NCBI RefSeq assembly: GCF_006345805.1 | Contig: NC_043003.1 | Coordinates: forward strand, 66,340,001 to 66,404,000 | DNA length: 64,000 bases | DNA from: Octopus sinensis | Taxonomy: Eukaryota | Direction of reading: 5' to 3' | In this document: piece by piece, positions 1 through 64,000 of the stretch | Layout: every line of letters starts with the position of its first letter | Numbering within the stretch: the stretch's first letter is position 1 | The notes under the pieces: model-generated | What the model saw: the letters and a program-made list of their open reading frames with translations, nothing else | The model's database searches: none | What the model was told of the DNA's origin: nothing | Made by a program: the position numbers and the translations under genes

Positions 1-801
1 ATGAAGTAAGAGTTATATCCCTAATCAGGATCGTGATTAGTACATTTCTTCTCATTCCGCAGCAAGACGATCTCGATAACCATCATCATTAGTTTAAACA
101 AACAACAAGAACAACGACAACAATAAATAAATTAATAAATATATAAATAAATAAAAAAATAAAATAAAATATAGGATATCATTCCTAACGTCAGCGTTTT
201 TGTATTTTTCATTACAAACATCGTTGAATATAATAACGCAACGTATATGGGAGTCTCTAATCTGATTGTATACCATAACTATTTTAAGCAGATCTTGAGC
301 AGATATGTATCAATTGCGCAGTATTACACAGTTACAAGCCTGTTGGATACAATTTAGATGTAATGATACACGAAATACACTGAACTTGCTATAGATCTTA
401 ATGTCAAATCAGAAACTTAAGTAGCAGCCTTGTAACATACATACATAAGCGTCTTTGTGCGTTTAGGAAATCTGGCCGCCATTTATTCGTTTATTCAATG
501 ATGTATTATATTATAACATTCATTCGCCATGATTGTAGTATCTGATTATAAAACGGTTTTAATTGAAATGTGTTTGTTTTTTTGTTTTTCGTGTCGTTTT
601 CATTTATTTTATTTTATTATAGTTTTATTTATTAGACGCAAGGACATTTTTTTGTCTATATTTGCTGGTTCAAACTATGTATGAATGAATATATAAGAAA
701 ATATCTTGCAAACTGGAAATCATAAATATTCATAAAGCTCTTACTTATACAAACGTATATAATTAAAGTGAGAGTATCTATGTATACATATTTGCCTATA
801 A

Positions 802-804
<3 letters not shown>

Positions 805-880
<76 letters not shown>
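805..880. repeat. (TA)n microsatellite (representative; dozens of similar tracts occur across the window)
   Basis: Direct reading of the TA dinucleotide run. Confidence 0.97.
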
Positions 881-883
<3 letters not shown>

Positions 884-1051
884 CATGTGTATGTGTGTGT
901 GTGTATTACTTATGTTTGTATTTATGTTTTTATAAAAACAAACATGCATTAATCTGATGGTTCACTCTATTCTTTTCTTATTCTTAATCAAGAAAATTAT
1001 TGGTAGAGGCTTCGGAGCTTCGGCCAGCTAAGCCATCGTCAGTTTTATGTT

Positions 1052-1105
<54 letters not shown>

Positions 1106-1109
<4 letters not shown>

Positions 1110-1404
1110 TGTGATCCCCGTGACCGACCAGGCTATCAGAAGTTACTACACATCGCTGGTCACAATGCGCTTCGCATTGTTTTAGCCATCAAATGAAGCC
1201 ACTTCGCTGGCTAAGCAAGCAAGTCAACAGAAGAGTGAGAGAAGGTTGTGGCGAAAGAGTACAGCAAAAATCGCCACCAACCCCCTGCCGGAGCCTCGTG
1301 GAGATTTAAGTGTTTTCGCTCAATAAACAATCACAACGCCCGGTCTGGGAATCGAAACCGCGATCCTACGACCGCGAGTCCGCTACCCTAACTACTGAGC
1401 CATT

Positions 1405-1406
<2 letters not shown>
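1106..1406 (-). mobile_element. tRNA-derived SINE (family C)
   Basis: Reverse complement begins gtaatggctcagtagttagggtagcggactcgcggtcgtaggatcgcggtttcgattcccagaccggg (A-box and B-box like), followed by a ~230 bp body ending in (TA)n. Confidence 0.8.
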
Positions 1407-1436
<30 letters not shown>

Positions 1437-1439
1437 TCA

Positions 1440-1800
1440 AAATATATAAACTGTTGTCTGGGGAGAGTCATTCGCTTTTAGTGTCTTATAATTTAACACA
1501 CACACCGGTAAAATTTCCACTCATTTACTGATTTAGTTTTCTAAAATTTTCGTTGCCTTTTGCAACCTTTTCGATAGTTGTTGGCTCTGTCCCTTATTCA
1601 AGCTGCGTTCTTTTTGTTTGTTTGTGTACATGTGTGTGGATCAGTGTGTGCGCGCATACACATGTATGTATGCATGCACGAGTGTGTATGTGTGTATGTA
1701 TGAATGTATGTGTGTGTGCATATGTATTTATATGTATGTGCTTACTTTTGTATGTATTCTGCATATTCATTTGTTTGCGTGTTCATGTTTGCGGGTATAT
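1440..1800. repeat. Unclassified dispersed repeat, also present at ~52745-53060
   Basis: Shared block tgtctgggg(a/t)gagtca...ctaaaattttcgttgc...gcaaccttttc...gctgcgttctttttgtttgtttgtg and downstream gtatgtattctgcatattcat in both places. Confidence 0.8.
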
Positions 1801-2323
1801 ACATATATATGTAGCATTTGTTAAAACCTGTCCCTCTCGGGTTTTCTTTCTGTCGCACACACACACACACTCACTCACGCACTCATTATTCCTGAGTATG
1901 AATAGGGTGTGAATCATTGAGACGTACACAAGCACAACGGAATTGTGTACACATCAATGTATTCGACTACGTCTGGGATTATGCTAGGATTTTATCGTTG
2001 AGCGTACACAAGTGCTAGGTAACTCATATTGCCTTGTGCGTTTAAATGCCCGTCTGAATGTATGAATGCGTTTTATTTTCAGTGTGTGAGCGTGCGTGTA
2101 TCTTCTTTAATGCTATCTCTTTTCGATACACCTCGTTGTAAATGTACAGATATCTTCCTGTACCAGATAACTAATACAAATATAACTTGCACTTTACACA
2201 AGAGAGAACAGGGTGAAGAACATACAGACAAATGCTATACGCACACACACACGCACATATATACATAATCTATATATATATATTATATATATATACATGA
2301 ACATATACATATATCTATACATA

Positions 2324-2357
<34 letters not shown>

Positions 2358-2383
2358 CATATATATATAACATACATAAACCT

Positions 2384-2443
<60 letters not shown>

Positions 2444-2465
2444 AACATATATATATATATACATA

Positions 2466-2502
<37 letters not shown>

Positions 2503-3213
2503 GAACATATACATATATCTATACATATATATATATACACACACACACATATATATATGTTTATATATGTATATATGTACACACACATTCATTCACACAA
2601 ACACACAAGCATGCGCACACACACACTCACACACATACACATATCATAGTGCGAGAAGTGAGAACCTAAGTGTTTATTTAAAGCTTGGCGTAGTGAACAG
2701 CGGAGTTGATCCATGAAATAGATGGCGGGCCAGCGAAATACTCGGCAAGTGGCGTTCTCAGGAAATTTAGCAGACATCTTATTATGTATCAGTAAATGTT
2801 ATCTGTAGATATTTTCGTGTCAAGATATCCATCCACCCCACTGTTAATATACATTTAGGGACGTCTATATCTAAAAATGCTTCGGTAACTAACGTTTATG
2901 CATTTAAATCTTTCTTTGGCGTTTTTTTTCTTTCTGTTTCTGTTCTGTATTTACTGTTTTTTTTTTTTACTTCTAGTTTAGTAAAGGAGAAAAGGGAACA
3001 AGATTTTAAATGTGTAGGCACTGAAATCAAGTTGTGACAGGAACAACTTACTGCCTCATTGCAAAGATAACATTATTCACGATTCAGATATGTATTTACA
3101 TGCAAACAGAAGCAGAGACAACCCCACATAGTTAAAGAACCAAACGCAGAGAGAGAGAGAGAGAGAGAAAGGGGGAGGGAGAGAGAAGCGCAGGTATATA
3201 TACACAGGCACAG

Positions 3214-3272
<59 letters not shown>

Positions 3273-3287
3273 ATCTATCTATCTATC

Positions 3288-3321
<34 letters not shown>

Positions 3322-3515
3322 CACGCAAACATAAAAACAACCACACATAGACACAATATATCATTCACAGACATCTTTATGTATGTCCGTGTCATTTTGT
3401 AACGTTTCTTATGCGCAAGTACGTCTGCATGCACCTGCATGTCTTTTTCATATCTATATCTATGCATGTATATATGTGCATATGCATGTGTGTATGTATA
3501 TATATATATATGTAT

Positions 3516-3902
3516 AGGTGCAGGAGTGGCTGTGTGGTAAGTAGTTTGCCTACCAACCACATGGTTCCGGGTTCAGCCCCAATGCGTGGCACCTTGGGCA
3601 AGCGTCTTCTACTATAGCCTCGGGCCGACCAAAGCCTTGTGAGTGGATTTGGTAGACGGAAACTGAAAGAAGCTGGTCGTGTATTTATATATATATATAT
3701 ATATATGTATGTGTCCCCACCACAACATCACTTGACAACCGATGGTGTGGTACGTCCCCGTAACCTAGCGGTTCGGCAAAAGAGACGGATTGAATAAGCA
3801 CTAGGCTTATAAAGAATAAGTCCAGGGGTCGATATGCTGGACTAAAGGCGGTACTCCAGTATGGCCGCAGTCAAATGACTGAAACAAGTAAAAGAGTAAA
3901 GA

Positions 3903-3903
<1 letters not shown>
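3516..3903 (+). mobile_element. tRNA-derived SINE family A, full length
   Basis: Head ggagtggctgtgtggtaag...ggttcagcccc, internal (TA)n, core taacctagcggttcggcaaaagagacg, tail gtcaaatgactgaaacaagtaaaagag; about 20 related copies or fragments in the window. Confidence 0.9.
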
Positions 3904-3995
<92 letters not shown>

Positions 3996-4588
3996 TAGAT
4001 AGATAGATAGACAGACCGATAGATAGACGGACAGAAAGATAGTCACATAGATAAATAGATGAGAGAGACAGTTGGGAGAGAGAGGTGGGACGACAGAGTT
4101 TGTAAATAAATGTATACGTGTGTATATATACATGTATAATAATCATAGTATTCTCTTGACTTCCTTAAATATTTAGAGTTATGAAACTCACAACCTCACG
4201 GATTAAAGCAAATCATATGATTTCCCTGCTTCAAGAGAGCTCTAAATTTTGGTCATGGTGTTTGATACAAATTGAGCTTCAATATCGGATTATTAAACAC
4301 GCTTCTAAATATATTTACGAACATAACATATATGCTGCGCCACGGATTTATTTCCTAATTTATTTCCCCCTCGCACAGGCAACTTACACTGAAAGGGTCA
4401 TTGTAAGATATAATCCTTTTAACAGAACTCTAATTTCGTTTTTGTATTTGGTTTGCAAAGCTTCTTGATACGAATTCGTGTGTTGAAGAGAAAAAGCATG
4501 TCAACAATGAGGTTGCGAATAGCGGCAAAAGGTCTTTGACTAACAAATGACCGATTGATTGTTGAAACAAAGATTAAACAAATGATCG

Positions 4589-4996
4589 GGATCTTTTCGG
4601 TTTGAACGGCAGTTTTTTATAGCGGTGTCATATGAAATTGTCACCCATAATAATGACCCTAGTATCGATCTGTTTTAGGGTTAAGGTTAGGGTTAGGGTA
4701 GGGGAAGGGTATCTTTTTTTCTTCACAAATGTAAATAAACCCACAAATGTAAATAAACGAGGGACATATTCGTACGACACAGAATGTTTTTTACCTCAAT
4801 AGACCTCAGTGATTGGTTGAAATTGCAGAAATTGAAGAAAAAACAACAATAAATATCTTACAAACCATAGAATTTTCTCAATAAAGCCAAGAGAAAAAGA
4901 TGTTTTATAAACACGTTCTACCAGAATACGTAGTTTAAAATTTGTTTATTTACCTAGAAATTATGTTAAAAACTGCCGTTTAAACCGAAAAGATCC
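4589..4996. mobile_element. MITE with ~29 bp terminal inverted repeats and an 8 bp target-site duplication
   Basis: TIR ggatcttttcggtttgaacggcagttttt / aaaaactgccgtttaaaccgaaaagatcc; flanks aatgatcg (4581-4588) and aatcatcg (4997-5004); internal TTAGGG-like repeats. Confidence 0.85.
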
Positions 4997-5635
4997 AATC
5001 ATCGATTGTTTCGTTAGCAAGATAGTTAACCGGCTGGCTAAAAATAAAGAAGTGATATTGAGCAGTACGTGTGTTTATTGATATTGGTGTAACGACCCTG
5101 CCAAAACACAATAACTTTAATGTTTCTTTAAGAGAAAAATCATCAGCGAATGTAAAAAAAAATATATTACTTACATAACTAGCAGAGCAATTTCTTCCAC
5201 ATCAGTAAACGCATTTAAATACAGGAAGCGAATCTCCCTGAAAACACACCCTGCTTTGTTAAAAGTGCAAACGAATGCAATGCCGGATTGCTCTAAATGA
5301 CAATTAAAATATCTCTCCGGTCATAAAACTACTTCATCAGGATTGACTTGCGGCAAGATATACAGACTAAATTACGGCTGTATATTTTAAGGGATTACTC
5401 CACATAGACACTATTTATATATTTGTGTAATTGCTGAATTAAAAAATTGAAACTATGGTTTCATGTATATTTAGTTGTTGCTTGGTGATGTCTAATACCA
5501 GACGCATTGCGGCATTATGCAACACTGTTCAGTTCTACGTATATGTGTTTGTGCATATGTAAATGTATATATGTATATGTGTGTATAAATATATACATAC
5601 ACACAGATATCAACACAGGCACACATACACGTATG

Positions 5636-5671
<36 letters not shown>

Positions 5672-6609
5672 GTATGTATAAATATGCGTGTATCATTCGC
5701 ACACAAACACACACACATACGTATGCATTCATATATATGTGTGTATGTATGTATATATATATATGTATGTATATATATATATACATATAATGTGTAGGTA
5801 TACATACATGTGTATATGATGTATGTAAAACAAGAGCGCTTCATTAATATCATCAATTTTCAGAGACCATTTGAATAAATTTCCATAATATATTTCTGAT
5901 TTCGGACTACGTTAAAGTCAAAGGTTTGTATAGTAATGTGTGTTTATATGTGTGTGTGGGTATGTGTGTGTGCGTGCTTGCGTCTACGTGTGTCTGTGTA
6001 CGTGTCTGTATAGATACATTCATTCACAAATAAATATGTACACACACACACACACACACACACATACACACATACACACACGCATATATATATATGATTA
6101 TTTTTCAGGTCAAATATTTATTGGATTTTTTTTCATCGCGGCCATATTCAAAATAAAACTTTCTAAAATTTTTTTTATGTATTATTTTAAAATGAAAACT
6201 GACATTTTTAAATACTAGAAGTATATCGTTATCACGGTTTAAAGGTTATTGTCGGTTTATATGAATAATAGCATTTACTATTGAAAACAATGTAAATTTT
6301 CCACAAGCGTATAATTGCGTTTTCATTTCAGGACAACCGCTGATCATATTTTATGTTTTATTTATTTTTTATTTATCTATTTATTTATTTTGCAAAAGAA
6401 TTGATACGCAGCACTTCTGAGATTGGGAAATAAGCTCCTGGCAATATCTATTTGTTTTATCGATTTTAGGTTACAGCTATCAAATTATAAACGGAGAGTG
6501 TTTTTTTGTTTTTTTGTTTTTTTTTGTCTAATAGTCAAGGCATAAACCTAGCTTTAGCTGCTGGATATAAATCTGTCAGTGCCAAAATGAGCAGATACTA
6601 AATCCTGCA

Positions 6610-7400
6610 AGTAATCTACCCTTCCATGTTTCCAACTTCCTCTCCTTCCAGTCTAGGGTTCTCAGTCACTTTTTCCATACTAAACCTTATAGATTGCAAT
6701 CTAATCACCCTTTTCAGGGATATCCACAATTTTTATTTTATCTGTCTAATTCTTTTAGTTTTACGAATGCTCCCCTCAAATCCCATTTCAACTAATTCTC
6801 TAATCTGATCTTCGAAAGCATGGCATACTTGAAATGAGGCCTTCTTTTTCTGGTGACTATGTCCCTGTCTATGTAGCCTATCTAGGAAAGCGACAGAAAT
6901 CACAGGAATCACAAATTAATTGTCTGAGTAGATGGTCAGTTTGAATTATGGGCACCCTTTTTGCTGGCGCATTCGGTAAATCCAATCGTTACCCGTCAGA
7001 CATGTGGAGACATCTGGGTAGGTTTCTGTGGGTCTTTCACCCGCCTCTCCTATTAGTTTGCCCTCACATCTAAATGTGCGCTTAAGATGGCGTTTTAATC
7101 GCCCACTACCACGAGAGAGCATAATGTTCCGATAAAAACTTCCAGGGACGCAAAGAAGATTGGTTACCCCTTCCCTTAGGGGCATAGACTACTTTTGGCT
7201 TGAAGTAAACTTCTTAGCTACTGTTCACATCAAGGTCTACCAACTTACCGCCCGGCTTCATGAGCAGCGATCGTATCCTGAAACGCAGCCCTTCCCGAAA
7301 CAAAACTGCTCCACTGCCACTCTTTGAGGATTGGCTCAAAGATGAGTGGAAATCAGTCACTAGAAATGGAAGCAATTGTCCTTGTTTTCCAAACTAACAA
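6610..7400 (-). mobile_element. L1/Tx1-type LINE ORF2 relic (APE endonuclease and linker)
   Basis: Broken translation SGAVLFREGLRFRIRSLLMKPGGKLVDLDV...VYAPKGRG...RLDLPNAP...TDH...LDRLHRQG...KLWISLKRVIRLQSIRFS, with stops and frameshifts. Confidence 0.7.
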
Positions 7401-7608
7401 CCGGATTTCATTAAACCGGCGTTCCTACTTGCATGGCCGTCCTTGACAAATAATTCTACATCATAATACACATATTGAAGTCTAATCCAATTTTATCGGA
7501 GTGATTTCTAGGTCAAAACTGTTTACAAATATAATATATATAGTATAATACGTACACACGCACATACACACACACACACACACACATACACACATACATA
7601 CACACACT

Positions 7609-7665
<57 letters not shown>

Positions 7666-7671
7666 ATTGAA

Positions 7672-7762
7672 AAGAACTGGGGTCGAGTCATTCGACTAAA
7701 ATTACTTCAAGGAAGTGCCCCATCATGGCCATAGTCTAATGACTGAATGTAAAAGATAAATG
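7672..7762 (+). mobile_element. SINE family A 3' tail fragment
   Basis: ggggtcgagtcattcgactaaa...catggccatagtctaatgactgaatgtaaaagat. Confidence 0.7.
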
Positions 7763-8037
7763 ATATATGTGTGTAGAAAGAGAGTGAGATGTGTGTGTAA
7801 ATACACACACATACGTTCGTACATAAATTTACTCATATGTCTGCTGTTGTAACGACAACTCTGCGTTCGAAAACTATTTTCACTTACTCTCTCTCTCATT
7901 CTCTCCTCTCTCTCCTTCGTTCTCTCTCCTCTCTCTGTTTCTGTAGGTATGTATCTCTATATATATCTATATATATATTATATATATAATATACATACCC
8001 ACAATTTGTAAAATTCATAATTCTGTTTCTTCACAGC

Positions 8038-8073
8038 TGTCTGACGAACGAACATGTGAAACTCTGAGTAACG
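8038..8073 (+). ncRNA. Type I hammerhead ribozyme motif with canonical core (HHR repeat family 1)
   Basis: tgt-CTGACGA-acg(aaca)tgt-GAA-act(ctg)agt-A-acg: complete CUGANGA/GAAA/GUA core, 3 bp helices II and III, helix I only 3 bp in this copy. Confidence 0.6.
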
Positions 8074-8645
8074 AATTTTGACGTTTTTTTAGGTCTTTAT
8101 TGAAGCATTATATGTGCGTGCGCGCGCGCGCGTGTCTGCGTCTGAGTGTGTAGTTATAGAATTTACCTTGTCTGTTAGATAATTTTTTACCTGTACGTTG
8201 TTAGTTAGCTATCGGCGTATGTTCTTTTAAATATTTATTTCTTATTACAACATATTTCGCTTATCTCAACAAGTTTTCTATTTTTGCAAATAGATTTCTT
8301 TATGTCTTTTACACCATTTACCCACCTCACCACATCCCACCCCTCTCTCGCTCTCTCCCCTTCTCTATCTCCCCGCTCTCTCTCTTCTCTCTCTCATTCA
8401 TTGTCGCTGTTTCTTACTCAAACCTACGTTCTTACACACTCTATTCATCTTATATTCTCTTGATTTTATTTTATTCTTTCTATGTTGTTTTTTTTGTATC
8501 TAATCCGTTATCTCTGCTCCATGGTGAATAATCATCGCTGCTTAATTTACCAAAGTGCTTTAACAATATGCTTTCAATTACAATCGCAATTTGTGCACTT
8601 AAACTCAAATCATTATTTCTAATGAATTATTAATTCTATAACGTC

Positions 8646-8682
<37 letters not shown>

Positions 8683-8903
8683 ATATTATATATATATATA
8701 TTTATATTATATATATCTATACATATAGATACTCATATATATATACATTAGATATACACATAAATAATGCATTAATGCAAATACAGACATTCATATTTAT
8801 ATATATATACATATATATATATATGTACGTATATGCAGGTATATATGTGTATATGCAAGTATATATATTATACAATATAAATATATATATGTATGTATAT
8901 ATG

Positions 8904-8936
<33 letters not shown>

Positions 8937-9394
8937 GTATATATATATTATATATTATATATATATATATATATATTAATATATATATATATAAAGAAAT
9001 GAAGTTCATTATGAAAGTAGAGTATATTTTTTTATTCGTACCAAGAAATCTCTTTCTATTTCTACACATACAGGTATTCATATATTCAAACCAGATATAT
9101 GCCTACATGCATACATACAACTATATGTATATGTATACATACGAGCTTAAATACAAGCCATAACGCTTACACTGATTTAGATGTTTGCTAACTCGCACGC
9201 ACATATGATTGCACATTAACATCCGTATAGAAGAAAGTGTACTTAAAGAATGCCGAAGAATGGATGCGCATACTTAAACATATAGAAACAAACACGCGTG
9301 CGTATACGAACTTATAATGCATATAAGCCATAACATAACGAAACACGTTTGCATGTGTATCTGATGTGCTATGACTCCTTACGCATATATATAG

Positions 9395-9429
<35 letters not shown>

Positions 9430-9430
9430 A

Positions 9431-9641
9431 CAGGGGTCCCGAAAATAGGTTTACAGTTATTAAACAATCTCATTTGCATTCATATATTAACAATTTAAAT
9501 CTTAATTATAAAATAATATGAAACCATTATTCTATGCTAATTTAGTTAAGTGTAAGATAGAAATTTAAATGTAGTAAAACGTTTTAAAAGAAATTTAGAG
9601 TGCCTACGTGATAACTGTAAACTTACTTTTGGGCCATGCTG
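9431..9641. mobile_element. Tc1/mariner-type MITE
   Basis: TA flanks; imperfect TIRs caggggtcccgaaaataggtttacagttat / ataactgtaaacttacttttgggccatgctg. Confidence 0.7.
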
Positions 9642-9664
9642 TATGTATATATATATATAATATA

Positions 9665-9715
<51 letters not shown>

Positions 9716-9744
9716 CCTTTTTTCAGTTTTTTTAAAATTAGTTT

Positions 9745-10096
9745 TAGTAAATTGACTGTGGCTATACTGCAACACCGCCTTTATTCAAACACATCGACTG
9801 CAGGACCTATACTTTGTAAGCCTATTACTTACTCTATCAGTCTCTTTTGCCGAACTGCGAAATTTCGAGGACGTGAACAGATCAACATCGGTTATCAAGC
9901 GATAGTGGAGGGACAAACACACACACTCACACACACACAAATATATATATATTTCCGCCGACGAAATCCACTCACAATGCTTTGGTCGACTCGAGGCTAT
10001 AGTAAAATACACATGCTCAAGGTGCCACGCAGTGGGACTGAATCCGGAACCATGTGGTTGGGAAGCAAGTTTCTAACCACACCGTATACAGGTGCT
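9745..10096 (-). mobile_element. SINE family A
   Basis: Reverse-complement match to head, core and tail of 3516-3903. Confidence 0.85.
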
Positions 10097-10200
10097 TTTT
10101 AATACATTTACGTCAGAGCAATACATAGAATAGATGCACTTTATTTTATTGATCTCTCTATTTATTATGTTTAAAAATGCATACAAACACATACAGAGAA

Positions 10201-10358
10201 GCGCAGACGTAGCTGTGATACGAAGTTACCTTCCTAATCACATGGTTTCGGGTTCAGTCCTACTGCGTGACATCTAGCGCAATTGTCTTCCCCTACAGAC
10301 CCCGGCTAACCAAAGCCTTCTATATGATTATGGTAGGCAGAAACTGAAAGAAGGTTGC
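10201..10358 (+). mobile_element. SINE family A head fragment
   Basis: cacatggtttcgggttcagtcctactgcgtg...ccaaagcctt...gaaactgaaagaag. Confidence 0.7.
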
Positions 10359-10431
10359 CACTCACTCACACAGAAAACACATACACACACAGACACACAC
10401 ACACACACACACACATAGACGCACACACATA

Positions 10432-10600
10432 TAGTTGAAATTTATTGAAAGACAAAAGACGAAGACAGGTGTATGAGCAACAACCAGGTGTATTACTTTG
10501 ACGCTCGGGGAAAATGAAAAAGTCTTTTACGTTTCGAGCCTACGCTCTTCAGGAGAAAGGAATAAGTGAAAACAAGCATAGAGAGAATAAAAAAGAACTT
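10432..10600 (-). mobile_element. Short repeat carrying an HHR-like motif (HHR family 3); possible Penelope-like terminal-repeat relic
   Basis: Homologous to 42260-42420 (-) and 57240-57400 (+); reverse complement ccttt-ctcctgaa-gagc(gtag)gctc-gaaacgta-aaagac at 10522-10560. Confidence 0.65.
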
Positions 10601-10929
10601 GTAGATTTCACCGATCCAATATATATATCTGATACATATTTATATATATATATATGAGAAAGAGGGAAGAGGGGTTGTATTGCCACGCAGGAAAAATGTA
10701 GGAGAGTTTGTTGTTTAAAATGCACTTGTATTGGAAAAAGTTGTAATTATTTTTAAATAAATTTATTTACATACATACCAAACTAATTGCAACAATTTTT
10801 GTTTATTAATATTGCAAAGTAGAAAAACATGTTTGAAAGATTCAATATTTATACAATTCAGTAATATCAAATATGGTTTAAATCTTCACAGCAAGACTGA
10901 AACACGTAGAAGAAAAAAAATTAGAAGAA

Positions 10930-11150
10930 GCTTAATCTATTTGTGATGGATGTAATTTGAGTCCAGGAATGGATTTTTGCTTTGAAGTCACAATGGTGAC
11001 GTTAATTGTTTTGATTTTAGCTCGGACTGGACAAATGTGTCTTTCGACTGCAGTATGCAATTCTTTAATTATTCTGTTTCTTCAACCTAAATTATATAAC
11101 CCAAATTTAAAAGCATCTCGACACATTTTACGCCATTCCGATCAATCTTG
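10930..11150 (-). mobile_element. Possible RTE-type LINE C-terminal relic
   Basis: Translation SEWRKMCRDAFKFG...RNRII...HICPV...SIPGLKLH resembles the RTE C-terminal WR/C2H2 region; highly decayed. Confidence 0.3.
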
Positions 11151-11389
11151 ACAGTGACTTTAACATATTAAATTAAGCCGTAGGAAATTTCGAGTAAGAA
11201 TACAATTACTGTAAACCACAGAAGACTCCCATAAAAATAATTTACGTGTTAACTCAAATAACATTTGAAAGGATTAAAATAAAGATTAAAAAACAGGACA
11301 ATAAACAAAAACAAACGAATTTATCTGACAACTCGATATATTAATTACTATGAATTTTTTTCATTGTACTACAGGTACAAGGCCTTAAA

Positions 11390-11560
11390 TTTTTCGGCGT
11401 TTGGCAATTACATTCACACCAGTGCTCAGCTAATCAAGGCTGAAATGAAGAAAAGCAAAGTCAACCTCGGTTGGATATGAAGTCAGAACGTGATTAGGCG
11501 GGAGAAATACGTCTAAGCATGTTGTTCGACATGCTAACGCTTCTCCCAGCTCACCACCTT
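11390..11560 (-). mobile_element. tRNA-derived SINE family B, decayed
   Basis: Similar to the gagctggcagaa-cgttagca...ttctgagttcaaattccgccgaggtcgactttgcctttcatcc consensus seen at 15700-15937 and 24515-24720. Confidence 0.6.
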
Positions 11561-12339
11561 TAAAATCTTCTTAATAACACCAACAACAATAAAGAAATTT
11601 TCTGGCGAGCAAACCTTGCAATCTACCTGCATTTCTTTGCGAATTCCTAAAAAATTAAATCCTGCAACCTGAAGCTAAAGAGATGGACCTGGTTAAAACA
11701 TTCGATATGCGTAACTGAATTCCGAACAATAACACATCTCCAAATTTAATCAATAAAAATCTTCCATAATGTTTTCTCTTCAGAACCTTCATTGGAACCT
11801 AATTCCTATTGAATTCGACATAGACGATATAAAACCCAGATAAACTGAAATGGACCACAGTCCAACGAAAGCTAAGAAGTTCAAAGGTTCGAGGTTATTG
11901 CCAACGCTGTTCTTCTTAAAGAATTATGATTACATACTTAACGTTGTTTATGCTTCATGAGGAAAACTAACAAAATCGAAACATCGTATAAATTGTCGAC
12001 AAAGTTTGACATAAAATATGAATCTCATTCTTCAGAGCGTGTCGTTTTATCTTTTTACCAAATATTTCAAATAAGCTGGAAAAATTATTAGATTTATTTC
12101 TAAGGTTTTTTATGTTGACATTTTAATCAAAGCCAGAGGAAGTGTTTTTTAAATATCTAATTGTAAATATTAATCGAATTAAAAAAAAACAATGTTGTCC
12201 ATTTGTGTTCGTGTGTGTTTCTGTATGCGTATGTGTATGTATAATATGTAAGGTTACATTTTTATATATCTATATACACACGCACACTTTTATGTATATT
12301 TTTATGTGTAATGTGTGCACTTGTTTCTATGTGTATGTG

Positions 12340-12720
12340 TAGCCACAAGAATGACTGTGTAGTAAGTAGCTTGCTTCCCACATTGTTCCTAGTTCATCCC
12401 CACAGCATAGCACCTTGGGTAAGTGTCTTCTACTATAGCCTCGGACTGACCAAAGCCTTGTGAGTGGATTTGATAGACGGAAACTGAAAGAGGCCCGACG
12501 TATATGTATGTATGTATGAATTTGTGGGTGTGTGGGTGTGTCCCTCCACCACCACTTGTCAACTGATATTGGTATGCTGATGGCCCTGTAACTTAGCAGT
12601 TCGGCACAAGGGCCCAAGTGAATAAGTACTAGGCTTACAAAGAGCAAGTTCGGCAGTCGATCTGCTCGACAAAAGGCGGTGCTCCAGCATCGCCAAATTC
12701 AAATAACTGAAACCAGTCAC
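12340..12720 (+). mobile_element. SINE family A
   Basis: Head, core taacttagcagttcggcacaag and tail aaaaggcggtgctccagcat...actgaaac. Confidence 0.85.
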
Positions 12721-12831
<111 letters not shown>

Positions 12832-12835
12832 AGAT

Positions 12836-14000
12836 GCGAGGGGTATTGAGGACAATTCTGGTATACAATAAAATAACTATATTTCAGCATAAGTAAATAT
12901 GTAGTTGAATAAACATTTGTGCAATTAGACTTGTTAATGATTTTTAAGCAAATTATTCTATGAAACCATCTTCGGCTTCGATGATTGCTTCAATGCGGGA
13001 GCGAAACTGCTGGCATGCTGAAACTATATGATCCTTATTCATTTCGGACATCATCTGGACAATGACGGCCTTCAGTGAAGCTATGGTATTATGAGGATGA
13101 CGATTAGTCTCCTTTTCAACAGTGCTTCATATGTATTAGTTCATGGGGTTCAAATCTGGCGAGTATGGAGGCCACGTATTGAGTGTTACATAATCGTAAA
13201 GATTGTCTGACAACAATTCTTGGTTGACTAGGGTTTTGTGAGAAGGGGCTGAATCGTGATAAAACACACATGGCTTTCCATTGATACTTCATCAATCCAG
13301 GGTTTGATAAAAAATTTTCCAGTACCTCAATCTATCCAGCAGCATTAATTCTTAGACCCTGTGCGAAAAAAGTGGGGAGGGATCACATAACATTTATTAC
13401 TCAATTCTCCTAATACCATCACAGTTGCTGGAAATTTCGTGTGCAGCACTCTGGGTACCTCAGAAGGATCTGCACTTAACCACCTGCCATGCTCGTTCAT
13501 GAGGGTTTTTTACTTTAAGTAATCGTTTTGAACGGATGAGACGGTTTTCCTGTGTCTTTTCAGACACAAATTGGCAATTTCTCATTACATAGGACCTGCA
13601 CCGAATGTCACGTTGTACAAGAATTCAGACAGTCCACTCTGACACCCGAAGTTCTTTAGCAATTAACCTCATTGTTCTGAGGTTTTCATGGATAATGTTT
13701 TGAACATGTATAAATTCCGGTATACTTCTAGTATCTGAGCATTGTGAATTTTCTTTTTCCTCTTTGATACAGGGGAAAAAGTTCCATCACAAACTTTCAA
13801 TTCCAACCAAACTTTGTGTACAAATGATCAACATTTAGAAAGCTGGACATTTCTAAATCACCGTGGTTTGCATGTATAACAACTATGATTACATGTCTTT
13901 TCATTTCTTGAGTTAGCATGATAACTTCAAAGGGTTATGTCGAAAAAAAATTTTAATGTGTAAAAATATGAAAATGAAATGCCCTCCAAAACCTCTCGCA
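12836..14000 (-). mobile_element. Tc1/mariner superfamily (DD37D/maT-like) transposon relic
   Basis: Minus-strand peptides TKFPATVMVLG...VIPPHFFAQGLRINAAG*IEVLE and TWPPYSPDLNPMN; decayed cgaggg-type TIRs at both ends. Confidence 0.85.
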
Positions 14001-14079
14001 CGCTGTGTGCGTGTATATATATATATATATATAAGCACGAAGACAGGTGTGTAAACAATAAGCAAATGTATTAGCTGAG

Positions 14080-14317
14080 AGACCTGCATAGTGTGGAAGT
14101 GGGTTTCTTTAAAACTAAACTCGATCTCTTCTTGTCAGGGGTTCCAGATGAACCTACTTCTCAGCAGGAAACACAGATGCGGGCAGCAGCGTCGAACTCC
14201 CTTGTTGACCAAGTGCCACCTATCAGAGGGGATTTCACAAACTAGTGTAGCACAATCAAAGGTGGTGCTCCAGCATTACCGCAGCTTTCGGGGTGAAACA
14301 TTTTTAAGGATTTAAGG
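14080..14317 (+). mobile_element. CR1-like LINE 3' end
   Basis: RDLHSVEVGFFKTKLDLFLSGVPDEP...RAAASNSLVDQV (FKxxLDxFL motif of CR1-group ORF2 ends), then a 3' UTR resembling the SINE A tail. Confidence 0.7.
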
Positions 14318-14489
14318 ATATATATATGTTTGCATATATATAATATATATATATGTGTGTGTGTGTACATGTTGTATTTATATACATATGTATATATATG
14401 TATATATATATATGTGGTATATACGTATGTGTATATATATGTATGTATGTGCATATATATATATATATGTATGTGTATATATATATATG

Positions 14490-14534
<45 letters not shown>

Positions 14535-14598
14535 CACACACATTTATATTCGCACATACAAAAACACATTCAGTTATACTTCAATATACATACATGCG

Positions 14599-14639
<41 letters not shown>

Positions 14640-15337
14640 TATATATAGATATATATATATATATATATACAAACTCGTCAATGTATGCACATATATATAT
14701 ATATATATACGGAAAGAGAGAGAAAGGGATAGAGATGTATTTATGTGTGTTAGTGTGTATGTGTGCCGTATATTTGTAAATAAAAGGTTCCTTTTATGTT
14801 CTCCTGAATGGAAAAATGCATAGTTACTTAGTTACATAGTTTCCAGCTTCTCTCTTTTCTATTGTATCTCTCTAAATGTACAAGTTTTGCGTGAAATATG
14901 TAATTGCTTTATATATCTCTCACTTCTCGACGACTGCACAGATCAACTCACGTTTCTTAATTATCGTTGTAATGTATTTTCCTATAGAAAAGAAGAAAAG
15001 AACTCAGATAATTATCATTGTATTAAAATATTCTGTGAAGAAGCATCAAAGTCGTTGATTTCATTGTGAATCATTGCTTGGCCTAGCATGGCTCGTGGTT
15101 TCATAGAGGTTGTATTTCTTTGTTTATTATTACTATTTGTTTTCTTTTTGTTTTTTTTTATAGATAATGAGAACCAGGGTTAGACACTTTTCAGCATTTT
15201 CTGAAATTAGAATGAGTGTAGTCATGCATATACATACATACTTACATATTTACATACATACAAGTAAACAATAAAAACACACGCCACACACACACAACAC
15301 ACACACACACACACATTATATATATATATATATGTAT

Positions 15338-15407
<70 letters not shown>

Positions 15408-15479
15408 CAATACTTTCAATACGGAGCAAATAATTTAGGATAAAATTAATTTACGAAGATACCATTGACTCTGTTATTA

Positions 15480-16158
15480 TCTTATTATCTAGTGTAACAA
15501 TTTAAAAATGATAATAACAGAATCAATAATATAGGCGACTGCAGGCCGAAAAAACGCATTAAATAGCTGAAGGATTAAAATTAATCGAAGGATATACTAA
15601 GTATGTCTACTTGCTGGAAATAACAGTCAAATATATTATTTAACTCGCCAGAATACACTGATAGTAACTACAGAAATCAACCGTCCGAAGGCAAACGGGC
15701 TAAGATATATTTCTTTACTACCCACAAGGGGCTAAAGACAGAGGGGACAAACAAGGATAGACAAACGGATTAAGTCGATTACATCGACCCCAGTGCGTAA
15801 CTGGTACTTAATTTATCGACCCCGAAAGGATGAAAGGCAAAGTCGACCTCGGCGGAATTTGAACTCAGAATGTAACGGCAGACGAAATACGGCTACGCAT
15901 TTCGCCCGGCGCGCTAACGATTCTGCTAGCTCGCCAAGATAATGTCCCAGCATACATTCACACGGACCGGTTCCTGCACTGGTAAAAATAGCCTTAGTAC
16001 GTATTACCATTTATTGTCCAGTGTAACAGTCTAAAATGATAATAAAAGAATCAGTAATATTAGCGATTGTAGACCACAGAAAAGGATTAAATAAATGAAG
16101 GCTTAAAATTGATCATATGATATACTAATTATATCTACCTGCTGGAAATAACATTCAT

Positions 16159-16160
<2 letters not shown>
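15480..16160. repeat. Diverged local direct repeat (15480-15630 vs 16010-16160) flanking a SINE B
   Basis: Both carry agtgtaaca...aaaatgataataa-agaatca-taatat...gaagg-ttaaaatt...atatactaa...tgctggaaataaca. Confidence 0.7.
15700..15937 (-). mobile_element. SINE family B, full length
   Basis: Reverse complement ggcgagctagcagaatcgttagcgcgccgggcgaaatgcgtagccg...gagttcaaattccgccgaggtcgac...gtttgtcccctctg. Confidence 0.88.
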
Positions 16161-16204
<44 letters not shown>

Positions 16205-16205
16205 G

Positions 16206-16236
<31 letters not shown>

Positions 16237-16299
16237 TGTGTGTGTGTGTGCATAAAATTCATTTGGAAGAAGATGCGTGGCGTTCAATTATATAATAAT

Positions 16300-17085
16300 A
16301 TAAATATATTCAACCTCACCAATGTCCTATTTATGGAGCAATCTGTACTCAGACCAAATAGGGCGAATAACATTCTGGATCTCTGCTTCACGAACAATAT
16401 GGACATCATTCATGATGATAAAATGACACCGACATTAGTCTCGGATCACAACATAATAAACATGTCTATGTTTGGGCCGAAAGTAACCAAAGACATACAG
16501 ACTAGGTAGGAGCTGCCTGACCCAGCTCTTGTAACATTATGTCTAAGTGTTGAGGCAGTTACTCAACAATTCAAATGTGGGCGTAATGTACTTTGATTTT
16601 GTAAAAGTTTTTGACAAGATGGATCATGATATGATATGTCACAAACTGCGTGACCTTGGCATAGCTGGAAAACTTGGAGAGTGGTTACATGACTTCCTGA
16701 AAGATAGGAGTCAGGCGGTAGTGGCTAATGGAGCATTTTATAGTGGCCCTCTCAGATAAACCCTCAAATGCCCGGATAGCCACCCTTGCAAGTTATGCAG
16801 ATGATACGAAAGTCTCGCAGAAAATACAGAACCCCAGCGATGTTGCACACCTGCGGCAGGAGTTGGACTCAATTTACAGATGGGCTGAGGATAATAATAT
16901 GCAGTTTAATGCTGAATCATTCCAAGCCCTGCGCTACTAACATCCAAAACTGAATATGAAACTTACAGATTACACCGGTCCATAGGGAATTTCAATCCCA
17001 GAACCTAATTCAGTGAGGGACCTGGGTATCGACATGAGTGATGATACCTCTTTCCAAGTGCACATTACCAGAATGACGACAAATT
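16300..17085 (+). mobile_element. CR1-like LINE ORF2 relic (APE end and RT), internally deleted
   Basis: RPNRANNILDLCFTNN...SDH; YFDFVKVFDKMDH...KLRDLGIAGKLGEWLHDFL; SYADDTKV...WAEDNNMQFN; VRDLGIDMS. Confidence 0.9.
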
Positions 17086-17271
17086 TTAAATTTGAGAGCA
17101 CTGAAAAAATTGAACATACCTATCCGATTCAAGTAACATCAGACAAATTATATCCAATGACCAGTACCAACGAATTCAAAACATACGAATGAGGTCTCGT
17201 GTTCTTCCTCATCCACCCACGTGTGTTGTGAGTAAAAATATTCTACAGAAAAAAAACTGTAGTTTATTATC

Positions 17272-17326
<55 letters not shown>

Positions 17327-17425
17327 ATATATAATATTATATATATTATATATGATTATATATACACGTACCTACTTACATCTATACGTATATATATATA
17401 TATATGCATATGTAGACACAGAACA

Positions 17426-17517
17426 TCATGAAACGTGTATAACAATAACAAAAATACGAAAAATGAGTAGATAGAAGTACTCGTACTTAGTTATTTTTTG
17501 TTGTACACGTTTCATGA
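17426..17517. repeat. Imperfect inverted repeat / hairpin
   Basis: tcatgaaacgtgtataacaa...ttgttgtacacgtttcatga (20 bp arm, 1 mismatch). Confidence 0.75.
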
Positions 17518-17721
17518 CGTCCTCTGCCCGCATATCCATATACATACGTATAGATCTAAGTATGTACATATACGTATCTACATAGTTAATTGCTCGAAAT
17601 GTCGAGTACGGTCTTTACGTTACTTATATTGTTTTCCATTTGTTTCTCTCGTTGTTAGCATGCCCAAGTTTGTCTTTGTATTTCATGCTGTTTATGTTTT
17701 GTGACGTCCTGTACCCACATA

Positions 17722-17785
<64 letters not shown>

Positions 17786-17874
17786 CGTGTGTGTGTGTAT
17801 TATATATGTGTATACATATATGTATATATTTATATATGTGTATATTATATTATGTATATATATATGTATATATA

Positions 17875-17909
<35 letters not shown>

Positions 17910-18533
17910 CCATATATATATATACATATACACATATATATATACATATACATAAATATATATATATATATATATACATATAAAAACATGTAGTATGTAT
18001 GTATATGCAGAGGTGTTTGCTTGTATGTGAGTGTGTTTGTGTGCGCGTGCGCGCGCGCGTGTGTAATAAAGACGATTAACGAAGAAAAAGACAAATTTCT
18101 TCTAGATGCTTATATGGTTTAGATCTCCATGGAACGAATTACTCCATATCAGCTGAGCCATTCAATGTACGTTAGAGAAACGAGTTCAATCTTAAGCACC
18201 AGAAAACGGGAGTTTTTTTTCTTATCTTCACCTGTCTTTGTTTTTTTTCATATTTGTTTATAAATTTTGTGCACATTTTTCTTATATTATTTCCCTTTCA
18301 ATAGCGGAGCTAGAATTTCATGCGTACGCACACACGCGCACACATATATATGTATACATATTTACAATTACACTGCGGGCACATTCACAATGTGCATATA
18401 TATATAGATATATATATATATATATATATATAAATTATATATATATTATATATATATGTGTATGTATGTATGTATATATATATATATATATATTATATAT
18501 ATTATATATATATATATATATATAATATATATA

Positions 18534-18584
<51 letters not shown>

Positions 18585-18602
18585 CATGCATATATATATA
18601 TA

Positions 18603-18647
<45 letters not shown>

Positions 18648-19499
18648 TCTAAATCGCTTACAGTAAAATGTCTTGTTTTCAAAGCAATATAATTTCACAT
18701 AGGCGTGGAAATCTTAACGGGGTTTCTGAACATGCATCTTGTTTTATTAGCAGATTTCAAGTGGAAAGCTCCTACTCAAGACACGATAAGTTCTGGTCCC
18801 AGCTAGAATTTGTGGTGAAAACACTTGATAGAATCAAGTACTTCTGTCGAGTAGCGATGTATTTAGATAAACTGAATCTTTAGAAAAGATAAGAATTTTT
18901 GTTGTTGTTGTTGTTGTAATTTGTCCCATATTTTATGAAACAAAATGGTGTGATTTCGTTAGAAATAGTTGCTAAACATTAAATACGTGATAATAAATGT
19001 CTTGCTGTCATGATGGTCGACTTGAGGGCTGCTACTTTTTTTTTATGAATATTTCATGTTTGCCATTATTTGATCGCTAAGTAATTAAAACTATATTCCA
19101 GACAGTAATCCGAAATAATAAACGACGTGAAATTATTCCAGCACATTTATGATAGTTTATTGGTACCAACATTTTGATTTGTTTAGTCGATCTGCATATA
19201 CGAAGAGTTTGTAAAATCTTTGTGATGTTATCGGTTGGACATTCAACTTTTGTGCGTCCCCTTCATTTTTTAATAATTTGAATTCTTCCTCTGAAGAATG
19301 AGCCAGTTTTAACAAAGATAAAAACCCTTCATCGTCGGAAGTAGTTAAGAAAAACGTCACATTATCAAAGTGACTTCTAGTGAAGGGTTTCAGGTGAAGG
19401 GATCGCCACTTTAGTCACGAATTATCAAAGTGCATCAAGTTTTAAAGAGATATTCGCCTCAGCAGGACTGTTGACCTCTATGACGGTACATACTTTTCC

Positions 19500-19715
19500 T
19501 TGTCTTTCGCAAACAACAATATGGTGGCTCCTCTAAATGGAAACCTTACCTCTTATTGTGATTTTGAGGGACAAAACAAAGCAGGTCTTGCCATCTACTC
19601 AATAAAACATAGTAAATTATCCACAAGCACTTCAACTTGTTCCAAATTTCCAAAAGGTTTCCAAGGCACCTGCAGGCCTCACCAGACACATTCGTATCTA
19701 TCGAGCATGATTAAC
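19500..19715 (+). mobile_element. Possible RTE-type LINE 3' relic
   Basis: ...QKVSKAPAGLTRHIRI resembles the terminal CxxC...GLxxH zinc finger of RTE ORFs. Confidence 0.3.
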
Positions 19716-20317
19716 ATATTATTTTACTGAACCCTCACTTGCTGTACATGACAGGTGAATCCATCATATATATATGTAACGAAAAAAAGAGATTAAAAAT
19801 CCAATCAGATATCAATAAAGCACTCAGTTTTAAACGAATTTACACGGATTAACTATATCAAAACAATCGGACAGCAACAAATGCAAGTAGAATACGCATC
19901 TAATTTTGGATCGCCTGCCTAACTTTGTGTTAACATGTATTTTCAGATATATTAATTTTGAATGATATTTTCCGCATCTAAACGTGCCGATTCAACAGAA
20001 AAAAAATCGTCGGTGAATTCAACAATTGAAGATGAGATTTTCTCTATCCATTTCTTTGTTATCCCTGAATAGAATAACGGAAGAGGAGTCAAATGAACTT
20101 ATATACATACATACTTTATTAATATCTCCGTGCGTCTACTGTGAATAAATGCACACACTTTGAATGTCTGCGTCGATATTTCAACGTGCACACCAAGTCA
20201 ACCATTTATTCATAAACGCCGCGAATTCTCCTACCACGCAAATCCTCTTCGCACCTTCTCCAGAACATTTACTCAAAGAAAAATCATACATACATATACA
20301 TCCATATATATATACAT

Positions 20318-20361
<44 letters not shown>

Positions 20362-20444
20362 GTATATATGTATACATATGAGAGAGAAAGACAGAGGGCG
20401 AGAGATGGAGACAGACAGACAGAAATTATAGAATACAATAGGCA

Positions 20445-20778
20445 ACGCAGGAGTGCCAACCACATGTTTCTGGGTTCAGTCCCACTGTGTGAGACTTTGG
20501 GTATCTTCTTATAGGCTCAGTCTGACCAAAAAGTGGTCTTGGTAGACGGAAACTCTGAAAGAGGTTCGTCCTGTGTGTGTGTCATTGTGCTTGGGTCCTC
20601 CGTTCAATTACTGGTGTTACTGTGTTTATATCTCTGTAACCTAGCGTTTCCAGAAAAGATACCGATAGAATAAGTAGTATTCTTTAAAATAAAATACTGG
20701 CGCCAATTCATTCGGCTAAAATTTCTCAAGGTTTTGCTCCAGCATGGCTGCAGTGTAATTGCTGAAACATGTAAAAAG
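20445..20778 (+). mobile_element. SINE family A
   Basis: Head ccacatgtttctgggttcagtcccactg, core and tail gctccagcatggctgcagt...gaaac. Confidence 0.8.
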
Positions 20779-20804
20779 GAAAAAACACAGGAAAAAGTGT
20801 ATAT

Positions 20805-21222
20805 ATTTATCTCTTTATTGCCTACAGGGGGATAAACTTAGAGGGGACAAACAAGGACAGACAAAGGGATTAAGTCGATTACATCGACCCCAGTGCGTAA
20901 CTGCTACTTATTTAATCAACCCCTAAAGGATGCAAGACTAAGTCTACCTCGGCGGAATTTGAACTAAGAACGTAACGGCAGACGAAATACCTATTTCTTT
21001 ACCACCCACAAGGGGCTAAACACAGAGGGGACAAACAAGGACAGACAAACGGATTAAATCGATCACATCAACCCCAGTACGCAACTGGTACTTATTTAAT
21101 CGACCCCGAAAGGATGAAAGGCAAAGTCGACCTCGGCGGAATTTGAACTCAGAACGGAGCGGCAGACGAAATACCGCTAAGCATTTCGCCCGGTGTGCTA
21201 ACGTTTCTGCCAGCTCACTGCC
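20805..21222 (-). mobile_element. SINE family B with a tandemly duplicated 3' portion
   Basis: gagggacaaacaaggacagacaa...ggcagacgaaatac occurs twice in succession (~20840-20990 and ~21025-21175); head only on the second copy. Confidence 0.85.
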
Positions 21223-21246
21223 CTAAAAAGTTTATATATTAAGGAT

Positions 21247-21282
21247 AATTAGCGGGACCCGTGAATATTTCACGGAATTAAT
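21247..21282 (-). mobile_element. Possible Helitron 3'-end relic
   Basis: Reverse complement ccgtgaaatattcacgg-gtcccg-ctaa: hairpin followed by a CTAG-like terminus. Confidence 0.35.
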
Positions 21283-22397
21283 AGTTAACGTCTTTGGTTA
21301 CGTCTGAAAACTTTATCCAAAACACCTGAAAGAGTATCCTGTGTTGTCTCTGTATAGAAAGATAGTCGCTCATCTTCTACTCGTTGATAATTGAAAGAAA
21401 TTGAAATACGATGATCAGTTAATAATACGCTTTATATATACAGTTTATATACTTTATGGACAATTTTATAGACTTAACACACAGCACTCATAAAATAAAT
21501 TTTCACTCTTATTGTTGTATTTTTCCCATAAAGAAAAAAAATCGCCGTACATATGATACAACCTTTAGTTAAATTGCACATATTTGCCACATAAATAAGC
21601 GTTAATATTTAACGGAATTGCACTTATGCGTTAAGTGATGGATGGTATAAATATATTAGTTCAATTAAAAGAAAAATTACACTTTCACTATTCAATCACC
21701 GCCGCCACTTCCTTCCTCTTCTCTAGTCACATAAAAGCGTTACCGACGGGCCAAGTAACGCAATGATAAGCAGAGTTATTATAAGATACACAGTAAATTT
21801 ATCCTAAATTTGTTAATATATTTGCTGATTTTATATTATTTAACTTAATTTTGCTTCTCAGTATTTCTAATGAGCTGTTTTCACCTCTAAAATTGGATAC
21901 CTTTTTTTCAACAACTCTTCAGATATTCTGATATTTCCTGGTGCTCAAAACATATTTAATGATACCCCTTAATAGCTTAATAACACCCTAACAGATTAAA
22001 TACTCAGCTTTTATTACATCTGCGGTATTTTCGTCCTTTTCTCTCCCCCGCTGTTTTTTAATGATCACCCCCACGGCTGTCGTAATTTGAAAAATGTTTC
22101 AATTTGCATATATTTACAAGACACATTTTAATGTCCTTTCTATTTATTTTCTCTTTATTCCTATTAACATTTCCTCTCTATTTCCTATGGTATGTTCCTT
22201 CTATATCCTCTTTTATTTCTTATCCATTAATTCTTAAATTCTATCCGTTTTCTGAATGGGTTTCTACTACCGTTTCTTCGTAAATGGGTGTGGATACATA
22301 CTTTAAATGTCATTCTCAATGACTGGGCGTAAACATAGTCAGAATGTTAAGAATATAAGTGAGGATGTCTGAGTGCCATAAAAATATATGTTTCATA

Positions 22398-22655
22398 GGC
22401 GCAAACATGGCTATGTGGTTAAGAAGCTTGCTTTGCAACCATGTGGTTTCAGGTTCAAATCCGCAGCGTGGCACCTTGGCTGTGATTCCTGCTATGGCCT
22501 CGAGCTGATCAATATTTTGTAAAGGCAAAAGAAACCGATAGAATAAGTACCAGGCTTTAAAAGAATAAGCACAGAGGGGGATTAGTTCAAATAAAATTTC
22601 TTGAAGCCGGTGCCCCAGCATGGCCACAGTCTAATGACTGAAACAAGTAAAGGAA
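22398..22655 (+). mobile_element. SINE family A (internally deleted)
   Basis: tggctatgtggttaagaagcttgc...ggttcaaatcc...ggcaaaagaaaccgatagaataagtac...gactgaaacaagtaaagg. Confidence 0.85.
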
Positions 22656-23162
22656 AGATGAAATACAGATTCTTGTAATACGTGAGCTGTCGTTTATTTC
22701 GTTTGTTTCCCATATTTTAGAAGAGTTATCATTAAAATTGTTGAAAGTTAGAAATTCTTTGTGAATAGAAAAGAATTTAATTAGATAATTTAATCACTGA
22801 TTCTATCATAAAAATTCCACTCGCTAACCTTTAAATTTTGCAAGACGTTTAAAACGAAATCCATTAACTATTTAATAACTTACTTCACTGCGTGTCTTTT
22901 GATTAGATAACTCCTTCTTACGCCATTTTATTTTCATTAAAGTATGATGGCCTTCTAACTTTGTTCAATAATAAATTACAGTAATATTAAATTCATTCCT
23001 ACTCCAGTTAATACTGTTAGAAGTTGAAATGTAGCTTGATCATATTTCTTCATCTGCAAAGCAATTTCTCTCTATTGGAATTTTGCAAAAGTATTTTTAG
23101 AATTCTTAAGTGGTTTCTCTTACATAGGTATAGTTAATCCCAGGATTTAGTGCCAGTGTGAA

Positions 23163-23465
23163 AGCACGTGCCTTAGTGGCTGAGTATTCGGCTCACGGTC
23201 TTAAGGTCATGAGTTCGATTCCTGGTGATGCATTATGACCTTAAGCAAGATTCTCGATTTCATGTTCTAATTTGTTCAACTGGCAAAAAAATGAGTATTA
23301 CCCGTATTTCAAATGGCCAGCCTTGTAACTTTTTGTGTCACACTGAATCTCCCTGAGAACTACATTAAGGGTGCTCGTGTCTGTGGAGTTCTCAACTACT
23401 TGCATGTTAATTTCACGTGCAGGCTGTTCCACAGATCGAAACAAGTGGAACCGGCGACGTCGTAT
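23163..23465 (+). mobile_element. tRNA-derived SINE family D
   Basis: gtgccttagtggc...gagttcgattcc head; body gtgtcacactgaatctccctgagaactac...ttgcatgttaatttcacg; minus-strand relative at 33190-33430. Confidence 0.75.
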
Positions 23466-23597
23466 TTAATAGGAGAGCATTTTTTAAAGAAGCATAACGT
23501 TTATTTGAATTCTAAAGCTTTCTTTATCTTGCTGTGTATGGTCCTCATTGTCTTCTAGAAATTATTTAGAAGTGAGAGACTAACGATTCCGTTTTCT

Positions 23598-23805
23598 TTT
23601 ACTTGTTCCAATCAGGTGACTGGGGCTTTGCTCGAAGCACCACGTTTAAGGGTTTTAGACGAACAGATCGAACCCAATACTTATTTTCAAAGTTTGGTGT
23701 CTATTCTTGTGGTCTCTTTCATCGAACCGCTAAATTACAGAGGCTTAAACACACCAACACTGCTTGTCGAGCAGTGGTAATGGAACAAAGACAATCACAC
23801 ATACA
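23598..23805 (-). mobile_element. SINE family A 3' half
   Basis: ttttacttgttccaatc...gaaccgctaaattac...caccaacac. Confidence 0.7.
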
Positions 23806-23927
23806 CAATACTTACATGTTATGTATACATACATATACACACACATATATATATATACATTGAATAAAATGAGACAACAAAGCCAAGGCAATGTGAAATT
23901 TCTACTACGTTTATAAAGAGAGAAATG

Positions 23928-23975
23928 GTCTTACAGCTCTTTCGGGTATATAAAGGATATGCCATAATCAGAGAC
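23928..23975 (-). ncRNA. Degenerate type I hammerhead-like motif (HHR family 4)
   Basis: Reverse complement gtct-CTGATTAT-ggcatat(ccttt)atatacc-c-GAAA-gagctgt-A-agac: helix I gtct/agac, helix II with one mismatch, near-palindromic helix III; G8 mutated. Confidence 0.45.
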
Positions 23976-24514
23976 GATATGAGAGAGTTAAACAGAAGGA
24001 ATTTTATTCAGCATATACTCGCTCACATACGACCCGCGTTAGACTCCTCATTTATACTATCATCAAACTGGGAGTCTAACAGCAGTATTTCCGTAGCACT
24101 TACATAGACTTATCTGCCTTTTGGGTCTTCTGGATACCAAAACCTCTCATATATCTATTCAAATTTTACAGAAAATACATTGGTCGGTCAGAGCCTATGT
24201 TAAAAAACATTTATCCAAGGGACAGCGTAGTGGGACAGAACCCAAAACCACATGTTTGTAAAATGAGCTTTTTAACCCCATGGCGATGCTCGTACTGCGA
24301 CATATTGACAAAATATGAACAAGTTTTTGCATGTTTATTCCTGTACATCTCAAACAGAACCGCTGAACTGCTATCTTCCTTTGTGCAATACTAGCTTCAG
24401 CTGCCAGAGCATATAGGTTGTTAGATATCAACGAAATCCTGGGTTCCTATCCTGACACTGCTCACTGTTGTATCCATAACCGTGTCATTCACCACACGTT
24501 TTTCCCAAGGCAGC

Positions 24515-24720
24515 GAACAGGCAGAAACGTACGTACGCCGGGCGAAATGCTTAGCGGTATTTCATGTCTTTATGTTCTGAGTTCAAATATACGCCGCGGT
24601 CGACTTTGCCTTTCATCCTTTCGGGGTCGATAAATTAAGTTCCAGTTGCATACTGGAGTCGATCTAATCGACTGGCCCTTCGTCCAAAATTTCGGGCCTT
24701 GTGCCTAGATTAAAAAAGAT
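24515..24720 (+). mobile_element. SINE family B
   Basis: ggcagaaacgt...gggcgaaatgcttagcggtatttc...gttcaaat...gtcgactttgcctttcatcctttcggggtcg. Confidence 0.85.
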
Positions 24721-24724
24721 TTAC

Positions 24725-24900
24725 TACACATTTGTCTCGATCATTTCCCTTGACAATCGAACGAGTATGGAGAGTCATGATATTTTTACTCCTAAACGAT
24801 GAAAGGCAATGTCGACCGTGGTGGAATTTAAACTCACAATGTAAAGACGGAAGAGATGTACAAAGCAATTTATTCGACGATCTAACGCTACCGTCAGCTT
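24725..24900 (-). mobile_element. SINE family B, decayed, inverted relative to 24515-24720
   Basis: gatgaaaggcaatgtcgaccgtggtggaatttaaactcacaatg. Confidence 0.65.
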
Positions 24901-25036
24901 GTTGTCAAGAACTCTTTTAAACAGGACCAGCATTTTTGAAAAGATGGCCTAAATTGATTACATCCATACTAGTGCTTCACTAGCAATTTATTTTACCGAC
25001 CCCTCATGAATGGGGTTAATTAAGGTAACCATTGCT

Positions 25037-25185
25037 ACCGGGGCGGGCGACCCCGGTACTACCTTGTCGTGGTGAGAGAGCTTACGCCCAGGGCGATGAT
25101 CGGCAGTGGTAGAGTTACGCTGCGATCGGGTTCGAGTGTTTTTCGTTGCCATAGCGGACGTTCGCCACTGTTGGTCGAGTGTTAA
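25037..25185 (+). mobile_element. Probable RTE LINE 5' UTR fragment
   Basis: GC-rich island with accttgtcgtggtgagagagcttacg, which I recall as resembling RTE/Rex3-type 5' UTRs; followed by (AAT)n. Confidence 0.45.
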
Positions 25186-25196
25186 TAATAATAATG

Positions 25197-25259
<63 letters not shown>

Positions 25260-26036
25260 TTATTCATTTGTCTTATTTGTAAGGAGTAGTTTTACTGCAC
25301 TTTTATGCACAGTTGCTCGGTTTCGGGTAACTGTCGTTATAATTTAGTTATGCATTTGCTAATGTATGAATAGGGCTGTATGCTCTGTCATGTATTGTTA
25401 TTTTCCTTTGTGTTGTGAACATTTATAGATCCTTAACGTTTTCAGTTATGTATGTGTCTGCATTTAAAAAAATTATTACTCAGGCACGTTTTAGCAGAGA
25501 TATTTTCTATCTCCAGAACTAACATAATAGTTATGTGAATCAGCATTCTTGGAAGGATGCACGTTTTTTCATTTTCTGATACATTTTCTGAGGAATTTTT
25601 TGTTATTAATTTCAACGTTAGAATTTCGAGTGACACTGTTTATGTTTGTGACGGTGCGAAATGTGTTTACCAGTGTAATTGGCTTTTCTTCCTTCGAAGT
25701 ACAAATATCTCTCATATTTTGTTTACAAGACTTTGTTTCCCTTTCTGGGACATACACCACCATCGCCACCATGAAACAAACAAACGTCTGTTGGCAGAAA
25801 AAAAGAAAAATCTTTGTTTTGAATTACTTTTTTTCTCTAATGAAAAAATACCAGTAATAAAACTATTTTATGAAAGTTTCACACAAAACATCCTTTAACA
25901 TGCAATCTGATTGTTATTTCAAAGCTTATTTTTATTTATCATTCTTTTATCGTGTTTCTAGCAGTCGCAGACAGAATTTCAGGGGGACGCACCAGAGCTA
26001 TCCTACTACTCTCAATTTTCCAAAATCGGGCGTTAC

Positions 26037-26150
26037 CTTCCGCTTGGCCTGCTTGTCATTCAGGCAGAAGTTAAACATAGTCTTATGAGACGCGACTCCT
26101 GCAAAAGAAAACTTCCTAAAGGTTACGTCATTGCTGTCGTTGATGTCCAT
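26037..26150 (-). CDS. Probable first coding exon of an unidentified host gene: MDINDSNDVTFRKFSFAGVASHKTMFNFCLNDKQAKRK (phase 0)
   Basis: CAACATGG initiation context, upstream in-frame TAA, exactly 38 codons, AAG|GTAACG donor, non-repetitive and relatively GC-rich; protein not recognised. Confidence 0.65.
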
Positions 26151-26455
26151 GTTGGGAGCCGTGTATTTATTTGTTTATTGTTCTACTGTTGTGACTTTGC
26201 TCTCCACTGTCTTAATTTTTGTTACTCGGATTGAGCCTGTTGTTGCTCGACAAAATATTGCTTCTGATGTTGAAACTACGGATGCAGCTACCTTAGATGC
26301 GGTTGTTGTTAGATTTTGCTGTAATTATTGCATTTGTCGTTACTGTTACTGCTAGTATTCTTCATCGCAACAGCATCGGACCCAAAATATAAAGACGGAT
26401 GAAATGGCGCAAAGCGATTTTCCAGTGCAGTAATGAATCTGCCACCGCTCCACCC

Positions 26456-26457
<2 letters not shown>

Positions 26458-26514
<57 letters not shown>

Positions 26515-26690
26515 GTGATAATAATAATAATAATAATGATGATAATGATAATGATAATAATAATAATGATAATAATAATAATAATGATAATAATAATGAT
26601 AATAATAATAATAATGATAATAGTTATAATAATAATAATAATAATGATAATAGTATAATAATAATAATAATAATGATAATAATAATAATG

Positions 26691-26722
<32 letters not shown>

Positions 26723-27012
26723 AATAATAATAATGATAATACTAATAATAATAATGATAATAATAATAATAATAATAGTTATAATAATAACAATAATAAT
26801 AATAATAATAGTTATAATAATAATAATAGTTATAATAATAATTATAATAATAATAATAATAGTTATAATAATAATAATAGTTATAATAATAATAGTTATC
26901 ATAATAATAATAGTTATAATATTAATAATAATTATAATAATAATAGTAATAATAATAGCAATAATAATAGTAATTATAATAGTAATAATAATAATAATGA
27001 TAATAATAATAA
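26458..27012. repeat. Long degenerate (AAT)n/(GAT) trinucleotide tract
   Basis: Direct reading; source of the poly-N and poly-I ORFs in the track. Confidence 0.95.
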
Positions 27013-27549
27013 TGGCAGAAGCTCTCGTGGCTTCTGATCTTAACTGATTGGAAGTGTTATCATGTACATTGTTTTGTCTTGGTATAAAAGATGGGCCACA
27101 GCAAATATTCTGCTCAATACCACAGATTTGCTTGTCAGTTATTTGACCTCAACAAGTTGAGCATGTCTCTTAGTGGCTGATGATATGTGCATCTCTGATC
27201 ACGAGCCGAATTAGTTGGGGAGCATCATAGCCATGTGTTGAGAGGCATTCTTTGGGGCTTGGATAATTCATCTCTAGAAATATGGGTGTTTCGTTCAATA
27301 TCCTTAAACAATCCTTATTCAGGGACCTTTTGAGCGGATGGGTTACTTGACCAGAAGAAAACTCTAACTGTGCCCCACCTGCAAGGTCATCTGCTGTTTA
27401 TCTTGATATGAGATCACCATGTCACGCACATATTGTTGTGATGCATGAGCCTGGTGTGCCCTTATCAGATGGGTAGTCATGATGGGTATACTGGGCTCCG
27501 TATATCTTACCCCAGTCTCACTTTTATGGCATGCACTGCTCTCACACTC

Positions 27550-27550
<1 letters not shown>
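27013..27550 (+). mobile_element. Unclassified ~540 bp interspersed repeat bounded by (AAT)n, probably non-LTR derived
   Basis: Complex-sequence block embedded between (AAT)n tracts and ending ...cacactcaataataat; no ORF. Confidence 0.45.
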
Positions 27551-27604
<54 letters not shown>

Positions 27605-27620
27605 TAATAATAATAATAAT

Positions 27621-28020
27621 CAAACGCCGTCGTCTGGATATTGTCATATTGAATAAGAGAGACAAATGTTGTCAGATCATTGATGTAGCAATACCAAATG
27701 ACATGAATGTTGTGAGTAAAGAGGTTGAAAAAATCCCCAAGTACTCCGAATTGAAAGTGGAAACGGCAAGACTGTATGGAATGCGAGTGGGTAATGTATG
27801 AGTGATACCAGTGGTGATCGGAGCGTTGGGCTCAATCCCATTGAAACTTCAAGATTTTTTAAGGCAACTGGAAATCCCATGCAAGATTGATGTCTTCCAA
27901 AAACAGCCTTATTGGGCACAGCGCACATCTTAAGGAACGTATTATCTGTATGAGGTCCTTGTGATATGACAGATGACTAAAGACTCCGATGCATTTTACC
28001 TACACTGCGTTATGAAGGAA
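27621..28020 (+). mobile_element. R4/Dong-type LINE 3' end (restriction-like endonuclease), copy 1
   Basis: KRRRLDIVILNKRDKCCQIIDVAIPNDMNV..KEVEKI.KY.EL...VIPVVIGALG...QKTALLGTAHILR: PD-(D/E)xK RLE motif; (AAT)n on both sides. Confidence 0.88.
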
Positions 28021-28060
28021 TAATAATGATAATAATAATAATAATAATAATGATAATATA

Positions 28061-28121
<61 letters not shown>

Positions 28122-28518
28122 CAAACGCCGTCGTCTGGATATTGTCATATTGAATAAGAGAGACAAATGTGTCAGATCATTGATGTAGCAATACCAAATG
28201 ACATGAATGTTGTGAGTAAAGAGGTTGAAAAAATCCCCAAGTACTCCGAATTGAAAGTGGAAACGGCAAGACTGTATGGAATGCGAGTGGGTAATGTATG
28301 AGTGATACCAGTGGTGATCGGAGCGTTGGGCTCAATCCCATTGAAACTTCAAGATTTTTTAAGGCAACTGGAATCCCATGCAAGATTGATGTCTTCCAAA
28401 AACAGCCTTATTGGCACAGCGCACATCTTAAGGAACGTATTATCTGTATGAGGTCCTTGTGATATGACAGATGACTAAAGACTCCGATGCATTTTACCTA
28501 CACTGCGTTATGAAGGAA
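28122..28518 (+). mobile_element. R4/Dong-type LINE 3' end, near-identical tandem copy 2
   Basis: Same 5' truncation point caaacgccgtcgtctgg; differs from copy 1 by single-base deletions. Confidence 0.88.
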
Positions 28519-28526
28519 TAATAATG

Positions 28527-28591
<65 letters not shown>

Positions 28592-29099
28592 TTATAAAAT
28601 TGACGTAATTCTTCACGATAGTAACTAAACAATAAGAAGAGCGACGTGTGATTTTTAATAGAGATTGTTTATTGAACATATTGAGCAATGTTTCAACACA
28701 ACTATCTGTCTACTTCAGAGTCAAAATGTTAGAAAATAAACCGCAGAAACACAGAAATTCAAAATTATGAAATGACATTAACAGTCTTCTCTTTTTCATA
28801 AATGCTAACACGGAGAAAGAGAAAAGAGAAAAATAAGACAAAAAATATTTAGTCAAAGTGTTTGTGTAAATGTGATAAAATACACCTGTCATTTTATTCA
28901 TTCCTCCGGGGCATTACTGGAGCAATTCATGAAAATATTGTTCCTCGTGCATTTTGAGAACTGAAAGTGTAGTAGAAACACCAGGCCCGAAAGTCTTCTC
29001 AAATAGAACAGCTTGTTCATCCTCGTCGACGCAAGTAGACTTTTATATGTCTCTACTCCCGACTAGCAGAGAGCAGTGGAGCACCTGACGACATTCCAG

Positions 29100-29187
29100 A
29101 TGTCAAGCGCCTACTTTTGGTATTTGCTAGACATGGGATTGCAGTTCCGTCTGAGAGACGCGCAGCGGAAAAGGGAATCTTTTCGAG
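29100..29187 (+). CDS. Candidate first coding exon: MSSAYFWYLLDMGLQFRLRDAQRKRESFR (phase 1)
   Basis: Upstream in-frame TAG, second ATG in GACATGG context, GAG|GTAATT donor, non-repetitive; no compatible downstream exon found. Confidence 0.35.
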
Positions 29188-29569
29188 GTAATTTCTAATT
29201 CTTGGTTTGTTATATTGTAACTGAAGCTTATATTTAGAATTATTTGAAAAACAAAAGAGATTGGAATGCCTTGTCTTCTGTTTTTTCTTTTCTGGAAACT
29301 TATTTATGGATAGTGGATAACTTTCCAGTTATATACTGGGATCAGTTCAGTAAATTATAATTTCCCAAGTAATAGAAAAGAGGCATCTTACTCTTTCTCA
29401 CTACAGCTTATTACATGCCATTAAAGGCATAAATTTACAGTAAAACGAGACAGAGATTACCAGTGGCAAATGAGGAGGAAAAATGTTAATTCAAAAGTTG
29501 TATGAAATTAGTTTCAAAATTCCCTAAATACTTCAAAATTATAGAGTTTAGTTAATCCAGTGCAATATG

Positions 29570-30360
29570 ATGCGCGTGCACACAGACACACACACACATG
29601 CATGCATACAGATATGCACACAAACACACACATGTTCACACTAAATATTACACACAGTAATTGCTGTGTATATATACAGCTGCCTGGCAAGCAATTCGAT
29701 TAGTATGTAGAAGCTAATCAGACGCACGCACATGCACAAACACAAATACGCACATATACATAAGCATACACACAAGCGCAAACACTCATGCGTATACACA
29801 GTCACACAAATAACACAAACACGCACACATACACACACAAACACGCAAAAACACGCACACACACACACGCAGACACAAACACACAGACGCACAAACATAC
29901 ACACACATGCACACACATACAAACACACACACGTATATACATATATACACACACAAACATACACATACAAAACACAAGTACACACACATGTACAAACATA
30001 CATATACAAACACACGTATACACACACATATATATACACACACATACACACACGCACACTCATACACGTACAAACACACAAACATACACATACAAACATA
30101 CACATACGCACACGCAAACACATACACATACGCACACGCAAACACATACACACACGCACGCACACATACACGCACACATATACGCACACACAAACCAACA
30201 CACACACATATATATATACACGCTCACACGCGCGCAAACTGAAAGAGAGGACAAAGTCTGTACGTATGTATATATAAAGATACACACACTCACGTACTCA
30301 GGGTGTGTATTACACACACACACACACACACACACATACACACACACTCACACTCACATA
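29570..30360. repeat. Long degenerate (CA)n-derived cryptic repeat
   Basis: Direct reading. Confidence 0.95.
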
Positions 30361-30639
30361 CAAATGAAAGCGAATCTGAGAAGAATAATAGAATTATAAA
30401 TTGCCTTAATTTCTGGCTCACCCTCGTATTTTTTATGTGTACATGCATCGACACATACGTATGCATCTATGTATATATGCATATAGGTACGAACGTACGC
30501 GCATGCGTGGGGGTCACTCATCATTACCAGCTCCCAGACACTGCATTTCACACATGCACTGATAACCATACCAGCATCCGACGCAGATTTCCGGATTCGT
30601 TCGCGTCTATTCGTTAACACGCACAGCCCTCTTCTCGCA

Positions 30640-31460
30640 CACATTGAAACTTCCCTTCTTATACCTGTCTGTCTGTCCGTCCCCCGCTCTCTCATCCTTA
30701 CACAGACTTTCTCTCTCTCAGCCATTCTTACTCTATCTCTCTCTCTCTCTCATTACTTCTCTCTCGGTCATACACAAACTTTATCTCTCTCTTTCTCAGC
30801 CATTCTTACTCACTCAGTCTCTCTCATTACATCTCTCTCACTTATCCTTACACAAACTTTTCTCTCTCTCTCTCTCTTTCTCTCTCAGCTATTCTTACTC
30901 TCCTTCTCTCTCTCTCTCTATCATTACCTTTCTCTCGATCATACTTACACAAACTTTCTCTCTCTCTCTCTCTCAACCATTCTTACATATTCTCTCTCTG
31001 TCTGTTTTTCTCTCTCTCTCTCATTAACTCTTAATCCGTCATACTTGCACAAACTTTTCTCTCTCCCACCCTCTCTCTCCGTCTCACTCTCAGCCATTCT
31101 TACTCACTCATGCTCTCTCTTTCTCTCTCTCTCTCTCTCATTACCTCTCACTCAGTCATTTTTATAAAAAAAATTCCTCTCTCAATCTCTCTCACTCTCA
31201 CATTACCTCTCCCTCGGTCATCCTTACACAAAATCTCTCTCTCTCTATCTATCTCAGCCATTCTCACTCACTCTCTCTCTCTCATTCTCTGACGCTCGTC
31301 CTTGCAAAATTTTTTCTCTCCCTCTCGCTCTCTCTTTCTCTTTCATTACTTCTCTCTCGGTCATCCTTACACAAACATTCTTTTGGCTCTCTCTTTTTCT
31401 CTTAGCCATTCTTACTCACTCTCTTGTCTTAGTAGCTCTCTCTTGGTTATCCTTACACAA

Positions 31461-31500
<40 letters not shown>

Positions 31501-31966
31501 CATTCTTACTCACTCTCTTGTCTTAGTAGCTCTCTCTTGGTTATCTTTACACAAACCTCTCTCTCTCTCTCTCTCTTAGCCATTCTTACTCACTCTCTTG
31601 TTTTAGTAGCTCTCTCTTGGTTATCCTTACACAAACCTCTCTCTCTCTCTCTCTCTCTCTCTCTTAGCCATCCTTACTCACTCTCTTTGTCTTAGTAGCT
31701 CTCTCTCGGTTATCCTTACACAAACCTCTCTCTCGCTCTCTCTCTCGCTCTCTCTCTCGCTCTCTCTCTCTCTTAGCCATTCTTACTCACTCTCTTTGTC
31801 TTAGTAGCTCTCTCTTGGTTATCCTTTCACAAACCTCTCTCTCTCTCTCTTACTCTTTTAGTCAGTTCTAATCATTCTTTGCTCTCTCTCTCTCTCTCTC
31901 TCATTACTTCTATCGGTTATCCTTACATGAACTTTCTCTCTGCCTCTCAGCCATTCTTACTCACTA

Positions 31967-31998
<32 letters not shown>

Positions 31999-32700
31999 AG
32001 CCAATCTTATTCTCTCTCTCTCTCCCTTATTACTTTTCTCTCGCACTACCCTACACTCAGTAATCCTTACTCACCCACTCTCTCTCTCTCTCTCATTACT
32101 TCTTTCTCGGCGATCCTTACAGAAACTTTTTCCGCCTCTCTCTCTCTATCTTTCTCTCATTACCTTTTTCTCGTCATCCTTACACAAACTTTCTCTCCCT
32201 CTCACTGTCCGTCAACCATTCCTACTCTCTCTCTTTCTCTCTCCCTGTCAGCCAATCTTACTCTCTCTCTCTCTCTATCTCTCCTTTTTCCTTAGCTCTC
32301 TCTCTCTCTCTCTCACCCTTACACAAACTTTTCTCTCTCAGTCTCTCAATAGTTCCTCTTTACCCACTCTCTCTCTTTCTCTCTGCCATCCTGCAATCCT
32401 CTTGCTCTCTATCTCTCTGCCACCCTGCTGCCCTCTCTCTCTCTTTCTTTGTCCCTTTGTCCCTATTTCTTTTTTCTCTCTTTGTCTCTCTCTCTCCCTC
32501 TCTTATATTCTCTCTCACTCATTCTTACACACACACACACACTTTCTCCCCCTCTCTCTCTCTTTCTCTGTCTCTATCTATCTCTCTCTTTCTCTACTAT
32601 CCTTACACAGAGTCTCGCTCTCACTCATTCTCATACACACACTCTCTCTCTCTCTCTTTCTGCCATTTTCTCTCTCCCTTTTTTTCTCTCCCCACACCCA
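30640..32700. repeat. (CT)-rich tract with a ~70-80 bp higher-order repeat
   Basis: Recurrent cttagccattcttactcactctc...ttagtagctctctcttggttatccttacacaaac units, homogeneous at ~31390-31850 and diverged outwards. Confidence 0.9.
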
Positions 32701-33189
32701 TTCACTCTATCTCACCGACGTACATACACTCTAAACGCTTTCAGCTCATCATAAATGTTATCTTTTTATGCTGCTCGACAGCTTTAACGTCCACACAACG
32801 GTCAGCAACGGAGTCACTGATAACGAAGTGATTCTATTGCAACCGACTTCGGGGACGGTTGTTCCATTATAAACAGAGACATTTTTCACAGGGGTTACAC
32901 ATATAAAAGACTAGCGAGAAGTATAGAGATAGCTTTATAATGTATATAATACTTCTTAATGTAATTCGTCAATGAGTGATAAACAAATTTGATGAATATA
33001 ATGAACTGCTAAGCGGTATGTTACTCTCGGACGAATTGTGAGTGTGGGAGGAATGGCGTCTGGAGGTCTTTGAGACGCTAAAGTATCGAATATTATTTAG
33101 GATAGCTCGAGCAGTATTTAGTTTAAATTCTACTGCGTATATTCAATTAGTTTCTTATAAGGATAATACATAGGAAAAAATGTAATAAA

Positions 33190-33430
33190 CTGGCTCTCAG
33201 TCTGTTACGACGAGGACCGTTCCAGTTGATCCGATCAATGGAATAGCCTGCTCGAGAAATTAACGTGCAAGTGGTTGAGCACTCCACAGACACGCGTACT
33301 CTTAATGTAGTAGTTAAGGAAATTCAGCCTGACACAGAATGTGACAAATTTGGCTCTTTGGAATACTGTACTATTTATTTTCATGCCAGGTGAGTGAACT
33401 GGTTCCACGTAAGAGCCTTACTCAAAGACA
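33190..33430 (-). mobile_element. SINE family D
   Basis: Reverse complement of the 23300-23465 body. Confidence 0.75.
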
Positions 33431-33464
33431 CAGCGCGTCGCCGGGTATCAAACTCATGACTCTT

Positions 33465-33685
33465 TACTCTCCTTTTACTCTTTTACTTGTTTCAGTCATT
33501 TTGACTGCGACCATGCTGGAGCATCGCCTTTAGTCGAGCAAATCAACCCCAGGACTTATTCTTTGTAAGCCTAGTACTTATTCTATCAGTTTCTTTTTCC
33601 GAACCGAACCGCTAAGTTGCGGGGACGTAAACACACCAGCATCGGTTGTCAAGCGAAGTTGGGGACAGACACAGACACACAAACA
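33465..33685 (-). mobile_element. SINE family A 3' half
   Basis: ctcttttacttgtttcagtcattttgactgcgaccatgctggagca...gaaccgctaagttgcgggacg. Confidence 0.88.
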
Positions 33686-33694
33686 TATATACAC

Positions 33695-33737
<43 letters not shown>

Positions 33738-34763
33738 AAATGAGTGTGAGAAATTAGATATTAATTTAATTATACACACACACACGCTTAAGGTGAACCG
33801 CTCTACGCGCGGGTGAGGGTATGGTTGTTACTTTCTGTTGCTTCCTTTCTGTTTCTTATCGCCACGTTCTCCCTCTTTGTTTCTCTCTCCTTTCTCTCTC
33901 ACTTTCCCACTCTCTTACTCTTCCTTTCTCTCGGACTCTCCCTCGCTTTCTCTTACTCTCTATCTTTCTCTATCTGTTTCTCTCCCATTTATAAAAAAAA
34001 GATCTTGAGTAAGTTGAGAAAGAAAATATTTTGAACGATCAATCATAAATATCAGGCAGTGACAACAGAAAGCACATATGCCTTTTGTACGTGCCACTAC
34101 TTGAGCGATTAAAAATAAGGAAAAAAGGATTTCTTTTTTAAAATTTAGTCCTTTTTGGGGGTATTTTTCGACGATTGACCATGCAAATGAAAGCTCTAAA
34201 AACGGGCTACATGCAGTTGTAAATTTCTTTCAGAAAAAAGGAAAACTGTAAACAATAAAAAAAAGGCAAAAATACGTGAAAACGAGAAATCTTTTCAACT
34301 TCAAAAATTTAGCCTTAATTTTCAAAATTTCGAACCCATTTTTGCGCTGAAACTACAAATCCGCTTCCACATTACCATGTGGAAAATTTGATTGAAATCG
34401 AGCAAAAGGCGTCCAATCTAGACACCCAAGAGTCCATAAAAATCAATAAAATCCCCGTTTTCACATCATTGTAGCGCCCCAAAATGTCTCCCAATCAATT
34501 TCTCACCTCAAGTTACCCCCTCCATTAAACTTTAATCCCCTTCCAGTCCCATTTAGACCCCTTTTTACATAAAAATCCAAATTGTATCAACGTTCGCCTT
34601 CTTCATTTTATAGATTAGATTATTTTACTTGCTTCAGTATTATAACCCAATTTCATTCGGGTCTAGACGGGCCACATTTTGAAAGATGAGGAATTTTACC
34701 CTAAAGGCCTTTCAATTAAGCAACCTCAAAGTTGCCATGCAAACTCGCAAGCACTTCTCACCA

Positions 34764-35200
34764 ATCGAGATCGATAAACTAACTTCGCGGTTCGCCAATC
34801 GAGATAGATAAAATAACTTACCGGTTCGCCAAAGGACTTCGATAAAATAACTTAGTGGCACGCCAAAGGGGACCGATAAATAACCTAGTGGATCGCCAAT
34901 CAATATCGATAAAATAACTTAGCGGTTCCCCAAAGGAGATCGATAAAATAACTTACCGGTTCGCCAATGGAAATCGATAAAATAAGTTAGCGGTTCACCA
35001 ATAGAGAGCGGTAGATAATTTAGCGGTTCACCAAATGAGATCGATAAAATAACTTAGCGGTCCATCAAAGTTGTTCGATAAATTAACTTAGCGGTTCGCC
35101 TAAGGAGTTCGTTAAAATTATCTAGTGGTTCGCCAAACGTGTTCGATAAAATAAACTAGCGCTTCGCCATAGGAGGTCGATAAAATAAATTAGCTGTTCT
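34764..35200 (+). repeat. ~34 bp minisatellite, 13 copies
   Basis: Unit consensus (7 variable nt)-tcgataaaataacttagcggttcgcca, counted by hand. Confidence 0.92.
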
Positions 35201-35217
35201 CTCGGACTCTCGGATGT

Positions 35218-35480
35218 CTTTTGTCTTTTACTTGTGTCAGTCATTTGTGTGCGATCATGCTGGAGCACTACTTTGAAGAGATTTTAATAGAACGAATCAA
35301 CCCCAGTACTCTTTAAAGTCTAGTATTTATTCCATTGATATCTTTTGACGAGCCGCTAAGTTACAGGGACTTAAACAAACCAACACCGGTTGTCAAGTGG
35401 TAGAGGGGCACAAGCAGAGACACAATGGTATATACATACACATGACTGGCTTTTTTCAGTTTCCAAGCACCAAATCCACG
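35218..35480 (-). mobile_element. SINE family A
   Basis: tttacttgtgtcagtcatt...gagccgctaagttacagggac...caacaccggttgtcaag. Confidence 0.8.
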
Positions 35481-35627
35481 GAAACTTAAAGAGGCAGCAC
35501 ATAAGCTAGGACACAATAACCTCCTAAACAGACCGAGTGCAGATCTGTGTACAATATAAGAACCGGTTTTAAGGAAGGATACAAAAATATCAGTTCATAA
35601 GCCCTAAGATTCACTCTATAATATAGA

Positions 35628-35785
35628 GAATATAGTGTAATGGTTAAGAGCACGGGCTACTAACCCCAAGATTCCGAGTTCAATTCTACCAGGATACTTG
35701 ATGAAGGCTGGAGAGTAAATCAGCCGAACCGTTCTCATCAACAAACAAGATGAGAACACAATAAATAATGTCAATAATGTGTAGT
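35628..35785 (+). mobile_element. tRNA-headed SINE with decayed HHR (HHR family 2), internally deleted
   Basis: tagtgtaatggttaagagcacgggctactaacc...gagttcaattc, then ttgatgaaggctg(gagagtaaat)cagccgaaccgtt and tail caaacaagatgag...aataatgt; homologous to 40345-40650. Confidence 0.8.
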
Positions 35786-35789
35786 ACAT

Positions 35790-36193
35790 TTCTGTCGACC
35801 AAATCCACTTCCAAGACTTTGGTCGGCCACTAGCAGAATCCGGAACCATGTGGGTGGGAAATAGGAACGTTCGAAGTACGGTAGCATCCTCTACTAGAAG
35901 ACTCATGCCCAAGATGCCTTGCAGTGGGTCTAAACCTGGAACCATGTAATTAGGAGGCAAACTTCTTGCCACACAGCCAAACCTGTAGAAACACTGAAGT
36001 AACGACATCTGGATTACACCGTTTGAAGGTAATGTAAGGAAGAGCATCAGACAATGTCTTCGTTCCGGTTTGGCCGTGCTGGAGCACCAATTTGAGTCTA
36101 TTTATCCTTTGTAAGCCTATTACTTATTCTATCGGTCACTTTTTGTAAGTAACGGAAATGTAAACACAGGACACACACAGACACAAACAACAA

Positions 36194-36242
<49 letters not shown>

Positions 36243-36271
36243 CACACATACATGCATACACACACACACAC

Positions 36272-36334
<63 letters not shown>

Positions 36335-36435
36335 ACGGGCTTCTTTCAGTTTCCGTTTACCAAATCCACTCACAAGGCTTTCGTCGGCCCGAGGCAATAG
36401 TAAAAGACACTTGCCCAGGGTGCCTCGCAGTGGCA
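35790..36435 (-). mobile_element. Cluster of SINE family A heads and one longer copy (36075-36435)
   Basis: Repeated ggaaccatgt(g/a) head fragments; ccaaatccactcacaaggctt...gacacttgcccagg. Confidence 0.75.
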
Positions 36436-36604
36436 TTAGTTATCCATTTGTTTTATTTGATCATGTATATCCAGAGCTACGGTATCCAGAGTTACAGTAT
36501 ACTTGCAGCGGTAGGTTACGATATAAAAATTGGTTGCTTTCTCTTGCAAGTTACACAACCAAGTCGTAGCTCCTTCTTTGATTCGTGAGTCGAAATGTTT
36601 GTAT

Positions 36605-36785
36605 ATGCGGCAAGAATATACACGTAGTAAGGAGCAGGGCCGGGTTAAGATTCATAGGGGACCGAAAAACAGTTAAGGCCCGCTTCGAAATGTTTTCACA
36701 TGCGGCTAGAATATACACGTTGTAGTGAGTAGCAAGGTCGGGTTAAAACTCACAGAGGCCCTAAAAACAGTTAAGGTTCACTTCG
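36605..36785. repeat. Diverged tandem duplication (~100 bp unit, 2 copies)
   Basis: atgcggc-agaatatacacgt...gggttaa...aaaaacagttaagg...cttcga occurs twice. Confidence 0.8.
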
Positions 36786-37110
36786 ATCATGAATGACCAT
36801 GGGATTGCACCTAGAATGTTCCCCTCCGAGGCACAAGTCCAGGCAAGGCTGTTTATGGAAGACCAACAGTCACCCATGCATACCAGCCTCCCTGCGCCAC
36901 ACCACTTATGTTATCCATGGGAAAGGCAAAGGGGTCGATACATCTTGACACCGTTGATTCTCGCCACTCATTTCTACAGCTGAGGGAATTGGAGCAACGT
37001 GTAATATACTGTCTTGCACTATAGAATACAACACAGATCGATCCAGGAATCGAACTCACTACCTCATGATTGTGTTCGCGATGCTATAACCACAGAGCCA
37101 CGCACCTCGC
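36785..37110 (-). mobile_element. tRNA-derived SINE family E
   Basis: tRNA-like head on the minus strand at ~37040-37110 (ccaggaatcgaactc...taaccacagagccac); body catttctacagctgag...ggagcaacgtg. Confidence 0.65.
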
Positions 37111-37225
37111 GAGGCACTAAGCACTTAAAAGTGTTTGGTACCCTCGTATACTATTCAAACTATAAACAATAATTAACCATAGAATAAAGTTTATTCTTTC
37201 CAAATGAAACAAAGCTAACAGTAAT

Positions 37226-37466
37226 ACTCTTTACTCTTTTACTTGTTTCAGTCATTTGACTGTGGTTATGCTGGAGCACCGCCTTTGGTCGAGCATATCG
37301 ACCCTAGGACTTATTCTTTGTAAGCCTAGTACTTATTCTATCGGTCTCTTTTGCCGAACCGCTAAGTTACACGCCAGAATCGGTTGTCAAACGATGTTGG
37401 GGAGACAAACACAGACACACAAACATATATACGCACACATACATTCATACATACATACACACATAC

Positions 37467-37510
<44 letters not shown>

Positions 37511-37575
37511 GACGCAGTGGGACTGAACCCGGAACCATGTGGCTAGTAAGCAAGCTACTTACCACACAGCCACAC
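37226..37575 (-). mobile_element. SINE family A, well preserved
   Basis: Tail, core gccgaaccgctaagttac, internal (TA)n, head gcagtgggactgaacccggaaccatgtgg. Confidence 0.9.
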
Positions 37576-37639
37576 TTGCACCTGCACCTGCATTTTTGTA
37601 AACTTTATAGTATTTATAATACAAGATTTATAACATAAT

Positions 37640-38115
37640 GTGTATGTATTTGGATGTTCGTGTCTGTATCTGCGCTTGTCCACCAACCATCGCCTGACAA
37701 CCGACGCTGGTGTGTTTACGTCTCCATAACTTAGCGGTTCGGCAAATGAAACCCGGTAGAATAAGTACCACGCTCACAAATGATCAGTCCATGAGTCAAT
37801 CTCTTCGACTAAAATGCGGTGCTTCAGCATGGCCGTGGTCAAATGACTGAAACAAGTAAAAGAGTAAAAGAGTGTAGACATGAAAAAGGATATATTTATA
37901 TGAATGCGCGCATGCGCTTGAGTGTTTGTGTCTTTCTCCACTCCGTTCCAAACCCGTTGTTGGTTTGTTTCTGTCCTACGTAACTAAACTGTAGAACAGA
38001 CAGCAGACTTATTTTAAAAAATGCACGTATAAGACTCGATTTCTTTGAACAAAACCTTCAAGGCTGTGCTGCAGCATAGCCACAGTCCAATGACTGAAAC
38101 AAATAAAGGATAGAA
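37640..38115 (+). mobile_element. Two SINE family A 3' halves in tandem
   Basis: aacttagcggttcggcaaatg...gactgaaacaagtaaaagag (to 37872), and a more decayed copy ending ccaatgactgaaacaaataaagg. Confidence 0.75.
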
Positions 38116-38577
38116 GATATAGCTGTCTTTTGATTGGCTGATGCGTTGGTGTCTATCCAAAGTATTTGCATGCACTTACGTCACTGTGTCTGTATATGCG
38201 TATTGGTGTATATGTGTGTATGTGTATATATGTGTATCTGTATATGTGTAATACATCAAACGTAGACTGAAGCACGTATTTCGCAGCATTGAAGGACATA
38301 GACAAATACGGAGAATCGCAGATAATTAGAATGGCGTATGCGTTCGTCAGGGATGGTCTGACGAAAGAAACTCCATTGACAAACAAGTTTAGAAATGAGT
38401 GAAGTTGGATCTGAATAGAATAAAACAAAAACCAAAAAAAAATTCTAAAGCACAAAATTCCGTTAGTAACGATACCTAATTGGAGACTTGTGCCAAGAAC
38501 TCTCCAAGAACAGACAAATACTTCTATTCTTCGAGCAGATAAATGAGAACTAACAGATGGGAAATAGTGCAGCAGTA

Positions 38578-38677
38578 GAAGAGGAAGAAGAAGAAGAAGA
38601 AAAAGAAGAAGAAGAAGAAGAAGAAGAAGAGGGGAGGAAATATGAGTGAAATTTTAATCTTTTGAAATTAGTAGCAT

Positions 38678-38719
<42 letters not shown>

Positions 38720-39231
38720 TGGTAGTAGTAGTAGTAGTAGTAGTAGCAGCAGCAGCAGTGGTGATGGTGGTGGTGGTGGGGTAGAAGGCACAACAACAAA
38801 CTATAACAGTGTTGCTAATAAATATTTTATGTTTTATGATTTTTTTTATCTAATATATTTAAATATAATAATAAGAATAAGAAAAAATAGTTTGTAACAA
38901 TGAATATAGAAATACAGGAAACATACAACTCAAACCAATAATGATAACAACACAACAACAACAACAACAATAATAAAAATAGTAGTAGCAGCAGCAGCAG
39001 TGGTGATGGTGGTGGTGGTGGTGGTAGAAGCCACAACAACAAACTATAACAGTGTTGCTAATAAATATTTTATGTTTTATGATTTTTTTATCTAATATAT
39101 TTAAATATAATAATAAGAATAAGAAAAAATAGTTTGTAACAATGAATATATAGAAATACAGGAAACATACAACTCAAACCAATAATGATAACAAACACAA
39201 CAACAACAACAATAATAAAAATAGTAGTAGC

Positions 39232-39283
<52 letters not shown>

Positions 39284-39680
39284 ATAATAACAATAATAAT
39301 AATAAATTAAAATAATAATAATAATAAAACGATGACGACAACAATCATGATTAATCAACATAATCCTGACGATGACGACAATAATGATGATGATGATGAT
39401 GATCATCATCATCATGATAATCAAGATCATTCGGGTGCTGGTGATGTTTAAGACGATGGTGATGATGACGACGACGATGATGATGATGATGATGATGATG
39501 ATGGTGCTGATAGCGAAGTTGATAATGATGAGGAGGAGGAAGAGGAAGAAGAGGTGGAAGGTAGCGGTGAAGAGGAGGAGAGTGATTGTTGTTGTGGTGG
39601 TGGTGGTGGTTGTGGTAGTGGTGGGCGCTGGGTTTCTGGTGGTGGTGGTGGTGGTTATGGTGCGCGTTACGCTGTAGGTG
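38578..39680. repeat. Compound trinucleotide region (GAA, TAG, CAG, GGT, GAT) containing a ~245 bp tandem duplication
   Basis: Block agcagcagtggtgatgg...ataataaaaatagtagtagc repeated at ~38745-38990 and ~38990-39230. Confidence 0.9.
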
Positions 39681-40167
39681 GTGGTAATAGCGGTGGCGAC
39701 GACGATAGCGTTCACAATGAGGGAAAAAAAAATAATGAAGTTGTTAGTTTCCTTATTATAATTACTGCGGTGCAAGTTTGTGAAATATGCTAAATATAGA
39801 AATAATGTTATTATTTGTAGCAACACAAAGGCATTCATTACAATGAATAAAGAAAAAAAAAACAACAACAACCAAACCAACCAACCAACCAACCAACAAC
39901 AACAAAAATAAGTCACTAACGATAGGGAGGAAGAAGATGGTCGCCATGATGGCGATGACGATGACGAGAATATGAAAGGATTATTTGACAAAGGGGAGAA
40001 ACAAAACGAACTGAGTTGCAAAACATTGCAATAAATAATATACTGATAATCATTTGTTAGAAATAGCAGCTAAATATTTGTTAGATCAGACGTTAACGTC
40101 TTTCAATGAGGGACCTATTAGATAAGGTAAACATATCTACACACACACATACATACATACATATATA

Positions 40168-40218
<51 letters not shown>

Positions 40219-40344
40219 ATATATAGATATATATATATAGTATATAAAATACAAAAATGGGACGAGAACGCAAATCATCCAAAGATTTAGGTGAATATCC
40301 AGACAGACGATACAAGGAGAACAATGCTCTCTTTAATTCAGGAC

Positions 40345-40446
40345 TACGGGCATATGGCGTAGTGGTTAAGAGCCCGGGCTACTAACCTCAAAAGCCCGAG
40401 TTCGATTCCAGACAGTGACCTGCATAATAATAATAATGATAATAAT

Positions 40447-40501
<55 letters not shown>

Positions 40502-40650
40502 TCGAAAAATACCTTAGGAATGAGAACCCAGGTTCGAAATTTCCCCAAGACACCTGATGAAGGCTGGACAGTATATCAGCCGAAACGTTGTGTTTGCAAC
40601 AAACAAGATGAGGACAAATATCCGTCAAATGTAAATAATGTAAATAATGT
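40345..40650 (+). mobile_element. tRNA-headed SINE containing a hammerhead ribozyme (HHR family 2)
   Basis: A-box tggcgtagtgg (40355), B-box gagttcgattcc (40398), internal (ATA)n, HHR at 40548-40595, tail (gtaaataat)n. Confidence 0.85.
40548..40595 (+). ncRNA. Type I minimal hammerhead ribozyme
   Basis: agacac-CTGATGA-a-ggctg(gacagtatat)cagcc-GAA-ACGT-T-gtgttt: 6 bp helix I (one G-U), 5 bp helix II, palindromic ACGU helix III, GUU triplet. Confidence 0.72.
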
Positions 40651-41645
40651 AACTTCTTTAATTACACCTCGGTTTAAATTTTCAGCGTGAATATTTTTAT
40701 TTGCGCATATTTTGTTGCGTAACAGTGATCAGCTATCTGTCTATCTTTCATCCATTTCTTTCTTTCTTTCTTTCTTTCTATCTACATATGTCCATGCATA
40801 AATACACACATATACATACATCCATACACCCACAAACAAACCCACGCACAAACACACAAACACATATATAAACATATACAAATATACATACATACACATA
40901 CATTTATATATATTCAATCTTTGATACCACCATCTGCACCATCACCGCCAGCGTCTACAATCAACAACAAAGCTAATGCAATACTCCAGCCATTACCAAC
41001 TCAACAACTTCTTAATATCTAACAACAACAACAACAGCAACAACGGCAATAATTCAGTGAACAAGGGAAGCAACTCCATCTAAAACGACAATCATATGCG
41101 AGACCCCAGAGTATGGTAAAAGTTAGATGAAATACCTTTCATCTTAAATCAATGAGGATTCACCTGGGACTACGCAACAACGACACCAAGACCACTACTA
41201 CCACCACCACCATCACCACCACACAACAACACCACCACCACCACCTCCACAACCACTATCACGAAAACACCGACTATTGAATAATTAGCAACAAGAATAA
41301 TAGTTACGGCATGATAGCAATGTCGGTGCGCTGTATATTAACCCAGTAGAGTGAGGTCATGTACGTGTGTGTGTGTGTGTGTCTGTGCGTGTGTGGAGGG
41401 AGAGGAGAGTAAGAGTAGCGTGTTAAGATTTTATGGCTTAAGCCAGAGCTGGAAGAGCGTAGTGCTCATGCACTAGGGAAGCGCTTCCGCTAACTGCAAT
41501 GAGACAGTGTTTCCTCTTCATTTCTTCAGACTTTTGTCTTCTCACTTCTGATCTTAAATCCATAAATCCAAATTAAAAGTATTCCAGTAAATCTAAATGC
41601 ACACACACACACACTGTATATTTGTCAGTCTCTCTCTCTCACTCC

Positions 41646-41734
<89 letters not shown>

Positions 41735-41974
41735 GTCTGTCTGTCTGTGCGCGTGTGATTTACACATTTATTTTTTAATGTGTTCTGGCATATATAAATA
41801 CAAAATATACTGGTCGCCGTTGTGTACATTGCAGGAAAACAACCAATGCCTTTGACGACAATAGTGTCTTCATAACACTTCAGCTCACTGCTCGTCTGGT
41901 GTTTCGATGTGCTGTGTCTCGTCAACCGGAGGTATCCGACCCTTTAAGCGCACACAGGAATGCCTGATATAGTT

Positions 41975-42190
41975 TTATGTTTTACTTGTTTCAGTCATTA
42001 GACTGTGGCCATGTTAGGGCATCACTTTGAAAAATTACTTTGTCGAATGAATTGACCCCAATACTATTTCCGAACCTGCTGTTCATTTTATCAGTCTCTT
42101 TTTACCAAACCACTAAATTTACGGGGATGTAAAGAAACCAACAGCGGTTGTGAAGCTGAAATGGGGGGAAACATAGACACAATAACACAC
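41975..42190 (-). mobile_element. SINE family A 3' half
   Basis: ttttacttgtttcagtcattagactgtggccatg...accactaaatttacggggatgtaaag. Confidence 0.8.
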
Positions 42191-42259
42191 ACAAAGATAA
42201 ATACTTATACACACAAACACACACATACGCGCACACACATACACGCACACACACATATA

Positions 42260-42420
42260 TAGTTGAAATTTACAGAAAAACAGAAGACGAAGACAGGTGT
42301 TTAAGCAGCACACAGGTGTGTTACTTTAACGCTCGGGAAGGTGAGACAGTCTTTTATGTTTCGAGCCTACACTCTTCAACAGAAAGGAACACGAGGAAAT
42401 AAACAGAGAGATAATAAAAA
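42260..42420 (-). mobile_element. HHR family 3 repeat
   Basis: Reverse complement ccttt-ctgttgaa-gagt(gtag)gctc-gaaacata-aaagac at 42349-42387; homologous to 10432-10600. Confidence 0.7.
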
Positions 42421-42449
42421 CACTTTGGCGGCCATCGTTACTGCGCGTT

Positions 42450-42600
42450 TCTTTCTGTTTCCGTCTACGAAATTCATTCAAAAGGCATGGGTGGGCTGGA
42501 GGATATAGAAAAAAAAACACTTGCTGAAGGTCCCATGCAGTGGGACTGAACCTAGAACAATACGGTTGGGAAACAAACCTCTTACCCCACAACTACGCCT
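42450..42600 (-). mobile_element. SINE family A head
   Basis: gtttccgtctacgaaattcattc...gcagtgggactgaacc. Confidence 0.7.
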
Positions 42601-42675
42601 GGTATACACACACATAAACACATATATACATGCGTTCGCGTGTCTAGGTGTGTGCATGTGAGAGTTCTACAACAT

Positions 42676-42713
<38 letters not shown>

Positions 42714-42876
42714 TGTAGTAGTAGTAGTAGAGTAGTAGTAGTAGTAGTAGTGTAGTAGTAGTAGTAGTAGTTGGAGTAGTAGTAGTAGTAGTAGTTGGAG
42801 TAGCTGTAATAGTAGTAGATTTAGAGTTACATATTTCTAATATTGTAATATTCTGATTTTGTATATATTATATGTA

Positions 42877-43426
42877 CAAGAGTGTCTCAAAATGTAATGC
42901 CATTTTGTATAGGACAGGTATAATTACCAACACAGAAACATGTATCATACAACAATATGAAGCTGGTCCTCTGTGGATCAAATCTCTACTTCTCAACATA
43001 GTCACCGTTTCTTTCAATAGCAATGTTCCACCTTCAAATGAGAGCATGTATCCCTGCCCCGTAAGATTGTATTTACTGTTCTTTGAGCCACTTCTTCACT
43101 ACCTCCACACTCACCAGATTTAGTGCCTTCAGACTATCATCTCTTCAGCGCCACGAAAGAGGGTTTGAGAGGCAAATATTATTCCAGTAATAAGGAAGTG
43201 AAAACTGTAGTGAAAGAGTGGCTCAAAGAACAGTCAACAGAATTTTACGGGGCAGGGATACATGCTCTCATTCGAAGGCGGAACATTGAGAGAAACGGTG
43301 ACTATGTTGAGTAGTTGGGATGTGATCCACAGAGGGCCAGCTTCATTTTGATGTATGATACATATTCCTGTGTTGGTAATTATACCTGTCCTAAACAAAA
43401 TGGCATTACTTTTTGACTAACCCTCG
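42877..43426 (+). mobile_element. Non-autonomous mariner (DD34D-type) with its 3' ~190 bp duplicated in inversion at the left end
   Basis: TA flanks; PHSPDLVPSDYHLF...EEVKTVVKEWLKEQSTEFY.AGIHALIRR; 42877-43070 is the reverse complement of ~43240-43426. Confidence 0.9.
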
Positions 43427-43439
43427 TATATAAAAAAAA

Positions 43440-43630
43440 AGCGGCGTGCTTTTGACGCGTTGGACGAAATGCTTAACGGTATTTCGCTTGTCGCTACGTT
43501 CTGAGTTCAAATTCCGCTGAGCTCAAACATTTCTTTTTATATTTTCGAGGTCAATAAATTAAGTACCAGGGAAACACTGAAGTCGATGTAATCGACTAGT
43601 CCCCTCCCACAAAAATTTCAGGCCTTGTAA
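43440..43630 (+). mobile_element. SINE family B
   Basis: gacgaaatgcttaacggtatttcg...ctgagttcaaattccgctgag...gtcgatgtaatcgact...aaaatttcaggccttgt. Confidence 0.8.
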
Positions 43631-43641
43631 ATATAGCAGAA

Positions 43642-43692
<51 letters not shown>

Positions 43693-43741
43693 CATGTATA
43701 TGTATATTATGTGTATAAAATATTTATATATTATCATTACA

Positions 43742-43784
<43 letters not shown>

Positions 43785-44919
43785 TAATAATAATAATAAT
43801 AATAATCGTTGCTAATATTACGAAGTTATGTATTTTATTAACGTTATAGTTATTGTTGCTGTCTTTTTCTTTCATTTTTTCGTATAATCAATAAAAGTTT
43901 AATGCAAATGTGGGAGTCGTAGGAGGTGTAGGAAAGAGAATTAGAGGTTAGTGAAATACTGCGAAAATTTTAATGATCCCCATATCGTATAATAAAGTTT
44001 CATTGAAGCGGCTAAAAATCTTGATTAATTTATTACTAATTAGTTATGTTTGCTGCTGGGGTATTTTCCACGCTAATTCTCAATTCCAATTATTTAACAT
44101 TCCATTTTCTCTCCCCACTGTTTTTTCTCCTTCTCTCTCTTTCTTTCTTTCTGTCCTTCTCTCTGTCTCTCTTCTTCTCATTCTCTCTCTCCCTCTCTCT
44201 CTCACTCCCCTTCGCCATCTTATTCCAGTTCTCTCTGTGTAGCTCCCCGGTTCGCTCTCAATCCCTTTCTTCCCACTTCTCTCTCTCTCAGCCTCTCTTT
44301 CTACTTCTCCCTTCCTCTCTTCCTACCCCTCTCTTTTCATCTCTCTCACTGTTTCCTCCCCAAATACTTTCTTTCTACGTCACTTTCATCCTTCCTCTCT
44401 CTCATCCTCACTTTCTCGCCATTTCTTTCCACTTCTCTCCACCTTTCTCTACTCCCTCTTCTCTCCCATTCTTCTTCTCTCGCGATTTCTCTCCTTCACT
44501 TTCTTTCTCTCTTACCCCCATTTTCTTCACAACTCTCTCACCCTTGCATTCTCCGCCTTATCTTGCGTTTTTAGTCTTTTCTTCTTGTCTCTCTTTCTAT
44601 TAATGTGTTTCGATATCTGCGTTTATTTCATGTTTGTATCTCTGGAGTTACGTATGTACGCAAATATATCTCTGAATATATGTATGTATATATGTACGCA
44701 ATTATATCAGTATGTATGTATGTATGTATGTATGTATGTATGTATGTATGTATGTATGTGTGTATCTGCATCCGTATCGATGTATGTATATATGTATATA
44801 TTTATATGTATGTAGGTACGTATGTATGTATGTATCTATCTATATATCTATACATACATACCCATATAAATGTATATATATATATATATACACACACACA
44901 TATAAATATATGTATACAC

Positions 44920-44950
<31 letters not shown>

Positions 44951-45859
44951 CATGTGTGCATATATATATATATGTGTACATATACGTATATATATCTATA
45001 TCTATATATGTACATATATTTATATATATAAACATACATCCATATACATGCATATATATATATATATATACATACATACTCACAAACATACACACACATA
45101 TGATGGGTCGAAACGGTCGTCGTATTGAGCAAAGACTAGTGCTAAATCTTTCTTTTCCGCCATCAATTATTATATACATACATATATGTGTGTGTGTGTA
45201 TTGAGAGAGAGACAGAGAGAGAGAGAGAGCAAGAAGGGGAGAAAGAGGGAGAGAGCGAGATAATGTGTGTGTGTATCTATATATGTCTATGTAAATATGC
45301 TCATGTCTGCATTGTTGCATTTGATGTATACACTTCCTGCAAAATAATATTTCTGAAGGACAAAAACTTTGCATTTACTTGCAAAAACATCACTGAAATA
45401 CGAATTCTTTTTTTGTTTTCTTCTTCTACTCTATCGAATCTGCTTCATATTCTTACATAGTTATCCGAATTACTTTAGCGTGAACTGGAATGAATATGGT
45501 AAGACTTGCACCCAGGAACAAGATATAACCCATTTGTTATTTGATACTGTGAGCGGTTTCCTTAGAATATCATTCTGCTACGGTATCTATCTTTCACTCT
45601 TGATCAAAGTCATGATATACTTATCAAATTTTAATAATGATAAATTGTAATATGGGTGAGTATTAATAGAAATATTATGAAATGTGATAAAAATGTAACA
45701 CAACAATGAGGATGCATCGAAGAATATTTAATAAAAGGAAAAAGACTGTCAAAACAGTTCCAGCGAGCGTGAGTAGCAAAGAAAGCAATCTTGTTGAAGT
45801 AATTGCAAGATTCTTCTTATCTATGAAACTTGTTATCTACAATAGCTTGCTTGTTATCA

Positions 45860-47560
45860 TGGACAGTAAATGTTGTAAACTTAGTAATTAACACATTCTA
45901 ATTAGTAACCAAGTTAGTGACCTGAAGAATCGGTAGCACGTCGTACAACATAATGCTTTGTGGCATTCTCTTGTTCTGAGTTCAAATTCCGCCGAGGAAG
46001 ACTTTATCTTTCATTTTTTCGAAGATCAAAATTCCAAGCCTTGTACCTACAATAGAAAGGATCATTATTATTTGATGAAAACTCTGTTTATTTTGCTGGG
46101 TATGATGGAAAGTGTCAGTTGTCCACAGCCAGCAGAACTAAAGTTGCACTTGTTTACTGGTCGTGCTTCAAGAACCCTGCGAAGAATTCTTGCAGTTCCA
46201 AGCAATGCTGGCTTTTGAAGGTATTCTACATGGACAATAAATGTTGCAACTTAATATTTAACACTTTCTAATTATTAGCAAGGTAGTGACCTGAAGAAAC
46301 GTTAGCACGGAGAACATAATGCTTGGTGTTGGTATAATTCCCTCATTCTGAATTCAAATTCCACCAATGAAGACATTATCTTTCATCTTTTCGAAGTCGA
46401 TGAAATAAGTACCAGATAAAACCTGGGGTCGACATACTTGAATTAACTCCACCCTCAAAATTCCTGGCCTTGTACCTACAATAAAAAGGATTATTATTAT
46501 TATTATTATTTGATGAAAACTCTGTTCAATTTGTTGGGCATGATGGAAAGTGTCAGTTGTCCACAGCCAGCAGACTAAGGTGATACTTGTTTACTGGTCG
46601 TGCTTCAAGAACCCTGCGAAGAATTCTTGCAGTTCCAAGCAATGCTGGCTTTTGAAGGTATTCTACATGGACAATAAATGTTGCAACTTAATATTTAACA
46701 CTTTCTAATTATTAGCAAGGTAGTGACCTGAAGAAACGTTAGCACGGAGAACATAATGCTTGGTGTTGGTAGAATTCCCTCATTCTGAATTCAAATTCCA
46801 CCAATGAAGACATTATCTTTCATCTTTTCGAAGTCGATGAAATAAGTACCAGATAAAACCTGGGGTCGACATACTTGAATTAACTCCACCCTCAAAATTC
46901 CTGGCCTTTTACCTACAATAAAAAGGATTATTATTATTATTATTATTTGATGAAAACTCTGTTCAATTTGTTGGGCATGATGGAAAGTGTCAGTTGTCCA
47001 CAGCCAGCAGACTAAGGTGATACTTGTTTACTGGTCGTGCTTCAAGAACCCTGCGAAGAATTCTTGCAGTTCCAAGCAATGCTGGCTTTTGAAGGTATTC
47101 TACATGGACAATAAATGTTGCAAACTTAATATTTAACACTTTCTAATTATTAGCAAGGTAGTGACCTGAAGAAACGTTAGCACGGAGAACATAATGCTTG
47201 GTGTTGGTAGAATTCCCTCATTCTGAATTCAAATTCCACCAATGAAGACATTATCTTTCATCTTTTCGAAGTCGATGAAATAAGTACCAGATAAAACCTG
47301 GGGTCGACATACTTGAATTAACTCCACCCTCAAAATTCCTGGCCTTGTACCTACAATAAAAAGGATTATTATTTATTATTATTTGATGAAAACTCTGTTC
47401 AATTTGTTGGGCATGATGGAAAGTGTCAGTTGTCCACAGCCAGCAGACTAAGGTGATACTTGTTTACTGGTCGTGCTTCAAGAACCCTACGAAGAATTCT
47501 TGCAGTTCCAAGCAATGCTGGTTTTTGTAGATGTTCTACATAGACAGTAAATGTTGCAAA
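45860..47560. repeat. ~437 bp tandem repeat (3 near-identical units plus diverged flanks); unit = SINE B relic + R4/Dong 3' end
   Basis: gatgaaaactctg recurs at 46074, 46512, 46949, 47385; minus strand of the unit encodes QKPALLGTARILRRVLE. Confidence 0.93.
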
Positions 47561-47574
47561 CTTAATAATTTGTC

Positions 47575-47854
47575 TCTACATGACAATCTATCCGAAAGCT
47601 GATATCAACCGTCTGTACTTGAGAAGTGACCACAGTGGAGGAGATTTATGTCTAAGTAATCTCAAATTTTAAAACAAACATAATTTTCTTATGTTTTCTT
47701 AAATATTCTCTAGAACAACACTATGTACAAAACCAAATATATGACAACCTAGGCATAACACCAATTTAAACTTCTAACTTGTTGTTTCTTGAAGTCTCTG
47801 GGTGAGACTTTGAGCCAACTTGTACAAATACAAGGCAAAAATCAAACATATGAT

Positions 47855-47870
<16 letters not shown>
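47575..47870 (+). mobile_element. R4/Dong-type LINE fragments (thumb and 3' UTR) ending in (AAT)n
   Basis: YPKADINRLYLRSDHSGG resembles HPKADxDRLYLPRxxGGRGL. Confidence 0.55.
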
Positions 47871-47936
<66 letters not shown>

Positions 47937-47938
47937 TA

Positions 47939-47975
<37 letters not shown>

Positions 47976-49779
47976 TAAGGATAATAATAATAATAATAAT
48001 GATAATAATAATAATAAACAAACAAGTTTTTGAGTCGCGCAGATTGTTGGTTTCTCAGTCAAAAAATCTCACTAAGTTCCTTGATCATTCCCAGGATACC
48101 TACACCAACAGAGATGGTTTTGGTTTTTAATTGCCACGTCGTAGGTATCTTAATCTCAAAGTCCTTATATTTCGACAGTTTTTCAAATTTCTTTGTTGGG
48201 ATATTTCTTTCAGAAGGCACTGTCGTATCATTTAACAGGCATGTTTTTTTTTTCTTTTGGTTTGTAACTTCGTTTGGGTTTTTGGTCTCCTTATGTCTTT
48301 CTGTGACATTAGCAGTTTTTAATAAACTTTCTTCCCTATTAACTACATAGGAATCTATATCTAATCTAGCTAACTCCATGCAGTCGTCTGCTGATATTAA
48401 CACTTTTCCGCCTTCCTTTCTAGGTACGTATTATCATGCTACTCCTGCCCTTGGGTAGAGTCCTCCTTTCATATTGAATTCTTTCCTAGTGCTTCTGTCT
48501 AGCGTTGCTAATTCAGTTTTTATCTAATCTTCAAAAGCTGATGAGTATCTAAGTAACGATACTGCCCAAATAGTTACAGGCTTCACTGGATTCGGACCAT
48601 TTAGCTTTGACTTCATTAGCTTTCTCGCCCTTCTGATGTATTCCTTCTCAATTTTTTTGTCATTTCTGTAGCTAGAACTCTGTCAGATTCTAATACTTCT
48701 ATACACTTATAACTCTCTCCTCCTTTTAATTATTTTAATGTCTGGCCATCAAGTAATTGGGTGCCTTCCCTGTTGACTACCTGCCCGCTTCTCATGACTA
48801 ATACTGCATACTTATCTATGCCAAATTCCATCTCTATAATTTTGCTGGAGAGTCCTACAGACTGTATTAAAGAATCTATCTCTTTTTCATTCTTAACAAA
48901 ACGCTTCAAATCATCCATGTTGTGCAAATGGTTAATTTTTTATTACCATTTCTGAACTGATACCCTGCCCTTGCTTTCCTTAATACTAATCAAACATAAG
49001 GGGATCAAACATAAGATGAATATTAAAGGGGACAACGAGGGTCTCTGGAAAATTCCTGTTTTAATATTAACTTTTCCGACGATTATGTCACATGAGTAGC
49101 GATATACTTCCCATTACTTCATGTTAATGCTAATTATTTCTCTTATGTTGTCTGCTCTACTGATTTTACTCAAACATTCACTTATCCATGGATGTGGGAT
49201 CATGTCATAGGCGTTCCTATTATCTATCCATGTTATGTTAAATTTTTCATTCTAATTTTACTTCATTTAGAACTGCTTTGTCTATCTATATATATATAAC
49301 AGAGGCTATGTGTCTGTCTGTGTGTCTCTCATGTCGATATAACTCGCGATTCACCCAACCGATTTTAATGAAATGTTACACATGCATTACAAAGGGTTCC
49401 ATGAAGTGTCATGGATCAAAACAATTTTCAACTTCTTGCCTAATGAGGGTTCAGGGGCGGATAAACCGCATCTTTTAAGCATTTTCTTTTAAGATTATCC
49501 AGTCACTTTCCTCCAAGTTTGCAGCAAAAAATTAATCAGGCACGTCGAATTGCTTTTGACTAATTTCTGACGCCTGACTATGCCTCCCCACTCCCCGAAA
49601 AAATGCGGATGAATCTGAGTTGAGTATACGGCACTTGGTTTTATCTTTGCTTTAGGCCATTTTCCAACGATAAAATATTGATACTACTGATGCATTATAA
49701 GTAGCATATAATATTTTCTTCAATTTAGCTGCAATCATTTCCTTTACCTCCATCCCCAATATGGAGAAATCGTTTAACT

Positions 49780-50015
49780 GAGGTTAAAGAAAACATTCAG
49801 TTAGTAGTGCAAGAGCTAGATCCTGAAATGCTTCAAAATGTTTCACAACGATAAGGAGAGATTTGAAGTATGTTGTGATACAGACATGTTGAAAATTTCC
49901 AATAAAAGTTTGACGTCAGATTTATAAGTCTGTTTTGGTAATAAACATAAAATTCTGTCAGTATTTTAAAAATTTGCTCAATTTCATTGAAACAGTTAAT
50001 TATAGAACATCCTGC
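49780..50015 (+). mobile_element. Tc1/mariner-superfamily transposase C-terminus relic nested in the Helitron
   Basis: LTEVKENIQLVVQELDPEMLQNV...HVE, then a TIR-like ttatagaacatcctg. Confidence 0.45.
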
Positions 50016-50147
50016 ATGGTGCAGCGTTGTTAGTTGTTGCGTTGCTCGAAGAAATATTAAAATCAAAGTCTCCTCGCTGTAAACATCTCCTCTTTTTGTT
50101 AAGCATATTGTATCAACGAGTATATTATCCAAAATGTATCTCTCCTT

Positions 50148-50272
50148 TAGAGGTGTGGTTGTGTGGTTGAGAAGCTTGCTTTCCAACCATGTCGCCTTGG
50201 GTTCAGTCCCACTGTGCGGCACGATGGGAAATTCACATTCATCAAGCTCCGTGCCAACCAAAGCCTTGTGCA
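50148..50272 (+). mobile_element. SINE family A head nested in the Helitron
   Basis: gtgtggttgagaagcttgctttccaaccatg...ggttcagtcccactg...ccaaagccttgtg. Confidence 0.75.
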
Positions 50273-51404
50273 TATATAATTGCCATTACTGTATTGATAT
50301 ATAAAATAACACATACAACTCACTTACTATTGTCATATAATAAACAAACAGAAGTTCGTGTATGAAACTGATCTTTTTCTACTTCAATTATTACATGTTT
50401 TTTTCTTATAAAATACACACATACAGGAGGGTTAAACCTATATATATAATAACACTTTGAATGTGGCTCCCAAGAAAGAGTAAAAGTAATTACCCGATCA
50501 ATGACGGGTATTACTGCTAGTATATAATAGATCATGCGTTCCTCTAGACTTCCTCCTGTAAACTTTCTGTCCTTCTGGTAGTAAGTACTGATTGTCAAGG
50601 TATTCGCAAATGCTTTCTGAAAGCATTCCTGTTAACATCTTCCACATTAATGGTAAGCACGGGATTGGTCTATAACTGCTAATTGTATTACCCTTGCTCT
50701 TATCCTTCACAATGAGTATTGTCCACCCTCTAGTCATCCAAGCTGGTATTATTCCTCCATTAAGGCAATCCTGAAGTTGTTTTCTCAGCCTCCCACGTAA
50801 ACTACTGAATTTTTTTAGCAAGTACCCTTGCACTAAATCTTGTCCTAGGCCCTTCCAAATAAGCATTTTTCCTAACACTTTACTCATTAATGCACTAGTT
50901 AATCTTAGATCTCGCTGCTTCTCAATACTCCTTACCTCATTTTCTTTAACCATACTGCATCTCCTTTATGACTGTTTTATCCCAAATATTACTCCAGAAC
51001 TTTCTACTTTCCTCTGCATTAGGTTTCTCATCTTCAGTACTTCGTTTTCCACTATTTGGTTATAAAACCCCCTTTGGTCTGTCTCCAATAATCTATTCTG
51101 TTGATACTGATCTACTATTTTCTGATATCTGGAGAGCTTGCCTACTACTGCTATTATACGCTGTTTCAACTCTTCTATGACTGTCCCAAATCCTTGCCCT
51201 TTGACTAAATATCTTTCCTCGAGGCAAGATTTACATCAGGTGTTTCATAACTTGTTTGTTTTCCAGGCTTCTATTCTACTTAGATCTTGTCTTAAAGTCT
51301 TCACTTATTTTTAGTCTCATTTCCACCTTTGCTCTTTTTTAATCTTTCCCTGTGAGATATTTAAATTTCTGGTGACTTGTTTTCTATATTTTTAGTAGGA
51401 GTAG

Positions 51405-51454
<50 letters not shown>

Positions 51455-51463
<9 letters not shown>

Positions 51464-51575
51464 TTGAACCCATTGCTCCGATGAAAATAGGGATAACCTC
51501 TATGTTTGACACTCGTAGCTGCCACATCTTAACAATCTCAGTTCTCAGGTCTCCATATTTATGAACCTTTTCTCT
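51455..51575 (-). mobile_element. R4/Dong-type RLE fragment abutting a (TAG)n tract
   Basis: EKVHKYGDLRTEIVKMWQLRVSNIEVIPIFIGAMGSI. Confidence 0.75.
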
Positions 51576-52193
51576 TTTTTTGAATTCCCCAAAACACTTT
51601 TTCAAAAATCAATTTTCATACAGGTGTATCGAGTGTAATTCAGCGTACTCAGCAATGTTGGTGTTAGATAAAATGCCTAGACTTATATTATTCATAGGTT
51701 TCTTACATTGTGTACCAGCAACAGGTGGAAGCTCTATCATCACGGCTCTTTTCCCAGTGATAAATTTTTCATAATTTTTTCTCCTCCACTTTGTTTAAAC
51801 TGCTGCGTTTACTTTCTCATATTTTCTTGTTTATTGCTGGTTGCAGTGATTATTTTTCCAACATTTATTGAATAATCACTTTGTATGTGATTCGGGCATG
51901 AATGAGTTATAGAACATGAGTATCTGATAAATCTTAGACAACGGCAGTGTCATTTACTGTCAAGTCAGCGTTCTCTGAATTTTCTTTTCCTATATTTATA
52001 CTTATTCCTAAAAAATTCAGCGTTCTATTGATTCAGGAAAATTAAGTAGGGCTCATCAACATGTTATATATGCATATATATATATATATAACATATAGTA
52101 CGTGTGTGTATGTATATACATCATTATTCATATATACATATATATACACATATTTGAATACGTGCATGCTTACATGCATATAGGTAACTATAT

Positions 52194-52232
<39 letters not shown>

Positions 52233-52285
52233 ATATATATACATATATATATATATGTGTGTGTGTGTATGTGTGTGTGTGTATG

Positions 52286-52322
<37 letters not shown>

Positions 52323-52324
52323 GC

Positions 52325-52639
52325 ACACATATGAAAACACAAATGAAAACTAAAACACATGACCATATACAAATACACTTCATACAAGGACACATATGGA
52401 GGCACACATCAACACATATGGAGATACATATCCATACAGACAGTACATAGTAACAAAAACGCATACACACATACAGACACACTCAGATATGAACATACAA
52501 AGAGACAGAAGCACACACACACGCACACACACACACACACAAACATGCAAACACACATACGCCCATAAAACACACAACCCAAAGAAATGAATATGCAGAA
52601 TGCATACATACAAACGCACACATATATGCGTTTATAAAC

Positions 52640-52707
<68 letters not shown>

Positions 52708-53295
52708 TTTTGGGGATTTGGTTGCAAGATTCTTTATGTGAGTTCGTGTGTTGAAGCATATTTTGTTGTGTCTGGGGTGAGTCAGTCTCTTTTAGTGCCT
52801 TATTATTTCCACTCATTTACTTATTTATTTTTCCTAAAATTTTCGTTGCGTCTTGCAACCTTTTCAATAGTGGTTGTCTCTGTCCGTTATCCAGGCTGCG
52901 TTCTTTTTGTTTGTTTGTGCGCATGTGTGAGGGTGAGTGTGTGAGCGCCATGCATGTAAGTATGTATATGCATGAATGTACATGTGTGTGCGTATGTATA
53001 TATGTATGCGTGTACGTTTGTATGTATTCTGCATATTCATATGTTTGTGGTTGTGTGTTTGTGTGTTTTTATGTGTGCATGTGTGTTTGCATGTATGTGT
53101 GTGTGTGCCTCTGTCTTTTTGTACGTCCATATCTGAGTGTATCTATGTATTTATGCGTTTTTGTGACTATGTACTTTGTGTGTATGTATGACTGTGTATC
53201 TCCATATGTGTGGATGTGTGTCTCCATATGTGTCCTTGTGTGAAGTGTATGTGTATATGTTTATGTGATTCAGTCTTCATTTGCGTGTGTATGTG
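52325..53295. repeat. Inverted duplication, ~300 bp arms with a ~350 bp spacer
   Basis: gagatacatatcc...gtacatagtaacaaaaacgcat...cactcagatatg...agacagaagcac (left) matches the reverse complement of 52975-53295. Confidence 0.8.
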
Positions 53296-53584
53296 TATGT
53301 GTGCTTGTCTATTCCAATTACTGATGTACCTATCCGTCTGTATGTCTATCTGTTTACATTCATATCCATTTGCTTACATAGCTGTATATGCATATATATA
53401 TATATATATATATATATCTACGTATCTGTCTGCCTCAGTGTATATTCATATAGTATATATGTGTGTGTATGTATATGTGTGCGTATGTGTGTTTCTGTGT
53501 GTGAAATCTCTGTGCATTTTTTCTTCTTAATATCTATTATCTATTATATTTCTAACGTAACGGAAAAATACAAAGCAAACAGGA

Positions 53585-53735
53585 GTGGTGCAAAGAGACT
53601 GCCTTGTTTTGTCTTATTTCATTCAGTGAATGAATTGGACACTTTCCCACTATTTCTTACAGAAGCCATCATCCCTTGATGGAAAGAAATGATGACATTG
53701 AGTAAATTTTCGTGAACACATAGCTTTCTGAATAC
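53585..53735 (-). mobile_element. RTE-type LINE RT fragment
   Basis: KLCVHENLLNVIISFHQGMMASVRNSGKVSNSF...KQGSLFAPLLF. Confidence 0.78.
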
Positions 53736-54715
53736 ATAGCTTTCTGAATTACTCTTCATCACTAGTATGAAGAGTAATTTCAGTTTCATGCTTTCATGTA
53801 AGGTTTTCATGATTGTCGGGCGAAGGACATATATTATGTATGTGTGTGTATGTGTGTGTGTGTGTATGTGTGTGTGTGTGTGTGCGTGCGTGTGTATATG
53901 CATATTTATATATATTTAATAAGAATCTGAACTCAGTTCTGTTTCCATCTAAAGCAAAATTATTTAAATCCAAATGATATAACAACCGAAGCTAACAACA
54001 AACATAACGACATATGCTTCGTCTTGTCGTTTTATATAAATCAACACACGATATTTCACAATCATTTCACAAACATTAGTTAAAGACATTTAGACAAATT
54101 AATTACTCACTTGATAGATCAAAGTTTACAGATAACGAATTGTATTGAAAAACAATAAAAAGAACATTGCATCGGCACATGTCAATGTTTTATGATAGAA
54201 TCTCCAATAATGCTTCATGTAATGTTAGCACATTTAATCAATATATATATCTCTTCCATTTTAAACACATTTATAATGTGGTTTAATGTATTATTTTATT
54301 CTTCTATATCAGTTCGTTTTTAAACACATTTAACGCTTTCAATTCATTTTTCTGCTGTTTATCTCAACATGTAAGTAGTATGTAGTCGTCGGCACATTTG
54401 TAAGATGTTGTAAATCGCTTTTATTTTATGCAGAGACATATTATCAAAACAAAAGGATTTAAGGATGTTAAGAATGAAACAAAATGCTATTGAGAGATAA
54501 CGAATATAATGTAATAAATATATTATAAACACGCACACGAATGCACAAACACAACATACATTTATATACAAGCATACCCAGAATACATACACATACATGA
54601 GTGTGTGTGTGTGCGTGCGTGTCTGTACAAACATTGCCAGTACGGATCAGCGAACAAACTGTTTTGCTGAAATAATAGATATTACTATTGGTTCTTGTTA
54701 TGTGCGGGAGTGTTT

Positions 54716-54762
54716 TTCTGGCTGGTGTGACACAATGGTGTCGAAACACCGGTGTTTCAGAA
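54716..54762 (+). ncRNA. Degenerate type I hammerhead-like fold (HHR family 5)
   Basis: ttctgg-CTGGTGT-gacac(aatg)gtgtc-GAA-ACACCGGTGT-T-tcagaa: all three helices pair, but core A6 and A9 are substituted. Confidence 0.5.
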
Positions 54763-54984
54763 TACCTCCTTCTACAGATGAATCGAGTGTATTTTTGAAA
54801 GTATATTCGATTAGCCTATTCACGTTCGAATCTGCTGGAACGCAGAAGAAATATGCTAATCATCGCTCATCGTAAAACTTACTCTGAGAGACATGCAAGA
54901 AATTGGAAAGATTAAGAAAAAAACAAAAAAAAACACTGAAGAATGCCACTGAATCAAAAGAAATATACAAACATACACACATAC

Positions 54985-55090
54985 TCATCCTTTCATCCTT
55001 CGGGGTCGATAAATTAAGTACCAGTTGTGCACTGGGGTAAATGTGATCGACTTAATCCCTTTGTCCTTGTTTGTTCCCTCTACGTTTAGC
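54985..55090 (+). mobile_element. SINE family B 3' half
   Basis: ctttcatccttcggggtcgataaattaagtaccagttg...gacttaatccctttgtccttgtttg. Confidence 0.8.
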
Positions 55091-55243
55091 CTGATGCATG
55101 TTCATTCACCTTTGGTGATTGCGGTTTTATTGAATACGTTTATTCTTTAGTAATTCAAGATATCTTTACGTAATTTTGGTAAATATAACTCCTAAAATGA
55201 GATGTCGGTATTATTATTATCATTTTTTCATTATATGGACGAC

Positions 55244-55427
55244 AATATACTTTATTAAACAGCGGCAAAAAATATCACAAACTGTTACTCAGAGTTTCAC
55301 GTTCCCGTTCTTGCGACACTTTCGTTTAGAATTTAAAATTCTTAACAAAACTGCCCAACGAACGGGAACGTGAAACGCTGAGCAACAGTTTTTGTGATAT
55401 TTTTGCTGCTTTTTAATAAAGCATATT
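55244..55427. mobile_element. Palindromic element formed by two inverted HHR family 1 units
   Basis: Arms tttattaaacagcggcaaaaaatatcacaaactgttactcagagtttcacgttcccgttc / gaacgggaacgtgaaacgctgagcaacagtttttgtgatatttttgctgctttttaataaa. Confidence 0.85.
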
Positions 55428-55872
55428 AATCTACCTCTGGTATACGTGTACTATTTTTTCCCACCTTGTTTCGCATTTATGTGATTAATCTGGTATATAT
55501 ATATATGGCAACAAATAATGTACATGCCCAACATTAATATTGCTTTCTGCTGATGCACTTTGTCGTGCCAATCCTACATTCATATACGCACGCATGTTTG
55601 TATGTGTCTAATAAGTTCTAGTTATATTTTCTGCTTAATAAAGTCTTTACTTTGGTAAGGAGTCACATATTACGCTAATGTCTAATGATCTAAGTCTTAG
55701 CAAGAAACCATCACACACGTATACAAATGTGTGTGGGTGTGTGGGTGTGCGGGTTTGTAAGCGTTTATGAGTGTGTGAGTGCGTGTGTGTTACTTACCCT
55801 TCTCTTTTCTTTTTTCCTTTAGTATAATAGATACATTTTTTCAAGCATTATTTCCAAGCGTCCTACTTCAAA

Positions 55873-55899
55873 ATGCATCAGCAGGAAAGTGTACAAAAG

Positions 55900-55964
<65 letters not shown>

Positions 55965-56331
55965 TGATGGCGGTGGTGGTGGTGGTGGGGACAATGTTGA
56001 TGATGATGATGATGATGATGAACATCATCATCATCATCATCATGTTACTGAAGCACAAGTTGATGATGGTGTTGATGTTGATAATAACAATCACAACAGC
56101 TACAACAACAACAACAACAATAACAATAATAATTGTAATAATAATAATAATAATCATTGTAATAATAATAATAATAATGGTGATGATGATGATGATGATG
56201 ATGATGATAATAATAATACCAGCAATAGCAACAACAAAACCATGAGCAGCGATAGGTCATTGCAGCAATTGCTGCAGCCGCCTCCACCGCCGCTACAGCA
56301 GCAACAGCAGCAACAGCAGCAGGAACAATAA
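55873..56331 (+). other. 152-codon low-complexity ORF built from in-phase trinucleotide repeats; coding status unsupported
   Basis: ORF track; CAAAATG context; polypyrimidine-TAG acceptor at 55821-55822. Confidence 0.2.
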
Positions 56332-56695
56332 TACTAAAATACTAATAAATATAATAATAATTCCCAAGATACTCTTCTGTTACTAAGATTTTCTTTATTT
56401 TATTCCTTTTCATTTGGATTTAATTTTTTTTTTCCTGCCATCATTTCTCAGTGTTTTTTTTTTTTTTTTGCGTCCAAGATTGAGATATAAAGACACTCGC
56501 CTGCTTCGCAATGTCTTCCCTCACATCTCGCCTGCTAAGTTAGCTTTAATTTCATGCTGGTTTACGAAGTCAGTCATGCATTCGCCAATGTATTTTAACG
56601 TGAATGCCAGGACAATGGAAACCTTTGATGTGTTTACAAAACTAAACCAGTTGACAGCACGAAAAGTAGAGTAGTACAATTTAGTAGGTCCATTC

Positions 56696-56759
<64 letters not shown>

Positions 56760-57156
56760 GGTGTTGTAGTAGTAGTCGTTGTTTTTGATGGTGATACTGT
56801 TCTAGTTTTAGCTGTAATTATTGATGTTGCTCTTGTTTTTGTTTTTGTTGATGTTGTTATTGTTGTTGTTGTTGTTGATGTTGGTATCATCTTGTTGTTG
56901 CGCCTGTTGAGTGCTTTACAAGAAACACAAACGCAAGAACTGTGGCGTGTATTCACATTTGAGAGAAGAGAATACATTTTTTTCGTTTCTTTTTTTTTAC
57001 TTAGCAATGCACTGCGCAACTATATGCCGGTATCTGCGAATGAAACCACAAAGGGAAAAGTGAAAAGAGGAACACACTCAGCTGAAAATAGCCTATCATA
57101 CATACATATATACATGCATGTACGCATACATTTATATACACACACATACATACGCA

Positions 57157-57187
<31 letters not shown>

Positions 57188-57239
57188 CCATGTTGATTCG
57201 TTAGCTACTGCACGCATTTTTTTTCTCTCCTTCTTTCTG

Positions 57240-57395
57240 TGTTTTTTTCTCTCTGTGTATCTTTCTGTTGAAGAGCGTAGGCTCGAAACGTTAAAGACTT
57301 GTTTTATTTATATTTCCTGAGCGCCATACTAATACAATTGTTCGTTTGTTTTCCACCTGCCTTCGTCTTTTGTCTATTTTCATAAAGCTTCCCGT

Positions 57396-57400
<5 letters not shown>
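57240..57400 (+). mobile_element. HHR family 3 repeat
   Basis: tcttt-CTGTTGA-a-gagc(gtag)gctc-GAA-ACGT-T-aaaga at 57260-57297. Confidence 0.72.
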
Positions 57401-57431
<31 letters not shown>

Positions 57432-57475
57432 ATATATATACATACATACATACATACATATATATATATATATAA

Positions 57476-57515
<40 letters not shown>

Positions 57516-57519
57516 TATA

Positions 57520-57918
57520 TAGGAGTGGCTGTGTGGTAAGTAGCTTGCCTACGAACCACATGGTTCTGGGTTCAGTCCCACTGCGTGGCATCTTGGGCAA
57601 GTGTCTTCTGCCATAGCCCCGGGCCGACCAATGCCTTGTGAGTGGAATTGGTAGACGGAAACTGGAAGAAGCCTGTCGTATATATGTATATATATATATG
57701 CGTGTGTGTGTTTGTGTGAGTGTGGTTGTCCCCCTAGCATTGCTTGACAACCGATGCTGGTGTGTTTACGTCCCCGTCATCTAGCGGTTCGGCAAAAGAG
57801 ACCGATAGAATAAGTACTGGGCTTACAAAAGAATAAGTCCCGGGGTCGATTTGCTCGAATAAAGGCGGTGCTCCAGCATGACCGCAGTCAAATGACTGAA
57901 ACAAGTAAAAGAGTAAGA
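57520..57918 (+). mobile_element. SINE family A, full length (best-preserved copy)
   Basis: aggagtggctgtgtggtaagtagcttgc...ctagcggttcggcaaaagagaccgatagaataagtact...aaaggcggtgctccagcatgaccgcagtcaaatgactgaaacaagtaaaagag. Confidence 0.92.
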
Positions 57919-57967
<49 letters not shown>

Positions 57968-58058
57968 TAGTAATATAGGATGAATTTTTTTTTACAGAAA
58001 ATAATTTCATCAAAAAAGTGGCAGCATATTAAAATACCTTTAAAGTTTAAAATTATGA

Positions 58059-58321
58059 ACAACTTATAAACAAGGGCAAAATAAAATTATTTTGTATGCC
58101 AATATGCTGATAACAGACTTTGAAATCGTCAATTTCCACATATCATTATACCCACAACAGAAATACCGAACTTCAAAAAAAATTCTGGTGGCTAGCTTTC
58201 CTCCATTTCAGCACAACGTATTTCTGTAGTGAGTATAATAATACGTGGAAATTGACGATTTGAAAGTCTGTTATCAGCATATTGGCATAGATATAAATTT
58301 CTTTTGCCCTTGTTTATAAGT

Positions 58322-58324
<3 letters not shown>
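58059..58324. mobile_element. Fold-back MITE, ~85 bp arms
   Basis: acaacttataaacaagggcaaaa...atgccaatatgctgataacagactttgaaatcgtcaatttccac and its reverse complement. Confidence 0.85.
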
Positions 58325-58387
<63 letters not shown>

Positions 58388-58465
58388 CACATATACACAT
58401 ACATATACACATACATATATATACATACATATACACATATTTATGTATATATATATGTGTATATA

Positions 58466-58499
<34 letters not shown>

Positions 58500-59599
58500 T
58501 GAAGGTTTGAAAATGCAATTGTAAAAAATGTTTATTCACTTGACCGGTTTCACTTTTTTAGAAAAAGATTGTCAAATGTAACATGTAAAATCTTTGTTGC
58601 GTTAGGTACAGTTATCATAAAATATTACAATACCTATATAATTTCTTTGATAATAAAAAGTACATGTTAAAAACAGTTTACAAGGAGAAATCTTATATAT
58701 ATACATATATTATTTATATAATATTATATTATGTTATATTACATTATATATATATTAACAGCGGCACGTTGTGCCCTTCACCAGGAAGCTTTATTTCACA
58801 TAGCTCCCGTCCCTTCAACTGTTAAAAATGTGTTGTTCTTGTAATTCAAATATCGGCCATGTTGCATTCTGTGTTACACTGTATCTCCCTGCGCATATTA
58901 AGGACTAGATAGTGCAATAGCTTGGATTAAAAGGGCCCACAGTAGATTAATATTTTGCACCAAAATCTGAAGGATCTACATGGAGTAGAGAGTAGATGAC
59001 TTCCAGCAGCACCTTCTACTCCCGTAATCCTAAATCCCAGATCAGCCTGTATCATGGCAATAAAAATCGAATAAGGGCAGCAATATTAATCTCTCTGATT
59101 TATCAAATTCCAACCTCATAAGAATGGCCATTGAAAAGGCACTGAAAATGACACTGTCCAGCATGGCTTCAAACTTTGGACTGGAGAGCATAATAGAATG
59201 ATGGAGTAACAGAATACATATACGTTCCTATATTTGTACGCATACGAGCATATTAGCTGTTGTACAGTATAACTGTGTGTAACATTGCGTCTGTCTTTGT
59301 GTGTATGCGCCTCTCCATGTGTGTATGTTTGGATGTGAGAGAGAATATGTGTATTTGGATGTGAAGAATACATTATTAGTGACAGCTGTAATTTGCGTTA
59401 CAACTATTCACACATTGAAATGTTGGTTTCGTTCTTGTTTAAGTGTTAACGAGGAAATACAGTAGTCTAGATTAATGCTCTCGCCTTTTATATATGCAAA
59501 ACTTACCTTTATGCTGAAAAAAACGAGGAAAAAAGAGGAAACCGATGATAAAGAAAGTAAGGAGAAAAAATTGTAATTAAGATAAGAGTTGTGTCCCTT

Positions 59600-60252
59600 T
59601 CTGCATAAAAACATATTCTGACGCGCTTGGCGGCCGGTGGTCGAAAATACGGCAAAGGATGACTTGTCCGAGAAAATAACATTTTCCACTGCTCTAGGGA
59701 CCAATTCTGTAGGTTTTCACTCCACTCTAAACGCTTTGCAATTTTTGTTTTTGAAAGCAGTGGTTTTCTGATTGCAGCCCATCCATGAAATCTGGCTTTG
59801 TGCAGCTCCCGGCGAACAGTTTTTGTAGAAACTGGGTTCTCGATGTGGTCATTAATCTCTGCAGTAATTTTGGGAGCTGTACTTTTGTGATCCTTTCTAA
59901 CAATTCGCGTATGAATCCGACGGTCCCAATCTGAAAGGCTATCATTACTTTCAAGATAGTAATTCTTGATACACCAAATATTTCGGTTGTTTTCGTTACG
60001 CTAGCACCTGCCATACGAGCACTAACAATTTGACTTCTTTGCAAGTCCGATAGATCTGCCATTTTAATGAAAGTTAATTACCATTTTCTTATGATATCTG
60101 AAAAGAAAGGGAAATTGTAGTAAAACATTGTAAGCAACACTAATAATAAATAAAAACCATAAATATAAACAAGCTTTTGATGGTTTCATAGATATTTGAA
60201 AATTATGATGCTATGATGCTAGGTGTTTCCATTATTTTGTCCAACGTTTGTA
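59600..60252 (-). mobile_element. Tc1-like transposon 5' relic
   Basis: MADLSDLQRSQIVSARMAGASVTKTTEIFGVSR (paired-like HTH) and VIFSDKSSF (first catalytic D motif); TA|caaacgttggacaaaataatggaaac end. Confidence 0.85.
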
Positions 60253-60434
60253 TATATACACACACACACACATATACACGTACATACACACGCACATACA
60301 CACGCACATACACACGCACACACACACACGCACGCACACACACACACGCACGCACACACACACGCACACACATATATATATATATACACACACACAAAGT
60401 AAAATTGGAAGGTACCGCACAAGTGAGAATATAA

Positions 60435-60805
60435 AGGGAAGAGGATTTAAAAATGCAGTGGTCTTTTAAAGATTTTTAATGACTTCACAGGTTTCACTTT
60501 TTTAAAAAAAGATTTTCAAAGGTAAAATGTAAGGCTGTGTGTAACCTTTGTGGTGTTAAGCAATAGTTAACATATATGTATCAAAATGCACTCATAAAAT
60601 CTTGAAAATGCTAAGAAATAGAATTCTATCATTGTCAAAGACTCTATCACTGTATTTTAATTCATCCATGTTAGTTATTTGTAAAACCGCAAACGCTACA
60701 CAGAGCCTAACATATTTCTTTTGAAAATCATTTTTTTAAAAAGTGAAACCAGTCAGGTCAATAAACATCTTTAAAAGACGGCTGCATATCCAAATCCTCT
60801 TTCCT
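60435..60805. mobile_element. Fold-back MITE, ~105 bp imperfect arms; half copy at ~58500-58600
   Basis: gaagaggattt...tcttttaaagat...ggtttcactttttt...gattttcaaa vs reverse complement at 60700-60805. Confidence 0.75.
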
Positions 60806-60816
60806 ATATATATATA

Positions 60817-61411
60817 CTAGCAGTATCACCCGGCGTTGCTCGGGTTTGTAAGGGAAATAACTATATAAGCACTTTTAGTGAGTTATAGCAAATAAATAGC
60901 AAAAAAATGCATTAAAAATGGAATAAAAAATGATGGTAATTTTTTTTTGAATCGTTGACTCATCGTAGACATTTTTAGAGAGTTACTTCCCTTATATAAT
61001 AGCGAAAAATGCATTAAAATGGAATAAAAAATGATGGTAATTTTTTTTTAATCGTTGACTCATCGTAGACATTTTTAGAGAGTTACTTCCCTATATAATA
61101 GCGAAAAATGCATTAAAATGGAATAAAAAATGATGGTAATTTTTTTTTAATCGTTGACTCATCGTAGACATTTTTAGAGAGTTACTTCCCTTATATAATA
61201 GCGAAAATGCATTAAAATGGAATAAAAAATGATGTTAATTTTTTTTTAATCGTAGACTCATCGTAGACGCGCGTTAATACCCAGAAGGGCTCGATATGAA
61301 TCACGACTATAAGATACCCGGTTTTGGTTAAACTGCACCGAAAAATGTGGGAGTAGTTAGGAATCTAAATCGTAGGAGACAGACACACAACTTCACTTTT
61401 ATATATAAAGA
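60817..61411 (-). mobile_element. Non-autonomous Helitron with an internal ~99 bp tandem repeat (about 3.5 units)
   Basis: Minus strand A|TCtttatatataaaag...cccgagcaacgccggg-tgatactg-CTAG|T; atgcattaaaat unit recurs at ~60907, 61009, 61108, 61207. Confidence 0.88.
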
Positions 61412-61709
61412 TTTGTGCAACAACTAAAACATTCGGTTGTGCAAATTGTTTGCACAGGAAACCTGCCCTGTGTGGCGGTAATTGCTGTTTTTGTGGATCT
61501 GTTTCAGCTTTTTTAGCGATTTCTGTTTTGGCGACTTCAAGCCATGAAGTCGTTGTTCTAAAAGAACGCTGGTCTACTTGACAACGCATTACGACGTTGA
61601 TTTCCTTACACTCCCTTCCCCACAGCTTCACTAGGGAGGGAAGAAGGGGGGAGAAGCAACACAGGTGCAGGTGTGAGCGTGACGCCAACTCCGCCGCCAT
61701 CGACACACG

Positions 61710-61927
61710 AAAAAATATGCATTAAAATGGAATAAAAAATGATGTTAAATTATTTTTAAAATCGTAGACTCATCGTAGACGCGCGCTAATACACAGACGG
61801 GCTCGATATGAATCACGACTATAAGATACCCGAATTTGGTTAAACTGCACCGCAAAATGTTGGAGTAGTTAGGAATCTAAATCGAAGGGGACAGACACTC
61901 ACACAACTACTGTTTTATATATATAGA
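61710..61927 (-). mobile_element. Second Helitron 5' portion, same family as 60817-61411
   Basis: gactcatcgtagacgcgcg...gggctcgatatgaatcacgactataagataccc...ggaatctaaatcg; TC 5' end at 61927. Confidence 0.85.
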
Positions 61928-62250
61928 TATATATATACCAAAGTGAGTTCATACATGTGAATCAATTTGGGAAAAATAGTACTCGATTACGAGAGGTAGA
62001 GTAATATGCTTTATTATTATTAAAGCTGAAAAAATCACAAAATTATCATGATAAACTATAGGTTTTAATTTTTGATTCAAGGTTTTCTTCGATGTCACAT
62101 AATACGATTTTAAATCTATCATTTATTAGAAAAATTATAAACCGTTAGTCGATAGGACCAATGGAAAAGAAAACAATTTCAAATGTGTATCTGTCGAAGC
62201 AAATTGTATATTTTATACATACAAACTTTATTTTGTTCAATTCTCAATCT

Positions 62251-62345
62251 AAACTGACCGACGATCGGGAACGTGAAACTCTGAGATGCAGTATTTTGTG
62301 ATATTTTTGTAATGTTTTTGCAGCTTTCAGAATAATAAAGTATAG
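62251..62345 (+). mobile_element. HHR family 1 unit, decayed
   Basis: aaactga-ccgacga-tcg(ggaa)cgt-gaaactctgagat-gcagtattttgtgatatttt. Confidence 0.7.
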
Positions 62346-63311
62346 ATATATATGTGTATGTGTGTGTGTATGTGTGTGTATGTGTGTGTAGATATATATA
62401 TATAATACACGTATATGTGCATGTATGTGCATGTATATTTGTCTGTGTACGAGAATAGAATGTATGTAGTTTGAAATGAGGGCGAAATCAGATAGAATTC
62501 GGGGAAAAAAAGGTAAGCGTTGTTATGCAATATTCTATAAAATACGTCGATAGAGTTTTTGTACATATATAGTAAGCACTTAATCCTGCGTTTGTATGGT
62601 TCTTAATGTGATTTTTTAACATTTTTTTCTTGTCCTTCCGTGTATGAAATAAATAAGCATTTGGCGTGTTTCGAAGACTTAAATACTAAAATGTTATACC
62701 AGTCTGCCATGTTACCTGTCAAAATTACAACACCAAAAAGCTATTTGTGGTTGAGATTATTTTGTTTTATTTTATGTTTTGCTGTTTCACTCTGCTAGCC
62801 ATATTTCTTTTCGTTCTGTCCATGAAATTCGTAATAAATAAATAAATAAAAATTTTTTTCTAAAAAAACCAATGATTAAATGATAAAAATATAAATAAAT
62901 AACAAACGAAGACGTCTTAGTCAGACTCGAATATTTGTTTGTTAATTACAAGGTCACCGACATCTGATTCTGATTTTTGTCCTCTCACATTCTCTGCTTC
63001 TCTGTCGATTTTTCTCACCCCACTCTCTCTCTCACGCACACACACGCACACATGTTCAACACACAATCATACCACACATACACACACACACAAGCACAAG
63101 TATGTATATATATATATATATATATTCAATCTTACTGAAGATATATCTAACCATGTATGTGTATATGTATGTATATATATATATATGCTGATATGGAGAG
63201 GGAGAGAGAATGAGAGAGAGAGAAAAAGGGAGAGATAAAACATAAATACATATTCATATGTATATCTTTGTGTGTACAAATACATACACGTAAACGTGCG
63301 CATATACAGAC

Positions 63312-63371
<60 letters not shown>

Positions 63372-63900
63372 ATATAGATAGATAGATAAATAACTACACA
63401 GGTGTGCTTAAAAATATATAAGCAAATATATATGTGTGTATATTTATATGTATGAATAAATACATATATCTATCTCTCTCTCTTTCTCTCTCTCGTATAT
63501 ATATATACGCACGCAGACGCACACAAGCACACATATATACATATATACATCAGCATCTTGACAAAAATTGTCAATATTGCTTACCCTTCGTAATAAACGC
63601 TACCACTTTACTATTTTCTCAATATAAAAAATATTTTCAGAGAATTCACATAATTTTATTGATTTACCCCAGAAATTGTTAAAAAAATTCAACATTCTAT
63701 TCAACAAAATAGTTTTATATCATATTTATTTACATATTCTTAAAAAAGCTTTTGCATTCTAGAATTTTTTAAAATTTTTGTTACGTTTTTTTGGAAGTAA
63801 TTTTTTATCTCACTGTATAAAATCATGTATATGACATTTTTAGATTTTATATCTGATAGAATGTGATAAATTGTTGTTTTCGTTGTTGTTGTTGTTATTA

Positions 63901-63948
<48 letters not shown>

Positions 63949-63949
63949 G

Positions 63950-64000
63950 CACACAGGGTAAAATGTTTCTCGGCGTTTCGTCCGCTTTGACGCTCTGAGT
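63950..64000 (+). mobile_element. SINE family B head, truncated by the window end
   Basis: ttagcacacagggtaaaatg...gcgtttcgtccgctttgacgctctgagt. Confidence 0.55.

What the first reader, a model, noticed from the sequence alone, without database searches (positions are those of the whole stretch)
8038..8073. Repeat family whose four-copy consensus is a fully canonical hammerhead
Seen: the copy at 8041 has a perfect core (CUGACGA, GAAA, GUA). Copies at 55279(-), 55347 and 62251 supply helix II ACG-GGAA-CGU and a longer helix I. Merged by eye they give AAACUGU-CUGACGA-ACG-GGAA-CGU-GAA-ACU-CUG-AGU-A-ACAGUUU, i.e. a 7 bp helix I, a tetraloop helix II and a closed 3 bp helix III. Each genomic copy has different lesions, as expected for neutral decay from an active ancestor (inference). 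A repeat annotator would probably label this family a MITE.
Basis: partly seen in the sequence, partly recalled or inferred. Interest (0 to 1): 0.78.

Follow-up and report, generated by a model that had tools for sequence, protein, structure and literature searches.

The report
Decayed repeat with hammerhead-like motif
A short, old repeat in this AT-rich animal genome contains a stretch that looks like a minimal hammerhead ribozyme. No copy is intact, and the "fully canonical" consensus appears only if the best base is picked from each copy. It is at most a dead relic of a well-known kind of element.

Summary
The sequence facts hold. Four copies sit at the stated coordinates, and I found a fifth, 5'-truncated copy. 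Only the copy at 8041 has an exact CUGACGA / GAAA / GUA core.

The "fully canonical four-copy consensus" does not hold:
- The plurality consensus reads CCGACGA. The essential U4 is T, G, C, C in the four copies.
- The variants CTG (8041) and CCA (55347) are the two expected CpG-decay products of CCG. 8041 is also the most diverged copy.
- Helix II opens with A-U instead of G10.1-C11.1. Helices II and III are each 3 bp.
For copy 8041 it costs +5 kcal/mol.
- No Rfam hammerhead model reaches E<=10, even on a 60-nt slice.
- No helix pair shows a compensatory change.
- A motif as good as 8041 is expected 0.02 times per random 64-kb window.

The family looks like a dead retroposon. Copies are 59-83% identical, one is 5'-truncated, two of three loci are head-to-head inverted pairs, and 3' ends abut (TA)n. 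This is the insertion style of Penelope-like elements, which carry minimal hammerheads. No RT or GIY-YIG coding sequence lies nearby.

I could not obtain genome-wide copies, so the founder's core remains unresolved. Interest is low.

The parts
7995..8129 (+). Repeat copy c8041, solo and the most diverged (59-67% identity to the others). It is preceded by (TA)n at 7958-7988.
   Evidence: nhmmer E=9e-31; pairwise identities; TA runs
8038..8073 (+). Hammerhead-like segment of c8041. It has an exact core: CTGACGA 8041-8047, GAAA 8058-8061, GTA 8068-8070. Helix I is only 3 bp including a G-U, and helix II is ACG/TGT with a G-U.
   Evidence: The hammerhead fold costs +5.0 kcal/mol. No Rfam hammerhead match at E<=10 on a 60-nt slice.
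55229..55333 (-). Repeat copy c55279rc, the left arm of a head-to-head palindrome. Its hammerhead-like segment is 55279-55322 with core CGCAAGA.
55334..55508 (+). Repeat copy c55347, the right arm of the palindrome. Its hammerhead-like segment is 55347-55390, with core CCAACGA and a broken helix III. This is the long form, with about 100 nt more after AATAAAGCATATTA, ending in (TA)n at 55494-55506.
55326..55341 (.). Centre of the palindrome (AGAATTTAAAATTCT), where the two 5'-truncated arms meet with no spacer.
   Evidence: Rfam sub-threshold hairpin hits over 55252-55419, for example MIR6140 at 53.9 bits against a gathering score of 140.
62215..62344 (+). Repeat copy c62251. Its hammerhead-like segment is 62251-62294, with core CCGACGA, a U-U at 10.1-11.1 and an A-A at 15.1-16.1. 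It ends in (TA)n/(TG)n from 62346.
61917..62050 (-). Fifth copy f61988rc. It is 5'-truncated just after the hammerhead-like segment, so it lacks that segment. It is the long 3' form, 81% identical to c55347 over 91 nt, and ends in (TA)n at 61916-61937. It lies head-to-head with c62251, about 165 nt away by the copy coordinates (62050 to 62215).

Best explanation
These are five old, dead copies of a short interspersed repeat that behaves like a retroposon. The short form is about 130 nt and the long form about 230 nt.

What the sequence shows:
- Copies are 5'-truncated to different extents.
- Their 3' ends abut (TA)n microsatellites.
- Two of the three loci are head-to-head inverted pairs with the 3' ends pointing outward.

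Inferred: this is the insertion style described for Penelope-like elements and their non-autonomous derivatives.

Inside each full copy is a 44-nt segment that resembles a minimal type-I hammerhead. The founder of these copies most likely read CCGACGA, with C at the essential U4. It had an A-U instead of the G10.1-C11.1 pair, and 3-bp helices II and III. The one perfect core, at 8041, is best explained as a CpG-to-TpG transition in the most decayed copy.

I expect no self-cleavage from any copy here, and probably none of consequence from their immediate founder. The "fully canonical" consensus comes from taking the best base in each column. Whether a deeper ancestor was a working hammerhead of a Penelope-like element remains open.
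For: Consensus:
- Majority consensus is CCGACGA.
- The U4 and G5 columns read T,G,C,C and G,C,A,G. CTG in 8041 and CCA in 55347 are the two CpG-decay products of CCG.
- 8041 also turned the ACGTG CpG into ATGTG, and it is the most diverged copy.
- My rough likelihood estimate favours CCG over CTG by about 2- to 13-fold (inference, not a tool result).

No support for a hammerhead:
- No Rfam hammerhead family matches at gathering score or at E<=10.
Its hammerhead fold is -4.5 kcal/mol, 0.4% of the ensemble. For 8041 the hammerhead fold is +5.0 kcal/mol.
- There are 0 compensatory pairs, and pairing is no better than shuffles.
- Chance expectation is 0.01-0.02 per window.

Retroposon-like behaviour:
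- A 5'-truncated fifth copy and a shared long 3' end.
- Two inverted pairs.
- Three of four 3' ends fall on (TA)>=4 runs, which cover 4.8% of the window.
- Published Penelope-like features match: inverted 5'-truncated copies and (TA)n targets (PMC8557442), and dual motifs on opposite strands (PMC4209133).
Against: - Only four informative copies from one window, and two of them are arms of one palindrome. The founder's base at U4 is therefore weakly determined.
- Apart from that one base, the plurality consensus satisfies every core position and all three helices, including a 7-8 bp helix I. That is a 1-in-100-per-window coincidence if unrelated to hammerheads.
- Helix III plus its loop (ACUCUGAGU) is quasi-palindromic and could form the inter-molecular helix of a double hammerhead. 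The duplex is -9.9 kcal/mol, and the cofold dimer is -21.1 against 2 x -6.6 for monomers. This is how metazoan type-I hammerheads work.
- The Penelope-like insertion style raises the prior for a real hammerhead origin.
- No RT or GIY-YIG coding sequence was found near any copy, so the Penelope-like link rests on arrangement alone.
Confidence: 0.55

Rival explanations
1. True hammerhead relic. The founder read CUGACGA and was a working, probably weak and dimer-dependent, minimal type-I hammerhead. It sat near the 3' end of a Penelope-like element or of a short non-autonomous derivative, and it processed the element's transcript 3' of GUA. The copies here have since decayed neutrally.
For: - The consensus is one base from a complete core, with all three helices present.
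- Copy 8041 has the exact core.
- Helix III and its loop are quasi-palindromic and can form a dimer. This is a hallmark listed for Penelope-like hammerheads (PMC4209133).
- Inverted pairs with motifs on opposite strands, 5' truncation and (TA)n association match Penelope-like behaviour (PMC4209133, PMC8557442).
- Hammerheads and Penelope elements are reported in cephalopods: 235 Rfam Hammerhead_1 hits in the giant squid (PMC6962438).
Against: - U4 is present in 1 of 4 copies, and the variants there fit decay from CCG.
- There is no G10.1-C11.1 pair, no bulged base after A9, and helix II is 3 bp rather than 4-8 bp.
- No Rfam hit at E<=10.
- The fold is marginal and there is no covariation.
- No Penelope-like coding sequence lies nearby.
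Confidence: 0.3
2. A DNA-transposon derivative: a MITE or foldback element that targets TA dinucleotides, as Tc1/mariner-type elements do. The long inverted arms are its terminal repeats, the solo copies are half-elements, and the hammerhead resemblance is chance.
For: - The 55.3-kb locus is a nearly perfect 170-nt palindrome.
- The copies are associated with TA-rich sites.
- Tc1-like and mariner-like transposase remnants are present in the window.
Against: - I found no target-site duplication at either pair.
- The arms are of unequal length, with one long and one short 3' form in each pair.
- One copy is 5'-truncated, and the 62-kb pair has a spacer of well over 100 nt.
- An AATAAA signal lies near the 3' end.
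- The repeat profile finds no copy anywhere else in the window, including around the transposase remnants.
Confidence: 0.1
3. The palindromic loci are expressed as long hairpin RNAs and serve as small-RNA (siRNA or miRNA-like) precursors. The hammerhead-like segment would simply be part of the stem.
For: Sub-threshold Rfam matches of 55252-55419 to several long-hairpin miRNA families.
Against: All scores are far below gathering thresholds (53.9 against 140 bits). Those models match any long inverted repeat. There are no expression data, and the solo copies have no partner arm.
Confidence: 0.05

Closest known systems
Minimal hammerheads of Penelope-like elements (Cervera & de la Pena 2014, PMC4209133)
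   Same: - Type-I topology, short helix III with a quasi-palindromic loop, and no loop-loop tertiary contacts.
- Motifs are scattered through the genome as single truncated copies, or as pairs on opposite strands about 100-700 bp apart.
- Sequence is very heterogeneous between copies, and the published motifs cleave weakly or not at all as monomers.
   Different: - Helix II is 3 bp here, not 6-8 bp.
- There is no unpaired base between A9 and 10.1.
- The 10.1-11.1 pair is A-U, not G-C.
- Helix I is 7-8 bp, not 4-5 bp.
- The plurality core has C at U4.
- No flanking RT or GIY-YIG reading frame was found.
Naiad-type Penelope-like elements with "HHR_core" only (Craig et al. 2021, PMC8557442)
   Same: - They prefer (TA)n insertion sites and form inverted 5'-truncated copies.
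- They are present in cephalopods only as old remnants.
- Some carry core-like strings that do not fit hammerhead stem and loop descriptors.
   Different: I could not compare sequences because the paper's consensus files are not held. No Naiad coding remnant was detected next to the copies.
Animal non-LTR retrozymes with type-I hammerheads (PMC7229834; bioRxiv 10.64898/2026.07.22.740005)
   Same: They are short, AT-rich, non-coding repeats with a type-I hammerhead, thought to be non-autonomous derivatives of Penelope-like elements. Some of their hammerheads work only as dimers.
   Different: - Retrozymes are head-to-tail tandem arrays of 170-400 nt units. The copies here are solo or in inverted pairs, never tandem.
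- Retrozyme hammerheads have 4-bp helix II, G10.1-C11.1 and usually loop 1-loop 2 contacts.
Rfam hammerhead families (I, II, III, HH9, HH10; names and count from my own knowledge, not from the tool output)
   Same: The order of core strings and helices is the same.
   Different: No match at gathering score, nor at E<=10 on slices of 60-350 nt.

Membership tests
Hammerhead ribozyme (type I) | All conserved core nucleotides in one molecule: C3 U4 G5 A6 G8 A9, G12 A13 A14, A15.1-U16.1 and H17. | tested here: inconclusive
   Met by copy 8041 only. The other three copies each have 1-2 lesions in CUGANGA, and two also lose the A15.1-U16.1 pair. The plurality consensus has C at U4.
Hammerhead ribozyme (type I) | Helix II that opens with the G10.1-C11.1 pair and is usually at least 4 bp long. 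| tested here: not met
   A-U in three copies and U-U in 62251. Helix II is 3 bp plus a GGAA loop.
Hammerhead ribozyme (type I) | The three-helix fold is a stable, accessible structure. | tested here: not met
For 8041 the hammerhead fold is +5.0 kcal/mol. A generic designed hammerhead folds at -19 kcal/mol as its MFE.
Hammerhead ribozyme (type I) | Match to a curated covariance model. | tested here: not met
   No hammerhead family at gathering score or at E<=10 on slices around all copies.
Hammerhead ribozyme (type I) | Helices maintained by compensatory changes among family members. | tested here: inconclusive
   0 of 13 pairs show a change on both sides, and 11 of 50 cells are unpaired. There are only four sequences, and neutral decay after insertion would look the same.
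Hammerhead ribozyme (type I) | Site-specific self-cleavage 3' of position 17. | not testable with these tools
   This needs in vitro transcription or mapping of RNA ends.
Canonical metazoan type-I hammerhead | Loop 1 or a bulge in helix I that contacts loop 2. | tested here: not met
   Helix I of the consensus is an uninterrupted AAAACUGU/ACAGUUUU duplex with no internal loop.
Penelope-like element minimal hammerhead | Located in the terminal repeat of an element that encodes RT and a GIY-YIG endonuclease. | tested here: not met
   Pfam scan of open frames in 4.5-11.5 kb and 52.5-64 kb found only a Tc1-type HTH domain. Copy similarity stops about 40-50 nt upstream of the motif. Published work says most such motifs lie in truncated copies, so this does not exclude the link.
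Penelope-like element minimal hammerhead | Unpaired base between A9 and 10.1, a long helix II (6-8 bp), and G10.1-C11.1. | tested here: not met
   The sequence reads CUGACGA-ACG-GGAA-CGU-GAA. No register gives these features (PMC4209133).
Penelope-like element minimal hammerhead | Palindromic 15.2-16.2 and loop 3, allowing a dimeric active form. | tested here: met
   ACUCUGAGU is a quasi-palindrome with a central U-U. The self-duplex is -9.9 kcal/mol and the cofold dimer is -21.1 kcal/mol. It is intact in 2 of 4 copies.
Penelope-like element insertion style | Inverted 5'-truncated copies, motifs on opposite strands close together, and insertion at microsatellites such as (TA)n. | tested here: met
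   Two of three loci are head-to-head pairs. Three of four 3' ends fall on (TA)>=4 runs, which cover 4.8% of the window.
Non-LTR retrozyme | Head-to-tail tandem array of 170-400 nt units, each with a hammerhead. | tested here: not met
   nhmmer finds no direct tandem copies.
MITE | Terminal inverted repeats flanked by a target-site duplication, with uniform length. | tested here: inconclusive
   Inverted arms exist at two loci. However, I saw no duplication, the arms are unequal, one copy is 5'-truncated and two copies are solo.

The most novel reading that the evidence does not exclude
The founder was a working minimal type-I hammerhead of an unusual design: an A10.1-U11.1 pair, a 3-bp helix II capped by GGAA, and a 7-8 bp helix I. 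It would have been carried by a very abundant, (TA)n-targeting, non-autonomous derivative of a Penelope-like element in this (probably cephalopod) genome, and active as a dimer through its quasi-palindromic helix III.
Probability: 0.25. Interest if true: 0.4.

Novelty: new member of a known kind. Interest (0 to 1): 0.2.

Why it matters
If the founder really cleaved, this would add a cephalopod family, with an atypical helix II, to the already long list of hammerhead-bearing retroelements in animals. That is useful for repeat annotation and for the question of how Penelope-like elements and their parasites are processed, but it is not surprising.

If it did not cleave, the case shows how merging decayed repeat copies by eye can manufacture a canonical motif, especially at CpG sites. 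The hammerhead literature has already warned that relaxed minimal descriptors give mostly false positives (PMC6155905).

Tried and rejected
Getting more copies of the family, which is the decisive test, failed by every route available:
- Exact-pattern scan of metagenome contigs gave one unrelated chance hit, L001.
- Scans of prokaryotic genomes and viral contigs gave nothing.
- A protein search with six-frame peptides across the repeat found 8000 word-sharing candidates, none at E<=10.
- Protein searches with transposon fragments from the window returned only short Logan, ENA, JGI or NCBI contigs of about 1-5 kb, plus one bird chromosome. None gave a long locus from this or a related species.
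- Supplementary consensus files of the Penelope-like element paper are not held.
- A literature search for retrozymes in cephalopods found nothing.

Ideas rejected:
- The 3' extension shared by two copies as a separate target repeat. It occurs nowhere else in the window.
- Alternative registers that would give a bulge plus a G-C opening pair in helix II. None exists.
- LINE twin-priming as the source of the inverted pairs. Both arms cover the same part of the element.

The source organism was not identified. It is consistent with the repeat content (inference) but was not tested.

Full report
**Observation**

The window reads as the finding says. At 8038-8073 the + strand is ctgtCTGACGAacgaacatgtGAAActctgaGTAacg. 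The core strings are at 8041-8047, 8058-8061 and 8068-8070.

Related segments lie at 55279-55322 (-), 55347-55390 (+) and 62251-62294 (+). The 17-mer GAACGTGAAACTCTGAG with up to three mismatches occurs four times against 0.11 expected. A profile built from the four copies finds them at E = 1e-25 to 1e-32. It also finds one weaker 3'-end fragment at 61988-62042 (-). The repeat family is therefore real.

**The consensus**

The four heptamers in the CUGANGA box are:
- CTGACGA (8041)
- CGCAAGA (55279, minus strand)
- CCAACGA (55347)
- CCGACGA (62251)

MAFFT's majority consensus in two separate alignments is AAAACTGT-CCGACGA-ACG-GGAA-CGT-GAA-ACT-CTG-AGT-A-ACAGTTTT. The essential U4 is taken from one copy only.

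That copy is the most diverged of the four, at 59-67% identity to the others. The others are 70-83% identical among themselves.

The variants at positions 4-5 are informative. CTG (8041) and CCA (55347) are the two products of CpG deamination of CCG. In 8041 the ACGTG CpG of helix II has also become ATGTG. A back-of-envelope likelihood, using a star tree or one shared subfamily branch and CpG transitions several-fold faster, favours CCG over CTG as founder by about 2- to 13-fold. This is my inference, not a tool result. That U4 is required for activity rests on established mutational work on the hammerhead core, cited from my own knowledge.

**Is it a hammerhead by other criteria?**

- No Rfam hammerhead family matches any copy at gathering score. 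None matches at E<=10 on slices of 60 to 350 nt.
Its hammerhead fold is -4.5 kcal/mol, 0.4% of the ensemble.
- The hammerhead fold of copy 8041 is +5.0 kcal/mol. A generic designed hammerhead gives -19 kcal/mol as its MFE.
- Helix II is 3 bp and opens with A-U (U-U in 62251). Natural hammerheads, including those of Penelope-like elements, have the G10.1-C11.1 pair (PMC4209133).
- Helix I is an uninterrupted duplex with no loop 1, so the tertiary contacts of canonical animal type-I hammerheads are absent.
- On the four-copy alignment, 78% of cells pair. This is no more than in shuffles, and no pair has a change on both sides.

**Chance**

I wrote a descriptor requiring an exact CUGANGA, GAAA, A15.1-U16.1, H17, and three helices of at least 3 bp with G-U allowed. 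It finds only the 8041 site in the window. In 400 first-order Markov sequences of 64 kb it is expected 0.02 times per window. A motif of the quality of the plurality consensus (up to 1 core mismatch, helix I at least 6 bp) is expected 0.01 times.

This is unlikely for one window. Across a multi-gigabase genome it would occur hundreds of times. The hammerhead review (PMC6155905) notes that relaxed minimal descriptors gave mostly false positives.

**What the element is**

A longer alignment shows that the fragment at 61917-62050 (-) is a fifth copy.
- It is truncated at its 5' end just after the hammerhead-like segment.
- It shares with the 55347 copy about 100 nt beyond AATAAAGCATATTA, at 81% identity over 91 nt. 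That stretch occurs nowhere else in the window, so the family has a long and a short 3' form.
- It lies head-to-head with the 62251 copy, about 165 nt away by the copy coordinates. It shares a small insertion with that copy.

The 55279 and 55347 copies form an exact head-to-head palindrome with no spacer. Two of the three loci are therefore inverted pairs with 3' ends pointing outward.

Three of four 3' ends run into (TA)>=4 tracts, and the solo 8041 copy is preceded by one. Such tracts cover 4.8% of the window.

Variable 5' truncation, a constant 3' region with an AATAAA, and no visible target-site duplication point to a retroposon rather than a cut-and-paste MITE.

Inverted 5'-truncated copies and a (TA)n target bias are described for Penelope-like elements (PMC8557442). 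Their minimal hammerheads are reported as scattered single motifs, or as pairs on opposite strands 100-700 bp apart (PMC4209133). Hammerhead_1 matches and Penelope elements are reported in a cephalopod genome (PMC6962438).

Against this link, a Pfam scan of open frames around all copies found only a Tc1-type HTH domain and no RT or GIY-YIG domain. The link therefore rests on arrangement only.

**A point in favour of a real hammerhead origin**

Helix III plus its loop, ACUCUGAGU, is a quasi-palindrome. Two consensus molecules cofold at -21.1 kcal/mol, against -13.2 for two monomers, with an inter-molecular helix III. Animal type-I hammerheads with short helix III work as dimers in this way (PMC4209133, PMC7229834).

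**Verdict**

The most likely reading (0.55) is a dead retroposon-like family whose founder carried a hammerhead-like segment that was one base short of the core and atypical in helix II. No copy here should cleave.

A true hammerhead founder of the Penelope-like or retrozyme kind remains a serious rival (0.3). A TA-targeting MITE with a chance resemblance is a minor rival (0.1).

Either way the finding belongs to a well-described class and is of low interest. I could not run it because none of the available collections gave me more DNA of this species.

Noticed in passing
window 3395-3727(-), 9599-10099(+), 12330-12698(-), 22319-22630(-), 37208-37635(+), 49836-50285(-), 57307-57776(-): A recurrent repeat whose translations all contain strings like PRSGTEPGTMWLVGKLLTTQP or CGFEPETTWLQSKLLNH. 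It looks like a tRNA-derived SINE present in many copies on both strands (inference).
   Followed up: no
window 16129-17189(+): A LINE fragment with an endonuclease piece (Pfam Exo_endo_phos_2, E=1e-4) followed by RT motifs (YADD). The best relatives are about 1000-aa proteins with RT and endonuclease domains from short Logan and ENA contigs, 50-60% identical.
   Followed up: partly
window 48946-51235(-): A second, frame-shifted LINE RT region. The 151-aa ORF at 50498-50953 has only two relatives in the protein collection, 63% and 70% identical, both from Logan contigs.
   Followed up: partly
window 59411-60077(-): A truncated Tc1-like transposase (Pfam HTH_Tnp_Tc3_2, E=2.5e-14). It lies about 2 kb from the 62-kb repeat pair, and the repeat profile finds no copy around it.
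   Followed up: partly
window 12956-13827(-) and 42868-43435(+): Two mariner-type transposase remnants (WPPYSPDLNP and HSPDLVPSDYHLF motifs). The second lies between 151-nt inverted repeats that are 87% complementary (I12).
   Followed up: no
window 46357-47463(-): Three tandem units spaced about 440-460 nt apart. Each encodes nearly the same peptide, TSITLVCWLWTTDTFHHAQQIEQSFHQIII.... This is an unclassified tandem repeat.
   Followed up: no
window 27367-27831(-) and 27999-28331(-): Two copies, about 630 nt apart, of a segment encoding AQRSDHHWYHSYITHSHSIQSCRFHFQFGVLGDFFNLF... on the strand opposite a LINE-tail-like ORF (KRRRLDIVILNK...IPKYSELK). Each is interrupted by an (AAT)n-type tract.
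   Followed up: no
window 30707-32630(+): A CT-rich array with a family of about 89 nt and 21 copies (D20). It contains a recurring CTCAGCCATTCTTACTC motif.
   Followed up: no
window, whole: Composition: 34.5% G+C, CpG observed/expected 0.85, TG+CA observed/expected 1.17. There are 169 (TA)>=4 tracts covering 4.8% of the window. The mild CpG depletion bears on the CCG-to-CTG argument.
   Followed up: partly
window 55252-55419 and 7941-8004: Sub-threshold Rfam matches to miRNA hairpin families (MIR6140 at 53.9 bits against a gathering score of 140; mir-297 at 29.8 against 90). They reflect a long inverted repeat and a (TA)n tract, not miRNA genes.
   Followed up: yes
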